Part shown: in pieces, positions 1-64,000 of the stretch
Position numbering within the stretch: position 1 is the first letter of the stretch
How the letters are laid out: every line of letters begins with the position of its first letter
Source: a virus
Reading direction: 5' to 3' (one strand)
Length of the DNA stretch: 64,000 nt
Virus record (IMG/VR): IMGVR_UViG_3300003177_000010
Location: 48,795 to 112,794 of that record
Translations under genes and position numbers: made by a program
Notes under the pieces: model-generated
Databases searched by the model: none
Seen by the model: the letters and a program-made list of their open reading frames with translations, nothing else
What the model was told of the DNA's origin: nothing

Positions 1-69
1 TAAATGTTGTGCCACTACAAAGGACCCTAAACTATATAGTAGGTATACGGTAATTAAAAATATTAACAT
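1..69 (-). CDS. N-terminus of a small membrane protein running off the window (MLIFLITVYLLYSLGSFVVAQHL...)
   Basis: ATG at 69, frame open to the window edge, hydrophobic; TTGCCT-17-TATAAA promoter-like sequence at 118..90 on the minus strand. Confidence 0.4.
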   Translation of the reverse strand, partial: MLIFLITVYLLYSLGSFVVAQHL

Positions 70-126
70 TTTTTTTTCTTTCTTATTAATTTATAAACTA
101 AAAATAACCTTTAGGCAAATAATATA

Positions 127-624
127 TTATATTATTTCATCTATTAAGTTATACTGTTTTGCTTTTTTAGGAGTTAACTGCACGTCATTAGGAGGAAGTA
201 GCTCTGCCTCTATGATTTTCTTTGGTAATTTAGTATATTTACAGTAGTGTTTTACGAATCTTTTATACTCTGCATTTATGTTATTGCTAAATAACTCATG
301 AGCTTTACCAGAGATGCTACCTGAAGGTTGATGCGACACTAATGTAGTATTTTTAGTAACTCTACGGTAATCTCCTGCCATTAGCACGATTAAGGCACAA
401 GAAGCTACCATACCTGTACCAACTATTACAATGGGTATTTTAGACCACGCTATAGTATCAATTAAAGCAAAGGCACTAGCAGTCTCCCCACCATAAGAAT
501 TTATAATTAAAGTTAAAAAGTTATGGATCTTTTGGTCGTTACTATTTACAATCCATTTTATTACTTCTGCAGTGCTTTCATTATCAAAGTCTTTATAGAA
601 GTAAAATTTACTACTATCATACAT
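127..624 (-). CDS. clpP: ClpP-like serine protease proteolytic subunit
   Basis: INSYGGE, GMVASCA (catalytic Ser) and SHQPSG (His) motifs; T5 also carries a ClpP-like gene beside its lysis genes. Confidence 0.85.
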   Translation of the reverse strand: MYDSSKFYFYKDFDNESTAEVIKWIVNSNDQKIHNFLTLIINSYGGETASAFALIDTIAWSKIPIVIVGTGMVASCALIVLMAGDYRRVTKNTTLVSHQPSGSISGKAHELFSNNINAEYKRFVKHYCKYTKLPKKIIEAELLPPNDVQLTPKKAKQYNLIDEII

Positions 625-627
625 ATA

Positions 628-825
628 TTATAACCCTGTACTTACTGATATAGACACATTCTGTCGTAATTCTAAAAAAGAATGTATAAAGCTACTAGGG
701 TCATATATAGTAGCACAATTAGTACACTCTATAACACTAATAGGCTGTATGGTACTGTTATAGTACCACACTTCTTCTTCTGTATAGCAATTTGGACAAA
801 ATGCTCTAGCTCTATGTATACTCAT
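628..825 (-). CDS. small Zn-ribbon protein
   Basis: CPNC...CTNC pairs. Confidence 0.55.
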   Translation of the reverse strand: MSIHRARAFCPNCYTEEEVWYYNSTIQPISVIECTNCATIYDPSSFIHSFLELRQNVSISVSTGL

Positions 826-828
826 GTA

Positions 829-1152
829 CTACTTAGGCTTACTCATATAAGCAGTAGCACCAAAGTAAAATCCTATTATAGAGGCAAAAGATAGCATAAC
901 TACCCCACTCATATCGGAAATAAAGGATAATCTATCTGCAGTTACATAGGGAATTATAGGTAGTACAGAATACAAAATTAAAAATATTAAAGCTACCCAT
1001 GCCATATTTTTCTGTGCTAGTGCTTTCTCTTCTCGTAATTCTAACTCTATAAGGTCTTTAGCTAAAGAAACTTCCTCGGCAGTCATATCACCATTTTTAT
1101 TTAAGTCAAAACGACTCCAATCATTCAACATGTTGAATATTCTCTCTTTCAT
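829..1152 (-). CDS. putative holin (2 TM) with EF-hand-like N-terminal motif
   Basis: two hydrophobic helices, basic C-terminus, DLNKNGDMTAEE, directly downstream of the spanins. Confidence 0.5.
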   Translation of the reverse strand: MKERIFNMLNDWSRFDLNKNGDMTAEEVSLAKDLIELELREEKALAQKNMAWVALIFLILYSVLPIIPYVTADRLSFISDMSGVVMLSFASIIGFYFGATAYMSKPK

Positions 1153-1159
1153 TTTTCCC

Positions 1160-1465
1160 TCATTGATTTATTACGTTATCGTAGTAATTTATAATTCCTT
1201 TTTGTTCCTCAATGTACCTTTTTAACTCTAGTAAGTTTTGTGCTAAGATTTGATAATCAGATATAGTCACCGCATAGTAAATTAAGCCATTTACTTCTAG
1301 CACCTTCCAAGTAATGTTATTTAAAGTGACAGGGGCAGGGCTATTAGGTTTAGTAATAGGTACCGCTATAGGAGTACTTACTGTAGAAATACTATTATCT
1401 TTAGTGCAGCTAATTAGAAGTAGTAAGGCTAGTAATATTACTAAATAAGTTTTTAGTACCTTCAT
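1160..1465 (-). CDS. o-spanin (Rz1-like lipoprotein)
   Basis: lipobox LLISC after a hydrophobic signal, Pro-rich linker, overlaps the 3' end of the i-spanin in another frame. Confidence 0.8.
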   Translation of the reverse strand: MKVLKTYLVILLALLLLISCTKDNSISTVSTPIAVPITKPNSPAPVTLNNITWKVLEVNGLIYYAVTISDYQILAQNLLELKRYIEEQKGIINYYDNVINQ

Positions 1466-1802
1466 TTATTCTTCTCTCTATTAACCCTGGTTTAGCTCTA
1501 CTAAGAGCTTCCCAATCATGCCCTAGTATAACGCTATTTAAAGCATTTTTTTCATTTTGCAACTCTTGCCGCAACCTTCCTAATGTTAATAACTGTTCAG
1601 ACTGCCTTCTATAAGAACTTTGTAGTACATTTATAGCGTCTGTTTGATTATTAACAGCTATTTTTAGTTTTTCATTATTGTTTTGTAATACTCTAATGGT
1701 ATTTTGTGATGTATTATAGTAGTATAAAACCGAAGTAACTATGCTAGCTAGTAGTAAACCGATTACAATATACAACTTTACTTTTCCAAATAATTTAAAC
1801 AT
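1410..1802 (-). CDS. i-spanin (Rz-like)
   Basis: single N-terminal TM followed by coiled coil; overlapped-spanin architecture. Confidence 0.8.
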   Translation of the reverse strand: MFKLFGKVKLYIVIGLLLASIVTSVLYYYNTSQNTIRVLQNNNEKLKIAVNNQTDAINVLQSSYRRQSEQLLTLGRLRQELQNEKNALNSVILGHDWEALSRAKPGLIERRINEGTKNLFSNITSLTTSN

Positions 1803-2209
1803 TATATATCCTTACTGTATTTATTGCTTTGCATATATAAAATTCTATTAAATTGTAACTCAGTTAATTGACCACTATTATCCTGACAGCGCAAACAGCC
1901 TTTTATAAATGATAAATCTTTATCTGATAAATCTAAGCTTAGTAAATGTTTTTTTAACTTTGGTGTTATTCTTTTTTTAATATAAGTAGCTTTAGGTCCT
2001 GGTCCAGGTTTTAGCACTCTATTTCTGGAGTCTTTAGTGTACCCAAGGGCAAGTAAATAGTTACTCCAACTACCGTATAAACGTATAATTAATTTTTTAT
2101 CACAAAAGTCACTAGTAGCAGTATAATCCTTCATCTTAGGAGGGCAATTATACTTATCTTTATATATCTTCGCTAACTTCTCTGCTTTTTCTTTTGTTAT
2201 TAATAGCAT
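1802..2209 (-). CDS. hypothetical protein with homing-endonuclease-associated repeat-like motif
   Basis: PPKMKDY...IRLYGSWSNYLLALG resembles the YxxxFGSWxxAL repeat. Confidence 0.45.
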   Translation of the reverse strand: MLLITKEKAEKLAKIYKDKYNCPPKMKDYTATSDFCDKKLIIRLYGSWSNYLLALGYTKDSRNRVLKPGPGPKATYIKKRITPKLKKHLLSLDLSDKDLSFIKGCLRCQDNSGQLTELQFNRILYMQSNKYSKDI

Positions 2210-2852
2210 AGTAACTCCTAATTCTATTTTTTAGCTCAGGAAGGAACATAGGAGCAGGTTTAATAAAAGTTTTTCCTGGCTTATCATCAATAGTCATATT
2301 TATTACTATTTGCTTTATACCAGTACCATATCTTTCGTTATGTGCTACACAGTAAGAACATCCTTGTATAAAGTAATCTTTTATCTGCTTTATATTTTTA
2401 ACCTTTTTTGACGTTTTAAAATCTATAATAGACGGAACGCCATTCCATAAGCCTACCATATCACATCTACCCGCAAACTTATACTTATTGCTCCATAGTA
2501 TTTGTTCCTGTCCCCATACTTCTGGGTTACCAGCTTCCGTAATTTTAATAAGCTCTTTAGTTAAGTGTATAACATCAGCAGCTTCTTGTTCTAACTCTGC
2601 AAATATAGGTATGCCGTTAAAATGTTTTTCGGCATATTCATGTACCAATGTACCTCTATCAGTAGCTATTTTAGATATTCTAGCAGCCTCAGCTTCTCCT
2701 ACTCTAGCGATCCATGCTGCTAACCAAGCTTGGTTAGATGTTTTAGCTAAAATGGTAGTTATAGAAGGGTAAGACCCGTCAGGAGTGTGATAGGTTCTAC
2801 CAGTAGGTAAGGTATCTACAGGCATTTCTGTAACATAGTTATACTTAGTCAC
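2160..2852 (-). CDS. PD-(D/E)XK (RecB/Cas4-like) exonuclease
   Basis: YPSITTIL, RGTLVH, AGRCD, IIDFKTS and QxxxY motifs. Confidence 0.85.
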   Translation of the reverse strand: MTKYNYVTEMPVDTLPTGRTYHTPDGSYPSITTILAKTSNQAWLAAWIARVGEAEAARISKIATDRGTLVHEYAEKHFNGIPIFAELEQEAADVIHLTKELIKITEAGNPEVWGQEQILWSNKYKFAGRCDMVGLWNGVPSIIDFKTSKKVKNIKQIKDYFIQGCSYCVAHNERYGTGIKQIVINMTIDDKPGKTFIKPAPMFLPELKNRIRSYYAINNKRKSREVSEDI

Positions 2853-3085
2853 TTACACAACTTTACAATATTTTTTATTTCCTGCCATACTTCATCTTCT
2901 TCTGCAATATTTTCTTTTCTTACTAAGCTAACAATTTTAGTTATTACAGGGGTAGGTAGATCAAAATTTTCTTTTATATCTTTTTTTAGTGATGATATAG
3001 ATGCATTTATTGCTTCTCGCTGTATTACCAAATCTACTATACGATTAATTTCTTCAGCTAGTTCTGACGCTATAGATGCATCCAT
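2849..3085 (-). CDS. GapR (DUF2312)/T4 DsbA-like dsDNA-binding protein
   Basis: small acidic helical pattern INRIVDL...ISSLKKDIKENF.LP...I.KIV; ATG at 3085 preferred over TTG at 3097. Confidence 0.5.
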   Translation of the reverse strand: MDASIASELAEEINRIVDLVIQREAINASISSLKKDIKENFDLPTPVITKIVSLVRKENIAEEDEVWQEIKNIVKLCK

Positions 3086-3413
3086 TATACTATCCAATAC
3101 TCTTTATGTGCTGCTCTATTAAACCAAGATATTGCTATCTCCATATCTTGTACTGCTTTACTATCCGTTTTTGTTAAACTATTTTGTAAATCTTTTTTAC
3201 ATGTATTGCATTCCAATGAGCACACTTATTAGAAAATGCAGTTTGTGAATTTACATTTCTTTCTGATTCTTGAAGTCTTTGTTTTAGTAGCTTAAACAAA
3301 GATTGATATGCAATAAACTTATCTTTATCCTTTAACTCTTTAGAACTAGCAATAATTTTTATATTCTTTACTAAGTCTCTGTATGCGTTTTTAGCTGTTA
3401 ATTTAAAAAACAT
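3085..3413 (-). CDS. hypothetical protein, 79 aa in frame 0, 109 aa via -1 shift at A AAA AAG
   Basis: SD AAGGA and promoter upstream; -1 frame open from 3192 to a TAA that overlaps the next ATG (TAATG). Confidence 0.6.
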
Positions 3414-3425
3414 TTTATTCCTTAT

Positions 3426-3454
3426 ATATTATAATATTTTTACTTTTATGTCAA
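3426..3454 (-). promoter_or_regulatory. sigma70-type promoter
   Basis: TTGACA-17-TAATAT. Confidence 0.65.
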
Positions 3455-3455
3455 T

Positions 3456-3800
3456 TTATTTTTTTAAAGAAAAATTATCTACATTGTCTATAAAGTTAAT
3501 TGACCCATTAGTAGATTGTATATAGGTACAGGTAGTAGGGCGGTCAATAGCTCCCCAAAAATCTTCCTCATTATACCAATTAAAATTCTTTATTGTAGCC
3601 CAAAATGAATTAATCCTAGCTGCTGCTAAATCAAATTCATTATAATAAGGGTTATCTAAGTCAATACCATTTAATGCTTCAGACATCCATAAATGCGCTA
3701 ACCAAGGGTTCCACTTAGACACATTTTCAGCCTCTTTTATAGTTCTTAAAATTGACCAATCAGAATAGTCAGAAACAGGAATAATTTTTCTTTTAGCCAT
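3456..3800 (-). CDS. hypothetical protein
   Basis: ORF overlapping its upstream neighbour in the operon. Confidence 0.6.
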   Translation of the reverse strand: MAKRKIIPVSDYSDWSILRTIKEAENVSKWNPWLAHLWMSEALNGIDLDNPYYNEFDLAAARINSFWATIKNFNWYNEEDFWGAIDRPTTCTYIQSTNGSINFIDNVDNFSLKK

Positions 3801-4038
3801 TTATACTTATACTTTCTGACTTCTTATAAAAATTATTTACAATTTCAACAATTATCCTAGATGCAAGAAATTCATTAGTTTTCTTTAATTCTTTATATTC
3901 TATTAAAGCTTGGGAACAATAACTATTATACATTTTATATTGTTCTAAGATCGCAATAGATTCTTTTAACGTAGGTCTTTTTCTCATTATATCCAAAATA
4001 TCTTTATTTTTTACTAATATCAAGTTTTTTGTTGACAT
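3793..4038 (-). CDS. hypothetical protein (possibly leaderless)
   Basis: ORF; TATAAT 7 nt upstream of ATG, no SD. Confidence 0.55.
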   Translation of the reverse strand: MSTKNLILVKNKDILDIMRKRPTLKESIAILEQYKMYNSYCSQALIEYKELKKTNEFLASRIIVEIVNNFYKKSESISING

Positions 4039-4060
4039 TTAAATTATTATAAATTATAAT
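4032..4060 (+). promoter_or_regulatory. consensus sigma70 promoter
   Basis: exact TTGACA-17-TATAAT. Confidence 0.8.
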
Positions 4061-4117
4061 ACAAGCAATAGGCAAGAAAAAAATTACCTATTTTCGTGGT
4101 AAAAAAGGAAGTAATAT

Positions 4118-4384
4118 ATGAATTATAAATTAACAGTATTTGTACCTTTATCTGACTTTAATTTAACTGAATATGTTAATAATCAAGCACAACTAATTAA
4201 GCAAAAAATTAACATTCAAGTAGAAGTAGTCGATAATTCTGATTCACGTATGTTACTATATTGTAAAAAACCAGATAGAGTACCTTGTTTTATGATTTTT
4301 AAGAATAGTAAATTTAAAACATATAAACAAATTAAAGTAAATGATAATGATTTACTTTCTTGGGTTACTGAAAATGTATCTTAG
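4118..4384 (+). CDS. thioredoxin-fold-like small protein lacking CxxC
   Basis: SD AAGGA; RVPCFMIFKNSK resembles the Trx cis-Pro strand motif. Confidence 0.4.
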   Translation: MNYKLTVFVPLSDFNLTEYVNNQAQLIKQKINIQVEVVDNSDSRMLLYCKKPDRVPCFMIFKNSKFKTYKQIKVNDNDLLSWVTENVS

Positions 4385-4398
4385 TTGTTTAATAACTT

Positions 4399-4427
4399 AT
4401 ACTAGCACAGTTCTACCCATTTAGCAA
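4399..4427 (-). promoter_or_regulatory. sigma70-type promoter with extended -10, leftward
   Basis: TTGCTA-17-TAGTAT preceded by TGTGC. Confidence 0.6.
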
Positions 4428-4480
4428 ATTTAAAGTTGATTTAAAGTTGCTACTACCAAAATTTAAAATAAAGACATTAA

Positions 4481-4678
4481 ATGAAAATATACGTTAAGAA
4501 TAACAATGTAGACAAAGCTATGCGTGTGCTAAAACGTAAGCTTTTACTAGAGGGGGATACAAATGCACTAAAAGATAAAAGATTTTTTGTATCTAAAAGC
4601 GAAAAAAAGAGACTTATAAAAAAAGCAGGCCGTAAAAGATGGTTGCATAAGCAAAAAGAATCGCATTTGTTTGAGTAG
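4481..4678 (+). CDS. rpsU: ribosomal protein bS21
   Basis: VKNNNVDKAMRVLKRK...EG...KRFFVSKSEKKR family pattern, 65 aa, basic. Confidence 0.9.
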   Translation: MKIYVKNNNVDKAMRVLKRKLLLEGDTNALKDKRFFVSKSEKKRLIKKAGRKRWLHKQKESHLFE

Positions 4679-4704
4679 TTAGTGGTAAATAAGTAATTTT
4701 ATAG

Positions 4705-4733
4705 TTGCTAATGACTATTTTTACGTGTATATT
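4705..4733 (+). promoter_or_regulatory. sigma70-type promoter
   Basis: TTGCTA-17-TATATT. Confidence 0.6.
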
Positions 4734-4813
4734 ATATTAATAAGAAACACTAAAAAAGGATTAAGTCTATCCTTAAAGGCTTTTAATTGATCAATTAAAA
4801 AATGGAATATAAA

Positions 4814-5167
4814 ATGAATAAAATAATAACATTTGCTGCAACATTACTAGCAGCTACTACAGGGACTGCATCAGCTTTTGACCTAGGTAACACTGGAGTT
4901 GCTTTAGACAATAGTTTAGTTGCGGAATATAATATTAATAGTACAAATTATACTATTAATTATAGTGCAAAACTAAATTATAATATTGTGGATAGCGTAA
5001 ATATGTATGTAAAAACATCAGTAGATCTTACTAATATTACTTATTCTGGCGTTACTCTAGGAGCTACATGGGCTGCTAAACCTAATTTAGACATATATAC
5101 TAATGTAGGAGTAGATAATAATGGTAATATAGGTAATGCTATTATTGGAGCAAAACTTAACTTTTAA
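4814..5167 (+). CDS. small outer-membrane beta-barrel (porin/Lom-like) with signal peptide
   Basis: MNKIITFAATLLAATTGTASA signal ending in AxA, alternating amphipathic strands, C-terminal Phe (AKLNF). Confidence 0.65.
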   Translation: MNKIITFAATLLAATTGTASAFDLGNTGVALDNSLVAEYNINSTNYTINYSAKLNYNIVDSVNMYVKTSVDLTNITYSGVTLGATWAAKPNLDIYTNVGVDNNGNIGNAIIGAKLNF

Positions 5168-5207
5168 TACGTAGTATTATAGGGCTGGTCGCCGTAAATA
5201 GACTCGT

Positions 5208-5235
5208 GGAAGCCTATGGTTAGCTTCCTTTTATT
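5208..5235 (+). terminator. intrinsic terminator
   Basis: GGAAGC-9nt-GCTTCC followed by TTTTATT. Confidence 0.55.
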
Positions 5236-5249
5236 ATATAGGAGATAGT

Positions 5250-6035
5250 ATGAATAGAATAACTAATATGTATAGCCCTGTATGGACAATACCAAAAACT
5301 GATAAATTTACTAGCGTAAGCTCTAGTAATATAAAAAATAAGGTGTTTAAGCCCAAAAAATCAGGTACTAAAGCTTCACATATAATATTTATACTTGATA
5401 GCTCTTCCTCAATGAATGGTATTAAAGCAGGCACTATAGACGGTTTTAATGAGTTTTTGGATATACATAAAAAGGAATCTAAAGAAGACGGAGTTAAAAC
5501 CTATATTAGCTTATACAGCTTTAATGGATACTCTACTAAAAAAATACTCGATAGAAAAAATGTTAATTCAGTAGAAAATTTAACAGATAGCTCCTATAAT
5601 CCCAGCGGCATGACTAACTTATATGATAGTATAGGTAAAGTAATGCGTAAAATAAATAATAAGGTAAGTAAGTATAAAAAGTCTAGCAGAGACTCTTTAA
5701 TTTTCGTAGTATTAACTGATGGACAGGATAATACATCTAAGAAATATAATGGAGGCGCTATTAAAGAGATGGTAGAATTAGCTGAACAAGCTAACTGGGG
5801 TTTTACTTTTTTAGGCACTAATATAGATACTTTCGGTATAGGGACATCAATGGGCTTTAATTTACATAATACAGTAATGTACAAAGGAGCTAATATAAAA
5901 GAATCTATAGCTGCTGCAGGGGAAATGACTTCTAGACTAAGAACTGTTAGCCTATCTGGAAGCTCTATAATAGACGCTTATAGCTTATCAGGATATACAG
6001 AAAAAGAAAGATTAGAATCAGTAGGGTCAGAATAA
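5250..6035 (+). CDS. von Willebrand factor A domain protein
   Basis: MIDAS DSSSSM, GMTNLYD, LTDG; SD AGGAG. Confidence 0.85.
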   Translation: MNRITNMYSPVWTIPKTDKFTSVSSSNIKNKVFKPKKSGTKASHIIFILDSSSSMNGIKAGTIDGFNEFLDIHKKESKEDGVKTYISLYSFNGYSTKKILDRKNVNSVENLTDSSYNPSGMTNLYDSIGKVMRKINNKVSKYKKSSRDSLIFVVLTDGQDNTSKKYNGGAIKEMVELAEQANWGFTFLGTNIDTFGIGTSMGFNLHNTVMYKGANIKESIAAAGEMTSRLRTVSLSGSSIIDAYSLSGYTEKERLESVGSE

Positions 6036-6038
6036 TAA

Positions 6039-6683
6039 ATGTCTAATTTATACATTTTAGGTAATGGAGGTTTTGCACATGAGGTACGTGAGCAAATAAA
6101 AGAGCAATATACTGACTTAGGGTTCGGGGGTTACATCTATAAAGAAGGTGACGCTATAATGGTAGAATCCCCATTCAATACTATTAAGGAGTTTACTTTC
6201 CCTAAATTTAGCAGTTTTCTTTTAGGTACTGGAAATAAGTTTTGGAGGGCTTATTTTATAGACCTGATAGATGAGTACTATGGAGTAAGTAAAGAAATTT
6301 TTCCAAATATAATAGCGGATAATTGTTATTTATCATGTTACGCTAAAATAGGTATAGGTAATCTATTATGTACAAATTCTATAGTTCTTGGCAATGCCAT
6401 TCTAGGGGATTTTAACTTACTAAATGTGCAAACATTAGTATCTCATGACTGTGTAATAGGGGACCATAACTTATTAAATCCTAAAGTATCTGTATTAGGT
6501 ACTTGTAAAATAGGTAGTAATAACTATTTAGCTACTAATGTTACTATAATACCGAAAATCACAATAGGCAATAATAATACTATCAGCGTATCTGAGAATA
6601 TAGTAAGAGATATAAATAATAGTATATTTTTTAAAGACAACAAAGAAAGTAGTAAATATGCATATTCTATTCAGAAGTTGTGA
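6039..6683 (+). CDS. NeuD/PglD/VioB-like sugar N-acetyltransferase
   Basis: ILGNGGFAHEV N-terminal domain, hexapeptide repeats, VSHDCVIG catalytic His. Confidence 0.85.
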   Translation: MSNLYILGNGGFAHEVREQIKEQYTDLGFGGYIYKEGDAIMVESPFNTIKEFTFPKFSSFLLGTGNKFWRAYFIDLIDEYYGVSKEIFPNIIADNCYLSCYAKIGIGNLLCTNSIVLGNAILGDFNLLNVQTLVSHDCVIGDHNLLNPKVSVLGTCKIGSNNYLATNVTIIPKITIGNNNTISVSENIVRDINNSIFFKDNKESSKYAYSIQKL

Positions 6684-7419
6684 AGCTAATTTATCTCCAG
6701 GGTCTTTGGGAAAAGGCACAGATGATAAACCCAGATGGAATGGTAAGTATAAATTAGAAATCTTACGTAAATCTTATCTATCAATACAGGAAGGACTAAA
6801 TAAAGAAGATAGTATAATTATTGTTAATGATAGAACTACTAAAGAAACTTTAGAATGGATGAAAAATACTACAATAGCTAATTTCTCTGTAGTAGATATT
6901 ACTTCTTTAGATGTGCTAAGAAAAGAGCATAAGTATCCAAAGTATCATCCTGTTGTAATTAATGCTTGCCCAGACTTAACTGAATTACTAATACAAACTG
7001 CGGAAAGTAATCCAGAAGAATTAATATATATATGTGAAGATGATTACTTGCACACTCCTATAGCAATTAGCGCTATGAAAAATTTATATAATTCTTCTTT
7101 TGATGGGTTTTATGTACCTTATGACTACCCTGATAGATATACTATAGACAGGGAAATTAATACTAAGATATATTTAACTAACTACGGGCACATTAGGACT
7201 GTGCCTAGTGCTACTTTAACTATTGCAGCATTAGGTAAGACTTGGTTAAAATATAAGTATGAAATATTAAGAGCAGGAGTTTTTGCAGATGATAGCTGGA
7301 CTTGGAAAGCTTTCGCACAAATACCAGCATTTTGTCCTATACCTGGTCACGCTACTCACTTGCAAGAAGGATGTATTACTCCAGGAGTAGATTGGGAAAC
7401 TGTGTATGCTAATTACTAA
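6658..7419 (+). CDS. GT-A fold glycosyltransferase-like protein
   Basis: IIIVNDRT and YICEDDYLH (DxD-like) motifs, late His (HATH). Confidence 0.65.
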   Translation: MHILFRSCEANLSPGSLGKGTDDKPRWNGKYKLEILRKSYLSIQEGLNKEDSIIIVNDRTTKETLEWMKNTTIANFSVVDITSLDVLRKEHKYPKYHPVVINACPDLTELLIQTAESNPEELIYICEDDYLHTPIAISAMKNLYNSSFDGFYVPYDYPDRYTIDREINTKIYLTNYGHIRTVPSATLTIAALGKTWLKYKYEILRAGVFADDSWTWKAFAQIPAFCPIPGHATHLQEGCITPGVDWETVYANY

Positions 7420-8386
7420 AAAGTTAAAAATTAAGAATTTTAATAAATATATACAAGAGGCTAATAGGTCTAATATATTTACAAATTATGGCTATGCAGT
7501 ACAATTACTAGAAGAACGCGCTAGGTACATGCTAAAAATAGATGAGTCTAAAGCAATTATAGCTACTAGTAGTGGGACTGCTGCTTTACATGCAGCAGTT
7601 AATGTGTATGATTGTGAAAATATAAATGTGCAAGACTTTACTTTCCCTTGTAATATACAGGGGCCTTTAAATAATGCTATTATTGTTGATATGCATGACA
7701 GTGCTAATATAGCCTTAGATAAAGATGCTGACTTAATAGTAATAACTAACTGTTTTGGACACCTACAAGATGTAGTATTTATAGAAGAGTTTGCAGAAGC
7801 GCATGACATAGTTACCATATACGATAATGCTGCAACTCCTTTTTCTTTTATTAACAGCACTAACAGTTGCAATATTGGAGACGCGGCTATAATATCGCTA
7901 CACCATACAAAGCACCTAGGATTTGGGGAAGGTGGTTTACTAATTATAGATAAACAATTTGAAGATTTAGCTAGGGATATAATAAATTTTGCTAAGCATA
8001 GTGACCCTTTTTTAGGTAATAATTATAAGATGAGTGAGATAGCTGCTGCAGGAGTGCTACAGTGGTGGGATAGCTTCTCTATAGAAAGTTTAAAAAATAG
8101 CTTATTAGATAGATATTTTTATCTGTATGAGATGGCTAAAAAGTATGCTGAGCTATTTCCTAATGTTGCGGATGATTATTCTTTCTTACCTGCTAATTTA
8201 CCTATTATAATAGAAGATCAGTATATAAGAAAAGATGCAGAGAAACTAGGGGTTAAATACTATAAACCTTTACTAGGGCTACCAAATTCAAGTAAACTAT
8301 ATGAAAATATAGTTTGTTTACCAATAACAGGAAATATAAATGCAAAGAATAGCAATAGTAACTGGCTGCGCAGGATTTTTAGCTAG
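7406..8386 (+). CDS. DegT/DnrJ/EryC1/StrS PLP sugar aminotransferase (VioA-like)
   Basis: TSSGTAAL, DNAA, SLHHTKHLGFGEGG (PLP Lys), GNNYKMSEIAAA. Confidence 0.9.
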   Translation: MLITKKLKIKNFNKYIQEANRSNIFTNYGYAVQLLEERARYMLKIDESKAIIATSSGTAALHAAVNVYDCENINVQDFTFPCNIQGPLNNAIIVDMHDSANIALDKDADLIVITNCFGHLQDVVFIEEFAEAHDIVTIYDNAATPFSFINSTNSCNIGDAAIISLHHTKHLGFGEGGLLIIDKQFEDLARDIINFAKHSDPFLGNNYKMSEIAAAGVLQWWDSFSIESLKNSLLDRYFYLYEMAKKYAELFPNVADDYSFLPANLPIIIEDQYIRKDAEKLGVKYYKPLLGLPNSSKLYENIVCLPITGNINAKNSNSNWLRRIFS

Positions 8387-9299
8387 TACATTTGTGGAAC
8401 AACTACTAAATAGAGGGTGGTTTGTTTATGGTATTGATAAAATAACTAAAGTATCAAATACAAATAGGCTCAAGTACTTACAAAAAGTATTTCCTAACTC
8501 TTATAAGGTAGTAAAAGAGGATATATGTGAGGTAACATGGCTACCTGATGCAGATGTATTATTTAATTTTGCTGCAGAGAGTGATGTAGATAATAGTAAT
8601 AAAAGTAGTAAAGAGTTTTTTAAAAGTAACGTCAGTGGTGTAGCTAATTTACTAGAGGTACTTAATAACCAAATTAATATTAAAAATAGTAAAACTATGT
8701 TTTTTCAAATATCTACTGATGAAGTTTATGGAGATTTAATTTCTAATAGTGCTAATGAGGATAGTAAGCTAAATCCTAGTAACCCTTATGCAGCTTCTAA
8801 AGCAGCAGCAGATATGCTAATAATGGCTTGGAATAGAACACACGAACAGCCTTTTACTATAGTAAGACCATCAAATAATTATGGACCACATCAATACCCA
8901 GAAAAGTTAATACCTTTAGCAGTTAAAAATCTTAATAGAGGATTACCTATAAATCTGCATAATAAAGGTACTCCTATAAGAGTATGGACACATGTATATG
9001 ATACTGTAGATGCTATATTAACTATATATCATGCTGCAGAATTTAATTGTATATATAACATATCATCAGAATTTTCTCAAACTAACTTGGCTACAGTAGA
9101 AAAAATACTTAGCGCCTATGGAGTAGAACAGAGTAAATATAGTTACTATGTAAATATGCAGCATAACAGACCTGGGCAAGATGTTAGATATTCTATAACA
9201 TGTGAGCCGTTAAAGAGACTAGGGTGGAAACCTAAAAAACAATTTGATGACTCTATAAATCTATTAGTACAAGAGTATAGAAAGGAATTTAGATGGTAA
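8340..9299 (+). CDS. rmlB: dTDP-glucose 4,6-dehydratase
   Basis: TGCAGFL, AAESDVDNS, STDEVYG, YAASK, NNYGPHQYPEKLIP, RPGQDVRY. Confidence 0.9.
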   Translation: MQRIAIVTGCAGFLASTFVEQLLNRGWFVYGIDKITKVSNTNRLKYLQKVFPNSYKVVKEDICEVTWLPDADVLFNFAAESDVDNSNKSSKEFFKSNVSGVANLLEVLNNQINIKNSKTMFFQISTDEVYGDLISNSANEDSKLNPSNPYAASKAAADMLIMAWNRTHEQPFTIVRPSNNYGPHQYPEKLIPLAVKNLNRGLPINLHNKGTPIRVWTHVYDTVDAILTIYHAAEFNCIYNISSEFSQTNLATVEKILSAYGVEQSKYSYYVNMQHNRPGQDVRYSITCEPLKRLGWKPKKQFDDSINLLVQEYRKEFRW

Positions 9300-10030
9300 A
9301 AATAATAACCCCATATATCAACCCCAAAGAAATCAAAAAACATAAAGAACACTATTGGGAGTACGACATATACTATGAACAAGATACTGCCGGTATTGGC
9401 CCTGATTTAATGTTCCAAAAAATGTGGAATAAATTCCCTGATGATGATATATTTATTTTGCATTCAGATATGTTTATGAAAGATACTGATTGGTTATCTA
9501 AAGTATTAAAATATACTAATAAGTATCCAGAAGCTGGTATGTTCGGTTGCCTGTTACTTTATCCTCTAAAAGACGAAAAAGGTGACTATTTTATTCAATC
9601 AGCAGGAGGTAAATTTACAGACGGTAAGCCTGATCATTATGGTAGTGGTATTGTTGTAGAAAATAAATCCACGTTTAAGGAAGAGTTAGAAACTGATACA
9701 GGGGAGTACGATAGTGTAAGAGAAGTAGCTTGGACTACTTTTGGAGGTTGCTATATTAGAAGAAGTTTTATTAACGCAGTAGGGTCATTTTCTCCAGAAT
9801 ATGAGTGGGCGTATAATAGAGACGTAGACTTTTGCTTAGCTGCTAGAAGTGTAGGGCAAAAGATATACCAAATACCTGTAAGAATTATGCACTCCGAGTC
9901 TAAAGATGCTAAAATTATAAAAGCCAACGATCAAAGTAAAGTGCAGATGGAATTAAGAAACTTAAATAAATTAATAGATAAATGGAGCGGCTCTAAGCTG
10001 TATAAAACTATTGATAATAAGATTATATAA
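9293..10030 (+). CDS. GT2-like glycosyltransferase
   Basis: ILHSDM, FGGCYIRR, DVDFCL motifs. Confidence 0.75.
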   Translation: MVKIITPYINPKEIKKHKEHYWEYDIYYEQDTAGIGPDLMFQKMWNKFPDDDIFILHSDMFMKDTDWLSKVLKYTNKYPEAGMFGCLLLYPLKDEKGDYFIQSAGGKFTDGKPDHYGSGIVVENKSTFKEELETDTGEYDSVREVAWTTFGGCYIRRSFINAVGSFSPEYEWAYNRDVDFCLAARSVGQKIYQIPVRIMHSESKDAKIIKANDQSKVQMELRNLNKLIDKWSGSKLYKTIDNKII

Positions 10031-10049
10031 CTATATAAAAGGATATAAA

Positions 10050-10766
10050 ATGGCTACTATTACTAGACCACAAGTAACTGCTTCTCTAACGCTAGCAGAT
10101 GGGGTACAATCTAAATTACCAGAATATATGTTAGATCTATATGGACATAGCTCCTATAGGCTAAAGTCGTTTATTAATAATATTTGTAGTAAAAAGAACA
10201 CAAACTATTTAGAAATAGGAGTAGGTAGAGGTTCAACTATATTAAGTGCAGTATATGAGAATGAAACGTGTAAAGCTACAGGTATAGAAAATTATATGTA
10301 TGACGCTATAGAGCCTACTAAAGTACCTTTAGAAGGAACCATATGGTACAATATGCAAAGTCAGTTAAAAAGCAATCTAAGTAGATATGGTACTTCGGAT
10401 AATAATAGTAAAAAAGGGTCTATAAATATAATAGAAGAATACTTTGAAAAAGTTATGCCAGAGGATGTGCCTAAAGCAGATGTAGTGTACTTTGATGTGA
10501 CTCCTGTTAATGAAAAGGTATATTCTGATTTTTTTGAAAATATAGTTCCTTATATTAGTAGTTCTTCTGTAATTATATTCTCAAATTTTTCGAATACCCT
10601 ACATGAAAGGCAAATAAGAAAAGCATTTGAAGAGCGCGAAGATAAAGTAAAAGTACTATGGGAAGAAACTCGAGTTACTAGTAGCTTAAATGATGCTAGT
10701 AATTACTATTCCGGTATTGGTATATTTGGGGTAGTTAGATCTCATAAAGCAGTAGGTAAAGAATGA
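10050..10766 (+). CDS. class I SAM-dependent methyltransferase-like protein
   Basis: YLEIGVGRGST motif I, DVVYFD; ATG 10050 follows SD AAGGA. Confidence 0.7.
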   Translation: MATITRPQVTASLTLADGVQSKLPEYMLDLYGHSSYRLKSFINNICSKKNTNYLEIGVGRGSTILSAVYENETCKATGIENYMYDAIEPTKVPLEGTIWYNMQSQLKSNLSRYGTSDNNSKKGSINIIEEYFEKVMPEDVPKADVVYFDVTPVNEKVYSDFFENIVPYISSSSVIIFSNFSNTLHERQIRKAFEEREDKVKVLWEETRVTSSLNDASNYYSGIGIFGVVRSHKAVGKE

Positions 10767-11590
10767 AAAAAAGTGTTATAAGTTTAATCAGCTATGATGC
10801 ACATATGCTAATAGAAAGTATAAAATCTTATTATGCATATGTAGACGAAATTATATTAGGGCTTGATGAAGATAGAATTAGCTGGAATAATAATAAATTC
10901 TCTTTTAATGAGGGGGAATTATGGGATTCTTTACTATCTATAGATGTGGATAATAAAATAGAGGTAATTCAAAGTAATTTTCATTCCTCAAAAATAGCTA
11001 TAGAAAATGATAATTATGAACGAAATTTTCTTAAAAGTAAATGCACAAATAGTTGGATTTTTAGCTTTGATGCTGATGAAGTATTATTAAATGCGAAAGA
11101 TTTTTTCTATAGCTATTGCCCCATAGTCCATAAGTATAAAGAAGATAAAGATGTATGTATGATTTGGGTTACTCCTTTTAAAACTATAGGAGATACAACA
11201 TTACTAATAGTGAATGAAGACGGGGCACCTTTCTTCGGAGAAAATCAGAGCATAGCTACTTCTGTAAATAACACTTTTACTTACGCTAGATGGAGTAACG
11301 TGAGCGCTTCCGGGAAAAATAGGCTTATGTCCCCATTAATTGGGCTACATTGGAGCTTAGATAGAGATAAACAAGCATTGTATGAAAAAATTAACAATAC
11401 AGGGCATTCTGATATTGTTAATGAGGATCCATTTTTTTCTTTATGGAATAGTGTGACTTTAGATAATTATAAAGAATTTCATAACTTTAGAACATCAGGT
11501 ATAGGGCCAGCTCAGTGGCCTAGGTTACGCGCAGTACCTACAAAAGATTTAGTATCTTTTATTATGAGTTATAAGGATAAAGCGTATTAA
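10763..11590 (+). CDS. GT2-like glycosyltransferase
   Basis: YVDEIILGLD, ERNFL, WIFSFDADEVL (DxD). Confidence 0.7.
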   Translation: MKKSVISLISYDAHMLIESIKSYYAYVDEIILGLDEDRISWNNNKFSFNEGELWDSLLSIDVDNKIEVIQSNFHSSKIAIENDNYERNFLKSKCTNSWIFSFDADEVLLNAKDFFYSYCPIVHKYKEDKDVCMIWVTPFKTIGDTTLLIVNEDGAPFFGENQSIATSVNNTFTYARWSNVSASGKNRLMSPLIGLHWSLDRDKQALYEKINNTGHSDIVNEDPFFSLWNSVTLDNYKEFHNFRTSGIGPAQWPRLRAVPTKDLVSFIMSYKDKAY

Positions 11591-12735
11591 TGTTAATTGA
11601 AATATTAGGAAAATTTTTTGATAATCACTCTCTGAGTATTATAAATAGAAACTTAGCAATAGGGCTACATAACGCAGGAGTTGCTGTACAAATTATAGCT
11701 ATTGATTCTTATGACCACGAATTTAAAGTAGACAAAGAATCAGTAAAAATATTACAAAAGTTACGTAAGTCTACCGATAAAGTACCAGATATACAAGTTA
11801 GACATACTTACCCACCAATATGGCAGTGGCCAGAAAATAAAAAAACTAAAATAGTATTTATTCAGCCATGGGAGTTCCCTAAAGTACCTTTTGAATGGCA
11901 GTATAAATTTGAGTCATTTGCAGATGCTTTAATAGTACCAAGTTCTACTAATGCTGAAGTATTTATAAAAGGGGGCTTACGCAGTGATAAAGTTTTTGTA
12001 GTACCTAACGGGTATGACGACAAAATTTTTAAAAGTGGTAGATCAACAAGTTCTTATGTTGAGGAATCTAAATTTAATTTTGTATATGTAGGAAATTCAC
12101 AGTGGAGAAAAGGGTTAGATATACTGCTGAATGCGTGGCATAAATGTTTTAAGTCTTATGATAATGCAAGACTAATTATAAAAGATAACCCAAGGGTATA
12201 TGGAGATAGTAATATAATTAATGAAATCATCCGTATGCAATATAAAACTTCTTGTGCTCCTATTACTTATATAGATAGTGATTTATCTGTAGAGGATATG
12301 GCTGATTTATATAGTAGCTGTTCTGTTATTGTGCATCCTTACAGGGCTGAAGGCTTCGGTATGCATATACAAGAAGCAGTAGCTTCTGGGTGTTTTCCTA
12401 TTATTCCTAATAAAGGGCCTACTAATGACTTTATACCAGATGACTGTAGTATAAAAATAGATACTACTGCTACACCTATTAATATTGCAGATGCTAATAT
12501 ATTTGCTATGAAGCCAGGAGACTCAAGTACCTTAATGGGCACTCATACATTTATTGATGAGCCTTCTGAGCAATCTCTAGAAAAAGCACTTATGTATTTA
12601 TATCACAGCCATGAAAGAGATAAGATAGTTAGTAAAGTAAAGGGTATATCTACACTTAATACATGGGACAAAGTTATAAAGCAATACATTGATGTGTTTA
12701 ACAAAATAAGTAACAACCAGGTAAGGAGAACATAA
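11590..12735 (+). CDS. GT4 (GT-B) glycosyltransferase
   Basis: VVPNG, RKGLDILL, HPYRAEGFGMHIQEA (E-x7-E). Confidence 0.9.
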   Translation: MLIEILGKFFDNHSLSIINRNLAIGLHNAGVAVQIIAIDSYDHEFKVDKESVKILQKLRKSTDKVPDIQVRHTYPPIWQWPENKKTKIVFIQPWEFPKVPFEWQYKFESFADALIVPSSTNAEVFIKGGLRSDKVFVVPNGYDDKIFKSGRSTSSYVEESKFNFVYVGNSQWRKGLDILLNAWHKCFKSYDNARLIIKDNPRVYGDSNIINEIIRMQYKTSCAPITYIDSDLSVEDMADLYSSCSVIVHPYRAEGFGMHIQEAVASGCFPIIPNKGPTNDFIPDDCSIKIDTTATPINIADANIFAMKPGDSSTLMGTHTFIDEPSEQSLEKALMYLYHSHERDKIVSKVKGISTLNTWDKVIKQYIDVFNKISNNQVRRT

Positions 12736-12893
12736 TGAAAGATAGTATTTTACTAAAGTGTAAAAACAAAATTGAAATTATAGAGTTAGCTACAATTCAA
12801 GGGTTCGACCAAGGTGCTATAGATAAGCTTATAGCACGGTGGGTAGAGCTAAAAAAAGTAAAGAATAAAAAGAAAAATAAGTCTATTAATTAA
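12735..12893 (+). CDS. 52-aa hypothetical protein absent from the ORF track (MKDSILLKCKNKIEIIELATIQ...)
   Basis: SD AAGGAG; TAATG overlaps with both neighbours. Confidence 0.7.
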   Translation: MKDSILLKCKNKIEIIELATIQGFDQGAIDKLIARWVELKKVKNKKKNKSIN

Positions 12894-13162
12894 TGGACAA
12901 GGATTTTGGCGTTGCATTCCATAAACCTAATGGGAATGCAGTAAAAGTAACAATAAATGAGTTTAGAGATATATTATATCTACACATACGAGAATATATG
13001 ATGGATGGGGATACAGGCACTTGGTTCCCCACTAAAAGTGGTTTTTCTATGCATGCAGATGAGGTAACATCTTTAATACCTTTATTAGAAGAAGCAGGCC
13101 ATTTAATAGCTAAAAGGTACGAGCATTCTACACAACTAACATTGCCTTTGGAGTATAAATGA
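12893..13162 (+). CDS. PC4/p15-like ssDNA-binding protein
   Basis: VTINEFRDILYLHIREY...WFPTKSGF pattern; T5 encodes a PC4 homologue. Confidence 0.85.
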   Translation: MDKDFGVAFHKPNGNAVKVTINEFRDILYLHIREYMMDGDTGTWFPTKSGFSMHADEVTSLIPLLEEAGHLIAKRYEHSTQLTLPLEYK

Positions 13163-13470
13163 GTTTAAAAGCCTGGGAAGATAAAGACACAGAGAAATTA
13201 ATAGACTTGTACGTAAATAGAAAAGAACAAGATGTACACAAGTTAGCTAAGGTATTTAATAAAGGCTATAGAAGTGTTATAAGTAAATTAGTACAATTAA
13301 AGATATACGAAAAGCCTATTAATACTATAGAAAAAGCACCTACAGTTAAAATGATGGTATTAGAAATAGAAGGCATGTTTGGTATTCAACTTAACGGATA
13401 TAACCTAAATAATAAGCAAAACCTAACTATATTGTTAAAAGAGTTAAAAAAGCGGTATTGTAGTGATTAA
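13159..13470 (+). CDS. putative HTH DNA-binding protein
   Basis: WEDKDTEKLIDLY...LAKVFNKGYRSVISKL, similar to the D5-type repeat. Confidence 0.5.
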   Translation: MSLKAWEDKDTEKLIDLYVNRKEQDVHKLAKVFNKGYRSVISKLVQLKIYEKPINTIEKAPTVKMMVLEIEGMFGIQLNGYNLNNKQNLTILLKELKKRYCSD

Positions 13471-13483
13471 ATGTAATTAATTA

Positions 13484-13512
13484 TTGCTAACTACTAATAT
13501 TAAGTATAATAT
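13484..13512 (+). promoter_or_regulatory. sigma70-type promoter
   Basis: TTGCTA-17-TAATAT. Confidence 0.6.
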
Positions 13513-13540
13513 AGGTATATACACATAAGGCTATAAATTT

Positions 13541-15283
13541 ATGAACTATATCACTTTAAAGAAACTAGTACAAAAACACTGCGATTTATACTACGATCAG
13601 TCAGTGCCTAGCATATCAGATGCAGACTTCGATGCTCTATACGATAAGCTGGAAGAGGTAGAAAAAGCACAAGGATGGCAGGCTATTGATTCCCCCACAG
13701 TAAAAGTTGGAGGCATAGCAGGTAAGGTGCAACACCCATTTAAGTTGTACTCTCTACAAAAAGTATACAATGTAGAAGAAGTGCCCTCTAATTTTAGTAT
13801 AGAAACCCCAAAAATAGACGGTACTAATATAACTCTAGTGTATAAGTTGGGGCGCTTATCGGCTGCTCTAACACGAGGCAATGGAGAAATGGGGGATAAT
13901 GTTTTACACCTAGTAAAGCACATAAAAAATATACCTAAAACTATAAAATCTTCGTGGAAAATAGTAGTAATAAATGGCGAGTGTGTTACTAATAAAAAAG
14001 TAGATAATTTTAGGAACTACGTATCTGGCGCCTTAGGGCTGAAGTCGGAAGAGGAATTTAAAAATAGAGATATTTTATTTATTGCACACGATTTATTAGG
14101 CGTAACTTTAGATTACACTACTAGAATGAAATTAGTTAGTGCTATGGGTATAACTACAGTTATGGATCCTATTGCAGATAAGTATCCGCAAGATGGTAGA
14201 GTATTTAGAATTGATAGTTATAACAAATCTGTCACTTTAGGGTATACTTCTAAATACCCTAAATTTGCAATAGCATTAAAAGAGAGAGAAGTTACTGTTG
14301 CTATATCTACCTTGCAGGAAGTAATATGGACAGTAGGGAGAACAGGAACAGTAAACCCTACTGGTATTATCAGCCCAGTGGTTTTAGATGATGCTACAAT
14401 AACTAGAGTAACTTTACATAACATCCGTATAATAGAGGATAATAGTCTAGGCATAGGGGATACTATAAAAGTAGAAAGAGCAGGAGGAGTTATACCTAAA
14501 TTTCTGGAAGTTATAGAGCATTCGAAACATAACATTAAAATAAGTAAAATTGATGCAGAGAAGCAAGTTAATCTAGAGCTAGTTAGAAAAGGGCCTACAC
14601 TTGTTGTTAAGAATTCTAGTGATGTAAATCAAGCTAAAGTAGTAGAGCATTTTGTTAAAACTATGGAAATTAAAGGGTTAGGCCCTGCATCCATAAACAA
14701 AATGAATATTACTCATATAAGCCAACTATATAGCAGTAACACTAAGTGGGATCAATTAGGAGCAAACGGGCAAAAAATACTTCAAGAAGTATATAAGTCT
14801 AGATTAAAACCATATAGTATTGTGTTAGCTGCTTTAGGTATAAAAGGGGTAGGTAGGGCAGCAGCTAAGGTTATAGTTAATAAAATACCTGCATTTATAC
14901 ATCTAAAGGATATTGAGTACACAGAAGTTAAAGGAGTAGGCCCCGCTACTATTAATTCTATACTTAGTTTTTTGGAGGATAATGAGGACTGGGTACTGAA
15001 GTTACCTCTACAATTGAGGCAAGAATTATTAATTTCAGATATATTAGATGAACCTACTAAGAAAGTATGCATTACAGGTAAAATGGATATTACTAGAAAA
15101 GAGCTAAGTGATGAATTAGAAATTCTAGGGTACAAAACTACATCTACTGTTACTAAAGATTGCTATGCATTGATAACAGGTGGGGATACTAGCTCTTCTA
15201 AGTATAAAAAAGCTATAGCACAAGGAACTACTATAGTAGATTATTGGTCAAGAAAAAAAGAGGTGCTAACAGGAAAATTTTAG
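13541..15283 (+). CDS. ligA: NAD+-dependent DNA ligase (single chain)
   Basis: YY..SVP.ISDADFD, KIDG, LTRGNG, VGRTG, HhH motifs, C-terminal BRCT. Confidence 0.95.
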   Translation: MNYITLKKLVQKHCDLYYDQSVPSISDADFDALYDKLEEVEKAQGWQAIDSPTVKVGGIAGKVQHPFKLYSLQKVYNVEEVPSNFSIETPKIDGTNITLVYKLGRLSAALTRGNGEMGDNVLHLVKHIKNIPKTIKSSWKIVVINGECVTNKKVDNFRNYVSGALGLKSEEEFKNRDILFIAHDLLGVTLDYTTRMKLVSAMGITTVMDPIADKYPQDGRVFRIDSYNKSVTLGYTSKYPKFAIALKEREVTVAISTLQEVIWTVGRTGTVNPTGIISPVVLDDATITRVTLHNIRIIEDNSLGIGDTIKVERAGGVIPKFLEVIEHSKHNIKISKIDAEKQVNLELVRKGPTLVVKNSSDVNQAKVVEHFVKTMEIKGLGPASINKMNITHISQLYSSNTKWDQLGANGQKILQEVYKSRLKPYSIVLAALGIKGVGRAAAKVIVNKIPAFIHLKDIEYTEVKGVGPATINSILSFLEDNEDWVLKLPLQLRQELLISDILDEPTKKVCITGKMDITRKELSDELEILGYKTTSTVTKDCYALITGGDTSSSKYKKAIAQGTTIVDYWSRKKEVLTGKF

Positions 15284-15325
15284 TAATTAATTGTAGTATA
15301 GAACAAAAAATAATCAAATTTGTAT

Positions 15326-15354
15326 TTGCTAAATAATAAAATTTATTATATGAT
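15326..15354 (+). promoter_or_regulatory. sigma70-type promoter
   Basis: TTGCTA-17-TATGAT. Confidence 0.65.
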
Positions 15355-15421
15355 GTAATCACAGACAAAAAAGTAATAATGCTTTTTTGTAAAAAATAAA
15401 AAGTAATGACAAAGGAAAAAC

Positions 15422-16105
15422 ATGTCAAAATTTGAATACACAGAAGAAATGGTAGAAGAAATGCACACAGTAAGTGCTAATGGTGTAACAGAGGATATTG
15501 TGCAGTCCCTAATGGAGGATTTTGGATTTCCTCGTAGATCCGTAACAGCTAAGCTTCGTAAGCTAGGGTTTGATGTACCTAAGAAACAAGGAGCAGCCGC
15601 AGTATTTTCTGCTGAAGAAACTGCTGCTCTTACAGATATTCTTGAAAATAATAATCAAGAAAAAACCGCTGAAGAAATTGCTAGTACTTTCGCCGATGGT
15701 AAGTTCTCTGCTCGCCAAATAAATGGTAAAGCTCTTGCCTTAGATATGACTGGTACTATTAAACCGGCAGAGAAAAAAGTAGTTGCTAAAACTTATACTG
15801 ATGCTGAGGAGGCAACTGTTCGAGAAATGGCTGAAAGCGGTAAGTTTCTAGAAGAAATTGCAGATGCTCTAGGCAAAACTAAAAACTCTGTGCGCGGTAA
15901 ATTGCTATCTATGAAACTTAAAGCAGAGCAACGTGACAAAGTAGGCGCTAAAGCTGATGCTTATGCGGGTATTGAAGATAATCAAGATAAAACTATCGAA
16001 GAACTAGCAGAAATGTTTGATAAAACTGTACGAGGTGTGAAAACTGTACTTACCCGTAGAGGTCTTGTAGCAGCTGATTATACCCCTAAAGCTTCTAAAG
16101 AGTAA
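15422..16105 (+). CDS. T5 D5-like DNA-binding protein
   Basis: repeated HTH-like units (RSVTAKL, NSVRGKLL, RGVKTVLTRRG); position after ligase as in T5. Confidence 0.85.
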   Translation: MSKFEYTEEMVEEMHTVSANGVTEDIVQSLMEDFGFPRRSVTAKLRKLGFDVPKKQGAAAVFSAEETAALTDILENNNQEKTAEEIASTFADGKFSARQINGKALALDMTGTIKPAEKKVVAKTYTDAEEATVREMAESGKFLEEIADALGKTKNSVRGKLLSMKLKAEQRDKVGAKADAYAGIEDNQDKTIEELAEMFDKTVRGVKTVLTRRGLVAADYTPKASKE

Positions 16106-16117
16106 CTATAAGGTACT

Positions 16118-16166
16118 TAAGTAGGGGACTACTTATAGGGAACAACTACGGTTGTTCCCTATTTTT
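16118..16166 (+). terminator. tandem hairpins ending in an intrinsic terminator
   Basis: TAAGTAG-GGGA-CTACTTA then ATAGGGAACAAC-TACG-GTTGTTCCCTAT-TTTT. Confidence 0.85.
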
Positions 16167-16182
16167 ATTATTTGAGGGTTAT

Positions 16183-16479
16183 ATGAAATTAAGTGAGTTA
16201 ACAGATGCTCAATTAGATTATATACTAGGTATGGGTACAGTCAAAAGGGCAGAGTATTTAAGTACGGTGTTACACCAGCAATTTCCTAATGTACAAGTAG
16301 GGTCCAAGGAATATACAGAATTACTAGAATGTTATATTAGTAGTTTTTTCGTTGAGAAACTATATAGGAGTAATAGATTTTTCAACGAAAAATTTATAGT
16401 TACATATACAGATACAGGTATGATACATAGTATAACATCAAATATATATTTTGATGAAAAAAGTTTTACAATCCACTAG
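16183..16479 (+). CDS. hypothetical protein
   Basis: ORF with SD GAGG. Confidence 0.65.
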   Translation: MKLSELTDAQLDYILGMGTVKRAEYLSTVLHQQFPNVQVGSKEYTELLECYISSFFVEKLYRSNRFFNEKFIVTYTDTGMIHSITSNIYFDEKSFTIH

Positions 16480-16501
16480 TAAAAAATATATAATTTTATT
16501 A

Positions 16502-16530
16502 TTGACTGATGGTTATTTTTTATATATACT
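16502..16530 (+). promoter_or_regulatory. sigma70-type promoter
   Basis: TTGACT-17-TATACT. Confidence 0.7.
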
Positions 16531-16566
16531 TATTAGTAACTGATTACATAAAAAATAAGGTTATCT

Positions 16567-17328
16567 ATGACAAGAAAAACTAAAAAGTTAGAAATATCAG
16601 AAGCCAAGATACGTCAAGCTATTTGGTATTTGAAAAAGAAAAAAACTAAGAAATTTGTATGTGAACACCTAGGTATAAAGTATAATACTAAACGTCTAGA
16701 CAGTATTATAAAAGAATTTAATGAAGGATTAGCCAGGGATAAAAGGCTAAAGGCTGCTGCTAAAGTTAAAGTATTTTCTAATGCTGAAATAAATAGTATA
16801 ATAAAAGAGTATTTAAATGGAGGTACTCAAACAGGCATTGCCAAGGAATGGTATATTTCTGCGGCCAGAGTAAAGAAAATACTAGTAGAAAATAATGTAC
16901 CTATTAGGGCTAGAGGTAAGAATAAAAAAGCCACAGTTGCCCATATCGTTCAAGATTTAGATGTACAGTTTAATAATAATGATAGAGTATTTATAGCTAA
17001 GTATAATTGTTTTGGAGTAATTAAGCAAATATACGACGAAAAGTATGTTGAGTACTTAGAAAGAGGTACACAAAGGTATGTAGAATTGACAAAGTTTATT
17101 AGAGGTAGAAATAACTATTTGGAGCCTAAAATAGGTATACATTATGAAATTTACTGGGTTCTTGAAGACGGTAAAGAAATGAAAATGAGTGCTGTAAATA
17201 GGTTAAGAAATAATATACTTGCTATTTTAGAAGATACCGGAAGGGAGTACTATTTAGTATGGAGAGATGATGATTATGCAGGTAACTACTACCTTAGCAG
17301 AGAGCAATTATACCCGGTAGTACAATAG
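16567..17328 (+). CDS. hypothetical basic protein with HTH-like segments
   Basis: EYLNGGTQTGIAKEWYISAARVKKIL. Confidence 0.55.
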   Translation: MTRKTKKLEISEAKIRQAIWYLKKKKTKKFVCEHLGIKYNTKRLDSIIKEFNEGLARDKRLKAAAKVKVFSNAEINSIIKEYLNGGTQTGIAKEWYISAARVKKILVENNVPIRARGKNKKATVAHIVQDLDVQFNNNDRVFIAKYNCFGVIKQIYDEKYVEYLERGTQRYVELTKFIRGRNNYLEPKIGIHYEIYWVLEDGKEMKMSAVNRLRNNILAILEDTGREYYLVWRDDDYAGNYYLSREQLYPVVQ

Positions 17329-17329
17329 T

Positions 17330-18715
17330 ATGGTAGTAGATTTACAAAAAATTGCAGTTAGAAGACTATTAGATAAACAAAGCCACGATTTATTTTCTAA
17401 GATACAAACCTCTTACTTTACGGGGGCCAATAGTGCTATATTTGATAAGATTCAGTCATTTTATAAGGCTAATACTAAATTACCTTCAGTAAACGAATTT
17501 TTAGTATTAAGAAAGGATCAGTTACTACAAGATTATCTAGAGAATCAAATATTAGATGATAATAATGTCAATGACCTAATAGGAGATGAGTTTTTAGTAG
17601 CCCAGCTACAAGATTATTTTATAAGAGAGGAAACTATAAGTTTTCTAGACAAATTTGTAGATAATCTTGATAACTTAGAAAAAGTAGAGATAATTGAAGA
17701 GTTTAATGACCATCTACTAACACTTAATAAAGCTATGCCATATGATGATGAACTATTTGATGTTGCTAAATTAGATTTCTTCTCTGAAGAAGAGACTTAT
17801 AAACTATACCCATCAGGGCTATCTGCAGAGTTTGATTCGGTTAATGGTGGCTTTGGTACACAAGAGTTAGTATTATTAGGAGGTAGAAGAGGGTCCGGTA
17901 AGTCTATATTAACGGTAAATATGGCTTTAACTAGATTTTTCAGCGGAAATACTGTAGCGTTATTCTCTATAGAAATGAGGTATAAAGAGGTATACGACAG
18001 AATAATGTCTATTATATCTGGCGTACCGTTTCTAGATATATATAAAAATAAAACTTCTACAGAGCAAAAAATAACTATGGCTAAAGCTAAATTTAAAGCT
18101 TTTTACAAACCTTCAGCAGAAGTAGATGACTTATTAAAGACCTTAGAGCTAACTGCTAATTTTAAAGACTTCGATAGTAAATTAAAAATTATAGGGCCAG
18201 AGTTACTAGATAATAGGTTATTTATAATTGATGATGAGAGTTTAACTTTAAATAGAATTGATCATTATTGCAATATGTTTAAAAATAAGTATCCAGACTT
18301 TACATTAGCTGCAGTAGATTATCTTAATATTATTAACCATGAAGACCAAAAAAATTGGCAAACTCAGATTGTAATTGCAGATTCTCTAAAAACATTAGCT
18401 AGAAAACACGATGTTACAATATTATCACCTTATCAAATTGACGCAAGCGGCGAGGCTAGATTTGCTAAGGGTATCCTAGACTCTGCAGATAGAAGTTTTA
18501 ACTTTTTCCCACCACCAGAATCTGAAGATAGGGAATTAGAATCTAAAATAACTGTACATACAACTAAGATTCGTAACGGTAGGCATATGAGTTTCGATGT
18601 TAATATGAATTGGGAATGTGTAAAAGTAGACCCAAATATGTCTAAAGTAGTTAATGAAAAACCCCATAATGCCACTAAGTTCGGCACAGGCAGAGAGTAC
18701 GCAGACGATATATAA
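17330..18715 (+). CDS. DnaB-like replicative helicase (T5 D6-like)
   Basis: GGRRGSGKS Walker A, FSIEM, VDYL, KIRNG. Confidence 0.9.
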   Translation: MVVDLQKIAVRRLLDKQSHDLFSKIQTSYFTGANSAIFDKIQSFYKANTKLPSVNEFLVLRKDQLLQDYLENQILDDNNVNDLIGDEFLVAQLQDYFIREETISFLDKFVDNLDNLEKVEIIEEFNDHLLTLNKAMPYDDELFDVAKLDFFSEEETYKLYPSGLSAEFDSVNGGFGTQELVLLGGRRGSGKSILTVNMALTRFFSGNTVALFSIEMRYKEVYDRIMSIISGVPFLDIYKNKTSTEQKITMAKAKFKAFYKPSAEVDDLLKTLELTANFKDFDSKLKIIGPELLDNRLFIIDDESLTLNRIDHYCNMFKNKYPDFTLAAVDYLNIINHEDQKNWQTQIVIADSLKTLARKHDVTILSPYQIDASGEARFAKGILDSADRSFNFFPPPESEDRELESKITVHTTKIRNGRHMSFDVNMNWECVKVDPNMSKVVNEKPHNATKFGTGREYADDI

Positions 18716-19575
18716 TGGATATTAGAGAAGTATTAACAGACAAAGGTATACCTTTTAAAGACACTAATAACCCATACGAAATACTTATACAATGTACTAG
18801 TGGAGAACATGAAGATAATAATGCTAGCTTATCTTATAACCTAGATAAAGATATATTTAATTGCTGGAGTTGCGGGTTTAAGGGAGGTTCTACTAAATTT
18901 CTTGCATCTATAGGTGTTACAGAATTACTAGAATCTGATTCAAAACAACCTTTTAGAATAAGAAAACTTAAAAGTAAAATAGAGGATAAGATGCTAAAAC
19001 ATTCAGTAAAACTGCCATTAGATAAGGTAATGGTTACTGAATGTTTTAAAAATATCCATCCTAGAGTACTGATAGAATTCGGAGCATTCACTACTGATTC
19101 TCTAGGGTTATCGGACTACTTCTGTATTCCTGTATACCAATTCAATAAATTAAGATTTATAGAAGGTAGGCTGCAATATACTAATAGTGATCATAAGTCT
19201 AAATATAATAGAAGACCTGAAAAAGCAATTACAGCAGATTGTTTATTTCCTTTAGACAAAGTAGGAAATGTTAACTATGTGATTTTAGTAGAAGGTATTT
19301 TTGATATGCTAAATATGTGGCAACTTGGGTATACTAATACTCTATGTATATTCGGGGCTAGTAATTTTAGTAAAAAGAAAGTAGATTTGCTAGATAGAGT
19401 AGGAGTCACTAGAGTAGATATATTAATGGACCCAGATATACCAGGGCAAAAAGCTGCTAAAAATATAGAAGAATTACTTGAAAAACATGATATTTTTTCT
19501 AGAAATATATTACTACCTGAAGGCGTTGACCCAGGAGAATTAACACAAGCGCAAGCTAAAGCCTATTTAAAATAA
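18715..19575 (+). CDS. DNA primase
   Basis: C...H.D...CWSC Zn finger, VEGIFD and MDPD TOPRIM motifs. Confidence 0.9.
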   Translation: MDIREVLTDKGIPFKDTNNPYEILIQCTSGEHEDNNASLSYNLDKDIFNCWSCGFKGGSTKFLASIGVTELLESDSKQPFRIRKLKSKIEDKMLKHSVKLPLDKVMVTECFKNIHPRVLIEFGAFTTDSLGLSDYFCIPVYQFNKLRFIEGRLQYTNSDHKSKYNRRPEKAITADCLFPLDKVGNVNYVILVEGIFDMLNMWQLGYTNTLCIFGASNFSKKKVDLLDRVGVTRVDILMDPDIPGQKAAKNIEELLEKHDIFSRNILLPEGVDPGELTQAQAKAYLK

Positions 19576-19605
19576 ATACAAACAACCCGAGGAAGGGTAT
19601 AAAAT

Positions 19606-21888
19606 ATGACAAATAAATCAGAAGTATGTTTTGTTTTTGCAAGTACTGCAGAAAAAGGAGCTACACAAATAGTCAATAAGTATCTTAGTGGGGTACCTTA
19701 TGATATTAAATTTCTTTGTAGTAGCCCTAAAGATAAGGTTCTTAAAAAAGATGTAAACCTGAATTTAGAAGAATTGGAGGGGTATAAAGTTGTATGTCCT
19801 ATAGGTGCCGAATCCCTAAAATATGCAGTAGGTATGACAGGGGTACAAAAATATAATGGAGTGTTTATAGAAAAAAAATATTTACCTATTATGCATCCGA
19901 ATATCGCTATTATTAAGCCCCAGCTCGATAAGGAAATACAAAAGGCATTTAATAAAATACCTAGTATTCTAGAAGGTGAGGACTTCAACAAAGCTAGCGA
20001 AAAAGATTATTGTTTTATTGAAGACGATGAGCAATTTCAAGTATACAAAGACCAATTAACTGAGGCCTCAGAACTAGTAGTAGACATTGAGACTACTTCT
20101 GTATCTCCACATACAGGAAATATACTAGGCATAGCTATATCTACTAAACCTCACCAAGGTCTATATATATCTATAGCTATTGTTAATAAGCATAAAAATT
20201 GGTTTTTTAACTTATTTAAAAGTAAAAAGTGTATATTTCATAATGCTAAATTCGATACGCAATTTATGGAGTACGAACTAGGATTTGAGTTTCCAGATAT
20301 AGAAGATACTATGTTGCTACATTACTGTCTAGAAGAATCTGTAGGTACTCACGGACTTAAACCGTTAGCCTTAAGGTTTACTGATTTAGGGGACTACGAG
20401 AGAGAATTAGATACATATAAGAAAACGTGGGCTAGACAGAATAAAGTAAAATTAGCTGATTTTAACTACGGTATGCTACCTAGTGAAATACTAGCCCCTT
20501 ATGCTTGCAGAGATGCAGACGGAACTGCTCAATTATACTCTAAGTTTAAACCTTTAGTAAGTGCTAGCCCTGAGTTCTCTAAATTATATAAAGAGATTTT
20601 AATGCCTGCAACCCATGCATTAAAAAGACTAGAAGCAAACGGTGGTCCTGTTGATAGGGAGCAAGTTGAATGGCTAGCTGAACAATACAAAATTGACGTC
20701 GAAGAATGTGTAGCTGAAATATCAATGAATAGCGCTGTTAAAAGATTTGAAAGAATACATGAAAAAACTTTTAACCCTAACTCTACCATGCAACTTAGAG
20801 AAGTATTTTTTAATATTATGGGAGTTAAACCAGTAAAGAAAACAGCTACTGGTGCGTTTTCTGTGGATAAAGAAGTTCTTTTAGAAATGAATAATCCATT
20901 AGCTGATGCAGTACTTGAACTTCGTTCAAAAACTAAAATGGCAGGTACTTATATTAATAATATAAGAAAAGGCATTAATAAAGATGATAGGTTAAGGAGT
21001 GGATTTAATATACATGGTACTACTTCTGGTAGACTTAGCTCTAGTGGTACCTTAAATTATCAGAATATTCCTAGAGATAATAAAGACATTAAAAAGCTAT
21101 TTAAAGCCCGTCCTGGGTATAAGATAGTACAGTGCGACTTAGGTACTGCTGAAGTATACTATGCAGCTGTACTAAGTAAGGATAAATTCTTACAGCAAGC
21201 ATTCATTGATAAGCTAGATTTCCACTCTTATATTGCCAAGCAAATGTTTAACTTGCCTTGTGAAGTACACGAGGTAAAATCTACATACCCTGCTGAGAGA
21301 CAATATGCAAAAGCTATAACTTTTGGGATTATGTACCAGGCAGGACCAGCTAAAATTGCTGAAACAGTTAACAAAGATGCTAAAGCAGGAGAAGAGATAA
21401 CTATACCTCAAGCAAAGCAATTTATTAATAAGTACTTTAAGGAGGCTAAAAAACTAAAAATATTCATTGATAATTCTAATTTACAAATAGAAAATTATGC
21501 TTTTATATATTCTTTCTTCGGCAGAAAAAGAAGACTACCAGAAGCAAGGTCTACTAATAGAGGAGTAGCTACTCATGCTATTAGATCTGGTGTCAACTTT
21601 CTAGTTCAATCTGTAGCTTCCGATATAAATGTGCTAGGAGTTATAGATTTAATTAATTGGCTAGATGACAATAATTTAAATAAGGACATTATACCTTTTA
21701 CTGTTGTTCACGACTCTATAGTTAGCGAAGTCAAAGAAGATATGATAGAATTTTATATTAAAAATACCAAAGAATTTATTCAAAAGGACAGAGGGCTGAG
21801 CATACCGGGGTGCCCTATAAAAGTAGACTTTGAAGTTGGGGATAGCTGGGGTGACCTACAAGACGAAGCAGATTATTTCAAAGTATAA
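19606..21888 (+). CDS. family A DNA polymerase, T5-like, with 3'-5' exonuclease and UDG-like N-terminal domain
   Basis: DIETT, HNAKFD, YACRD, GRLSS, DLGTAEV, RQYAKAITFGIMY, VHDS. Confidence 0.95.
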   Translation: MTNKSEVCFVFASTAEKGATQIVNKYLSGVPYDIKFLCSSPKDKVLKKDVNLNLEELEGYKVVCPIGAESLKYAVGMTGVQKYNGVFIEKKYLPIMHPNIAIIKPQLDKEIQKAFNKIPSILEGEDFNKASEKDYCFIEDDEQFQVYKDQLTEASELVVDIETTSVSPHTGNILGIAISTKPHQGLYISIAIVNKHKNWFFNLFKSKKCIFHNAKFDTQFMEYELGFEFPDIEDTMLLHYCLEESVGTHGLKPLALRFTDLGDYERELDTYKKTWARQNKVKLADFNYGMLPSEILAPYACRDADGTAQLYSKFKPLVSASPEFSKLYKEILMPATHALKRLEANGGPVDREQVEWLAEQYKIDVEECVAEISMNSAVKRFERIHEKTFNPNSTMQLREVFFNIMGVKPVKKTATGAFSVDKEVLLEMNNPLADAVLELRSKTKMAGTYINNIRKGINKDDRLRSGFNIHGTTSGRLSSSGTLNYQNIPRDNKDIKKLFKARPGYKIVQCDLGTAEVYYAAVLSKDKFLQQAFIDKLDFHSYIAKQMFNLPCEVHEVKSTYPAERQYAKAITFGIMYQAGPAKIAETVNKDAKAGEEITIPQAKQFINKYFKEAKKLKIFIDNSNLQIENYAFIYSFFGRKRRLPEARSTNRGVATHAIRSGVNFLVQSVASDINVLGVIDLINWLDDNNLNKDIIPFTVVHDSIVSEVKEDMIEFYIKNTKEFIQKDRGLSIPGCPIKVDFEVGDSWGDLQDEADYFKV

Positions 21889-22369
21889 AGGAATAACTTA
21901 TCCATTCTTTTCTATAAATACTAAGCCTTATAGTATTACGTATGATATTAATACTATAAGACTACAAAAGTACGAAGATACACATACTGAAACAGTAGAT
22001 GATAAAACATTATCTGGTAAATATATTAGTAGACTTTTACAACTGAATAATAGAATTACTTTTGATAATACTAGTAACTCCTTACAGGAGTTACTGTTTA
22101 GCAAGGCTAAATGGGGGATGGATAGTAATGCTATACCATTTGACCTAAGTAATAAAGAAAACTACCCAGCAAAGATACATAAAATAAAAAGGGTAATCGG
22201 TAACCTAATATGGCTACGGAATATATCTTACCCATTTACTCTAGCTATGCCTACCGACGTAGACATTGATAGAGAATTATATGCAGTAACTATACTTATA
22301 CACAATGAATGGTACATTAAAGAGTTTGCATATTATCCAACACTATCTAGAAAATGCATAACAGTATGA
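21830..22369 (+). CDS. hypothetical protein between polymerase and D10 (start uncertain)
   Basis: ORF overlapping both neighbours; T5-like synteny. Confidence 0.6.
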   Translation: MKLGIAGVTYKTKQIISKYKGITYPFFSINTKPYSITYDINTIRLQKYEDTHTETVDDKTLSGKYISRLLQLNNRITFDNTSNSLQELLFSKAKWGMDSNAIPFDLSNKENYPAKIHKIKRVIGNLIWLRNISYPFTLAMPTDVDIDRELYAVTILIHNEWYIKEFAYYPTLSRKCITV

Positions 22370-24726
22370 ACAAAGTACACGTAAAAAGTATAGTAATATC
22401 TGATAAAATATATATGAAAAAAGAGGATGTGGAAGATATAGAGTTATTAACTAAACTTTTTTCATATCCAGGGGTAGATGAAGAGCTAACTACATTAGAA
22501 GAGAATGAAACCCATTATATGGTGCCTTCTAATGGGTACTATAAGCTAACATGGGATAATGTAATAGACAATAGGACTTTTGAAGAGTTAACATACGACT
22601 TAAATTTTACAGGTACTCTTAGACCAGAACAAGAAGAGTCTGTAGCTAAATTCTTAACTAAAGGCAGAGCAATAAGTGGTATTTTTCAGGCAGAGTGTGG
22701 TTATGGTAAAACATTCGCAGGGTGTGCTATAGTAGCAAGAAACAACACAAGAGCTTTAATACTAGTGCATACTAAATTATTATTTAGGCAATGGATAGAA
22801 GAACTAGAAAAATTATTAGATAATACCAAAATTGGTAAAATTGGCGATGGACTTTTTCAACTAGAAGATGTTACTGTAGCTATATACAAGTCTGCTTTCA
22901 ATAACATTGACAAAATTAAGGATGAATTCTCACTAGCGGTTATCGACGAATGCTTAGATTATGAAGCTGCAGTACAAGATGATAAAGGTAATAAAATTAA
23001 AATAGGTAAAGTAGTTAACAATAAGATGCCTATTAATATACTATGCTACAATGAAAATTTACAGTGTTTTGAATATAAAAAAATATATAACTGGTTTAAA
23101 AATAAACATGATAATATGTTGTATATACAAACACATAATAATGCTACTTTACGTTGTACAAGTAACCATATAGTATATAAATATGAACAAGGAAAAATAG
23201 TAAAGGTTTCTGCTGACACTCTAAAGATCGGAGACTTTTTAATATCAAATAACAAAAATAAAGTTTCAAAGCTATTAAAAAAGGAGGTCCTACCTATATT
23301 ACTCGGGCTGATACTAGGTGAGGGATCTTTAGAGAATACTAGAGGTAAGAAAACTACCAGAGTTAAAATTACTCATGGGTATAAACAACAAGAGTACTTA
23401 GAATATAAGACTAAAATATTAAAAGATTTTTTTGTAGGTAATACTATAAAAGGGACATCAGGGTATAAACCGGAGAATACAGTATACAGTAACCAATCTG
23501 TTAGTTTTATAGATAATTTAGGATTAATTAGTAAGTTATATGGAGATAAACGATCTAAAAGTACTATAGATAATTCCTTATTTAGTTACATAAATGAATT
23601 TACTTGGGCGCTATTGCACCAAGACGATGGGTCTTACGTAAATGGTCAGATAACTTTTAGCGTGTGTGAGTTAGATGAAAAATCTTGTGAATTATTAATT
23701 AAATCTTTAAAGAGTTTATTTAAGCTGAAAGATCCATATTTTTTTACGTGCAATAGAGGTTTTAAGTACATTAGACTAAAAACTAATGATTCCACTATTT
23801 TTTTACAAAAAATAAATAAATATATACATCCTACAATGGCGTATAAGACTTGCAACTATCGCCCAGAAAACTTTATACCTATAGAAGTAGATAATATATA
23901 TGAGAATTTTACCCTTAAAGAGATAAAAAAAATTAGTAGTAGGCCCGCTACTAATGGTTATAGGTATAATATTAGTGTAGAAGATAATCACAATTATATA
24001 GCTGGAGGCGTATTAGTAGGTAATTGCCATAAGTCGCCAGCTAATATGTTCTCTACCGTAGTTAATAATCTAAGTGCAAAAGTGAAAATAGGGATATCAG
24101 CTACCCCAAAAAGAAAAGATGGAAAACATGTATTTTTGTATGATTATTTTTCGCCTTTTCATGTAGTAGCTAAGGATGCAAGAACGTTACTTAACCCCTC
24201 TATAAAAATAATAGATACAGATTTTAAATTTAATGTTATACAGCCTAAAAGAGACTGGGCTAGGCAGATTAATAAACTAGCTTCTAATAAAAACTATATA
24301 AACTTAATTGCTAACCACGCAATAGCAGATATTAATAACAATAGATGCATACTTATACTTAGTGATCGACTAGGTATGCTGAAAGATTTAGAAAAGCTAA
24401 TACCTAATAGCATTTTATTAGTAGGAGCTACTAAAAATGAAGTACGAGAAGATATACTTAAAAATGCAGGTAAAACTTACAAAGTTATACTAACTACGAG
24501 GATATTTGATGAAGGTATTAGCTGTCATAGATTAGACACTATGTACACTACTTGTCCTAGTAATAATCCTAATTTACTAGAACAACGAATAGGTAGAATT
24601 ATAAGAGAACACCCAGATAAGGAGGCTCCTTTAGTAAAAGACTTCTGGTTAAAAGGGCATATAGTAGCTCGTCAACAAATGAGTAGAAAATTATGGTATG
24701 GTAAACGTGGCTATAACATACTTTAA
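22354..24726 (+). CDS. SF2 helicase (T5 D10/UvsW-like) interrupted by an intein
   Basis: CGYGKT, DE|CH after splicing, SATPKRKDG, QRIGRI. Confidence 0.9.
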   Translation: MHNSMNKVHVKSIVISDKIYMKKEDVEDIELLTKLFSYPGVDEELTTLEENETHYMVPSNGYYKLTWDNVIDNRTFEELTYDLNFTGTLRPEQEESVAKFLTKGRAISGIFQAECGYGKTFAGCAIVARNNTRALILVHTKLLFRQWIEELEKLLDNTKIGKIGDGLFQLEDVTVAIYKSAFNNIDKIKDEFSLAVIDECLDYEAAVQDDKGNKIKIGKVVNNKMPINILCYNENLQCFEYKKIYNWFKNKHDNMLYIQTHNNATLRCTSNHIVYKYEQGKIVKVSADTLKIGDFLISNNKNKVSKLLKKEVLPILLGLILGEGSLENTRGKKTTRVKITHGYKQQEYLEYKTKILKDFFVGNTIKGTSGYKPENTVYSNQSVSFIDNLGLISKLYGDKRSKSTIDNSLFSYINEFTWALLHQDDGSYVNGQITFSVCELDEKSCELLIKSLKSLFKLKDPYFFTCNRGFKYIRLKTNDSTIFLQKINKYIHPTMAYKTCNYRPENFIPIEVDNIYENFTLKEIKKISSRPATNGYRYNISVEDNHNYIAGGVLVGNCHKSPANMFSTVVNNLSAKVKIGISATPKRKDGKHVFLYDYFSPFHVVAKDARTLLNPSIKIIDTDFKFNVIQPKRDWARQINKLASNKNYINLIANHAIADINNNRCILILSDRLGMLKDLEKLIPNSILLVGATKNEVREDILKNAGKTYKVILTTRIFDEGISCHRLDTMYTTCPSNNPNLLEQRIGRIIREHPDKEAPLVKDFWLKGHIVARQQMSRKLWYGKRGYNIL
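22951..24024 (+). mobile_element. 358-aa intein with LAGLIDADG homing endonuclease
   Basis: starts CLDYEA, TSNH block B, LLGLILGEG and WALLHQDDG blocks, ends NHNYIAGGVLVGN before Cys+1. Confidence 0.92.
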
Positions 24727-25147
24727 CTATAACGAAATATTATTAAGGGCACGAGGCGACCCTGCAGCAATAATAATTTTGACACATGCCCAAACAAAAT
24801 ATTATAATGAGTTAACAACTCGGCAGTTAATGAAAAGTCTATGTATTAATCATATACCGATTTACTTATTTAGAAGTAAAACATTAGTAAAACATAGAAA
24901 ATTTGTTAAGTGCATATATAGAACAAAAGAGCCACAAAGTTATATAAAGAACGTAGAGTTCTTAAAGTATAATATTAATGCAAGATACAAAGCTTTGTAC
25001 ATTAGAGCTTTGTCAATGAGAAAAATATCAGAACATATAGATTATATACCAAGAAGCTATTTTGGCAATATAAGTAAGAATCCTCTTATAACATATGATG
25101 ATGATAAGATATACTTTCCTCTAGAAAGTAAACAGTCCTCGCGATGA
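24698..25147 (+). CDS. hypothetical protein (T5-syntenic, between D10 and D11)
   Basis: overlapping ORF; synteny. Confidence 0.6.
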   Translation: MVNVAITYFNYNEILLRARGDPAAIIILTHAQTKYYNELTTRQLMKSLCINHIPIYLFRSKTLVKHRKFVKCIYRTKEPQSYIKNVEFLKYNINARYKALYIRALSMRKISEHIDYIPRSYFGNISKNPLITYDDDKIYFPLESKQSSR

Positions 25148-25201
25148 GGAAAATTAACTCCTACATGTAGGAACCAACGTTCAGAAAAAGGAACAACAAA
25201 T

Positions 25202-25858
25202 ATGGTAGCTTGGGATAAAGCAAAAGGAAAACAACCGGGTGGTGGTCAAAAACGTGACATAGTTAGGTTACCAATGAAAATGGGGGACAATAAAATTAGA
25301 CTAGTAGGTGATTTGTTACCTAGATATGTATACTGGGTAATTACAAAAGAGGGTAGAAAAATACCGGTTGAATGTTTAAAATTTGATAGAGAAACAGAAA
25401 CTTTTAATAATAATGCAGAAGATCCTTTTGACGAAATTGATGAAGCAGTATTTTCTGATAAACCACAATTTGCCTATGTGTGTAACGCAATAGATAGGTC
25501 TGATGGGCAAGTTAAACTATATGATTTACGTAGCACAGTATATGGGCAAATAGTAGACTATGCAAAAGACCCTGAGTATGGGCCCCCTACTGACGAAGTA
25601 AATGGTTATAACTTTAATGTTAAAAAAGAATCTACCGGACCCTTACCTCAAAATGTAAAATATACAGTAGTGGCAGGTAGAGGTAATGCACCTCTTACAG
25701 AAGAAGAAAAAGCTATGGAATTGTATGAGTTAGATAATATTATGAAAAGACCTACATATGATGAACAAAAAGCATGGCTACTTAAAAATACTACGTATTT
25801 TATGGCGGAAGTTACTGACGAATTTAAAGCTACAGAGGAAGTTACCGATTTAGCATGA
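25202..25858 (+). CDS. T5 D11-like single-stranded DNA-binding protein
   Basis: IRLVGDLLPRYVYW, KESTGPLPQNVKY, acidic C-terminal tail. Confidence 0.8.
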   Translation: MVAWDKAKGKQPGGGQKRDIVRLPMKMGDNKIRLVGDLLPRYVYWVITKEGRKIPVECLKFDRETETFNNNAEDPFDEIDEAVFSDKPQFAYVCNAIDRSDGQVKLYDLRSTVYGQIVDYAKDPEYGPPTDEVNGYNFNVKKESTGPLPQNVKYTVVAGRGNAPLTEEEKAMELYELDNIMKRPTYDEQKAWLLKNTTYFMAEVTDEFKATEEVTDLA

Positions 25859-26706
25859 GAAAGTCATTAGCAGAGTTAGCTAAAAATTCTGCTACTGATA
25901 ATAATAAAGCACCAGAACCTAGTAGTTTTGGTGCTTTTAAATCAGTAGAGGGTGGCCAAGCTACTATAGACCTAGATAAACTAAGAAAACATAATATATT
26001 TTTTGCTACTCCTTGCTATGGGGGTATGTTAACAGACCAATTCTTTTTAAGTATGTTTAAAACTTCTCAATTATTTATGCAGCAAGGTATTAACTTTAGG
26101 GTAACTACTCTAAGAAACGAGAGTCTAATAACTAGAGCTAGAAATATTTTGGTAGCTATGTTTTTAGAATCTGATTGTTCTCACCTTATGTTTATTGATA
26201 GTGATATTGAGTTCCAGCCAGAAGATATACTTAGAGCTTTAGCTTATGATAAACCAATAATGGCAGCTGCATATCCTAAAAAAACTATAGATCTAGATGC
26301 TGTTAGACGAGGAGAATCAGGAGTACAATATGCTATAAACTTTAAATTTCAAGATATAGAAAGTAAAAAGGTACGAGTGGATAAAGGGGCTGTAGAAGTA
26401 CTGGATGCTTCAACAGGGTTCTTCTTAATAAAAAGAGAAGTTATTGAAAAAATGATAGCTGCACATCCAGAGCTACATTACCGAAATGACTCTAATGTTG
26501 ACCCTAGGTTAAATAAATATTGCTACGCTCTCTTTGATACAGTAATTGACTCTACAGATTCACGCTATTTATCTGAGGATTACACGTTCTGCCGTCGCTG
26601 GCAGGATCTAAAAGGGGAAGTCTGGTTAGATACTAATACAAAACTTAATCATGTTGGTAGCTACACTTTTGAAGGTGATGTGTCAAAAATTATAAACCGT
26701 GGTTAG
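25855..26706 (+). CDS. GT-A fold glycosyltransferase-like protein
   Basis: FATPCYGG, RARN, MFIDSD, TGFFLIKREV, SEDYTFC. Confidence 0.7.
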   Translation: MRKSLAELAKNSATDNNKAPEPSSFGAFKSVEGGQATIDLDKLRKHNIFFATPCYGGMLTDQFFLSMFKTSQLFMQQGINFRVTTLRNESLITRARNILVAMFLESDCSHLMFIDSDIEFQPEDILRALAYDKPIMAAAYPKKTIDLDAVRRGESGVQYAINFKFQDIESKKVRVDKGAVEVLDASTGFFLIKREVIEKMIAAHPELHYRNDSNVDPRLNKYCYALFDTVIDSTDSRYLSEDYTFCRRWQDLKGEVWLDTNTKLNHVGSYTFEGDVSKIINRG

Positions 26707-26788
26707 CAGTATTGAACTACGTTCAAATAGGCTGGGAATTAACTTTCTTGGCCTATATTAGCAGGCACAGTACTCCCACTTAAAAATG

Positions 26789-26833
26789 TGAAACTTCGTT
26801 TCATCGCTAATAACGTTGTGAAACGAAGTTTCA
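26789..26833. repeat. perfect 15-bp inverted repeat, each arm itself a TGAAAC-N3-GTTTCA palindrome
   Basis: TGAAACTTCGTTTCA 26789-26803 and TGAAACGAAGTTTCA 26819-26833. Confidence 0.9.
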
Positions 26834-26922
26834 TAAAAAATAACAACTTTTTAATAGCTGTGCGGCACTTGTTTAACAGCTTATCACCTACGGTGTAATG
26901 TTAATCACTTTGTTATACATAA

Positions 26923-26951
26923 ATACTAGCACAGTTTAATTAATTGTGCAA
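26923..26951 (-). promoter_or_regulatory. antisense sigma70-type promoter with extended -10
   Basis: TTGCAC-17-TAGTAT; shares the 14-mer ATACTAGCACAGTT with the promoter at 4399. Confidence 0.6.
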
Positions 26952-26980
26952 TATAAAAAATTAAAAAAAAGGATTTAAGC

Positions 26981-27943
26981 ATGAAAATACTTAACTCAGC
27001 AGACTGGCACATAGTCCTAAATAAAAAGAAAGTACCTTATGAATGGCAAGAAGAAAGATTTATTATGCTATTCGAAAAGTTACGAGAGTTAGAAAAAGAT
27101 GTAGATGTTCATATTATTTCAGGAGATATATTTGATAAAGCTCCTAACACTGACGAAACTTGTTTAGTTCTTTCTTACTTAAATAGTGTTACAATACCTA
27201 CTATAATCATTCCAGGTAATCACTCATCTACTAAAAAAGGTCATTCTTTTTGGGAATCTTTTGAGAGGGAAAATGCAATAACTAATTCTAATATTCACTT
27301 ATTTACTAAAAATGGTAGAGTAAAAGTATTAGATCAATGGTTTCAGTGTTTTCCTTACGGTGAAATGCAAGTAGGAAATCTACCTGAATTTATAGAAGAT
27401 GATATTTTAGTTACTCATATAAGAGGGGAAGTACCTCCACATATAACTGCTGAATATGACTTTGAAAAAATTCGTCCATGGAAGTTAACATTGATTGGGG
27501 ACCTTCACTTTAACCACCAATACAAAGACTTTAATGTATTTTACCCTGGGTCCCCTGTTAATACCACGTTTGATAGACTAGAAAATAGAGAATATGGGGT
27601 AGATATGTTCACAGTAGATGGTAGTACTTTTTCGAAGCAATTTATAGACTTGAAATTACCTAAATTATTAAGAAAAACAGTTAAATCAATAGAAGCTATG
27701 GTAGAAGACCCTTATAATCATGTAATATATGAAATTACTGGGTCATTAGACGATTTAGCAAAAATTAAGAATTCTAGTTTATTAGATAAAAAGTTAGTAG
27801 ATACCCCTAGCTCTAATAGTAAACTTAACTTAGCTGATAAAAGTATATATGAAGAACTTGCCGTATACCTTAAATACAAAAAGATAAGTAATACTAAAGC
27901 AGTACTAGAAGAGTTTACAAACAGCTATACAGGAGAATTATAA
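26981..27943 (+). CDS. SbcD/Mre11-like nuclease (T5 D12-like)
   Basis: ADWH, GDIFD, GNH, GDLH metallophosphoesterase motifs. Confidence 0.92.
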   Translation: MKILNSADWHIVLNKKKVPYEWQEERFIMLFEKLRELEKDVDVHIISGDIFDKAPNTDETCLVLSYLNSVTIPTIIIPGNHSSTKKGHSFWESFERENAITNSNIHLFTKNGRVKVLDQWFQCFPYGEMQVGNLPEFIEDDILVTHIRGEVPPHITAEYDFEKIRPWKLTLIGDLHFNHQYKDFNVFYPGSPVNTTFDRLENREYGVDMFTVDGSTFSKQFIDLKLPKLLRKTVKSIEAMVEDPYNHVIYEITGSLDDLAKIKNSSLLDKKLVDTPSSNSKLNLADKSIYEELAVYLKYKKISNTKAVLEEFTNSYTGEL

Positions 27944-29784
27944 TGAGTAACATAGTATTAAAAAATTTAACGTTCTCTAATATGTTTGGGTACGGCAAAG
28001 ATAATAGTGTGTGTCTTAATAGTAATAGTATTAGTCAGTTGTATGCTGAAAATGGATTCGGAAAATCGACAATAGCTCTAATAATACAAGAGCTATTGTT
28101 TAATAAAAACGTTAAAGGTATAAAAAAAACTGATATAATAAATCGCTATGTTAATGATAAATACTGGGAGGCATCATTATCCTTTAGTGCAGATGACTTA
28201 GATTATATAGTTAAAGTACGTAGACAAGGCGCTACTACTAAAGTTACCTTATTTGAGAATGATGTTGACATATCAGAGCATAAAGTCTTAGATACTTATA
28301 AAAAAATATCAAATATAATAGGCATGACATTTGAGGTATTTTCTCAGCTTACTTATCAATCTAGTGTTGACTACTTAGAATTTCTAAAAGCTACTGATGC
28401 AAACAGGAAAAAATTTTTAATAAAGTTATTTAATTTAGAGAAGTACATAACTATTGGTGAAGTTATGAAGGCAAAAGCTACAGACATCAGTAAGGAACTC
28501 TTGGGCCTAGAAGGCGAATTAAAATCTGTAGAGGACTTTTTAAATACAACTACAATTCCTGAGTATAAAACCGAAGTATCTATCCCTAAAATAAATAAAG
28601 ACATAATTATAAAAATAGCAGAGATTTCTGAAAAAATAAGTAATATTAATAGCATAACTAAGGCTATAGATGCTAATAACTTAAGAATTAAAGAGCGAGA
28701 CGCTTTAGATTTTGATATTAGCTTAGAAAAACCAGAGGACTTTAAGTATAAAAACGAAATGTCAACTTTAAAGTTTGATTTAACTAAGTTACAGTCAGAA
28801 ATTAGCCAACTTAAGTTAGATATAGCTAATATAGATACTACAGATATTTGTGAAACTTGTGGGCAGGCTATAAATACCGACCATCTTAAAGAAATTAAGA
28901 GTAAAAAAACTAAGTTACTTAATAGTAAAAAAGATATTCATAACCAAGGAAGTCATAAATTTATAGAGTTTGAAAAAGAAGCTAAAAGGATATATGAAGA
29001 AAATACTAGATATATTAATAACAAAAGATTAATAGAAAAATTTGAGCAACTAACTCAATTAATAGATACATCTATGGATACGGAGTATCCAGATATAGGG
29101 GCTTTAACTAAGGAAAAACATGAGCTGGTTGCTACTAACGCAAAAGAGCAACTGGCTAATGAAAAAGCGTATAATATCAATAGCTCAATTAAAGCTCATA
29201 ACGCTAAGGTAGATACACTAATTGAGCAAAAAAATGAATTTAAAGTTAGACAAAATACTTTATCTAATGTTATACTAAATAAATCTAGTCAGCACACAAA
29301 CTTAGATATATTAAAAAAAGCTTTCAGCACTACAGGTATAGTAGCTTTTAAACTAGAAAACCTAACCAAAGAGCTGGAGATCAATATAAACTACTATTTA
29401 GCGCTGCTAAGTGATGGTAAATTTCAAATTGAGTTCGTATTAGATAAAGAAAAGCTAAATATATCAGTTATAAGTGATGGTAAGACTGCTCCTATAGAGA
29501 CTACTTCTGGAGGTGAATTTAGTAGGATACAAACAGCTATTTTATTTGCTATACGTAATGTTTTAGCAAAACTCGGCGGTAGTAGTGTTAATTTACTATT
29601 TTTAGACGAGGTAATGTCAGTACTAGATGATGCAGGTAAAGAAGGGCTAATAGATATTCTATTTGAGGAACAAAATATAAATGTATTCTTAATATCTCAC
29701 GAATATACTAATCCATTAATACCGAAAATAATAATAAATAAAAAAGATAATATAAGTAATATAACTGATCAGTCAGTTAATTAA
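27943..29784 (+). CDS. SbcC/Rad50-like ATPase (T5 D13-like)
   Basis: NGFGKST, coiled coil with CETC hook, SGGE, LFLDE, ISH. Confidence 0.92.
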   Translation: MSNIVLKNLTFSNMFGYGKDNSVCLNSNSISQLYAENGFGKSTIALIIQELLFNKNVKGIKKTDIINRYVNDKYWEASLSFSADDLDYIVKVRRQGATTKVTLFENDVDISEHKVLDTYKKISNIIGMTFEVFSQLTYQSSVDYLEFLKATDANRKKFLIKLFNLEKYITIGEVMKAKATDISKELLGLEGELKSVEDFLNTTTIPEYKTEVSIPKINKDIIIKIAEISEKISNINSITKAIDANNLRIKERDALDFDISLEKPEDFKYKNEMSTLKFDLTKLQSEISQLKLDIANIDTTDICETCGQAINTDHLKEIKSKKTKLLNSKKDIHNQGSHKFIEFEKEAKRIYEENTRYINNKRLIEKFEQLTQLIDTSMDTEYPDIGALTKEKHELVATNAKEQLANEKAYNINSSIKAHNAKVDTLIEQKNEFKVRQNTLSNVILNKSSQHTNLDILKKAFSTTGIVAFKLENLTKELEININYYLALLSDGKFQIEFVLDKEKLNISVISDGKTAPIETTSGGEFSRIQTAILFAIRNVLAKLGGSSVNLLFLDEVMSVLDDAGKEGLIDILFEEQNINVFLISHEYTNPLIPKIIINKKDNISNITDQSVN

Positions 29785-29808
29785 AGCTAAACGAGTTTAG
29801 GAGAATAC

Positions 29809-32800
29809 ATGTTAGCAATAGGTAAAAAACCAATTAAATTTACTTTGAAAAAAGCATTTAAAGATAATCTTAATACCTTACCAGTAAAATGGGGATATGA
29901 AGGATTATCTGAATTTACTTTTTATAGAACGTATTCAAGAAAGAAAGAAGATGGTACTTTAGAAACTTGGGCAGATTGTGTAGCCAGAGTAGTAGAAGGA
30001 GTATTTAGTATATTAAAGACTCATGCAATATCCTCGAATCTGCCATGGAATGAGCAGAGATCACATAAGCTAGCAGAAGAATCGGCAGAAAGGCTTTTTG
30101 AATTTAAGTGGACACCTCCAGGTCGTGGTTTATGGATTATGGGTACTGACTACTTATGGGATAAGGGAGGCATGGCTCTATATAATTGTACTTTTGCATC
30201 TACAGAAAATATAGATGCTGATCTCAGTAAGCCTTTTGCCTTTGTTATGGATACTATGATGCAAGGAGTTGGAGCTGGCTATGATACAGACGGTGCCGGT
30301 AAATTAATAGTAAATGAGCCTATAGGAGATCCTGAATTAATTGTAGTTGAGGATACAAGAGAGGAATGGGTAGAAGCAATTTCATGCCTAATTGATTCTT
30401 ATCTAGAAGATGATAGTAATCCTATTTTAATAGATACACACAAAGTTAGAGCTTATGGAGAACCTATAAAAGGTTTTGGAGGAGTAGCAAGCGGTCCTGA
30501 ACCTTTGATACAAGGATTTCATGGTATTAAAGAGATATTAGATAATAGAGTTAATGAATTAATTACTGTATCAGATATTGTGGATATTATGTGTATAATA
30601 GGCAAAATAGTTGTAGCTGGTAATGTTAGACGAAGTGCTTTAATTACTTTAGGAGACGCTAATAACGAAGAATATATTAACCTAAAAAATTGGGATAGAC
30701 ACGCTATTGCAATGGGAGTAGAAGCTCCTTTAGAGCTAAAAGAAATAAGCGAAGAAGATTATAATAACTATAATAATTCTTACGATTCTAGAGAGGCTAT
30801 AGCTAAAAAATATGCTACCGAAAAATGGAGTTGGAAGTTTGGAGGTTGGCGTTGGGCATCTAATAATTCAGTGTATGCTAAAGCAGGGATGGATTATGAG
30901 AAATACGTTGATGCTATTGCTCAGAACGGGGAACCAGGCTTCTTCTGGATAGATACTGCAAAAAATTATGGAAGACTAGCGGACGGAATAGATGTTAGTG
31001 ATAGAGAGGTGAAAGGGCTTAATCCGTGTGTCAGTGGAGACACTTGGGTATTAACAGTCGAAGGCAATAAACAGGTTAAAGATTTAGTAGGAAAACCTTT
31101 TAAGGCTATAGTTAATGGTGAGGCCTATCCATCTACTGAAGAAGGTTTTTGGTCTACAGGAGTAAAACCAACTTATGAAGTAACTTTAGATAACGGTAGT
31201 AAAGTTGTAGCAACAGGTAACCATAAATTTTTAAATAATAAGGATGAATGGGTAGAATTATATAATTTGGAAATTGGTAACACGTTACAAATAAATAACC
31301 AAAAGCCTATTTGGGATAATGAAATAGGAAACCATCAAGAAGGCTACTTTATAGGGCAGTTAATAGGCGATGGTACATTCAGTCCAGATAATAAACCTAT
31401 TATAACTCTGTGGGTAGATAAAGATAAATATAGTAGTTTAAATGACTATGGACCTTATATTTATATACAAAAATGGCTTGCAACCTTACCTACTAGGAGC
31501 GCTTTTTTAGGTCTAAGTTTAGCTGTAGATACGGATAAGTATATGCAAGTAAGAGCCTCTTGTAGCGCTCTACAACAGATAGCTAATAAGTACGGAGTAT
31601 ACAAGTTAGAGAAAAAAGTTCCAGAATTTGGTAGTTTATCTTTTACTAAAGGACTACTTCAGGGTCTTTTTGACGCGGACGGTTCTGTACAAGGAGATCT
31701 ACAAAAAGGCGTATCTATTAGACTAACTCAGAATAATTTAAAAAGATTAGAAGCTGTACAAAGGCTTTTACTAAGTTTAGGTATAGCATCTAAAATATAT
31801 AAAGATAGGAAAAAAGAAGACTATTATAAAATGCCAGACGGTAAAGGCGGTAGTAAAGACTACTTATGTAAGGCAGTACATGAGTTAATAATTACTAGAG
31901 ATAGCATAGTAATATTTAATGAACAAATAGGTTTTAGAGATAACGCTAAAAAAGATAAACTTAACACTATTATTAATTCGTATACTAGAAAGCCTTATAA
32001 GTCTAAATATACTTATAAAATCGTATCTATAGTACCAAAAGGCGAAGAAGAGGTATACGATTGTACAATAAGTGAAGTTCATAGATTTAGCGCTAACGGT
32101 TTAATAGCTCACAACTGTGCTGAAATCGCCCTTGAGAGTTTTGAGACGTGTAATCTTAATGAGAACTACCCAGCCAACCACGAAGACTACTGGGATTTTC
32201 AAAGGACCTTAAAGTTTTCATATCTATATTCTAAGGCTGTAACTTTAATGGCTACAAACTGGCCAGAAACAAACGCTATTATTAGTAAAAATCGAAGAAT
32301 AGGTTGTTCTCTATCAGGAATACAAGAAGCGTTTATTAAATTTGGTAGACATAATTTCCTAGAGTGGGCTAATGATGCCTATGATTATTTAGGATATTTA
32401 GATAAGAAGTATTCTGACTGGTTAGGTATTCCTAAATCTAAAAGAAGAACTACAGTAAAACCTAGTGGAACTGTTTCATTATTAGCAGGAGCTTTACCAG
32501 GTATTCATCATACAGAATCTACTTCTTACTTTAGGTTAGTAAGAATAGCTACAACGTCACCACTAGTACAGATACTTAAAAATTCTAACTATAAAATAGA
32601 ACCAGCAACAAGCGATCCTACTAGAACATTAGTTGTATATTTCCCTGTAATTGTTGATAGTAGTTTACCTACTAAGAAAAATGTTTCTATATGGCAACAA
32701 TTTAAAGATTTAGCAGATATGCAGAAGTTGTGGGCAGATAATGCTGTATCTATAACAGTTACATTTTCAAAAGAAGAAAAAAATCAAATTGCTGCATGTC

Positions 32801-33009
32801 TAAGTGCTTTTGATAGTGAAATAAAGTCAGTATCTCTGTTACCATTCTCAGATCATGGATATGAGCAAGCTCCGTATACTGCAGCACCTTTAGAAGAGGT
32901 TCAGCAATATGCAGATACATTATTACCCTTAGACTTTAGTTTATTAACTTCAGAGGGTGATAATGCAGAATCAAATAAGTTCTGCTCTAACGACTCTTGT
33001 GAGATATAA
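29809..33009 (+). CDS. nrdJ: class II (B12-dependent) ribonucleotide reductase with intein
   Basis: FYRTYSR, PPGRGLW, YNC, VVAGNVRRSA, NP|CAE, TVKPSGT, C-terminal CxxxxC; no beta-subunit gene nearby. Confidence 0.92.
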   Translation: MLAIGKKPIKFTLKKAFKDNLNTLPVKWGYEGLSEFTFYRTYSRKKEDGTLETWADCVARVVEGVFSILKTHAISSNLPWNEQRSHKLAEESAERLFEFKWTPPGRGLWIMGTDYLWDKGGMALYNCTFASTENIDADLSKPFAFVMDTMMQGVGAGYDTDGAGKLIVNEPIGDPELIVVEDTREEWVEAISCLIDSYLEDDSNPILIDTHKVRAYGEPIKGFGGVASGPEPLIQGFHGIKEILDNRVNELITVSDIVDIMCIIGKIVVAGNVRRSALITLGDANNEEYINLKNWDRHAIAMGVEAPLELKEISEEDYNNYNNSYDSREAIAKKYATEKWSWKFGGWRWASNNSVYAKAGMDYEKYVDAIAQNGEPGFFWIDTAKNYGRLADGIDVSDREVKGLNPCVSGDTWVLTVEGNKQVKDLVGKPFKAIVNGEAYPSTEEGFWSTGVKPTYEVTLDNGSKVVATGNHKFLNNKDEWVELYNLEIGNTLQINNQKPIWDNEIGNHQEGYFIGQLIGDGTFSPDNKPIITLWVDKDKYSSLNDYGPYIYIQKWLATLPTRSAFLGLSLAVDTDKYMQVRASCSALQQIANKYGVYKLEKKVPEFGSLSFTKGLLQGLFDADGSVQGDLQKGVSIRLTQNNLKRLEAVQRLLLSLGIASKIYKDRKKEDYYKMPDGKGGSKDYLCKAVHELIITRDSIVIFNEQIGFRDNAKKDKLNTIINSYTRKPYKSKYTYKIVSIVPKGEEEVYDCTISEVHRFSANGLIAHNCAEIALESFETCNLNENYPANHEDYWDFQRTLKFSYLYSKAVTLMATNWPETNAIISKNRRIGCSLSGIQEAFIKFGRHNFLEWANDAYDYLGYLDKKYSDWLGIPKSKRRTTVKPSGTVSLLAGALPGIHHTESTSYFRLVRIATTSPLVQILKNSNYKIEPATSDPTRTLVVYFPVIVDSSLPTKKNVSIWQQFKDLADMQKLWADNAVSITVTFSKEEKNQIAACLSAFDSEIKSVSLLPFSDHGYEQAPYTAAPLEEVQQYADTLLPLDFSLLTSEGDNAESNKFCSNDSCEI
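31027..32115 (+). mobile_element. 363-aa intein with LAGLIDADG homing endonuclease
   Basis: starts CVSGDT, ATGNH, IGQLIGDG and LQGLFDADG, ends ANGLIAHN before the catalytic Cys. Confidence 0.95.
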
Positions 33010-33441
33010 ATGACTAAACTGTTTTATAAGAAATTAAGTGATAAAGCTATTACCCCTACAAGGGGTAATAGCACTGATGCAGGATTAGATGTATACGCTA
33101 CTAGTAGTGCATTGATAGAGCCTAATAGCAGAGCAATGATATCGACAGACATATGTTTTGGAATACCAGAAGGGTATTATTTACGTGTAGCCCCTAGATC
33201 TGGATTAGCGTATAAAAAAGGTTTAGACATTCTAGCTGGAGTAATAGATTCTAGTTACATAGGTCATTGTAAGATTATAATACAAAACACAGATAAAAAT
33301 AATAGCGTAGAAGTTAACATTGGAGATAAAATTGCCCAACTAATCCTTGAAAGAATTGATATACCAGAACTCGTAGAAGTAGAATCTTTGGGAAATACTG
33401 AACGAGGGTCTGCAGGTTTTGGGTCCACTGGGTATAAATAA
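33010..33441 (+). CDS. dut: trimeric dUTPase
   Basis: AGLD, PRSG, GVIDSSY, IAQL, RGSAGFGSTG. Confidence 0.95.
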   Translation: MTKLFYKKLSDKAITPTRGNSTDAGLDVYATSSALIEPNSRAMISTDICFGIPEGYYLRVAPRSGLAYKKGLDILAGVIDSSYIGHCKIIIQNTDKNNSVEVNIGDKIAQLILERIDIPELVEVESLGNTERGSAGFGSTGYK

Positions 33442-33451
33442 AAAAATATTA

Positions 33452-33480
33452 TTGACAAATTAGCCATTATTTACTAATAT
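33452..33480 (+). promoter_or_regulatory. sigma70-type promoter
   Basis: TTGACA-17-TAATAT. Confidence 0.7.
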
Positions 33481-33522
33481 AAGTTATAGACTACTTCAGT
33501 TTATATTTTATGAAAGATTATA

Positions 33523-34245
33523 ATGGCTAAACACAGAGTTAATAAGAATAAAAAGAATACCAATGAAGAATACCCGTGTAAAACTATAAGAATAGACGAT
33601 TTACCTGTATTAGAAGCACTTACAGCTAATCAACAAAAAGCCTTTGACGATTTTAGGGTAGATAAGAACATGGTTCTTCATGGCCTAGCAGGTACGGGCA
33701 AATCCTTTATTGGTATATACTTAGCATTAGAGCAAGTACTAGACCCTAGTAATAAATACAAAAAACTAATAATAGTTAGGTCTACAGTCCCAACAAGAGA
33801 TATGGGCTTCTTAAAAGGTAATGAAAAAGAAAAAATTGAAGTGTACGAGGCTCCTTATCGCAGTATATGTGAGGAGCTTTTTTCATATAAAGATGCATAT
33901 AAAGCCTTAAAGCAACAAAATAATATTGATTTTATTAGTACCTCTTATATTAGGGGAGTAACTTGGAATAACGCTATTATTATAGTAGATGAGTTACAAA
34001 ATATGACTTTCCACGAACTAGATAGCATAATTACTAGACTAGGTAGTAACTCTAAAATAGTGCTATGTGGTGATTACACTCAAACAGATTTATGTAAACA
34101 TAGTGATAAACAAGGATTACATAAATTTCTAGGCATAGTTAAGTCTATGGATTTTTTTACTTATATCGAGTTTAAAATAAAAGATATAGTAAGAAGTAAC
34201 TTTGTTAAATCATATATTATAGCAAAGTATGAGATGGAGAAATAA
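33523..34245 (+). CDS. phoH: PhoH-like ATPase
   Basis: GLAGTGKS, GFLKG, RGVTW, VDELQN, GDYTQTD, DIVRS. Confidence 0.92.
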   Translation: MAKHRVNKNKKNTNEEYPCKTIRIDDLPVLEALTANQQKAFDDFRVDKNMVLHGLAGTGKSFIGIYLALEQVLDPSNKYKKLIIVRSTVPTRDMGFLKGNEKEKIEVYEAPYRSICEELFSYKDAYKALKQQNNIDFISTSYIRGVTWNNAIIIVDELQNMTFHELDSIITRLGSNSKIVLCGDYTQTDLCKHSDKQGLHKFLGIVKSMDFFTYIEFKIKDIVRSNFVKSYIIAKYEMEK

Positions 34246-35549
34246 TGGCTTATAATAAGAGTAAAGCTAAAGGATCTGCATTTGAAGCGAAAATAGCTAA
34301 GCGACTAACTAGCGAATTTGGAAAAGAATTTAAAAGGGTACCTCTTAGCGGAGCTATAGAGTACCTTAAAAGTGATATATGGGTACCTTCTGATACTGCT
34401 TGGTTCCCTTATACTATAGAGTGTAAGCATTATAAAGAAGTTAACTGGAATGGTTTATTAACGGCTAAATCATCTGTAATATACAAATTCTGGGATCAGG
34501 CTACTAATGACTCTATAACAATGGATAAAAAGCCTTTATTAATTTTTAGGTGGGATAGGTCTAAAGACTACGTAGCCTTCTCTGATGATATTAGCCCAGA
34601 AGCATATATACACGTAAATTCTTTTGGCTACAAGTTTAAAATTGCTTTATTATCTGACTGGTTAATAGCAATAAAATCGCAAACTAATATAAAAGGAAAA
34701 TACATGAGTAAATCATGGAATGATTTAGCAGCACTAGAAGTGACAAATGAACCTACAGGAAATAATTTGTTACTAATAGATGGAAACAACTTAGCTTATA
34801 GGTTTTTGCGCCATAGAAACAGCGGTAATTACTCAAGTGACTATGTAAAGCTGGTGCAGTCATTAGCTAAGTCGTATAACGCTAGTAAAGTAATAGTATG
34901 TTTCGACTTCGGCAAAAGCTATTATAGGCTAAATCTATTAGAAGACTATAAAGGTACCCGGGAAAAACCTAGCGACCCTGATGAAATAAAAAAATTAGAT
35001 GAATTTTTTGCTGTTATGAACTTGCTACCAGAGGTACTACCCTATACTGTATTAAAATTTAGAGGAATTGAAGCTGATGACCTTATAGCGTACTTATCCA
35101 TTAATTTGTCCGACGACTATGATCATACATGGATAGTCTCTTCAGATAAAGACCTAATACAGTTAATAACAGATGGTGTATCAATTTTTAACTTATTTAG
35201 TAGGAAAGAAAGAACTATAGATTCTATATATGAAGACTTTGAGCTTACCCCTATAGAGTTTATGCACTCTAGGATAATTGAGGGAGATAAATCTGATAAT
35301 ATTATGGGTATTGAGGGTATAGGGCCTAAAAGAGCACAAACCTTAATAAAAACATATGGAACTGTATATAATGTTATAGACTCTTTACCTATATCAGGAA
35401 CATCTAAGTATATAAAAAACTTAAATGAAGGTAAGGATAAGCTAATCAATAATGAATTACTAATTAATTTGGCTGATTATCATGAAGACGCAATACTAGC
35501 AGGTAAAGATGGTGAGCAGGTATTAGACTATTTAGTAGATTTAGAATAA
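34245..35549 (+). CDS. in-frame fusion of D14-like Holliday junction resolvase and D15-like 5'-3' flap exonuclease (internal start 34704)
   Basis: SKAKG..FE, SG, D, IECK in the N-part; LIDGNN, YKGTR, EADD, SSDKD, GDKSDNI.GI.GIGPK in the C-part. Confidence 0.88.
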   Translation: MAYNKSKAKGSAFEAKIAKRLTSEFGKEFKRVPLSGAIEYLKSDIWVPSDTAWFPYTIECKHYKEVNWNGLLTAKSSVIYKFWDQATNDSITMDKKPLLIFRWDRSKDYVAFSDDISPEAYIHVNSFGYKFKIALLSDWLIAIKSQTNIKGKYMSKSWNDLAALEVTNEPTGNNLLLIDGNNLAYRFLRHRNSGNYSSDYVKLVQSLAKSYNASKVIVCFDFGKSYYRLNLLEDYKGTREKPSDPDEIKKLDEFFAVMNLLPEVLPYTVLKFRGIEADDLIAYLSINLSDDYDHTWIVSSDKDLIQLITDGVSIFNLFSRKERTIDSIYEDFELTPIEFMHSRIIEGDKSDNIMGIEGIGPKRAQTLIKTYGTVYNVIDSLPISGTSKYIKNLNEGKDKLINNELLINLADYHEDAILAGKDGEQVLDYLVDLE

Positions 35550-35684
35550 TTTTAGTATAAGGTACATAATAGCTTTGATAAAATTATTTTTATAAATTAC
35601 ATGTATAGAGAAAATTTTAACAGTAGTTATTTAGTTAATTTATACAATAATTAGAATAAATTTTTTATAATATTTGGAAATTTA

Positions 35685-36167
35685 ATGACGATAAGAGTGA
35701 TTGTAGCGTGCGATAGCACTTATGGTATTGGATACAAGGGTACTATCCCTTGGGGAGCTAATAAAGAAGACTTACGATGGTTTAAAAAGAATACATTAGG
35801 AAGTGTCGTAATAATGGGTAAAAATACCTGGGAAGACCCTAAGATGCCTAAACCCCTAATAGGCAGAACAAATGTAGTAGTATCTAAAAGTAGCATAACA
35901 GAAGGATTCGACACTAAGTTAACTAACTATAACTTAGAACCATATGTACGTATAATGAAGAGCCGAGGTATAAATATATATTTAATAGGAGGAGCTACGT
36001 TAATTAGGAATAACTTACATATAGTTGATGAAGTACTTATTAATATATTACCTTCTGTATATAACTGCGATACTTTTTTACCTATGGAAGAAATAAATAT
36101 GGACTTTTATTTACAACAAGAATTTACTAATACTAAAATACATACACTAAGATATATAAGAAAATGA
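35685..36167 (+). CDS. folA: dihydrofolate reductase
   Basis: GIG....IPW, DLRWFK, VIMGKNTW, PL.GRTNVV, IGGA, CDTF. Confidence 0.92.
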   Translation: MTIRVIVACDSTYGIGYKGTIPWGANKEDLRWFKKNTLGSVVIMGKNTWEDPKMPKPLIGRTNVVVSKSSITEGFDTKLTNYNLEPYVRIMKSRGINIYLIGGATLIRNNLHIVDEVLINILPSVYNCDTFLPMEEINMDFYLQQEFTNTKIHTLRYIRK

Positions 36168-37018
36168 TTCAATATATAGATGCACTAAAAAATGTATTGC
36201 ATAATGGTGAAGAGGTACTTGATAGAACGGGGGTAGGTACTAAAAGTATATTCGGCTATCAAATGAGATTTAATTTACAAAAAGGATTCCCTGCAGTAAC
36301 TACTAAGAGGCTAGCATGGAAATCCGTAGTAAGTGAATTATTATGGTTTTTAACTGGAAGTACTGATGAAAGAGAATTAGCTAGGATCTTATATGGGCAG
36401 AAAGAGTATAGTGATAAAAAAACTATATGGACCGCTAATGCTAATAAGCAGGGTAAAGATTTAGGGTATATAAACGACTCTTATAATAAATTTTTAGGCC
36501 CAATATATGGTAAGCAATGGCGAGACTTTGGAGGTGTCGACCAGGTTCAGCAGTTAATACGTAATATAAAAACTAATCCTTATAGCAGAAGACATATTAT
36601 ATCTGCATGGAATACTCCAGAGATAGCTAGTATGGCCCTACCTCCTTGCCATATACTAGTGCAGTTCGTAGTAAGAGACGGTAAGTTAAGCTGCCATTTT
36701 TACCAAAGAAGCGCAGATATGTTCTTAGGAGTGCCTTTCAATATAGCTAGCTATGCACTATTAACACATATTATAGCAAAATTAACTAAATTAGAGGTAG
36801 GTACTTTAGTACAGTCCATAGGAGATGCTCATATATATAATAACCATCTAGAGCAAGTGTCTACACAGATTAATAGAAAACCCAAAGAGTTACCAAAGCT
36901 ACTTATAGAAGATAACATAAATGATTTAGTTACTATAACTGATAACCCTTGTATAAGTAGCTATAAGTTAATTAACTATAAGCCTATGGGAAATATTAAA
37001 GCCGTTATGGCAGTATAA
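36164..37018 (+). CDS. thyA: thymidylate synthase
   Basis: DRTGVGT, ELLWFL, MALPPCH, YQRSADMFLGVPFN, DAHIY. Confidence 0.96.
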   Translation: MIQYIDALKNVLHNGEEVLDRTGVGTKSIFGYQMRFNLQKGFPAVTTKRLAWKSVVSELLWFLTGSTDERELARILYGQKEYSDKKTIWTANANKQGKDLGYINDSYNKFLGPIYGKQWRDFGGVDQVQQLIRNIKTNPYSRRHIISAWNTPEIASMALPPCHILVQFVVRDGKLSCHFYQRSADMFLGVPFNIASYALLTHIIAKLTKLEVGTLVQSIGDAHIYNNHLEQVSTQINRKPKELPKLLIEDNINDLVTITDNPCISSYKLINYKPMGNIKAVMAV

Positions 37019-37049
37019 AAAAAGCGGACCGAAAGGCCCGCTTTTTTTT
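37017..37049. terminator. bidirectional intrinsic terminator between the convergent replication and late blocks
   Basis: A7-GCGGACC-GAAA-GGCCCGC-T8. Confidence 0.9.
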
Positions 37050-37060
37050 ATTTAATAGGG

Positions 37061-37699
37061 TTAAGCTAATAATGCTTTAACTACTTTTAATGTACCTCCA
37101 GCATTAGCACCTCCGGAAGTGGAAGCAGTTACCGTTACTGTAGGAGACCCTACACCTCCAGTGCCTTTCTGGAAGTATGAATTAGCACTAGTATTCAAGG
37201 CAGACCAGCTTACTTCTACATTAGCGTTAGCTACTACACATCTATCAGTATCTCTAGAATCTACTCTATCAAAAATAACTTGTTTATTAGTAGTAGCCAT
37301 TGTAAGTTCACTATTGTGAGAAACTGAGAATACTGCATTAGAGAAGGTACATTCCTTAAATAGTAGAGGAGCACTAGCCGCCCCTATTTTTGTAACACAG
37401 GCTGTTCCTGAATTTATAGCAGCATTGGACCCTACAAAACTAATATTAGTAAAGGTAGTAGTATTAGCAGTAGTATTAGCTATAGTCATATCCCCTGCTA
37501 CTATAGTCTCTGCACGCTCACCTATACCTATAAAAGCTATATCATCATACACTGCATTAGTTGGAGCTGTATAGACTCCTGGGTACATAAGCACAGTAAC
37601 ATGTTGCTTAGCTAATATATCACTAGGAATAGCTGTCAATGACTTATAATTAGCTCCATCAGTTAATGTTGGGCTAACCTTAATTGTATATTTACTCAT
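37061..37699 (-). CDS. hypothetical protein, beta-helix-like, probably structural
   Basis: YPGVY and FIGIG motifs, Thr/Asn/Ala-rich; SD AAGGAG favours ATG 37699. Confidence 0.5.
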   Translation of the reverse strand: MSKYTIKVSPTLTDGANYKSLTAIPSDILAKQHVTVLMYPGVYTAPTNAVYDDIAFIGIGERAETIVAGDMTIANTTANTTTFTNISFVGSNAAINSGTACVTKIGAASAPLLFKECTFSNAVFSVSHNSELTMATTNKQVIFDRVDSRDTDRCVVANANVEVSWSALNTSANSYFQKGTGGVGSPTVTVTASTSGGANAGGTLKVVKALLA

Positions 37700-37724
37700 G
37701 GTATACATTCTCCTTATTTTTTAC

Positions 37725-37765
37725 GACGTATACTATATATTATACTTTTTTGTGGTATACGTCAA
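37725..37765 (-). promoter_or_regulatory. promoter embedded in an inverted repeat
   Basis: TTGACG-17-TAATAT; GACGTATAC 37725-37733 and GTATACGTC 37755-37763. Confidence 0.5.
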
Positions 37766-37769
37766 AATT

Positions 37770-38636
37770 TTAATTTTTTAATTTTTGTATTTCTACCTGT
37801 AACTCTTTTATAGCTTCTATTAGTACTCCTACTATATTACCGTAAGCTACTGACTTATACTCTGCTTCTGATACTACTTCAGGTAATATATTTTCTATTT
37901 CTTGTGCAATAACTCCTGTGGACTCTAAGCCATTTTTAATAAAATATACTCCACGCATAGAAGACACTTTTGATAAGGCATTATCAATAGTATGTATATT
38001 ACTTTTTAGCCTTATATCGGAAGCACTACTTATATCCCCTGATGCAACTATACTACCTACTATATCTAAGGCTTCAGAAGGGTTATTCTTACCTATGGAC
38101 ACATTAGATGTAGCTACTAAAATACTAGCAGTAAGACTTTGGCCTGTAGAGATTAAATTACTGTCTGTACTTAGTTCCATACCTGGCGGTATACCTACAT
38201 CAATAAAATCAGCCATAGTACGTGTATTGCCAGTAGCTAAATATAATCTAGCATTACTAGATAATAAAGCATTAGAAGACACGGTAGCTACTAGTTCTCC
38301 TATCTCATATGTAGAAGCATTAATAGCTAATGACGATATACCTTCTTCTAACCTATGACCTATACCTGCACGAGTAAAATTACCCCCAATAGGTGAGGAC
38401 TTTACCTGCTCACTATCTTCTACATACAAAGCTTTATTAGATGCATTCCAATGTAGCGTACCGTCTTGAGGGCCTATAGCCACTCCTTCTGCTATTATAT
38501 TAACACTAGTTGGAGCTACTGTAGACCTAAAATTAGTTAATAGAGACCTAAGAGAATCATTATTATACAGTCTAGATATGTTAAAAGATGTGCCAGCTGT
38601 GGCCTCTATATATGTGTTTGAAGGTACTATTGCCAT
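37770..38636 (-). CDS. tail fibre-associated protein with C-terminal S74 autoprocessing chaperone domain
   Basis: SDIRLKSNI, GVIAQE, terminal coiled coil. Confidence 0.8.
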   Translation of the reverse strand: MAIVPSNTYIEATAGTSFNISRLYNNDSLRSLLTNFRSTVAPTSVNIIAEGVAIGPQDGTLHWNASNKALYVEDSEQVKSSPIGGNFTRAGIGHRLEEGISSLAINASTYEIGELVATVSSNALLSSNARLYLATGNTRTMADFIDVGIPPGMELSTDSNLISTGQSLTASILVATSNVSIGKNNPSEALDIVGSIVASGDISSASDIRLKSNIHTIDNALSKVSSMRGVYFIKNGLESTGVIAQEIENILPEVVSEAEYKSVAYGNIVGVLIEAIKELQVEIQKLKN

Positions 38637-38637
38637 A

Positions 38638-41600
38638 TTATACTCCTATAGCTGTTATCATTACGTTTGCAGAACTATTAGCTAAGTATTGCCCAGAGCC
38701 ATTACTAGCAAATATATTAAAAGATAATTGGTTATTTGAAGCTGCTGTAGTAACTACTATAGCAGTATTATTTTGTGCATCAACTTGATCTATTATAGTA
38801 TATGTTATTGTAGGTCTATATATAAAATCAGCTGTGCTATAATCTACGTTAGTTGGGCTACTTGTATAAGGAACTGTAGTTGTAAAAATTGTTTGTTCTT
38901 TATCTACTGTATATCTTAAGGTATCTATAGTATAATCATAGCTACCGGGGTTATTATTAGTAATTTCCTGTTTAAGCTGAAAGTATCTAAACCTGCGAGT
39001 ACTGGTAGTAAAAGGTGCCCAACCATTACTAGATGCACTACCTATAAAGGCTAATACATTAACATTACCGTTTGCAAAATATACATTGTTTGTAGCTACT
39101 CTTATGAAGATTTGAGAAGTTACTGCTCCTAGATCACCAACGTAGGTAGCATCTACACCTGTGTCATTATATTGTCTAAAGTTTACCAAAGAGTAAGTAC
39201 TAGGGGCAGAAGTAATATTACTAAAGTAATTAGCGCTAGTAGGGGACCCGTTAGCATAAAAAGTAGCTCCTAGCTCTATAGCATTAGCATTTATAACACC
39301 TGCTACTAGAGCGTAAGAATTAGCATTAGCATAGTCTCCTATATATTGACCATAGTTCCATATGCCCCATACATTACCAGCTACTCCTCCATCCATTATA
39401 GTTTGGTTATTAGCATCAAATCTACTATCTACTACTGCGGAGTTGTTAAATCCTAATACATGGCCGATACCGCCGAAGCTTGTATCTATTAAAACATTTG
39501 AAGAAGTTGATATATCTGATACCGAGGAAAAAATATCTATATGTTGGTCATTCCACTTATTATTTATAACTTGGTAAGCATTATTAGTCAATACTATAGA
39601 GGCAGTAACTTCAGTAAGCATGTCTCTAATAGGAGTTATATAAGTACTAGAAGACTCCGCTAATATATCCGTAGCACTACCTATTATTACGCTAAAGCCA
39701 GTAGAAGACCCATTAGCATTATCAATTGGAGAAGAGTAACTATAAGATAGGCCACCGGTATTAGAATTAGCAAAGGAAGGAAAATAATACTCATTAGTAT
39801 TATTATTATTTATAGATGCAAAACTTACGTAGGGATTATCTTCATTATAAGCTGCAATAGTATTTGTTTTCTTAGGCTTAACAGTAGTTAACGTTATTCC
39901 TTCTACAGTATCACTATAATTGCCACTAGTATCTTTAGTTCTAACTAGGTAAGTAAATGTACCGTACATGTCAATAGGTATAGATTTTCTAGCTGTACCA
40001 GCCGATACGGTAACCAAATCATTAGCTACTATATAGTTAGATAAAGTCGCAGCTTTAGTTCCTGGTATTTTACGAATTATAACTTCTTTTAAGTCTATAT
40101 CAAATAAGTCACCGTTTTTACGTACGTATTGCCAGAATAAAGTAATCTGGGTATCTTGTTGTCCTCCAGACAGCCCAATAATATTTAAAGGAGCAGCAGT
40201 CTTACCGATAATAGTAGCTGATTTAGTTGTAGTTACCCCTCTAATACTATTATTAATAGGAGTAATTCTAAATGTTATACTATTAGATCCACTAATAGCC
40301 CCTCTATTCACTCCTGATACTGTAAAACTAATTCTACCTTCAGAAGTAACACCGCTAGCGGATACCTTAACAGTATTATAGTTAGTTAAACTAACACCAG
40401 CATCATTTCCATTTATATTTTCTACAGTACTTAACCTATAAGAAATTTCATAATCAGTAACTTCTTGATTTATTATATGGTCAAAAGAGCAGGTGACCCT
40501 AACACTTACCCCGCCTGTTTGTTCTCTATATAATGATTCGTCTATGCTTATATTGGTAACTTTTTGTATCGGTAAAGGTAATACTAGTACATCTTTATGC
40601 ACGTAGGAGCTAGTCCTACCTAGAGCACTTTTATTTCTAGCCATTAAAGATGTTACTCCTAGAGGTAGGTCTTTTATTACTAAATCCTTTGATAAGAACA
40701 CCTTATCATAGTTAGAATCTACTTCTAAAGTATATATACTACTATTAGCTAAATGTAAATATGTAGGATACTCTAAATTACTATAATCAAAACTACAAGT
40801 ATTATTGTACACGTTATTTATGTAACCTGTAGGATTACTACTAATATTTATAAAGCTAGCTCCTGCTAACTCAATATTAGGAGTTTCTGCCAGTTGTACT
40901 TTATATATATTATTAGCAGTAAGAGATGCATTATATATATTACTTTCTTTTATGTAAGATGCTTCTAACACAGAGAACACATTAGAACTAGATACTTGTA
41001 GAGAGTCTCCTAGTTCTATAGAGGGAACAGTATAAAAATCTACTTCATACCTAAATGTAGTATCTGATGTTGCTTTTGTATAAGTGATAAAAGCATTATC
41101 AGCATTGTTATAGTTTAAAGTTACAGAATACTGGCCACTATTTTTAAGAATACCGTCTATATATAGCTGTACATCTTCTATATTTCTAGGCTTAACATTA
41201 AGAGGTATATACTCTGTAGTACTATTTGTTAAATTGCCAGTAACTACTATATGTTTAGAAGTACCAGTTACATAAAAGGTGTTAGCAGCGTAATTGTTAT
41301 TAGCTAATAATTGAGAAATAGATATATTAAATGGAGTACTAGGTAATAAGTTAGATAAACTAATAGAATTTGTAATAGTATTAGGGATAGTAATACTATT
41401 GCTAGTGTTACTGTTTATTGGTCTAGATACATAAGAAGTATCGGAACTATAACCAATAAAATTTAGTTGATTTATTGTACTACTTTTATCTACTATAGGT
41501 ATAACAATATTGTTTGCACCTTTCAAACTTCCGAACACATTAGCGGAGTTAGTATCTAGTACGTGAGCACTAAAATTATCGTCGTAGCAATCAGATAGCC

Positions 41601-44289
41601 CATCTATTGACAGTGTTATATAAGAAGCATTACTAGTTACAGCACTACACTGAAGCTTAAGTTCACCTATAGGGGAGGTAAATCCACTCTTACCTACTAT
41701 AGCAGCCGGAGCACCATTAGATAATATAGCAGTATTTGAGGTAACTACTGTAAATGCATTTGTTGTATAAGCGTTAGATATTAAAGTAGAGGATAGAGGG
41801 TTAGCTAAATAATACTCTGTCTCAAAGTTTTGCCCAATACCTAATGTATCTGTATAATTGTTTATTATACCGTCTACTGCTACTGTACCATCTAATCTCC
41901 TAGTGTATTTTGCGTAAAAGTCAATTAAAGGAGCAGGAGGCGGTAACAAAGGACTAGGTATATCAGTATATGCAGTAGGCTCATAATTTATAAAAGTATC
42001 TGAATCCACGTATATATTAGAGATATATTCAATACCTGTAACTTTAACAGATTCCTCTTTAGAATTTCTAGTTATACTAGTTACTTTAAATAGTTTACCC
42101 GATTTACTAGTATAGTAATTATTTATGTTAGTAAATTCCCCAATACTCCATAAGTCGCCTGTACTAGGAGTACTATTAGCAGAAAAAGAACTAATAGGGA
42201 CTATACTTTTACTTATAGGGTCAAACTTACTTATAGCATGTACTTGTATTGTATCGGCACCAGTAGTAGTAGTACCATTATTATATATATTATAACTACT
42301 ATTACTAAGTATGTACAAATCTTGTTTATCACTACTATGACTTATTATACGCATAGCTAAAGGATAAGTATTACTAGTAAATAAAGACGAGGTTATTGCA
42401 GGCACAGTAAAGTGTTCTAAGGTAACATTAGCGTCGGAAGAGGAGCTATTAATAATTTTACCCCCATATCCATAAGCTACTCCAGTACCATTTACTGCTA
42501 TAGCTATAACATCTCCAGGAGCTAAAGATAATGCCTCAGTGCCCGTCTCAAAAGATATATGTCTTCTTAAGTACTTAGAAGATGCAATATGATACTGAGC
42601 AGCGCGTATAGCTTGCCCACGTCTAGTAACTCCTTGTAAATCTAAGGATAGTATGTTATCAATAGTGTTTCTAGTAAGTCCATCATTAAATTCTTGAGAA
42701 TCTACTCTAACTACTTCTCTTTTAAAATGATTAGTAGGCTCTATATAGCTAACATCTACTCCTGTAACTATTGATTCTTCTTTACTACCTGAGATAGTTA
42801 TACTACCCTTTTTTATGGACGCTTCATTAAACAACATCACTGGGTACATATCTGGCATATCTACTGCTAAGCTTATCTTACCTCCAGAGTATATTAATAT
42901 ACCTCTAAAAGTAGCTGTAATACTGTTAAGCACATCAATAGATAGCTGTTGGTCTACTAAACTTAAATCTAGTGTAAACCTGCGTTCAGGTACTATAGTT
43001 CCTGACGGCAACCCTACTTGGTTTTCTTTTACTTTAGTGTAAGTTCCTTGAGGTTTATACCTATAAGACCCGTCTGCAATACCTTCTACCCCATAAAATA
43101 CACCAGTGGTATCATCACAAGCGTCACAATACTGTGCTACTTGATAAAACTTATATTTATCTATATTTTTTTCTGGTATACCCAGTCCATAAGTATTATT
43201 AGTAAGTATATCGTAGACTATCCATACAGGGTTTTGTGTCCATGCATATACAAAAGTACCGTCCCAAGTACCTGTATAAATTTCAGGACTTGTAGAATAA
43301 TTAACTGTAGATGTACCACTTTTTTGTAGTCTATAACCATTAGAACTTAAGTAACTAGTAGGTACTTCTAGTTGCCTCCAATCAATGTCACCACTAGGCA
43401 ATATTGGTTGGTTATAATTAGAAGGTACTTTAACTAATAGCCCTTTAACCATAGAAGTAAAATTAGGTACTCCACCCGTATGCTCGTTAGTAGCTTTTAT
43501 AGCATAACCTATTAAAGCAGTTCTAGGGTACGCCTGTTTAGAGCTTTCAATTTCGTTCCACCCAGTTATCTTAATATCATCGCCTATTTTAGCATCAGAA
43601 GAATCATCTGTGGTCTTACTTACGGAAAATTTATATCCATTAGCAGATTTATAAGTTTCAGGTATTATTACTCTTATGGTAAACTTAAAAGATATATCAG
43701 TTTTACCTTTTATAACCTTAGAAGCAGTAGCTATTATATTGGAACTAGTATCATCGTACACATCAACTTTAACACCTACAGAGTAAGACAGAACCCCTCC
43801 AGAACTTGTACCTTTATATAGTTTACTAACTATAAAGTTAAAGTCTAGTATATCCCACGCACCATTACTAGTATCTTGTAGAGTAATGCTAGAAGCAGGT
43901 ACCCCAGCTAAGTTACCCTTTTTTAGAGTAACTGCAGAGGAAAAGTTTTGAGGAGTTACAATAGAATCTCCAAATACAGATAGCGACCCCTGCACAGTAG
44001 TACCTGTTGCAGTTAATGTTTTAAATTTATCAGTATTTTCTGCCCCATTCCCCTCTAAGAATAATAAATCATCAATGGAACTATCTTGTACTTGTATATC
44101 CTGAGGCCCGTTAGGATTAACACGATAAACGGGACCCTCTCCTATAGCATTAACTATAAAAAGTATATCAGTAGAGAATAAAGAGTTAGCATCTATTTTA
44201 GGAGTACCTTTACTACCCCCACCAGCACCTGCTATAACAGGTAGTGTTTTACCCTTATATGTTAAAAAATTACCCAAAGAAGTTACCAA
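38638..44289 (-). CDS. central tail fibre / tip attachment protein (lambda gpJ-like)
   Basis: GEGP, YPRTA, KVPSNY, WDGTF...WTQNP.W, YCD, FN3-like repeats, 1883 aa. Confidence 0.9.
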   Translation of the reverse strand: MVTSLGNFLTYKGKTLPVIAGAGGGSKGTPKIDANSLFSTDILFIVNAIGEGPVYRVNPNGPQDIQVQDSSIDDLLFLEGNGAENTDKFKTLTATGTTVQGSLSVFGDSIVTPQNFSSAVTLKKGNLAGVPASSITLQDTSNGAWDILDFNFIVSKLYKGTSSGGVLSYSVGVKVDVYDDTSSNIIATASKVIKGKTDISFKFTIRVIIPETYKSANGYKFSVSKTTDDSSDAKIGDDIKITGWNEIESSKQAYPRTALIGYAIKATNEHTGGVPNFTSMVKGLLVKVPSNYNQPILPSGDIDWRQLEVPTSYLSSNGYRLQKSGTSTVNYSTSPEIYTGTWDGTFVYAWTQNPVWIVYDILTNNTYGLGIPEKNIDKYKFYQVAQYCDACDDTTGVFYGVEGIADGSYRYKPQGTYTKVKENQVGLPSGTIVPERRFTLDLSLVDQQLSIDVLNSITATFRGILIYSGGKISLAVDMPDMYPVMLFNEASIKKGSITISGSKEESIVTGVDVSYIEPTNHFKREVVRVDSQEFNDGLTRNTIDNILSLDLQGVTRRGQAIRAAQYHIASSKYLRRHISFETGTEALSLAPGDVIAIAVNGTGVAYGYGGKIINSSSSDANVTLEHFTVPAITSSLFTSNTYPLAMRIISHSSDKQDLYILSNSSYNIYNNGTTTTGADTIQVHAISKFDPISKSIVPISSFSANSTPSTGDLWSIGEFTNINNYYTSKSGKLFKVTSITRNSKEESVKVTGIEYISNIYVDSDTFINYEPTAYTDIPSPLLPPPAPLIDFYAKYTRRLDGTVAVDGIINNYTDTLGIGQNFETEYYLANPLSSTLISNAYTTNAFTVVTSNTAILSNGAPAAIVGKSGFTSPIGELKLQCSAVTSNASYITLSIDGLSDCYDDNFSAHVLDTNSANVFGSLKGANNIVIPIVDKSSTINQLNFIGYSSDTSYVSRPINSNTSNSITIPNTITNSISLSNLLPSTPFNISISQLLANNNYAANTFYVTGTSKHIVVTGNLTNSTTEYIPLNVKPRNIEDVQLYIDGILKNSGQYSVTLNYNNADNAFITYTKATSDTTFRYEVDFYTVPSIELGDSLQVSSSNVFSVLEASYIKESNIYNASLTANNIYKVQLAETPNIELAGASFINISSNPTGYINNVYNNTCSFDYSNLEYPTYLHLANSSIYTLEVDSNYDKVFLSKDLVIKDLPLGVTSLMARNKSALGRTSSYVHKDVLVLPLPIQKVTNISIDESLYREQTGGVSVRVTCSFDHIINQEVTDYEISYRLSTVENINGNDAGVSLTNYNTVKVSASGVTSEGRISFTVSGVNRGAISGSNSITFRITPINNSIRGVTTTKSATIIGKTAAPLNIIGLSGGQQDTQITLFWQYVRKNGDLFDIDLKEVIIRKIPGTKAATLSNYIVANDLVTVSAGTARKSIPIDMYGTFTYLVRTKDTSGNYSDTVEGITLTTVKPKKTNTIAAYNEDNPYVSFASINNNNTNEYYFPSFANSNTGGLSYSYSSPIDNANGSSTGFSVIIGSATDILAESSSTYITPIRDMLTEVTASIVLTNNAYQVINNKWNDQHIDIFSSVSDISTSSNVLIDTSFGGIGHVLGFNNSAVVDSRFDANNQTIMDGGVAGNVWGIWNYGQYIGDYANANSYALVAGVINANAIELGATFYANGSPTSANYFSNITSAPSTYSLVNFRQYNDTGVDATYVGDLGAVTSQIFIRVATNNVYFANGNVNVLAFIGSASSNGWAPFTTSTRRFRYFQLKQEITNNNPGSYDYTIDTLRYTVDKEQTIFTTTVPYTSSPTNVDYSTADFIYRPTITYTIIDQVDAQNNTAIVVTTAASNNQLSFNIFASNGSGQYLANSSANVMITAIGV

Positions 44290-44944
44290 CCTTTATTACT
44301 TCTGATTTTCCGTGTTCTATAGCTTGAATATAACCGCTTATAAACTGGCCTGCTACGCGTACCTCTCCATAATGAAGAGCTACAGGAGTATCACTAGTTG
44401 TAGAATTCGATAAGGAACTAAACATATCATTTCTACTAGCTTTATCTTTATTACCCGATTTCTTAGTGAACATTGCTACAAAACCAGATAAAATTAAATT
44501 TATACCTATATTAGTAATTGTACCTGCAATAGTAGCTTCTAAAGCCCCACCAGCAGCAGCACCCAAAACTCCCCCTATAGCGGGAGCTAAGGTACCCGCA
44601 GAAGCAACTAACGCTACTCCTAAAAGTACAGTCATTAAGCCGTTATCTCCGCCACCACCTACTATAGTAGGTACTATATATATCTTATCATTTTTTTTAG
44701 GTACTCTAATCATTAACTCTTCTATGCTTATTATATTAAAGTCCTTATCTAAAATAACAAAACAATCCGTCTCTCCGTTAACAAGTTGCTGCTTTATGAA
44801 ACCAATAAAAGATTTGTGCATAGCGTGTAAATAGGTAATTAGTTCACTATAAGTACTTAAGTCTGTGCTAAACGATTTACTAGGGAAAAACCTTTTGAAT
44901 GCTGAATGTACGTGAATATTAACTATCAAGGTGCTTACTCTCAA
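44270..44944 (-). CDS. tail tip assembly protein I (ubiquitin-like N-terminal domain)
   Basis: IVPTIVGGGG, Gly/Ala hydrophobic stretch, PVALHYGEVRVAG. Confidence 0.8.
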   Translation of the reverse strand: MRVSTLIVNIHVHSAFKRFFPSKSFSTDLSTYSELITYLHAMHKSFIGFIKQQLVNGETDCFVILDKDFNIISIEELMIRVPKKNDKIYIVPTIVGGGGDNGLMTVLLGVALVASAGTLAPAIGGVLGAAAGGALEATIAGTITNIGINLILSGFVAMFTKKSGNKDKASRNDMFSSLSNSTTSDTPVALHYGEVRVAGQFISGYIQAIEHGKSEVIKVGNFFG

Positions 44945-45290
44945 ATTCTTCGAATTTTAGTGCATGTACATTAGAATCGTACCAATACGTATATATTTTG
45001 TTAATGAACCCAACAAAAAATTTATACTCACTAAACATAGTACTCATTTTATCTTCTTTACTAGGTATAGGGTCTTCTTCTCCTGGGTGGGAATGAAATA
45101 TACCGAAGATATTACCATCATTAACTACTAAGGCTTCAGGATCTAAAAAAAATGTAGTTTTTGGGGTACTACTTATATTTTTACAAGGTATATACTGCAT
45201 ATCTTTAGTAACTAGCCCTACGCATTCTCTAGGAAAATCCTTGAGTGCATGTGCTTTCATTTCTTTTTTTATCCTATTAAAGGTGTCCAT
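44919..45290 (-). CDS. JAB/MPN metallopeptidase (gpK N-terminal domain-like)
   Basis: PRECVG, FHSHP, PSKED. Confidence 0.85.
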   Translation of the reverse strand: MDTFNRIKKEMKAHALKDFPRECVGLVTKDMQYIPCKNISSTPKTTFFLDPEALVVNDGNIFGIFHSHPGEEDPIPSKEDKMSTMFSEYKFFVGFINKIYTYWYDSNVHALKFEEFESKHLDS

Positions 45291-45712
45291 CTAAATATTC
45301 CTGTAGTATATTGTCTATAGTAGCTACCGTATGGAGCCAGCCAGCTTACATGTCCTGGCATACTATGTAAAATTTTATTTGCACCTATAAATAATGCACA
45401 ATGATTAGATATATTAGTGCTGCCAATGCTCATAATCACTATATCTAAAGTGCTGGCAGTATCTACCTGTTTCCAGTAGTGGCTATTAGTAGTAAAGTTA
45501 ACACCTTTATACAATAAATCTTCTGTAGTTCTGTTATACCAATCTTCTTCTATTATATTACAAAAGTCAGATGTTTTAATAGGAATACTAACATTACTTT
45601 CTTGCTCAATTACGAACTTACATAAGTTAAAACAGTCAATACCTGTATGTATATTATCACCTAAATGCTTAAAAGGGGCGCCTAAATACTTATTATACCA
45701 GAGTGTATACAT
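45269..45712 (-). CDS. NlpC/P60 family protein
   Basis: GIDCFNL, HCALF, ILH. Confidence 0.85.
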   Translation of the reverse strand: MYTLWYNKYLGAPFKHLGDNIHTGIDCFNLCKFVIEQESNVSIPIKTSDFCNIIEEDWYNRTTEDLLYKGVNFTTNSHYWKQVDTASTLDIVIMSIGSTNISNHCALFIGANKILHSMPGHVSWLAPYGSYYRQYTTGIFRWTPLIG

Positions 45713-46070
45713 TATATAGCCTTTTTAACCATAAGTCATTAATAATATCAATCTTCGCATAGGAACCTTTTAATATGTGGAACATTCTAAAGGTGGGTAT
45801 ATAGATTGCAAAATGTATAATTTTATTTTTATTCCTAAATACTAGTAAATCATATTTTTTAACATTTTGCAAGTCAATTTTTATAAAATAGTTTAATAGG
45901 TGCTCATCTATATAGCCTATAGACATCTCAGTCATCCATTCGTCAGATTTAGGGTACTTTGGTAGTTCTATAAGAATACCTAGTTCTTTTTCATAAAACT
46001 GTTTAATTAACTCTACACAATCAAAGGTGCCGTATTCATGCTTAATATCCATATATGGTAATATGCTCAT
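45693..46070 (-). CDS. second NlpC/P60-like protein
   Basis: FDCVEL, HFAIY, MFH. Confidence 0.7.
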   Translation of the reverse strand: MSILPYMDIKHEYGTFDCVELIKQFYEKELGILIELPKYPKSDEWMTEMSIGYIDEHLLNYFIKIDLQNVKKYDLLVFRNKNKIIHFAIYIPTFRMFHILKGSYAKIDIINDLWLKRLYNVYTLV

Positions 46071-47632
46071 TGCTTTGGTATAGTCCTATTAGTACCAGGA
46101 AACCCGCCAAAATGTAATTCATTATTTCGTAATGAGCAAGCTTTAAAAGACTTACTACATATATCTTGTGACCCTATAGCATTATTAGCTTCTATAGAAT
46201 TACTATTGGATACCTTATTAGTGCCTGGAATAGGTAAGCCCCCTGGGCCAGGGTATTGACACTCCTCACCCTTATATAGCCACTGACAGGTATTTTTATA
46301 ATATTTTCGTCTAGGGGTAACCATCTTAAAGTATTGTAACCAGGACACTAATCCAAATTTAGCTACGTGGTCCGTTAACCCTTCTAATTGATTAATTTTA
46401 AATACATCAGAATGAAAACTATCAGGGTCAGCTAAAGGATTAACTATATAAATAGCATCGCTAATGCTTGTAGCACTATTCAGAGATTTAGATAGGTGTA
46501 ATAACTCATTATTTTCTATATCAATAATTGTAGCTTCTTCTGGTCCTGCAGAGGACTTTACATTGTCACCTATTCTATAAGCTAACGCGCTAGAGACTTT
46601 AATAAGGTCACTATTTACATTAGATGCAATACTATACTCAGGCCAGTAGTCTAAAAAATTAGCAAAGGTTGTTTTAATTTCTACAATACCTCCTAATAAG
46701 TCTCTAGTATCTAACTTTTGTTCCTGCCAAGTACCGTTCACTGATTTAGTCTGAGCATAAGTGAATGTTGCATTAGTAGTACCGTAAGCATTGACTACTG
46801 AATTAGAGTACAACAACCCGTTTGACCTAGCCCTAGACAAGCTATCATATGCTGTAGAACCAGCTATTCCTACATCAGAAGGATTAGCGTTGACAGTCCT
46901 AGGGTCGATACCATTAACAAATTCATTATTAACATAGGCTACTACAGAATTAGAAATATTATTGCCTACTAAGTAAGGGTCTTCTATAAGAGAAGTTATT
47001 ATGTTATCTACATTAAATAAGGAGATAGACAGATCATTTATTTTGCCATCAGCACCTTGGTCAAAACTGTCTATAGCAACAGGATAAGGCATATAACTAG
47101 AAGAGCCATAAGTTACATTATATTGTAAATCGTTAGCTGTATCTCCTACTATTTCTGCAAATCTAATAGGAAAAGTATTAGGCCAAGCTCTACCTTCTCC
47201 GAGTCCTGAAGGGTTACCGTTACCGTTTGGAGGGTACCAATTACCTGGGTAATATATAGAATATAACCTAACTATAGGATTTTGTATGAATGAATTTTTT
47301 TCTGCTATAAAGGTACTAGGGGCTATAGAAGATATAGTAGTTATAGCAGTAGTTGTATTACCTACCATAGTATTAGCTTGAAAAGGTTCGCTACCGCTAT
47401 TTAAAGTACCGTTAGCTGACCCAGACATGAGTATAGTATTAGAGTGTATAACCTCACTAGTTACAAACTCCTGAAGAGTGTTAGATAATTTGACTTTTAC
47501 ATAGTTATTAGACGAATCTATAGCAGCTATTACTCCAACTGCTGTAGAGGAATTACCTATTATAAAATCTGAGACTGCAAAGTTATTAGTAGAAGCTACT
47601 GTTAATATTACATCATAATTACGTGCTGTTAT
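46067..47632 (-). CDS. minor tail protein L-like (Fe-S binding C-terminus), 521 aa, apparent ATA start
   Basis: CQWLYKGEEC...CSKSFKAC...FGGFPG; frame open 68 codons upstream of ATG 47428 to an ATA placed 8 nt after AAGGAG. Confidence 0.75.
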   Translation of the reverse strand: MTARNYDVILTVASTNNFAVSDFIIGNSSTAVGVIAAIDSSNNYVKVKLSNTLQEFVTSEVIHSNTILMSGSANGTLNSGSEPFQANTMVGNTTTAITTISSIAPSTFIAEKNSFIQNPIVRLYSIYYPGNWYPPNGNGNPSGLGEGRAWPNTFPIRFAEIVGDTANDLQYNVTYGSSSYMPYPVAIDSFDQGADGKINDLSISLFNVDNIITSLIEDPYLVGNNISNSVVAYVNNEFVNGIDPRTVNANPSDVGIAGSTAYDSLSRARSNGLLYSNSVVNAYGTTNATFTYAQTKSVNGTWQEQKLDTRDLLGGIVEIKTTFANFLDYWPEYSIASNVNSDLIKVSSALAYRIGDNVKSSAGPEEATIIDIENNELLHLSKSLNSATSISDAIYIVNPLADPDSFHSDVFKINQLEGLTDHVAKFGLVSWLQYFKMVTPRRKYYKNTCQWLYKGEECQYPGPGGLPIPGTNKVSNSNSIEANNAIGSQDICSKSFKACSLRNNELHFGGFPGTNRTIPKQ

Positions 47633-47644
47633 TGTTTCATCTCC

Positions 47645-48061
47645 TTATCCAAATACTTCTTTTAACTTAAAAGATATAGAGTAGTAACTAGCTAACAAGT
47701 TACTACCCGTGCTTTCGACATGTGATACAGACAAACCACCAGCAAAACGTACAGTAACGTTACCAGTCTCTCCTATATGTGATAAGTCTAAGGTAAAAGA
47801 TTCAAAATCTCCATTTCTGTTATTATAAAAAGTTTCAATAGCATTTTTCTGTAGCCCCGTAGCATTAGTGTAAGTTAAAGTATAGTCTCTCACGGGTCTT
47901 CTAGATCTAAGCCTTCTTTTTTCATATCCAGCATCTGTACTAAATACTATAGTAGAAAAAGACTTAGTATAGCTATGGCCTTTATCTGGCGTGTAATCCG
48001 CCATAGAAGAGAAAGAATCTGTAGAGAATATTCCTATGGCATCTGAAGGGTAATAAGCCAT
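47645..48061 (-). CDS. distal tail protein (gpM/DUF2460-like)
   Basis: GYEKRR, FYNNRNGDFESF, VRF, LKEV; follows the tape measure. Confidence 0.75.
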   Translation of the reverse strand: MAYYPSDAIGIFSTDSFSSMADYTPDKGHSYTKSFSTIVFSTDAGYEKRRLRSRRPVRDYTLTYTNATGLQKNAIETFYNNRNGDFESFTLDLSHIGETGNVTVRFAGGLSVSHVESTGSNLLASYYSISFKLKEVFG

Positions 48062-51000
48062 TAAACTACTGCCCCTCGTATAGATTGCTTAATAGGACCA
48101 TTATTAGCTATATCTTTTGTTACTATATCTATAATCCACTTCTTACCATCAAACTTAGGAGCAGAAGCAGTAGCCTCTTGAGGAGTACCATTATTAACTA
48201 CATTAACTTGTACGTTACCGTGGCTACTTATATTACCAGTAGCATTTAGTTCTTGCAAAGCAGGGGCGCCTAAAGCTTTAGCTATAGGCTTACGCAGCAT
48301 AAATTCCCCGGGTTCTGCTAATAAAGGTATTCTATCTCTTACGGCACCGCCGCCAGCAAATTTCTGAATAACTCCTCCAGAAGCTTTTTTACCTATACCA
48401 AATAGACTTCCTATAAATTTACCTATGAAACTCAGTATTCCACCTCCTCCGGTACTTTTACCACCGAATAAACCTCCTATACCTTTGAATAAGTTTGCAA
48501 AAAATCCCTCTTTACCGAATACTTTTGCAAAGAATTTACCTATAGAACTATCTTTACCTATTAGGCTTTCAAGAAGTGTTTTATCACCTTTAGCTCTTTT
48601 ACCAAATAAGTTAAAAGGGCCAGTATTTTCTGCACTAGTCACAGGGACCGCACCATTAACTAGGGTCACACTATCAATACCTCTTTTTACCCCAAATAAT
48701 TTACCTACAGAATTAGTAAGAAATTTAGCTGTAGGGTCTGCAATAGTTGACTTAAAGAAATCTTGTTGAATTGTTTTAAATAAGTTACTCATTATTGACC
48801 TAAAGTCTCCTTGCCCATAGAATATAAGGTCATTTAGACCCATAAGAGCGGAGTTAAAAGCTCCTTCTATATTATCAAATAAGCTTTTAACTTTTTTCAT
48901 AGCGCTAGATAAACCTGTAGAACCTCCAGACCCTCCAGAACCTCCTAAGGTATCAGCAAGAGCAGCAGTACTATTAGCTGCTGAATCTTGTATCTCCTGC
49001 AGCTTAAGTTCAAGCCTAGCTCTTTTTTCTACTCTAGCTCTATAAGTATCAGCACTACCAGTTATAGTACCATTAATTTGCTCTTGTATGTTAGCAATTT
49101 TAGTAGCAGCATTCTCATTAATTGCTGTTATTTGAGCATTTATTGAGTTAGCCTGAGCTGTTCTACTTGCGTCTAAAGCAGTAGTGGCTGATGCACCAGC
49201 AGTAGCTACTTGAGTTGATATACTAGTAGGAGTAACTTTACTTATATTACCTTTTAACCTAGGGTCTGCATCTATGTAGCTCTGTAGTACATTACCTAAA
49301 TCTTTAACACTCTTACTAAAACCATCCACTCCCTTAGCAAAAGAAGTATACCCTTTAATTTGTTCCTCAACTATACTAGCAGCTATTCTATTATTAGCCT
49401 CATCAGCTCTAATCTTAGCGATGTCTAATGCTTTTTTAGCCCTAATAATAGCTATCTCATGCTCTTTCTTAACTACTTCGGCTAACCCTCTTGCTGCTAT
49501 ATTTTTAGATTCAGCGTCAAATATAGCTAACTGAGCATCAATAAATGTTTTCTTACTATTAGCATCAGTAGCTATAAGTTCTTTTTGTGCTGCAATAGTA
49601 TCATGATTTTGAGAGTTCATAGCACTAACTACTATGTTACTATAATCTTCTGCCGCTGCTCTAACACTAGGGTTGCTTATTCCTATAGTTAGTGAAGATA
49701 TCTCATTAGCTATAGCGGACTGTCTATTAGCTACAACTGAAGGATCTAGTTTTTTATTCTTAGCTAAGTCTATTGATGCCTGTGCCTCTTGTCTTATTAA
49801 ATCTACACGTTGCTGATCCGTAGAAAGTCTAGAAGTAGCTAAATCATTAGTAGCCTGCATATGCGTTAGGTTATTAGCACTTATAGTTTCTAACTTAGCG
49901 TAGTAGTTAGTTAAATTTTCTAAAGAATGGGCTTGTTTTTGAAGTGCAAGTTGTTGCTCTAGCTGTCTAGTGTGTTCTTTTTCTTTAGTAACTATATCAT
50001 TTAAAGACTTAATACTATTAACTTGTCTACCTACAATAGCTTTCAACGTAGTTGAATACACCTCAGCTTCAGCAACTTGATTAGCATCTAGTTTTGCTCC
50101 TGCTTCCTGCAATCTAAAAGATTCTCTAGTTCTATCTAGTATAGACCCTAATAAAGATACTTGATTAGCTAAGATTTCTTTACTAGATTTAGCAAAATTG
50201 CCAGTACTATTAATTAGCCCTCCATACGTTAAAGTATTAAGTGCATTAATACCTTTAGAAAATGTTTTAGTAATATTTTTAAATATATTTTCAGTAGCAG
50301 CTAATTTATCTCTTAGTACTACATTAGCAGCTATAGACTCTCTTAAACTTGCTGTATAATTGTCATACACATGAACTGCTTGGTCAATAGACATACCGTT
50401 GTTAATATTAGCAGTAATGTTATCCTTAACTGCAGCTATCTGGTCTAATAACTGCGATCTAGCACCTGATATAGCCGCAGACATTTTATCTGCTGTAGTG
50501 GCACCAGCGTAATAAGCATCTGATAGTTTATTCATAGTGCTTGTGCCAACGAACCAAGCTTTAACAAGTTTCTTTTGACTCTCCGTTAGAGAGTCAAAAG
50601 AAATAACGCCATTGTCACCAACACGGGCAACTAATCCTCCAAATAATTCTAGCTGCTCATTAATTACTTGTAGCTTTTTAGAATCTAATACTGCAAATAC
50701 ATCTATTGCAGATAAACCAGTTAATGTAGCAATTCTACCTGCAAAACTATCAAGTACTCCTCCATATTTTTCAAGACTAGTTATATAAGTTTGTAATGCT
50801 AGGTTTTCTATCTTTAGATTAGCAGCTACTTCTAAATCCTTAGTTACATTTATACTATCCACATTATCTGCAATACGAGCTCTAGCAGCTTCAATTTGCA
50901 TAAGTACAGGGCTTACTGCTCTAGCTGCATTTAACATAGGAATAAAAGCCTGTCTAGCCTTAGCACCTGCTTCCTTAGCTAAATTACCTGCATTATCCCT

Positions 51001-51666
51001 AGTACTAAGATTATTACTATTAATAGCAGCACTGTAAGCTAAAGAATTAGCAGAAGCTGCAGCATCATTCATATCTAATGTTATTCTATTGATGTTCCTA
51101 GTTATAGCAGAATTAGCAGAAGAATTTACTGTAGCTACTACATTTTCGTACGTAGTAGCAAAACCAGCAATTTGGTCTTTATTAGCTCCTAACTCTTTTA
51201 GCTTACTATTTAGTAGTTCTACACCCCCAGCAGCAGCTGTCATAGCACCTAACATACCGTCTTTAAAATCTGCAGCAGCTTGAGAGGTATCAACAAAATG
51301 GTCTTTTATAGCCTTAAGAATATCAACCCCGAATATATCACCTATTAATTGTATAGCTCCAATAATAAAGAATAATTTATTCATTGCAGATGCAGCAAAA
51401 TTAGCAACTGTTTTTAGTTTATTTAACCCAGCTGCCATTAGTATAGACCCTTTTGTAAATAACTTAGCTTTAGTACCTGCTTGTTTTAATGCTTCTTCAT
51501 AAGTTTTTAACATAATAGTATTACTGTGTAAAGCAGCATCAAAAGAAGCCATTCTATCTGCAGGTATTTTACTCTTTAAACGTAACATTTCTTTTTCTAC
51601 TTCTTTAAGCTTAGCTATGTCAGTAGTCATTTGGGTTGTGCTAAATAGTTTAACATCACCATTCAT
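48061..51666 (-). CDS. tape measure protein, C-terminal part
   Basis: Ala-rich helical; C-terminal FAGGG..RDRIPLLAEPGEF and VNVVNN motifs. Confidence 0.85.
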   Translation of the reverse strand: MNGDVKLFSTTQMTTDIAKLKEVEKEMLRLKSKIPADRMASFDAALHSNTIMLKTYEEALKQAGTKAKLFTKGSILMAAGLNKLKTVANFAASAMNKLFFIIGAIQLIGDIFGVDILKAIKDHFVDTSQAAADFKDGMLGAMTAAAGGVELLNSKLKELGANKDQIAGFATTYENVVATVNSSANSAITRNINRITLDMNDAAASANSLAYSAAINSNNLSTRDNAGNLAKEAGAKARQAFIPMLNAARAVSPVLMQIEAARARIADNVDSINVTKDLEVAANLKIENLALQTYITSLEKYGGVLDSFAGRIATLTGLSAIDVFAVLDSKKLQVINEQLELFGGLVARVGDNGVISFDSLTESQKKLVKAWFVGTSTMNKLSDAYYAGATTADKMSAAISGARSQLLDQIAAVKDNITANINNGMSIDQAVHVYDNYTASLRESIAANVVLRDKLAATENIFKNITKTFSKGINALNTLTYGGLINSTGNFAKSSKEILANQVSLLGSILDRTRESFRLQEAGAKLDANQVAEAEVYSTTLKAIVGRQVNSIKSLNDIVTKEKEHTRQLEQQLALQKQAHSLENLTNYYAKLETISANNLTHMQATNDLATSRLSTDQQRVDLIRQEAQASIDLAKNKKLDPSVVANRQSAIANEISSLTIGISNPSVRAAAEDYSNIVVSAMNSQNHDTIAAQKELIATDANSKKTFIDAQLAIFDAESKNIAARGLAEVVKKEHEIAIIRAKKALDIAKIRADEANNRIAASIVEEQIKGYTSFAKGVDGFSKSVKDLGNVLQSYIDADPRLKGNISKVTPTSISTQVATAGASATTALDASRTAQANSINAQITAINENAATKIANIQEQINGTITGSADTYRARVEKRARLELKLQEIQDSAANSTAALADTLGGSGGSGGSTGLSSAMKKVKSLFDNIEGAFNSALMGLNDLIFYGQGDFRSIMSNLFKTIQQDFFKSTIADPTAKFLTNSVGKLFGVKRGIDSVTLVNGAVPVTSAENTGPFNLFGKRAKGDKTLLESLIGKDSSIGKFFAKVFGKEGFFANLFKGIGGLFGGKSTGGGGILSFIGKFIGSLFGIGKKASGGVIQKFAGGGAVRDRIPLLAEPGEFMLRKPIAKALGAPALQELNATGNISSHGNVQVNVVNNGTPQEATASAPKFDGKKWIIDIVTKDIANNGPIKQSIRGAVV

Positions 51667-52691
51667 AATTTACCATCATACTTTTTACTAATATCTTTTT
51701 TTAGCTTTACGACTCCTTTGCTAATAACATCAAAGCTACCTTTAGAAGCAGCTGCATTATTAGCTACACTTTCTGTCCATTTTATACCTGAGTCTATCAT
51801 ACTACTAAAACTATGTCCAATCATTTTAGTAGCTTTATTGAATACTACAGCCCCTAAAATACCAAAAGCTAATAATGCGTTACCCGCATCATTAGTTATG
51901 AAGTCTACAAAAGGAGCTATATAGTTAGCTAATACTTGACCAAAACCACTAGCCATATTTGCGATTTCAGTAGCTAGCTGTTGTAAAGATTTTTGAGCAG
52001 ATGCTGAAGATACATTAATAGAGCTAAATTTTCTGTCACCTTCTGCAATAGTCGCGTTAACAAAAGCTTGTCTACGTTCAAATGTAGAAAGAGAATTAAC
52101 ATTTACACCTAACTGCCTAGCATATGCCTTAGCTGCAGGCTGTATTCTAACAAATATACCTAATTCATCTAATAGTTCCGGTTCTAGTTTAGCAGTACCA
52201 CGTATAACACGTTGCATAGCATCAGTAAGGTTCCTACCTAAAGCCCTAGAAGCTCTCATAGCAACTCTAGTAACCCCTTCTAGCTGTTTAGTATTAAAAC
52301 CAGCAGATAAAGCAATGTTAGCGTTCTGTGCTGCCTCGGCTAAAGTAAGTTGTCCTTGTGTAATATCTTTAATAACTGCTAGTATAGCAGGGCCACTTTG
52401 CCCTACCTCAGCAGCCAAGGCGTTTGTACCTCTTACAATAGTTTCATTCTGTGCCGCTTTATTAAGAGCAGTAAAGGCGGCAGTAACAGCAAAAATAGTC
52501 GCAGCCGCACCGGCATAAGCGCCGACTAAGCCGCCTAAGCCAGATGCTTGAGCAGAAAAAGATCTACCAGCATTAGAAGATTCGTTAGCAAGTCTAGTCT
52601 GTTTCTTACTAATCTCTTCGGTATCGCTTTTAACTTTACTAGCGCCTTTTGACGTGAATAAAATTTCTACTATGTTACTAATTGTGCTCAT
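51663..52691 (-). CDS. tape measure protein, N-terminal part
   Basis: GRSFSAQASGLGGLVGAYA, ALGR...GTAKLEPELLDELGI (T5 pb2-like). Confidence 0.85.
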   Translation of the reverse strand: MSTISNIVEILFTSKGASKVKSDTEEISKKQTRLANESSNAGRSFSAQASGLGGLVGAYAGAAATIFAVTAAFTALNKAAQNETIVRGTNALAAEVGQSGPAILAVIKDITQGQLTLAEAAQNANIALSAGFNTKQLEGVTRVAMRASRALGRNLTDAMQRVIRGTAKLEPELLDELGIFVRIQPAAKAYARQLGVNVNSLSTFERRQAFVNATIAEGDRKFSSINVSSASAQKSLQQLATEIANMASGFGQVLANYIAPFVDFITNDAGNALLAFGILGAVVFNKATKMIGHSFSSMIDSGIKWTESVANNAAASKGSFDVISKGVVKLKKDISKKYDGKL

Positions 52692-53040
52692 TTTGTTTTG
52701 CAGAACTTTCTTTTTGTTTTTGTTTATAGTAATTGCCTAATACTACTTCTAACTCTTTAAGTCTTTCAAAAACCTTTTTTCTATTTTCTATTTCGTATAT
52801 GTCCATTATAGCTAATAAACCACTATAATCTTTACCCATCCAGCTACCACTCATACCTTCCCATAGATCAGGTAAGTAATTTAATAGTAGTATAGCTTGT
52901 TGAGACTCTATAGGTAAGGAAGAGGGGTCAATAGGAATTTCCTCTTCTTTAGGCTCCCAACCCATTTGGCTACACATGTCAAAATATTGTTCTATACTCA
53001 TACCTCCACCATTTAAAGAATTATGGAGGTATTTTGTTAG
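52678..53040 (-). CDS. tail assembly chaperone, frameshift extension (gpT-like)
   Basis: -1 frame open from the slippery site through KLTKYLHNSLNGGG into MSIEQYF. Confidence 0.8.
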   Translation of the reverse strand, partial: LTKYLHNSLNGGGMSIEQYFDMCSQMGWEPKEEEIPIDPSSLPIESQQAILLLNYLPDLWEGMSGSWMGKDYSGLLAIMDIYEIENRKKVFERLKELEVVLGNYYKQKQKESSAKQNEHN

Positions 53041-53046
53041 TTTTTT
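53000..53046 (-). other. programmed -1 frameshift signal
   Basis: A AAA AAC at 53046-53040 directly before TAA, 7-nt spacer, stem ATACCTCCA/TGGAGGTAT. Confidence 0.85.
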
Positions 53047-53468
53047 ACTTCTTCCGCATCCTTAAGTGTAGAAAACTCTTCATAATCATTCATAGCGTCG
53101 GTTACGAATTGATCAAATATTGAAGAATTCTTCAATAGGTCTAAAGCATCTTCTTCAGAAAAAGGTATCTCTTCATCCGCATTTAGATTAGATATATCAG
53201 CAGGCATTAGCTTAGGTAAGGTACCTATAGTAAGCCCTCTCCAATTAATTATAGCTTTTTTTGCGTAGTTACTTAAGAATTTATCAGTATCTACTTCTTC
53301 CTCTCTTTGCCTAGTCTTTTTACTAAACTTGTACTCTAAACTAGCTTTTTGGATTTTCTGTAGATGTTCTCTAGTTAGAAATTGTAATTCTACTTCAAAA
53401 CCGTCAGTGTCTGGAACTTCCATCCAGCTTGTTGCGTTATTTGCAACTGCGTTACTTATAATACCCAT
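53037..53468 (-). CDS. tail assembly chaperone (gpG-like)
   Basis: between tail tube and tape measure, acidic; ATG 53468 has SD GAGGA. Confidence 0.8.
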   Translation of the reverse strand: MGIISNAVANNATSWMEVPDTDGFEVELQFLTREHLQKIQKASLEYKFSKKTRQREEEVDTDKFLSNYAKKAIINWRGLTIGTLPKLMPADISNLNADEEIPFSEEDALDLLKNSSIFDQFVTDAMNDYEEFSTLKDAEEVKN

Positions 53469-53485
53469 GTATTCCTCATAAAAAT

Positions 53486-53579
53486 GAACGCCCATTAACA
53501 TATCTGCTTTTCTAAGGTGAGGGGAGACCTAGAATTGCAAGTTAACGGGCGTTCTCTGTTAAAATGTTGTCCCCCCTCA
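53486..53579 (-). ncRNA. cis-structured RNA, interleaved stems (pseudoknot or switch)
   Basis: A-B-A'-B' arrangement of 11-bp and 14-bp stems, each closed by G-U only on the mRNA strand. Confidence 0.65.
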
Positions 53580-53587
53580 GAAACTTA

Positions 53588-54856
53588 TTACTTAGCGGCT
53601 ACAATTGTAACCTCACCGCCTGAGCCACAGGTTGCTCCAGGCTCTTGGCCTATAAAGTCAACTGTGACAGCTACCACATCACTAATATCTAGTTTAGGAA
53701 AACTAAATTGACAAGCATCTAATTGAAATGCTACATAAGGGGCTGTAGCGCCCCCAATAATAAGATTAGCATTAGAAGTACTTGCAGAGCTAGTCCTACC
53801 GTCATTGGCTATATTTCTTAAGAATTGAGCAGATTGACCGTTACCAGCTCTAAGGTACATAGTTGCAGAGCCGGATACTGCTCTAGTACCTGTAAATTGT
53901 CCTATAGGCTCATTTAGGTTACTTAACTCCTCAGGAGTTAAGTAACTTATATTATTATTATAGTCGAAGGTTAATGCCGTAACGGGGAATGTATAAGAAA
54001 CGTCGGCACCTCCTGCAGAAGGAGTGTGATGAAACTCAATAGCACTTAGTCTATTTTTAATAAAGGAATTAGTAGCTATACTACCAGCTACATTCATCTG
54101 ATTATACGGATGGTAGGCAGAAGAAGCTGATAACTCACTCACATTTGCATTAGCTAGTACAGTAGCTCCACTATTTAATATACCACCAAATACTGATACA
54201 GCATTATCTCTAGGGGCACCGGTAAGCTCTCTTAAGGTAGTACCAAAACCTGTCCATGTTACCGTAGAAATAGCGTCAATACCTGCGTCTACAGTAGCTT
54301 GGTTAACCGTAGCATTAGCTACTTGATAGAATATATTATCTAATTTTAAGTATAAATGATTTTCAGTAGCAGTTGAGAAATTAGCTCTAGTCGAGTGAGA
54401 ACCAGCTCCAGCAGCCACATTTGTAGTCTGCAACTTACCTCCTGTAACCCATACAGACTGGTCCGACGTGCCATCAGATACTCTAGTATTAGATACTAAC
54501 GACTGCCATAAGAACCAGTCAGCAGTAGGTTTAACATTACCACTAGCAGAAGTACCTGTAGTCGACCCTCCAGCAGCTGCACCAGTCTGAACTCCTGTAG
54601 GTCTTATATATGTTTGAAGGTTCCAATCCACTGGATCTATAGAAGTGTTGAAACGTTGTTGCGACCTATCAGGGGATAAGCCTGACTCTAAGGTAGTTAT
54701 ATCTTGTGTAGCTGCAGAAGAAGTGGCTGCAAAACCACTTAGAGCTTCTATCTTCCAAGTATTTTGTGGGGTCATAGCAGTAACAGCAGCGCCATTAACT
54801 AAATCAACTGTTGAGAAAAATATCTCGGAATTTCTTTGTAAATTAATACATGACAT
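53588..54856 (-). CDS. major tail tube protein (T5 pb6-like)
   Basis: NLQRN, NTWKIE, RFN.S.DPVDW, NNISYLTPEEL, FTGTRAVSG; position. Confidence 0.85.
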   Translation of the reverse strand: MSCINLQRNSEIFFSTVDLVNGAAVTAMTPQNTWKIEALSGFAATSSAATQDITTLESGLSPDRSQQRFNTSIDPVDWNLQTYIRPTGVQTGAAAGGSTTGTSASGNVKPTADWFLWQSLVSNTRVSDGTSDQSVWVTGGKLQTTNVAAGAGSHSTRANFSTATENHLYLKLDNIFYQVANATVNQATVDAGIDAISTVTWTGFGTTLRELTGAPRDNAVSVFGGILNSGATVLANANVSELSASSAYHPYNQMNVAGSIATNSFIKNRLSAIEFHHTPSAGGADVSYTFPVTALTFDYNNNISYLTPEELSNLNEPIGQFTGTRAVSGSATMYLRAGNGQSAQFLRNIANDGRTSSASTSNANLIIGGATAPYVAFQLDACQFSFPKLDISDVVAVTVDFIGQEPGATCGSGGEVTIVAAK

Positions 54857-54867
54857 GTTTTGTCTCC

Positions 54868-55323
54868 TTAATCTTCTAGTCTATAGACTATTGATAAATT
54901 TACGTTTAATACCCCATAAGGGCTAATCAGACCTTCATCCATCGAGATACTTTCTATAGTTATATCTAGTATTCCTTTTTCTGAGGCTTCAGGAAGATTA
55001 TATATAATATGCTCTATATCTTCAGCTAAATCATCTGATAGTTTCTGAGAATTATCTTCCCCATATACGTATGCTCTTATAATAACCGTTAATGTAGCTA
55101 TAGTCAAATTTTCAGATTGAAAATTTCTAAATTCGGTACCCGCGTTAAGGTATAGAGAAGGGAAATCATTTACCTCATCAATGAATTTTAATTTACGAAA
55201 TACATTATTAAAAATATTAGAATTATAAGAGTAACTGTTATCATATAAAGAAGTGCCTCCATCTATATTTTTTAAATTATTAACAAGAAAATTTATTATA
55301 TCTGTTCTTCTAGATACTGTCAT
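54868..55323 (-). CDS. tail terminator (T5 p142-like)
   Basis: RRTDI, FIDEVNDFP, DIEH, DEGL; synteny. Confidence 0.75.
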   Translation of the reverse strand: MTVSRRTDIINFLVNNLKNIDGGTSLYDNSYSYNSNIFNNVFRKLKFIDEVNDFPSLYLNAGTEFRNFQSENLTIATLTVIIRAYVYGEDNSQKLSDDLAEDIEHIIYNLPEASEKGILDITIESISMDEGLISPYGVLNVNLSIVYRLED

Positions 55324-55324
55324 A

Positions 55325-56521
55325 TTATACTCTTACTATATTAAACTTACGTGTATACAGAGAGGTAACTACTTCTCTAATAGAGTTACTAACTTGAGTT
55401 TCCGGGTCGTAACCATATTTTATATTAGCATCATATAAAGGCATGTAAGTAAAACGTATTAAACTATTACGATAGTTTGGGTATACTGTTATACTACTCC
55501 TAAATCTACCGCTTCTTTCTGTAAACCATGGTGGGGTAGCTTTACCACTTTTTTTCATAGTTTTATCTAACCTTTTCTGTACTAATGCAGTAAGCTGAGC
55601 GCCTGAAATAAATGTCTGTCTATTATTCTTTTTGGTAACTTTAGTAGAAATCTTACCTTGCTTAGGCTTTATAATCTTAGTACTATAATTTATAGGACGT
55701 TTTTCAAATTCATTAGCTATTCCTATAACAGCAGATAAAAAATCATAGGTATGTTGAGTAGATCTGCCCTTAGTAAACCTAACTAAAGCATCATTTATAA
55801 ATCTACTAGAAATATTAGTACTTAGTGCTTTATGGAATTTTATAGTAGTACTTGTTATACTAGCTATAACTTTAGCGTAACCAGCGTCACTTAAAGAGTA
55901 GTATAAAGTTATTCCTGATTTAGTAGGTTTAGCTGTTATACTTAAGTACTCTTCTGTAACTATATTACTAGAGTTTAATAGTCTAGTAACTAAGGACCCT
56001 AGTGCTTTATCTCCTATATTACTTTTATCTAAGTAATTCTTATTAAATAAATTAGAAAATTTTTGTGATATTTGTTTAGTTACTATTTTTTTTATTTCAT
56101 TATTACTGTTAATATAATTAATAAGCTCTACGTTAGATAACTTGTCTACTCTAGTATTCTTATCGAAGGTAAAACCATTTTTATTTTGTGTAGCAGCTAT
56201 ATTATTAGCTTTATTAAATGAAACACTATCTGAATTACTTAAAGAAATAGGAGAAAAATATGTTTTTTTTACTTTACTTAATGTATCAAATATATCCTTG
56301 GTGTTAACATCATCAGAAAAACTAGATGCGCTAGGGGCAGTAAAAGGACTTTCTGCAGCTATAAAATCAGAAAAATACCTTAATACTAAGCTTCTTGCCT
56401 TTTTGTTACCTCTAGAAGCTTTAATTAACGCTTGTTTATTTTTGCTAACAAATAGTTCTACAGGTAGCCCGTCAATAGTTATCTTAGTATCTACCAGACT
56501 AATATGATTATTTTTTGTCAT
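55325..56521 (-). CDS. tail completion / neck protein (T5 p143-like)
   Basis: basic; C-terminal ERSGRFRSS, Y...YD, SIREV; synteny. Confidence 0.65.
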   Translation of the reverse strand: MTKNNHISLVDTKITIDGLPVELFVSKNKQALIKASRGNKKARSLVLRYFSDFIAAESPFTAPSASSFSDDVNTKDIFDTLSKVKKTYFSPISLSNSDSVSFNKANNIAATQNKNGFTFDKNTRVDKLSNVELINYINSNNEIKKIVTKQISQKFSNLFNKNYLDKSNIGDKALGSLVTRLLNSSNIVTEEYLSITAKPTKSGITLYYSLSDAGYAKVIASITSTTIKFHKALSTNISSRFINDALVRFTKGRSTQHTYDFLSAVIGIANEFEKRPINYSTKIIKPKQGKISTKVTKKNNRQTFISGAQLTALVQKRLDKTMKKSGKATPPWFTERSGRFRSSITVYPNYRNSLIRFTYMPLYDANIKYGYDPETQVSNSIREVVTSLYTRKFNIVRV

Positions 56522-57795
56522 TACATTATAGTTCTATACATATCTAGTACTCTTCTTACATGGGGAGGGAAGTTGGAAGATAAGCTGTAAGATGCGCCTT
56601 TTTCTCCACTAAAGGTGAACCCCTTTGAATTCTGCGTCTGCTTATATAATATCTTTATATAGTCAAGAGTAGCTAATTTAATATCATAAGGTACTTCATT
56701 AATTTCATACCCAGCTCTATACGATATCTTTACACCAGAACTATAGTTATTAAACGCAGTAGTAGGTAACAATGATAACGTTGGATTACCGTAATTTTTA
56801 CTTATTCTGCCTGATCCACGAGAAAAGGTAAAATCACTAGGAGTGCTATGACAGTCCTTAAATGAGTCATCAAAGTGAAATAATACTGCAGTGTCGCTAT
56901 CAGGCCTAAATCTGTGAGTAGCTGGTACAAAGTCATCTGTGTATCTTGCTATAGTAGATACTCTTAACTCATCTAAGTATCCTACTAACCCTTCGCCTAT
57001 TATTACGTTTGATGTAAAAGTTAAGTTACTTTCAGTAAAAGAAGCATTTGCTATAGTGTTACCATTATAATGTAAGTAAATTTTCTCATCATCTAGCTTC
57101 CTACTTACTGCTATATGTGCCCATTTTCTGCTACTAAATTGTTGAGACTCTACTAAGCTATTAGCACCTTGTATAGTAGTGGTAACTCCATTAACATTAC
57201 TAGTTAAGGCGATACCGTACTGGTTAGCAAGTCCTAGTGATAGATAGTTATTATTATCCGTATTTATACTAAATAAAGTATTATCACTAAGGGTGTTATT
57301 ATCAATACGTACATAGGCTTCTATAGTAAAGTCTGACTCTTCAAATTTTAGAGAGTCAGGAACAGAATTAGTATATAGTAGGTCTGAGCTAGTAAATTTA
57401 ACACTAGTATCTCCTGTTTTTTTGATAGTAGAGTATTGTGGGTCACCTAAGCTATCTAGTAGTACTGCAGGAGAAGTATTAGTAATAGGCAGTCCTAGTG
57501 TGTCAGGGTCTGCTAGTCTATTATAAGAAGTACCGTTATACTCTTCTACCTGGTACACGTTACTTAAAGGTAATCTACTAGTATATACGTATGAAGAACC
57601 CCCATCTAATACTTCAATGTAGTCATTAGCTAGAACCTCTTGGCCAATATAATGCTCGACAACTCCTGTAGCGTAGTGTATAATGTTAGATAGCCTAGCA
57701 TCATAAGTATTACTAGAGATAGCTAAATAATCAGTTACTGTAGCTAAGTCTATAAATGTATACTTTCCCAAGTTTTCTTCAAATTTATTCGCCAT
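56521..57795 (-). CDS. head completion/adaptor protein with inserted LamG/ConA-like domain
   Basis: adaptor N-terminus (DYL...D.RL...VEHYIG) and C-terminus (YRAGY...VPYDIKLA...P.HVRRVLD.YR) flank DFTIEAY/WAHIAVSR/GYLDELRVS. Confidence 0.8.
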   Translation of the reverse strand: MANKFEENLGKYTFIDLATVTDYLAISSNTYDARLSNIIHYATGVVEHYIGQEVLANDYIEVLDGGSSYVYTSRLPLSNVYQVEEYNGTSYNRLADPDTLGLPITNTSPAVLLDSLGDPQYSTIKKTGDTSVKFTSSDLLYTNSVPDSLKFEESDFTIEAYVRIDNNTLSDNTLFSINTDNNNYLSLGLANQYGIALTSNVNGVTTTIQGANSLVESQQFSSRKWAHIAVSRKLDDEKIYLHYNGNTIANASFTESNLTFTSNVIIGEGLVGYLDELRVSTIARYTDDFVPATHRFRPDSDTAVLFHFDDSFKDCHSTPSDFTFSRGSGRISKNYGNPTLSLLPTTAFNNYSSGVKISYRAGYEINEVPYDIKLATLDYIKILYKQTQNSKGFTFSGEKGASYSLSSNFPPHVRRVLDMYRTIM

Positions 57796-57815
57796 ATTAA
57801 CATCCTTTTATACTA

Positions 57816-57847
57816 ATTGGGGGAGGCGTTTTACCACCTCCCCCAAT
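57816..57847 (-). terminator. strong hairpin after the capsid gene (terminator or stabiliser)
   Basis: ATTGGGGGAGG/CCTCCCCCAAT 11-bp stem, weak U tract. Confidence 0.65.
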
Positions 57848-57875
57848 ACACGTTAATTATTTACTATTTTAACTA

Positions 57876-60062
57876 TTAGCCGGCAACAACTGTAGCAGCT
57901 AATGAATAGCGAGAGCTTAGACCTGCATTAGCAACAGTAGTTTTTGCTTTAAAGTCAAATCTAGTACTCATATATATAGCGGTAACTTGCTGGCGAGGTT
58001 CATACTCACTCTCTACTTCTATAGCTCTACGCTCACCAATCATGAATCCAGGTTTATAAATAAGAGACCCTAGGTGGTTACCAGTAGCACCTACATTGTC
58101 CATAAATTCAGAAACAACTACCGGGATACCATAAACAGCACCTACGGTACCTGTTTTATATGTAGCATCTGGACCAAACTTATCTACTGTTCTGAAGTCC
58201 GCAGTAGTAATTAGATTGTTATAACCTTCTACAGAAGTTACGTATACTAGGTCTGAGCCTACTTGTAAGCCATACTTACCTAGTAATACTCTAGCAGCAG
58301 CAATATTTGACGGGTCAGCTTTACCAGTAGCGGCACCTGTAGAGGTCTCTAAGGACGCAGCAGCAGCTAGCTTAGTAATGCCAGTTATAACAGAAGAGTA
58401 GCCTGTGCCTGCTGTAATAGCATTAGTAGGCGAAGCATTAAACCCTGTTAAGGTACCTGTGCCTCTAAGGATAGATTTATCTATAGCTCTAGCTAGTCTA
58501 CGTGTAGCTTGCTCACGTAAGTAATCTATAAGAGGTATTACATTATCTTCCTGCTCATCCTTAGGTAAGTGAGTAGATGCCATAAACTTATGAGGAGTAA
58601 GGTCTACAGCACTGATAGCACCTTGATTAGACGTAGGTACATTAGTAGTATCTGCTATACCAGTAGCATATGTGCCGCTCTTGAACATAGCTACATCACC
58701 ATCAGTATCTTCATCTGATACAGGGAAGCTAAAGCTTTTACTATTTACAGACATACGAGTAAACATAGGAGCTATAACTAAAGATTGTTCCATCTCTTTA
58801 TGTACTTCAGTAGAAAAGGTACTTAGGAGAGTGTCGAATACGTCACGTTTATCAAGTAACTTTGATAAGAAAACAGCTTTGGTCATGTCACCTTTAGAGA
58901 ACTGTGAAGAATTTCGTGAATTTTCCTGAAATTCCATTTTAGTATGCTCTAAAGCTTTGATTTCGTCTTTAGCTTTATTCATTTGAATTAGAAGCTCTTT
59001 AAGTTCTTCTTTTTCAGCAGAGTTATAATCGCCACGAAGATCTTCATTATCAGCAACCGCTAATAGTTTCTCTCCAGTTTCTTTAACTAATTGCTCCACT
59101 ACAGGGGCATTAACTTGGTTAATTGACGCAGGCTGCTTAGCAGGCACTTCATCTGTTTTTACCGCTTTGGTAAGGTCTATTGATTCTACGACTTGCTCAG
59201 CCATGTTTGTATTCTCCTTTGAATTTGAATCATCATGAAGTATCTCAGTTTGATTACTTTCACTTATTTTTTTCTCAGATAGTTGTGAAATTTCTTCTTT
59301 ATCCACATTAAGAATATTATTACATTCTTTACCATTTTCGTCAATTTCTAAAAATTTAAATATAGGGCTTTGGTCTGTCGCTATCTTAACTACCTTAAAC
59401 ATTTTATTTTTAAAATTAACTATGTCTCCGTTTTGCAGATCATTAGTATCTATATTATTATTCTCTTCAGAAATACTCTCATCGTTATCTACTATACTAT
59501 TATTTTTACTAGTAATACTATCTATAAAAGCCTTATAACTATTATCAGCATCAAAACTCTTTTTTACACTGAATAAAGACTCTTGATTGCAAGGTACTGA
59601 TACTACTGATATTTCTAATAATTCTACATCAGTTATAGTTAGAGAGTCCTCGTTATCATCATTACGCATACCGTCTTTAATTCTAAAACCTACACTAAAG
59701 CTTTTCAGCGCTTTATCCTGTATAAGAGTTTTTATTCCATATAGCTTCTCTGCAGCATCGCTAATAGAAGCCTCTACAAAAATACCTTTATCGTCGACAC
59801 TTATAGTATCAACTCTACCAATAGGCTGGTCATGCTTATGCTGATTAAGCAGTATAGGGTTATTTCTATAGTTATCTATACCTTTTCTCCAAGCATCTGC
59901 AGTAATTATATCGCCAGATCTATCTTTAGTAGTAGTGTTAGCATATCCTTCTATTCTAAGCTTTTTAGCTTTTTCTTTACTAGTTTTAGTAGTAAAAGGG
60001 CTATTTATATAAAATGTTTTTTCCATTAGTATTTCCTTATTTTTATTTAGCAGGTTTACCAC
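57876..60062 (-). CDS. fused HK97-type prohead protease and major capsid protein (internal start 59204)
   Basis: IEGYAN...DRSGD, ILLNQH, SFSVGF, LLEISVVSVPCN; C-part coiled scaffold plus HK97 fold; AAGGAG 9 nt before MAEQVV. Confidence 0.9.
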   Translation of the reverse strand: MVNLLNKNKEILMEKTFYINSPFTTKTSKEKAKKLRIEGYANTTTKDRSGDIITADAWRKGIDNYRNNPILLNQHKHDQPIGRVDTISVDDKGIFVEASISDAAEKLYGIKTLIQDKALKSFSVGFRIKDGMRNDDNEDSLTITDVELLEISVVSVPCNQESLFSVKKSFDADNSYKAFIDSITSKNNSIVDNDESISEENNNIDTNDLQNGDIVNFKNKMFKVVKIATDQSPIFKFLEIDENGKECNNILNVDKEEISQLSEKKISESNQTEILHDDSNSKENTNMAEQVVESIDLTKAVKTDEVPAKQPASINQVNAPVVEQLVKETGEKLLAVADNEDLRGDYNSAEKEELKELLIQMNKAKDEIKALEHTKMEFQENSRNSSQFSKGDMTKAVFLSKLLDKRDVFDTLLSTFSTEVHKEMEQSLVIAPMFTRMSVNSKSFSFPVSDEDTDGDVAMFKSGTYATGIADTTNVPTSNQGAISAVDLTPHKFMASTHLPKDEQEDNVIPLIDYLREQATRRLARAIDKSILRGTGTLTGFNASPTNAITAGTGYSSVITGITKLAAAASLETSTGAATGKADPSNIAAARVLLGKYGLQVGSDLVYVTSVEGYNNLITTADFRTVDKFGPDATYKTGTVGAVYGIPVVVSEFMDNVGATGNHLGSLIYKPGFMIGERRAIEVESEYEPRQQVTAIYMSTRFDFKAKTTVANAGLSSRYSLAATVVAG

Positions 60063-61215
60063 CTACACTAGGGTTTGTAGCACTACCAGTAATATTCTGA
60101 GGTACTCTAATACTATCTCCACCGCTTTCTAACGGTGACATCTCTAGTTTACCTCTTGCTTCATCAGGAGTTATGACCCCACTGTTAACCAAAGTAGCTA
60201 GATAAGTAGCTTGAATTTTATGATCCGGTTGTAGCGCTGGTAACAATTCAAATGCACTAGTAAATTGCGTTAATATAGGTAATATAGTGTGCTGATAAAA
60301 TAGTTTCTGATTTGCATCAATGTTAGCGTTGTTACCTGACTTAAGTAGCACGTAAGGAACTCCTAAAGCTTTTGCCATATCTTGCTGAATTCTTTCTATG
60401 GAGCCTTCAAAATCTAGTTGGGAAAAATTTATAGAGGAAAAGCTATCTATCTTTAAGCCACCGTCTAGTATTGCGGGGTTTCTAGCACCCTCAAAAATAG
60501 TAGTATAAGTAGATCGCCAAGCTTCTAGTAATCTTTCTTTTACTCTTTTAGACAAAACATTGTCCGTTGTTAGTACAAAGCCTGGTACTGCATTATTCTT
60601 AAAAAACTGTCTTTGAAAGTTTATCATATAGAAGTATAATTCTATTAACTTTTTTATCGGTTTTATTTTAGATGCACCTCTATAAATAGAAGCATCATTA
60701 TCATTTTTAATATGGATTATCTCTGACGTTGTAAAAAATATCCCACTACTTTTATTACTGACAGGTGAGGGACCAAAAAAACTACTATCAGAATGACTAC
60801 TCGTATTTCGGTATCTATAACCAGAAATAAATGTTTTTTTGTCTGGTATTATCTCAACATCATTAGCAGGTAGGGTATATAAATTAGACCCATCATAATA
60901 AAAAAAAGCATTACCATCTAGATGGAAGTCCAAAAAGGCTCTTCTAAACATACTTACCCTATTCTCATAAGGATTAGGTCGAGTATTTAGTAACTTAGCT
61001 ACTTTTACTATAGGACCGTTACCCTCTACTATAAGAGGCATCTCTACACAAGCATTAATTATCATTTCTACTGCTCTATGTATAATCTCTATGTCACTAT
61101 ATGCTTCTTCATAAGCAGCTATAGAAGTAGACGATACATTAGCAGAGCTACTAGTACTTATAGATGCTTGTGCTGGGTTAAATTTTTCTGAAACCCACTC
61201 TCTCCATCTACTCAT
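60043..61215 (-). CDS. portal protein
   Basis: LLN.RPN, LDGNAF, FFKNNAVPG, ILDGGLK, ALGVP, ITPDEAR. Confidence 0.92.
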   Translation of the reverse strand: MSRWREWVSEKFNPAQASISTSSSANVSSTSIAAYEEAYSDIEIIHRAVEMIINACVEMPLIVEGNGPIVKVAKLLNTRPNPYENRVSMFRRAFLDFHLDGNAFFYYDGSNLYTLPANDVEIIPDKKTFISGYRYRNTSSHSDSSFFGPSPVSNKSSGIFFTTSEIIHIKNDNDASIYRGASKIKPIKKLIELYFYMINFQRQFFKNNAVPGFVLTTDNVLSKRVKERLLEAWRSTYTTIFEGARNPAILDGGLKIDSFSSINFSQLDFEGSIERIQQDMAKALGVPYVLLKSGNNANIDANQKLFYQHTILPILTQFTSAFELLPALQPDHKIQATYLATLVNSGVITPDEARGKLEMSPLESGGDSIRVPQNITGSATNPSVGGKPAK

Positions 61216-61480
61216 ATTTTTCCCTTTGAATATTTAACCATTTTGACACTTTAGGGACTAGGTGATTCGAGTATCTCTGTCCATATATACTATGTAAGTT
61301 ATTATGGTGCGCTTTACATAACTCTCGTAATTCAGAAGCCTGTTCTATAGTATCAACATTAGTAATTTTATTACTATCTAGCCAGTTGTTAAGTAATTCA
61401 CTTAAGCTATATAAATGATGTAACTCTAAATTAGAAGTGGATTTACAAGCAAAACACTTACTACTTTTTAGTTCCGTCAT
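61208..61480 (-). CDS. HNH endonuclease (T5 nicking-endonuclease position)
   Basis: CFAC...LELHH...LCKAHHNNLH; between terminase and portal. Confidence 0.75.
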   Translation of the reverse strand: MTELKSSKCFACKSTSNLELHHLYSLSELLNNWLDSNKITNVDTIEQASELRELCKAHHNNLHSIYGQRYSNHLVPKVSKWLNIQREKYE

Positions 61481-61549
61481 AAATCCTCTTACTGTTACCT
61501 TATCTTATAATATTTTAATCTGTAGGTCCAACATTATTTTATAAAAATG

Positions 61550-62800
61550 TTAAATATATATATCTACACCACTCATTATATGATGCGTATATAATGCATA
61601 TCTAATAGCATCACTAGGGTGCGAGGGCCACTTATGCAAAGGCTTTTGATTATCGGAATTAGGGTTCCAAGAGTAGGCGGCTAAAGCCTTAAAGGTATAA
61701 TCTGCGCACTCTTCATCAAAAAATAATTTATCATGCTCTATTAAGCTTTGGACAAAGTTTATACCATCGTTTACTGATTTAATAGCGTTCGTACATTGTA
61801 TATCGTAGTCGTAAGCTAGATCCGCTTTAGCTTGCGCGGCAGCTGCATCTATATATATCGTTTCTATATCATACTTCTCTATCATAGTGCCCAATACTTC
61901 TGCTACTTGAGATGTGGTAGCTTCATTAGAATTATATTCATCTATAACATAATATTTATCTTGTATTACTCCTATAACTGCTAAAGCATTGGGGTCTCTA
62001 TAGCCTACGTCTAATCCGGCTATTACTTCGTCAAATTTTATACCATGGAAGTCTCCTACATGAGTTTCTTCATCTAAATACTCGTATATCTGAGCTTCTG
62101 TGGTAGTCCACTCACACATGTACTCTTGTGCAAATAATGCTTTAGTTGATGATTTTTCAGCTTCAGATATATCTTTTTCAGATAATAAGGGGTTACTTCT
62201 CCAGGTGTGTAAAGAGGACCCCCATTCTTCGTAGTCAGGATCTTCTCCACGCTTAAAATATTCATACATATAATTACCTTTACCGCGGGGGGTAGTAATC
62301 CATAAGCACCTAGAATCTTTAAAAGTAGACAATGCAGGGCGTAAGTCTCTAGTGAAATACTCTTCGTTAGGGATAATTGCAGCCTCATCTACTATCAGTA
62401 GGTTTGCAGCTCTACCGATTAAGGAGTCTCTATTAGCAGCAGATAGTAGTCTAAAAACAGAACCATTTATTAGCTTAATAACCTTATCTTTTTGGTTAAA
62501 CTTCTCAATCTCTACCCCGGTAGCTTTAATAAGGTCAGTAACATAGTCCCATATTATAGAAGATAAAGAGAAGTTGGGTGCAACTACCATTACTTGTTGC
62601 TTAGGCTCTAACAGCTTATCAAAAGCAATAATAGCCGCTGCGTAAGATTTACCGGTACGTCTTGCAGAAATATGTACCCAAAAACGGTTTTCATTTAATC
62701 CGTCAACCATCGCCTGTTGAGATTCGTTAAATTTAATATTTCCTGGTAGCTTACCTAATAGCTTAGCTATAGGTACTCTGAAAAAAGGTAATTTTGGCAT
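61550..62800 (-). CDS. terL: terminase large subunit
   Basis: ARRTGKS, LIVDEAA, ITTP, GLDVG, DAIRY. Confidence 0.93.
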   Translation of the reverse strand: MPKLPFFRVPIAKLLGKLPGNIKFNESQQAMVDGLNENRFWVHISARRTGKSYAAAIIAFDKLLEPKQQVMVVAPNFSLSSIIWDYVTDLIKATGVEIEKFNQKDKVIKLINGSVFRLLSAANRDSLIGRAANLLIVDEAAIIPNEEYFTRDLRPALSTFKDSRCLWITTPRGKGNYMYEYFKRGEDPDYEEWGSSLHTWRSNPLLSEKDISEAEKSSTKALFAQEYMCEWTTTEAQIYEYLDEETHVGDFHGIKFDEVIAGLDVGYRDPNALAVIGVIQDKYYVIDEYNSNEATTSQVAEVLGTMIEKYDIETIYIDAAAAQAKADLAYDYDIQCTNAIKSVNDGINFVQSLIEHDKLFFDEECADYTFKALAAYSWNPNSDNQKPLHKWPSHPSDAIRYALYTHHIMSGVDIYI

Positions 62801-63744
62801 CAGGCTACTATTTTCTTGACGTTCACTTCAACGTAGACTTCGACTTCGCCTGAGCCTGAAAAGGACCCCAACCCTGCGGGGTTGGCGATTTGGCAATAAT
62901 GCCTCAGCTCAAAAACAGTCGTGGCGGTGATCGTAATCCTGCCGCGCAATTGCGTTGGCCATGAATTAATATAGGCCGTCCATGATGACATCCCGATTAT
63001 TTGATAGACCGCAGCCGTTATATTGTAGAGCGCGAGTTGGGTCCTTTGCACCTCATACGCCGTAGCAAATGCATCTATGTCATAAGTGCCAGCAGGTAGC
63101 GTGATCCGCCCAGTCGCAGGAGCGTAACTAGCCCCCGCAATCGAATTGTGCCGCTCAACATTCAAGCTTCGAGTATTCCAGCCAGCCGCCGAAGCCCCGC
63201 CGTCTGTGCCGCTTGCCTGTTCCTGCCGCCATTGCGCCGATTGTGAGGTTTGCGCCACGATCTCTGCCTTAACCCCCACGACGTCCGGGTATTTCCCGGT
63301 GGCGGTGCCTGCCTGCGCCTCTGCCGTTGTTGCCTTTTCTACAGCACCTTTTGTAGTGGTAGTAGCGCTGGCAACGCTGGCCCCTGATATTTGATTAGCA
63401 GCTAAGGTTAAAGCACCTCCGGAGACATCTAAAGTGCTCCCACTGCCGACACTTATGTTGCCTGAGTTATATAGTATATCCTGCCACCCTACTCCAGTAA
63501 CATTAATCTTAGGTATAGACTTTACTGTAGTACCGTTAATACCGGCGAACCTGATGGAGCCGCCTTCACAACCTAGATACATGTTACCTCCACTATGGGT
63601 AATAGTGTTAAGCCTATCTACTCCTGCTACTCGGTCTGTATCTTCCATAGTTATAGAAGGAAAGGATGCGAATAATGTTAAATATTTTACATTAGCTTGT
63701 AGAGTGTTATCTATTACAGTATTTCCGTTTACTTTTATTGCCAT
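62800..63744 (-). CDS. tail fibre / virion appendage-like protein, mosaic GC
   Basis: MAIKVNGNTVID N-terminus, ATTTTKGAVEKATTAEA fibre repeat, beta-sandwich C-terminus (ITLPAGTY); SD AAGGAG. Confidence 0.65.
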   Translation of the reverse strand: MAIKVNGNTVIDNTLQANVKYLTLFASFPSITMEDTDRVAGVDRLNTITHSGGNMYLGCEGGSIRFAGINGTTVKSIPKINVTGVGWQDILYNSGNISVGSGSTLDVSGGALTLAANQISGASVASATTTTKGAVEKATTAEAQAGTATGKYPDVVGVKAEIVAQTSQSAQWRQEQASGTDGGASAAGWNTRSLNVERHNSIAGASYAPATGRITLPAGTYDIDAFATAYEVQRTQLALYNITAAVYQIIGMSSWTAYINSWPTQLRGRITITATTVFELRHYCQIANPAGLGSFSGSGEVEVYVEVNVKKIVA

Positions 63745-63756
63745 TTTCGTTTCTCC

Positions 63757-63999
63757 TTAAACTAGGCTATTTAATGTAGTAGCGAAAGCAGACGCCGCCG
63801 ATGTAATTCCAAGGTCAGAAAAGTGCGTGTTGTCCCCGATATATGCAGGGCCTGTGCTGTCGCCGGTCGCTGTGCTGAAATTCGGGTGCGCCTGCTCAAT
63901 ATCGCAAATTGCGGTTACGCCTAACGCTGCATAACCAGCCTTTAGAAGCGTATTGTAAGCCGCCACCTTGTCGTTTTGCAGCGGCGCGTTGCCTCTGCG
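63757..63999 (-). CDS. C-terminal end of an SGNH/GDSL-hydrolase-domain protein (partial)
   Basis: frame open to the window edge; AYNTLL...ICD...GDNTHFSDLG (DxxH). Confidence 0.65.
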   Translation of the reverse strand, partial: RRGNAPLQNDKVAAYNTLLKAGYAALGVTAICDIEQAHPNFSTATGDSTGPAYIGDNTHFSDLGITSAASAFATTLNSLV

Positions 64000-64000
64000 C

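Follow-up and report, generated by a model that had tools for sequence, protein, structure and literature searches.

Several viral and bacterial systems that make and attach unusual sugars have been described. In Mimivirus, R141, L136, N-L142, L780, the methyltransferase R132, and five glycosyltransferases account for the rhamnose and 2-O-methyl-Vio4NAc of the fibrils (PMC9614988). Some mycobacteriophages, which are tailed phages, glycosylate virion proteins in the cytoplasm with their own glycosyltransferases (Freeman et al. 2023, as summarized in PMC12619734). The chlorovirus PBCV-1 has soluble, early-expressed glycosyltransferases and a sugar O-methyltransferase; its A064R combines two rhamnosyltransferase domains with an O-methyltransferase, and its capsid protein carries a methylated glycan that contains rhamnose. 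In bacteria, the VioA/VioB routes to O-antigen or capsule make dTDP-Vio4NAc by RmlB, a 4-aminotransferase, and then a VioB-type N-acetyltransferase. Finally, the clusters for sugar hypermodification of DNA (T4 alpha/beta-GT and 5mYOX- or ThyS-linked clusters) encode soluble GT-A or GT-B enzymes near replication genes, and these sometimes work in series.

We analyzed a 64,000-nucleotide window from the 113-kb genome (168 ORFs) of an uncultured marine phage. It was initially described as T5-like, which is correct, if distantly so: its PolA is ~39% identical to those of Demerecviridae.

Enzymes of the eight-gene module

All eight of the overlapping glycan genes in the initial annotation were found as ORFs at exactly the coordinates that it gave (Table 1), and adjacent ORFs overlap by 1–47 nt. 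HMM, PDB-profile, and structure searches confirmed that the module encodes a VioB/PglD-type acetyltransferase, three GT-A glycosyltransferases, a DegT aminotransferase, an RmlB-type dehydratase, a SAM-dependent methyltransferase, and a GT4 glycosyltransferase.

Table 1. Features of the glycan module and its surroundings (window coordinates).
Feature	Position	Strand	Evidence
Sigma-70-type promoter match	4032..4060	+	TTGACA-17-TATAAT, 12/12 match, divergent intergenic gap
Eight-gene module	6039..12735	+	eight ORFs
orf1, N-acetyltransferase, NeuD/PglB/VioB type, left-handed beta-helix	6039..6683	+	Hexapep, TIGR03570, PDB
orf2, GT-A-fold glycosyltransferase	6658..7419	+	AF2 fold; invariant E127-D128-D129
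orf3, PLP-dependent sugar 4-aminotransferase, Mimivirus L136 subfamily	7406..8386	+	DegT Pfam; PDB 7mfo
orf4, NDP-glucose 4,6-dehydratase, RmlB type	8340..9299	+	GDP_Man_Dehyd, Epimerase, TIGR01181, PDB
orf5, GT-A-fold glycosyltransferase	9293..10030	+	AF2 fold
orf6, SAM-dependent methyltransferase, class-I, Methyltransf_24 / TylF-like	10011..10766	+	Pfam, PHROG, Atlas
orf7, GT-A / GT2-like glycosyltransferase	10763..11590	+	Atlas structure; invariant D103-A-D105
orf8, GT-B-fold GT4 glycosyltransferase	11590..12735	+	Glycos_transf_1, Glyco_transf_4, phrog_2170
Weak terminator-like match inside orf8	12372..12387		6 pairs, 3 G-C
Candidate fifth GT-A-like protein	25855..26706	+	Anp1 29.6 bits, weak GT2, phrog_1574 E 4e-42

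The acetyltransferase matches TIGR03570 (E = 7.6e-27) at 94 bits, which is below the curated cut-off of 160.8. Its best PDB matches, over residues 2–194, are PerB (4ea7, E = 4e-9) and Acinetobacter baumannii VioB (7txp, E = 6.5e-9), and its predicted reaction is the acetylation of an NDP-amino sugar at the C4 amine. The dehydratase also scores below its cut-off (271 bits for TIGR01181, against 365), and its translation contains the TDE and YxxxK motifs. The aminotransferase was initially compared to VioA. Its assignment as a sugar 4-aminotransferase stands, but its nearest solved relative is Mimivirus L136 (7mfo, E = 1.4e-45 over residues 5–308; the next chain is at 1.5e-7) and not specifically VioA from E. 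coli. The lysine in its SLHHTK motif is invariant across 33 homologs. We predict that it converts NDP-4-keto-6-deoxyglucose to NDP-viosamine; for both the gluco (rather than galacto) configuration and the nucleotide carrier, the basis is ~35% identity to L136. Together, these three enzymes would take NDP-glucose to NDP-4-acetamido-4,6-dideoxyhexose by a coherent pathway, as originally proposed.

All four of the proposed glycosyltransferases are supported, but for three of them the support is from the fold instead of the sequence. orf2 has no match in Pfam, NCBIfam, PHROG, or the PDB profiles. Its AF2 model (pLDDT 88.5; Foldseek E = 4e-6) aligns to GnT-I (1foa) over 205 residues, with a VIA Z of 14.9 and rmsd of 4.0, and its E-D-D triad is unchanged across 33 homologs. 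orf5 similarly has neither HMM nor PDB-profile matches. It is 50% identical to a glycosyltransferase from an "uncultured virus" (BFVD), and its model (pLDDT 93; Foldseek E = 2.5e-7) most closely resembles polypeptide GalNAc-transferases in their catalytic domains (VIA Z of 16.0 for ppGalNAc-T2, 6nqt_F; 14.8 for GlfT2; 13.2 for SpsA). For orf7, the Atlas structure matches a viral cluster (TM score of 0.74), 32% of whose members have Glycos_transf_2, and a bacterial cluster of TPR-containing GT2 proteins (0.62); its PDB-profile matches are marginal (ThuS 7msk, E = 0.02; GmaR, E = 0.12). The GT4 protein is recognized by Glycos_transf_1 (47 bits) and phrog_2170 (E = 3e-26), and its PDB matches are generic GT4 enzymes, among them chlorovirus B736L (E = 9e-5).

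The initial annotation had the class of the methyltransferase right: its Atlas record matches Methyltransf_24, Methyltransf_3, and TylF clusters (TM of 0.68–0.82), and it hits phrog_1458 (E = 2e-19), although Methyltransf_24 is at 23.7 bits, under the cut-off of 26.3. The start needs correction, probably to the ATG at 10050; the Atlas record begins at residue 14. This protein is likely a sugar O-methyltransferase.

The module belongs to the replication arm, where the genes for DNA ligase, helicase, and polymerase follow shortly downstream of it; its GC content is that of the remaining genome. This location, away from the virion genes, counts against the idea that virion proteins are the target. 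At the beginning of the early arm, the module is syntenic with a gene for a phage bS21 and with further host-takeover genes. The promoter match heads the plus-strand arm that carries the module and is likely its early promoter, but we treat it as a lead because the total count of promoters was not above chance. No terminator-like sites lie within the first seven genes (6039–11590).

Predicted pathway and comparison with Mimivirus

The steps of sugar synthesis can be laid out by homology. The substrate would be host-made NDP-glucose, probably dTDP-glucose given that RmlA is missing while RmlB, RmlC, and RmlD are present and of bacterial type. (The initial annotation noted that RmlA is missing from the window; in fact, PF00483 has no match in the entire 113-kb genome.) The dehydratase would oxidize and dehydrate NDP-glucose to NDP-4-keto-6-deoxyglucose, the aminotransferase would convert this to NDP-4-amino-4,6-dideoxyglucose (viosamine), and the acetyltransferase would yield NDP-Vio4NAc. 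The phage could make L-rhamnose as well, because rmlC and rmlD are encoded ~10 kb upstream of the module (RmlC scores above its equivalog cut-off and RmlD almost does); these enzymes would draw on the shared 4-keto intermediate to form dTDP-L-rhamnose. The rhamnose genes are just outside the window and were missed at first. The three GT-A enzymes and the GT4 enzyme would then build an oligosaccharide, and the methyltransferase would O-methylate one of its sugars.

The predicted sugar set is that of the Mimivirus fibrils: rhamnose and N-acetylviosamine, which is partly O-methylated in Mimivirus. The parts also correspond to those of the Mimivirus cluster (R132–L143 plus L780). Both viruses combine a 4,6-dehydratase and an L136-type aminotransferase with an LbH N-acetyltransferase, use the 4-keto intermediate for a second branch that leads to rhamnose, and encode a SAM methyltransferase along with several glycosyltransferases that are soluble. 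Aminotransferases from the phage lineage fall into one clade and those from giant-virus contigs into a neighboring one, far from another DegT protein. The phage enzyme is of the short, L136-like type (~330 amino acids, while bacterial DegT/VioA proteins usually have ~370).

There are also differences. The phage infects a bacterium rather than an amoeba; its dehydratase is nearer to archaeal and bacterial dTDP enzymes (2hun, E = 1.4e-57) than to R141 (6vlo, E = 2.8e-36); RmlC and RmlD are separate proteins, where Mimivirus has the bifunctional L780; its acetyltransferase stands alone, where that of Mimivirus is fused to a glycosyltransferase; and the pyruvyltransferase is absent. Also, no homologs of the phage glycosyltransferases were detectable beside the L136-like genes in giant-virus contigs. 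The Mimivirus parallel that was first drawn is thus borne out by the aminotransferase and by the parts list (PMC9614988), but because the glycosyltransferases are not homologous, the analogy is limited to sugar synthesis.

Candidate acceptors in the cytoplasm

None of the eight proteins has a TM-like segment, and none of the 168 ORFs encodes a polytopic membrane protein (the maximum is three TM-like segments). Throughout the genome, we found no initiating phosphoglycosyltransferase, flippase, polymerase, ABC exporter, or GtrA/B-like protein, so what had been seen in the window holds genome-wide. Because the enzymes are predicted to be soluble and these genes are missing, and because Mimivirus, the only characterized system with this sugar set, decorates its virion fibrils, a phage-made protein is the likeliest acceptor. 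The glycan is probably placed on such a protein, and one that is exposed on the virion is the most plausible. By themselves, the virion proteins give no sign of this: [ST]-G-S sequons in the structural arm are not in excess (11 observed versus 10.9 expected), and we found no Ser/Thr-rich acceptor tract. In mycobacteriophages, the glycans described in PMC12619734 are attached at the C-terminal ends of the subunits of capsid and tail tube, and there is no comparable tract here; on the other hand, the early arm of this phage encodes a complete pathway for an amino sugar together with a methyltransferase and four glycosyltransferases. In Acanthamoeba polyphaga Mimivirus, the target is known to be the fibrils, while a virion target in the phage is putative. 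PBCV-1 A064R differs in that the phage's activities are split among separate proteins and its host is bacterial.

The lack of an acceptor signature in virion proteins would also fit some other cytoplasmic acceptor, such as a protein of the host, or of the phage but outside the virion (for instance, a translation or regulatory factor), or a small molecule, or a pathway that mainly diverts host dTDP-glucose. Bacteria do use soluble transferases to glycosylate single cytoplasmic proteins, as in the rhamnosylation of EF-P by EarP, or GmaR, the marginal match of orf7; and the module is syntenic with the bS21 and host-takeover genes. But nothing points to any specific acceptor of this kind, and with four to five transferases and a methyltransferase the product should be an oligosaccharide, which would be unusual for regulatory glycosylation. 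We consider these alternatives quite unlikely.

The location just upstream of replication genes raises the idea that one or more glycosyltransferases place the rare sugar on a base in phage DNA, as a defense against restriction or CRISPR, on the model of T4 and of TET- or ThyS-linked phage clusters. Disaccharides and trisaccharides on DNA bases are known products of GT-A and GT-B enzymes from phages (bioRxiv 10.1101/2023.12.21.572611; PMC13326640). Also, a possible fifth GT-A-like protein, with DSD and EDY motifs, is encoded in the replication block beside the SSB gene; its homologs are in Caulobacter phage Cr30, pelagiphages HTVC023P and HTVC027P, and Synechococcus phages. However, the described routes all require a hydroxylated pyrimidine, from a divergent ThyA homolog or a TET/JBP dioxygenase, and this defining base-hydroxylating enzyme is missing. 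The sole ThyA-family gene adjoins DHFR and scores as a true thymidylate synthase (TIGR03284, 332 bits; NF002497, 329 bits against a cut-off of 327), and across the genome there is no match to Tet_JBP, C5 DNA methylase, Asp_Arg_Hydrox, or 2OG-FeII_Oxy_3. Nor do the cited papers on DNA hypermodification describe an amino-dideoxy sugar on DNA; no aminotransferase, dehydratase, or acetyltransferase is mentioned there. DNA had been listed as an alternative target; these results weaken that proposal, and we now view it as very unlikely.

Conservation across related phages and the host envelope

All eight genes are intact, colinear, and conserved in length in ~55 contigs from IMG/VR, at 30–70% identity. 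When relatives were sampled via an unrelated neighboring gene (12893–13162), 32 of 32 had the GT4 gene, and orf6 was present in 18/18 relatives sampled via GT4. Because all 32 of the independently sampled relatives carry the module, it is a core trait of the lineage and not a decaying fragment of a host O-antigen locus, which the initial annotation had named as a result that would overturn it. Within this conserved frame, relatives gain or exchange sugar-tailoring genes, including one for a WbqC-like protein: the glycan is being diversified.

This exchange resembles that of O-antigen genes, and RmlB, RmlC, RmlD, and the VioA-like and VioB-like enzymes are classic O-antigen chemistry. So the phage enzymes might instead work on undecaprenyl-phosphate-linked intermediates of the host along the inner side of the membrane, and the host's initiating transferase, flippase, and ligase would carry an altered glycan that contains Vio4NAc/Rha to LPS, capsule, S-layer, or a flagellar protein. 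The glycosyltransferases of bacterial O-antigen synthesis are usually peripheral and lack TM segments, so the absence of such segments does not prove that the target is a cytoplasmic protein. Probable early expression would suit this reading too, and T5 masks its own receptor with Llp. If the envelope is the target, then masking of the receptor would block superinfection and keep progeny from being lost on cell debris. In the marine-phage literature, comparable glycosyltransferases are usually classed as LPS modification (PMC9599517). In contrast to bacterial VioA/VioB loci, though, the phage lacks RmlA, an initiating transferase, Wzx/Wzy, and an ABC exporter, and it would have to rely on host proteins for each of the membrane steps. 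Also, 8–10 genes that are strictly kept in a diverged lytic lineage would have to suit the acceptor chemistry of many hosts. The aminotransferase subfamily argues weakly in the same direction: a motif-seeded scan confirmed it in 83 viral contigs and in just 1 of ~185,000 genomes of prokaryote species. Overall, we are doubtful that the envelope is the target.

Of the original interpretation, the three-enzyme route, the Mimivirus parallel, and the missing export genes hold up, while the virion-protein target, though still the likeliest, is putative. Our tentative view is that the module forms a self-contained factory for glycans in the cytoplasm, a core trait of this T5-like siphovirus lineage, with a phage-made protein as its likeliest acceptor. 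Probable early transcription from a host-type promoter would have the sugar donors ready once the structural proteins appear.

Predicted enzymes for sugar synthesis and glycan assembly

The dehydratase of the module matches TIGR01181 (271 bits), PDB entry 2hun (E = 1e-57), and the Mimivirus glycosylation protein R141 (6vlo, E = 2.8e-36), and it has both the TDE and the YxxxK motifs. The aminotransferase belongs to the DegT family and aligns with Mimivirus L136 (7mfo) at E = 1.4e-45 over residues 5-308, while the next solved DegT enzyme is at 1.5e-7. The catalytic lysine of its HHTK motif is conserved. L136 produces viosamine from UDP- or dTDP-4-keto-6-deoxyglucose (PMC9614988). The acetyltransferase is a Hexapep protein that hits the NeuD/PglB/VioB family (TIGR03570) with E = 7.6e-27 and 94 bits, versus a cut-off of 160.8, so this is a family-level match only. 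Its nearest solved relatives are PerB, VioB, and PglD (E = 4e-9 to 2e-7), each of which acetylates a C4 amine.

Upstream of the module, at a distance of about 10 kb, the phage encodes RmlC (TIGR01221, 162.9 bits versus an equivalog cut-off of 155.75) and RmlD (215.8 bits, just under the cut-off of 224). The initial annotation had noted that RmlA is missing from the window, and this extends to the entire 112,794-bp genome: PF00483 had no match there but was found in all 14 control genomes. Because rmlC and rmlD are present and RmlA is absent, the phage could draw on one host metabolite, NDP-glucose, for both sugars. The 4-keto intermediate would then be split between L-rhamnose and N-acetylviosamine (4-acetamido-4,6-dideoxyglucose, or Vio4NAc). 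The bacterial-type RmlB, RmlC, and RmlD favor dTDP as the predicted carrier. Near rmlC, rmlD, and an Hsp20 gene, in this genome without RmlA, there is also a cytidylyltransferase-like nucleotidyltransferase (rfaE domain II-like, phrog_7878) fused to a mannose-6-phosphate-isomerase-type (PMI) cupin; conceivably, it could act in sugar activation.

Features of the module, of the rest of the phage genome, and of related loci (window coordinates unless prefixed; G000:C1, whole virus record; L088, a stretch of the same genome; L009 and L025, related loci in other contigs)
Feature	Coordinates	Strand	Remarks
Acetyltransferase	6039-6683	+	
First GT-A protein	6658-7419	+	Model pLDDT 88.5; VIA Z 14.9 to GnT-I; invariant E-D-D triad
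Aminotransferase	7406-8386	+	
Dehydratase	8340-9299	+	
Second GT-A protein	9293-10030	+	Model pLDDT 93; VIA Z 16.0 to ppGalNAc-T2
Methyltransferase	10011-10766	+	Weak in Pfam; in Atlas, among Methyltransf_24, Methyltransf_3, and TylF clusters; Atlas record begins at ATG 10050
GT2-like protein	10763-11590	+	By Atlas structure search; invariant D-A-D
GT4 gene	11590-12735	+	Called by sequence
Sigma-70 consensus	4032-4060		Perfect match
bS21 homolog	4481-4678	+	phrog_21469, E = 1e-7
vWA-domain protein	5250-6035	+	phrog_7371, E = 9e-38
Conserved neighbor gene	12893-13162		Used to re-sample the lineage
Helicase	22354-24726	+	790 aa; LAGLIDADG homing-endonuclease match mid-protein, residues 310-499
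Fifth GT-A-like protein	25855-26706	+	Anp1, 29.6 bits; phrog_1574, E = 4e-42; DSD and EDY motifs
Ribonucleotide reductase	29809-33009	+	1066 aa; matches the family in two separate stretches
Tail tube protein	53588-54856		
Capsid-protease fusion	57876-60062	-	One 728-aa ORF; head-maturation protease match, residues 17-303; major head protein matches, residues 79-706
rmlC and rmlD	G000:C1:43642-44976	-	
Cytidylyltransferase-cupin fusion	G000:C1:46256-47035 (L088:12257-13036)	-	
AAA ATPase	L088:8047-8907	-	
Extra tailoring genes	L009:3470-6246, L009:11933-12952, L009:17193-20285		
Extra tailoring genes	L025:1105-9225		

The two GT-A proteins and the GT2-like protein have no match to any Pfam, NCBIfam, or PHROG model. 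Profile searches against the PDB gave nothing for the GT-A proteins and marginal hits to ThuS and GmaR for the GT2-like protein. Bacterial structural relatives of the GT2-like protein are in a Bacteroidota cluster. The invariant residues of these three proteins come from alignments of 25-33 homologs from related loci. For the second GT-A protein, ppGalNAc-T2 scores about 1 Z unit over GlfT2 and about 3 over SpsA in VIA. We also considered if the first GT-A protein might be a sugar nucleotidyltransferase, but UGPase and IspD were only low in its Foldseek list and outside the VIA top 50. Because its E-D-D triad and a C-terminal histidine fit a GT-A enzyme, we rejected this idea. Thus, all eight identities in the initial annotation were right, but three of its four glycosyltransferase calls are by fold alone.

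A fifth GT-A-like protein is encoded outside the module, between genes for a gp32-like SSB and a Metallophos nuclease. Its homologs are found in Caulobacter phage Cr30, pelagiphages HTVC023P and HTVC027P, Sinorhizobium phages, and Synechococcus phages.

Probably, the phage makes an NDP-4-acetamido-4,6-dideoxyhexose as well as rhamnose and assembles a methylated glycan. The biosynthetic part of the original proposal, a viosamine-type pathway, is well supported by the enzyme identities.

Conservation of the module and its phage lineage

The window covers bases 48795-112794 of the IMG/VR virus record, which is rated complete by CheckV. The 113-kb genome encodes a siphovirus tail, NAD-ligase, and ThyA-DHFR. 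Its virion genes include those for a terminase, the capsid-protease fusion, the tail tube protein, an Ig-like head-tail adaptor protein (window 56521-57795), and a 1883-aa fibre (window 38638-44289); a putative tape-measure protein (1201 aa) has no PHROG match. The family-A polymerase PolA is 38-39% identical to those of T5-like phages of enterobacteria. This polymerase and the virion genes agree with the description of the phage as T5-like, but only distantly: it appears to be a relative of the Demerecviridae and is not a member by any ICTV threshold tested. The helicase and ribonucleotide reductase genes look like they carry intein or endonuclease insertions.

All eight module ORFs are on the same strand, and neighbors overlap by 1-47 nt. 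The sigma-70 consensus lies ahead of them in a divergent intergenic region. No terminator-like sites were found within the first seven genes, and there is one weak match inside the GT4 gene. From this layout, we infer that the module is co-transcribed early. Just upstream of the module is a homolog of ribosomal protein bS21, which is kept at 52-60% identity in 37 related loci. The gene for a vWA-domain protein is directly upstream of the acetyltransferase (4-nt gap), but L057 and L067 are the only related loci in which it adjoins the module. Near rmlC and rmlD is a gene for an AAA ATPase, which may form with the vWA protein a MoxR-vWA-like pair that is split across the genome.

The initial annotation suggested checking if the cluster is conserved across related phages, and it raised the possibility of a recent, degrading copy of a host O-antigen locus. 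Using tblastn with the eight proteins against 81 related loci, we found about 55 contigs that have all eight genes in an unchanged order, at 30-70% identity and with tightly kept ORF lengths. To avoid circularity, we re-sampled the lineage via an unrelated and highly conserved neighbor gene. Of the re-sampled loci, 32 extend at least 4.5 kb upstream, and each has the GT4 gene; 18 extend 9 kb or more, and each has everything from orf6 (a gene between the dehydratase and GT4 genes) through GT4. L082, a more distantly related contig of 116 kb, keeps the set at 28-49% identity, with the gene order slightly altered. Also, the GC content of the module (~31-32%) is the same as that of its surroundings, in a window that is mostly at 29-38%. 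(Over the final 2 kb of the record, at window 62001-64000, it climbs to 45%.) This intact, colinear conservation and the matching GC rule out a recent or decaying host-derived fragment.

Compared to its relatives, this phage has the module in its minimal form. Between the dehydratase and orf6, each of the 55 relatives has an additional gene for an SDR epimerase/dehydratase, and GT4 is followed by 2.6-3.9 kb of additional DNA in all 47 measurable relatives. In L009, the one locus in which we annotated this added DNA, it contains an IscA-like gene and Asp/Arg-hydroxylase-like oxygenase genes. In one subgroup, the first GT-A protein is divergent (22-25% identity) and there are 3-5 kb of extra tailoring genes. 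Among the extra genes in L025 are one for a WbqC-like protein, another LbH acyltransferase gene, and two genes for PhyH dioxygenases. Upstream, L009 has a further DegT gene (PseC/DesI-like) and two radical-SAM genes, and L025 has a further DegT gene and an SDR gene. A conserved core with swappable tailoring genes points to diversification of the glycan within the lineage, in the manner known for surface glycans.

A search of a phage collection for near-identical DNA gave no match. In sequencing runs, the stretch was seen only in the probable source sample, with no RNA run among the holders listed, so this search has no bearing on expression or habitat. One member of a homolog cluster is from Tara Oceans, and this, along with the IMG sample identifiers, which we take to be marine water, suggests a marine habitat.

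The glycan acceptor

A hydropathy scan found no TM-like segments in the eight module proteins and no protein with more than three among the 168 ORFs of the genome, which implies that the phage lacks genes for an initiating transferase, a flippase, a polymerase, and an exporter. This bears out the earlier observation that the module lacks TM segments and that flippase and polymerase genes are missing. We tentatively propose, at slightly less than even confidence, that the acceptor is a virion protein or another phage protein. The enzymes are soluble, and the closest characterized system, that of Mimivirus, decorates virion fibrils; we count both in favor of a phage-made cytoplasmic acceptor. 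The capsid glycosyltransferases of chloroviruses, which are likewise soluble and early, count in the same direction. Also, the best structural matches of the second GT-A protein (ppGalNAc-Ts) and, marginally, of the GT2-like protein (ThuS and GmaR) are enzymes that glycosylate proteins, albeit by small margins.

The virion proteins themselves did not point to a site. The [ST]-G-S sequon is not enriched in the structural arm (11 observed versus 10.9 expected) or elsewhere (12 versus 10.4), and tracts rich in Ser/Thr (above 0.44 per 25 aa) are absent from the virion proteins. As cited in PMC12619734, Freeman et al. (2023) reportedly located mycobacteriophage virion glycans at the C-termini of capsid and tail-tube subunits. 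We found no Ser/Thr window of 0.44 or more at the C-terminus of either the capsid or the tail tube protein of this phage.

Alternatively, the glycan might remodel the host's envelope by borrowing the host's membrane steps. We view this as a serious rival, because O-antigen glycosyltransferases are peripheral proteins too, but it seems rather unlikely. Unlike a bacterial O-antigen or capsule locus, the phage has no initiating phosphoglycosyltransferase (of the WecA/WbaP type), flippase, polymerase, ABC exporter, or RmlA. Some other cytoplasmic acceptor is improbable. Glycosylation of DNA is the least supported option, and we consider it very improbable. All of the described routes for adding sugars to DNA require a base-hydroxylating enzyme (bioRxiv 10.1101/2023.12.21.572611; PMC13326640), and this defining enzyme of phage DNA-glycosylation clusters is absent here: the genome has no Tet_JBP (PF12851), C5-methyltransferase (PF00145), Asp_Arg_Hydrox, 2OG-FeII_Oxy_3, or second ThyA. 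The single ThyA-family gene passes the cut-offs for the thymidylate synthase equivalog and abuts DHFR. The module thus fails to show the defining features of either a bacterial O-antigen locus or the known DNA-glycosylation clusters.

Relationship to the Mimivirus pathway

In Mimivirus, R141 supplies both L780 and L136/N-L142, Vio4NAc receives its O-methyl group from R132, and there are five glycosyltransferases (PMC9614988). The initial annotation stated that Mimivirus uses the same enzyme set. This is accurate for sugar synthesis and, by homology, for the aminotransferase, while the dehydratase and acetyltransferase are shared only loosely. The phage's rhamnose would come from bacterial-type RmlC and RmlD, which are analogous but not homologous to L780. 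The statement may not extend to the glycosyltransferases (L137-L140 and C-L142 in Mimivirus), which in the phage appear to be lineage-specific: profiles of the two GT-A genes and the GT2-like gene had no match in the giant-virus contigs that contain L136-like genes. By mechanism, as judged from sequence, the module is the phage equivalent of the Mimivirus route to Rha and Vio4NAc, rather than an orthologous copy of that cluster.

A single-protein locus search with the aminotransferase gave no loci, but an alignment-based search did. In a metagenome protein set, we found 386 homologs at E = 1e-10 or better. These are short (~330 aa), the best 120 of the 386 each score at least 264 bits, and some are on contigs of 156-175 kb. 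In IMG/VR, a scan seeded with motifs confirmed 83 loci, among them contigs from giant-virus MAGs at 31-36% identity. The corresponding scan of prokaryotes (~185,000 species genomes) confirmed just one locus, at 30% identity, in a Bryobacterales MAG. The subfamily may be virus-dominated, but because the scan was seeded on two peptide motifs, we regard this as a lead and not as proof. In a maximum-likelihood tree, the aminotransferases of the phage lineage and of giant viruses form two neighboring clades, far from a second DegT (the outgroup); we drew no direction of transfer. Among isolate and GenBank phages, L136-like aminotransferases were found only in 462-735-kb genomes of "uncultured phage" (37% identity; for example, LR756501.1:300232-301155), so huge phages carry the subfamily too.

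Among the papers available to us in full text, searches found no description of viosamine synthesis in a bacteriophage, or of this lineage or module. The distinctive feature is the combination of L136-type, VioB, Rml, and methyltransferase enzymes as a core and diversifying trait of a large uncultured lineage. To our knowledge, eukaryotic giant viruses and, recently, some mycobacteriophages are the only viruses whose self-made glycans have been well characterized. The module would extend a complete system for making a rare sugar and building a glycan to a widespread lineage of marine phages, and the L136-type aminotransferase ties this lineage to the Mimivirus fibril pathway by real homology.

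It is possible, if doubtful, that these globally distributed, uncultured, large marine siphoviruses coat their virions with a methylated Rha/Vio4NAc glycan, via a virus-dominated aminotransferase subfamily that is common to Mimivirus-like giant viruses. If so, then decoration with rare bacterial-type sugars would be an ancient viral strategy that is common to phages and giant viruses, and the glycan would diversify between related phages as O-antigens do. A glycan on the particle would bear on the stability, stickiness, adsorption, and recognition of phages in the sea, while a glycan on the host's envelope would mean that a lytic phage masks its receptor in a new way. In both cases, these small soluble enzymes are a candidate source of NDP-Vio4NAc and, as three of the transferases lack any family model, candidates for new families of glycosyltransferases.

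Follow-up and report, generated by a model that had tools for sequence, protein, structure and literature searches.

The spacer between the tail tube and tail chaperone genes of an uncultured T5-like phage is predicted to contain a cis-acting RNA of about 110 nt, which constitutes the 3' UTR of the tube gene as well as the leader of the chaperone gene and folds into a pseudoknotted structure around a terminator-type hairpin. This RNA is a promising candidate for a new family of cis-regulatory RNAs, and it probably sets the amount of tube protein relative to chaperone and tape measure. The main weight of the evidence lies in conservation and covariation among related viruses, not in the fold of the single sequence.

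Genes flanking the element

The window, i.e., the whole stretch of 64,000 nt that was analysed, is part of an IMG/VR virus record of 112,794 bp, which stems from an uncultured aquatic T5-like phage. The RNA element is located on the minus strand between the genes for the major tail (tube) protein (MTP) and a tail assembly chaperone (TAC), the latter with its own ribosome-binding site (RBS) containing a Shine-Dalgarno (SD) sequence:

53588–54856, minus strand: MTP gene, coding for 422 aa (phrog_3575, E 4e-46)
53590–53588, minus strand: stop codon TAA of the MTP gene; the RNA element begins directly 3' of it
53478–53472, minus strand: TAC RBS UGAGGAA, containing the SD GAGGA at 53477–53473
53468–53466, minus strand: start codon AUG of the TAC gene, supported by homology
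53037–53468, minus strand: TAC gene, coding for 143 aa (phrog_313, PF08890)

An earlier reading of this DNA made from its letters alone (the sequence-only reading) had already named the neighbours as tail tube and chaperone genes, and the profile matches confirm both assignments. The MTP shares 26–29% identity with the major tail proteins of T5-like phages (Demerecviridae). The TAC start is based on the chaperone of a related locus (L013), which is 59% identical to the window protein and starts at the equivalent AUG. The ATG at 53501 (region 53495–53501, minus strand), which the ORF finder had chosen as TAC start, was rejected; it lies inside stem B' of the element without an SD, and homology favours 53468. 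In automatic annotation, part of the RNA element is probably hidden in a mis-extended TAC gene.

On the 3' side of the TAC gene, a 107-aa chaperone-like ORF (52678–53001, minus strand) is followed by a 342-aa ORF that matches tape-measure proteins in their N-terminal part (51663–52691, minus strand) and a 1201-aa ORF with no PHROG or Pfam match (48061–51666, minus strand). Each of the ORFs across 48061–53001 overlaps the next by a few bases; the tape measure might be split, or its parts might be joined through recoding. Within the MTP coding sequence, we also observed a 35-nt near-perfect palindrome with a 16-bp stem and a 3-nt loop (53915–53949, plus strand), the antisense strand of which was flagged by a terminator scan.

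Anatomy of the intergenic RNA

The element is composed of the following parts, some of which were taken from the minimum free energy (MFE) fold:

53569–53584, minus strand: 5' hairpin P0 with GUUUCU (53584–53579), a GAGG loop (53578–53575) and GGGGAC (53574–53569) in the MFE fold
53579–53569, minus strand: segment A, UGAGGGGGGAC, forming 11 bp with A', including one G-U
53579–53572, minus strand: kissing core within P0 and motif A, UGAGGGGG
53555–53568, minus strand: A/U-rich linker from P0 to stem B with a conserved ACAGA/ACCAGA (alignments A1 and A3)
53554–53541, minus strand: segment B, GAACGCCCGUUAAC, the 14-nt 5' arm of stem B, forming 14 bp with B', including one G-U
53537–53540, minus strand: 5' arm of stem C, UUGC, pairing with GCAG at 53507–53504
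53510–53534, minus strand: apical hairpin D, in which 53534–53527 pairs with 53518–53510, with a bulged U at 53515 (MFE fold)
53528–53518, minus strand: segment A', GUCUCCCCUCA, the partner of A
53525–53518, minus strand: kissing core in the loop of D (A'), UCCCCUCA
53507–53504 and 53503–53500, minus strand: 3' arm of stem C, GCAG, and the 3'-side bulge AUAU
53499–53486, minus strand: segment B', GUUAAUGGGCGUUC, the 3' arm of stem B and partner of B
53480–53485, minus strand: tail of A and UUUUU directly 3' of stem B

The positions of A, B, A' and B' and both complementarities on the mRNA strand match the sequence-only reading exactly, and the G-U wobbles of A-A' and B-B' are pairs on the transcribed strand only. 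The same reading had described B as a simple stem with a 41-nt loop, which had to be revised, as B is the base of a compound hairpin of stems B, C and D. Because A is situated in the loop of P0 and A' is the apical loop of the B-C-D hairpin, A-A' is a loop-loop contact and not a rival of stem B. Of the large pseudoknot or competing folds envisaged before, the interleaved topology was retained, whereas competing folds are not required, since the two helices share no nucleotides.

The fold of the single sequence was modestly unusual (z = −2.3). Among 3000 dinucleotide-preserving shuffles of the 108-nt stretch, 20 contained a helix of at least 14 bp and none contained an interleaved pair of 14- and 11-bp helices.

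In the family consensus, stem B comprises 11–14 bp and stem C 3–5 bp, followed by an internal loop and stem D, whose loop of 8–12 nt holds the motif CCCCUCA. The loop of P0 holds YUGAGGGG, and a linker of about 10–18 nt connects it to the compound hairpin. P0 begins −2 to 15 nt after the MTP stop codon in all clades (median 4–5 nt) and consists of 12–13 bp in distant clades; the window combines a short P0 with a long A-A'. A' is left unpaired within the D loop in the MFE folds for almost every clade, and the 3'-side bulge is found at the same place in all clades with 4–6 nt of varying sequence. Below stem B, a conserved A-purine mismatch, the A of which belongs to the linker at 53555–53568, is followed by a covarying closing pair (AU22/GC20/GU7), and a short A-tract/U-tract extension below the stem covaries as well. 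The distance from the base of stem B to the apical loop is kept at 29–31 nt in most clades despite complete sequence turnover, which points to one fixed architecture and suggests that B and A-A' coexist. The linkers of 10–18 nt and this constant arm length bear on whether the kissing helix would fit sterically together with the nested helices.

Covariation of the helices

In the alignment A5 of 88 distinct sequences, 95.7% of the cells pair, compared to 78.5% in shuffles and 38–53% with the partners slid. Changes on both sides were observed at 30 of 37 pairs, and none of 500 shuffles reached any of these measures. The close family, evaluated on its own, likewise supports the structure. Looking for covariation or conservation in homologous intergenic regions had been proposed along with the sequence-only reading, and both were found. 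The pairs with compensatory changes in A5 were distributed over the helices as follows:

Helix B: 13 of 13 pairs
Helix C: 3 of 4 pairs
Helix D: 6 of 6 modelled pairs
Helix P0: 6 of 6 pairs
Helix A-A' (kissing): 2 of 8 pairs

G-U pairs are common on the sense strand, which indicates that the structure is an RNA on the mRNA strand. The frequent G-U pairs and the strong covariation also bear out the selection at the RNA level that had been suggested from the wobbles in the window.

The kissing helix A-A' pairs in 99.0–99.6% of the cells on alignments made without fitting to this helix. At the variable end of A-A', the changes are compensatory (GC44/AU17/GU18 in A5 and AU34/GC6 at the second pair), and the core UGAGGGG/CCCCUCA is identical in 86–88 of the 88 sequences, while every other helix is rewritten. 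This 7-bp core never varies and is therefore uninformative on covariation, and its sequence invariance is left unexplained by pairing alone. The 11-bp stem A proposed earlier is present in the window, but turned out to be a peculiarity of its lineage, the family consensus being an 8-bp loop-loop helix. Of these 11 pairs, the outer three are retained in about 75–95% of the close family, and changes at these outer positions are compensated in P0, not in A'; we therefore rejected the long stem as consensus in favour of a hairpin combined with a kissing helix of 8 bp. What actually competes with A-A' is an inward extension of P0, in which three Y-G pairs are added onto the G-run and a GAGG tetraloop is left. 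This extension can form in 96–100% of the sequences, and in one relative (L018), a single G-to-A change in A is matched in both partners.

Distribution of the element

The covariance model R1, comprising 47 distinct copies, recognised a single copy in the 112.8-kb genome of the window's virus and one in every relative having sequence at this place. Using the MTP as query, we retrieved 80 viral contigs at 65–79% identity, and a second query added about 20 more; in nearly all of these close relatives, the same blocks recur within a spacer of about 125 nt. A HMMER search against 1.8 billion representatives yielded tube proteins at 43–56% identity, and at the loci found with two of them, P0126 and P0129, the element occupies the same position and scores 32–72 bits with the model. 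Down to 43% MTP identity, the element was located 3' of the MTP stop codon in every relative retrieved, always between this stop and the TAC start and once per genome, and no other copies were detected in the window genome or in flanks of about 7 kb of the relatives. The element is spread over a large branch of uncultured T5-like phages from marine and fresh waters, with more than 750 related tube proteins in the protein collection. Two of the relatives at 45–50% identity, P0127 (854 aa) and P0136 (835 aa), have twice the usual length and consist of a tube domain (residues 1–410) and about 440 further residues, either as C-terminal fusions or as genes called through the spacer.

Scanning viral contigs with a loose DNA pattern gave, among the matches listed, at least 75 new loci, 31 of which passed the model and 44 of which were chance matches. 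All 31 of these listed loci belong to the known tube-gene family, and no element in any other genomic context was present among the listed matches from viral contigs. Four new weak matches were checked and were all located between tube and chaperone homologues. The cultured Demerecviridae Vibrio phi 3, PVo5, Aeromonas AhSzw-1 and Serratia Slocum gave no match to the covariance model, and in these four phages, the tube gene adjoins the next gene without a spacer. A nucleotide search of 50,697 deposited phage genomes returned no match to the element, and a full-text literature search retrieved no description of such an element. An Rfam search for a known family had also been suggested previously; scanning 52000–55500 against Rfam 15 at E ≤ 10 produced no match within 53460–53600. 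A mosaic junction at the element was rejected, because the TAC of the window shares 59% identity with the TAC of the close family and 51% with the distant one, which parallels the tube protein.

Terminator character

The 14-bp stem B of the window is followed by an A and a U-run of the terminator type. In distant clades, the base of stem B is GGG/CCC and is followed at once by 4–7 U in 32 of 32 sequences (mean 6.6 U in 8 nt); the run reaches at least five U in 27 of these 32. In the window's subfamily, a run of at least four U is present in 30 of 56 sequences and a shorter one in 26 of 56, a few of which have none; the window itself has five U. Compared to the loop of about 3–8 nt of a textbook terminator, stem B encloses a structured insert of 41 nt (stems C and D), and the element was not called by a consensus terminator scan. 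Because the structure is kept where the U-run is degenerate, termination cannot be its sole selected function. A putative role as attenuator fits the U-run after stem B in all 32 distant relatives and in the window, and termination is likely to be an ancestral role. Terminators annotated in the T5-like phage Slocum follow the major head gene and precede a tape-measure-like gene.

Another strong minus-strand hairpin of the window (57817–57846) is located in the spacer after the major capsid gene (57796–57875). Its stem of about 13 bp is formed by UUGGGGGAGGUG with CGCCUCCCCCAA, i.e., an SD-like against an anti-SD-like sequence, with a fold z of −4.1; a U-run is absent, and AAGGA and the AUG at 57795 come next. 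This hairpin may be a counterpart of the element at the second structural gene with very high expression.

SD-like motifs and the chaperone RBS

In terms of sequence, segment A resembles an SD and A' an anti-SD, which had been missed in the sequence-only reading, as had the frozen state of both motifs and the likeness of the TAC RBS to A. The relatives' loci (311 kb) contain GAGGGG 54 times within A, 41 times within the TAC RBS and at 17 further places, none of which is the RBS of another gene. The TAC RBS is usually A-like, and a G-rich motif is present 4–9 nt before the TAC AUG in 83 of 87 relatives, which corresponds to normal SD spacing. Its pairing with A' has a mean energy of −11.5 kcal/mol, compared to −3.9 kcal/mol for 161 other SD-bearing starts, and the accessibility-corrected energies of A-A' (−7.2 kcal/mol) and RBS-A' (−7.3 kcal/mol) are near equal. 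In some clades, the RBS is of the ordinary AAGG/GAGGA type, as in the window (GAGGA) and in L260 and L296 (AAAGGU), and the pairing of RBS and A' is weak in the window (−6.8 kcal/mol), L260, L296, L192 and L018. No covariation of the RBS with the variable kissing position was seen in the relatives. The element therefore shares with ermC-type systems an anti-SD (A') which is complementary to the TAC RBS and has an alternative partner (A), but the pairing of RBS and anti-SD is neither kept in all members nor covarying.

Proposed function and alternative explanations

Siphovirus tails contain hundreds of tube subunits and few chaperone and tape-measure molecules, and to our knowledge, it has been worked out in very few phages how the proportion of tube to chaperone and tape measure is fixed. 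We favour the idea, at about an even chance of being right, that the element acts as a leaky terminator and 3'-end stabiliser raising the tube message over the chaperone/tape-measure message, with the SD-mimic and anti-SD loops as an added layer. The B-C-D hairpin and its U-run would serve as a leaky intrinsic terminator, such that the majority of late transcripts would stop behind the tube gene and have a compact 3' end that resists exonucleases. The chaperone and tape-measure genes, required at much lower copy number, would be present on read-through transcripts only. On a more speculative level, the SD-like and anti-SD-like loops might tune the access of ribosomes to the TAC RBS on the read-through transcripts, and the 5' copy (A) might keep the anti-SD loop (A') occupied. 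On its own, a terminator and stabiliser could dispense with both P0 and the kissing contact, and it leaves the frozen UGAGGGG/CCCCUCA unexplained. The added layer, in turn, is challenged by an RBS which does not track the variable kissing pair and is ordinary in some clades including that of the window.

The frozen motifs could also represent an SD decoy and an anti-SD built into the terminator, a possibility which we regard as unlikely but rank second. They would be parts of a four-segment relay of the ermC type coupling TAC translation to MTP translation across 120 nt, in which segment 1 (the 5' arm of P0) pairs with segment 2 (A) and segment 3 (the anti-SD loop A') with segment 4 (the TAC RBS). 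Upon reaching the MTP stop, a terminating ribosome would melt segment 1, whereupon A would capture A' and free the RBS; by finishing the tube gene, the ribosome would thus flip the decoy onto the anti-SD loop and license translation of (or read-through into) the chaperone and tape-measure genes. The start of P0 falls within the footprint of the terminating ribosome in agreement with this relay, as do the nearly universal inner extension of P0, the L018 change matched in both partners, the near isoenergetic pairings of A-A' and RBS-A' and the exceptional complementarity of the TAC RBS to A'; the three-way constraint would also help to account for the sequence invariance. However, the RBS-A' pairing lacks covariation and is weak in the window and the four clades listed above, and with 12–13 bp of P0 in distant clades, a ribosome at the stop codon would melt only the outer part. 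Moreover, with stem B intact, the tail of 6–13 nt in the window's subfamily looks, from its geometry, too short to reach the apical loop of a rod of about 24 bp. The invariance of the seven core base pairs in a family whose other helices covary is typical of a site read by sequence, and it persists in clades without an A-like RBS. The frozen, SD-anti-SD-like helix might thus be the recognition site of a phage protein or of the 30S subunit, which we consider rather improbable; in the phage-protein version, free tube protein or chaperone would exert autogenous control. No candidate protein emerged, no Rfam leader or operator family matched, and the variable end of the helix behaves as simple pairing (GC/AU/GU).

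The interleaved topology, with both helices of about one turn or longer, would also be compatible with a steric antiterminator switch, in which A-A' and stem B exclude each other in time: kissing before B' is transcribed would hinder closure of the terminator and allow read-through, and A held in a closed P0 would lead to termination. P0 indeed provides an alternative partner for A, and the linkers of 10–18 nt are short relative to the rod. Yet any block would have to be purely steric, as A-A' and B share no nucleotides and direct competition would be the simpler design, and the constant arm length suggests a single architecture with both helices coexisting; we therefore think this switch improbable. 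We give a marginally smaller chance to a small RNA of about 110 nt derived from the 3' UTR and acting in trans, whose C-rich loop would pair with G-rich RBSs such as that of TAC. C-rich-loop regulators targeting SD sequences, e.g., RNAIII of Staphylococcus and LhrC of Listeria, have a layout like that of the element, in which a terminator hairpin ending in a U-tail is combined with a linker rich in A/U and with an exposed, C-rich loop complementary to the TAC RBS. On the other hand, the loop has a stronger partner in cis, and neither a promoter nor a processing site is evident, promoter-like matches being at chance level. We strongly disfavour an element acting at the DNA level or a palindrome arisen by chance: the frozen core (TGAGGGG ... 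CCCCTCA) also forms a perfect inverted repeat on the DNA, but many helix positions are G-U on the sense strand and hence C-A on the other strand, the covariation keeps pairing and not sequence, and the interleaved 14/11 pair was absent from all 3000 shuffles. Coding potential or a stimulator of recoding (−1/+1 frameshift or read-through) would require a fixed spacer of 5–9 nt from the recoding site and a frame open for extension. The distance between stop codon and helix ranges from 7 to 23 nt, not in steps of three, and stops are present in the other frames; with varying spacers and indels among relatives which are not multiples of three, we rejected this option.

Relation to known systems

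A conserved RNA backed by covariation is thus positioned exactly at the tube/chaperone junction, without an Rfam counterpart. If the combination works as a unit, it would represent a new design coupling transcription termination, mRNA stability and translation initiation, and a compact, portable part for tuning operon stoichiometry. If the ribosome-sensing relay were true, the stop codon of a structural gene would be the sensor of an attenuator fixing the stoichiometry of tail proteins.

The closest parallels are the intercistronic terminators of phage late and bacterial operons, which like the element consist of a G+C-rich stem and a U-run after a very highly expressed structural gene and before low-copy genes. 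The expected effect of such terminators or stabilisers, as for the element, is a higher level of the upstream message; the malE-malF REP and the puf hairpins are examples of intercistronic stabiliser hairpins. The element differs from them by its hairpin of about 75 nt with three stems, a conserved bulge, an A-purine mismatch and an apical loop pairing with a second hairpin. It also sets its family apart from the cultured T5-like phages, in which the tube gene abuts the next gene.

The ermC and trp leader attenuators share the alternative pairings 1:2, 2:3 and 3:4, an SD in segment 4 and a ribosome-accessible segment 1 beside a stop codon. In contrast to these, the element has no leader peptide, the "leader" being a structural gene of 422 aa, its segment 3 is located in a hairpin loop within a separate terminator stem, and its 3:4 pairing is not universal. 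The kissing complexes of ColE1 RNA I/RNA II and the HIV-1 DIS have an antiparallel, G-C-rich loop-loop helix of 7–8 bp in common with the element, and RNAIII of Staphylococcus a C-rich loop complementary to GAGG-type sequences. Unlike these RNAs, the contact described here is intramolecular and located in an mRNA spacer, and both partners are frozen in sequence. An intercistronic pseudoknot is also present in the infC-rpmI-rplT operon of E. coli, where it sets the relative translation of the neighbouring cistrons; it binds ribosomal protein L20, has no terminator tail and is related to the phage element neither in sequence nor by Rfam. The intercistronic terminator or attenuator thus belongs to a known kind, whereas the kissing-loop with its frozen SD/anti-SD pair appears to be new.
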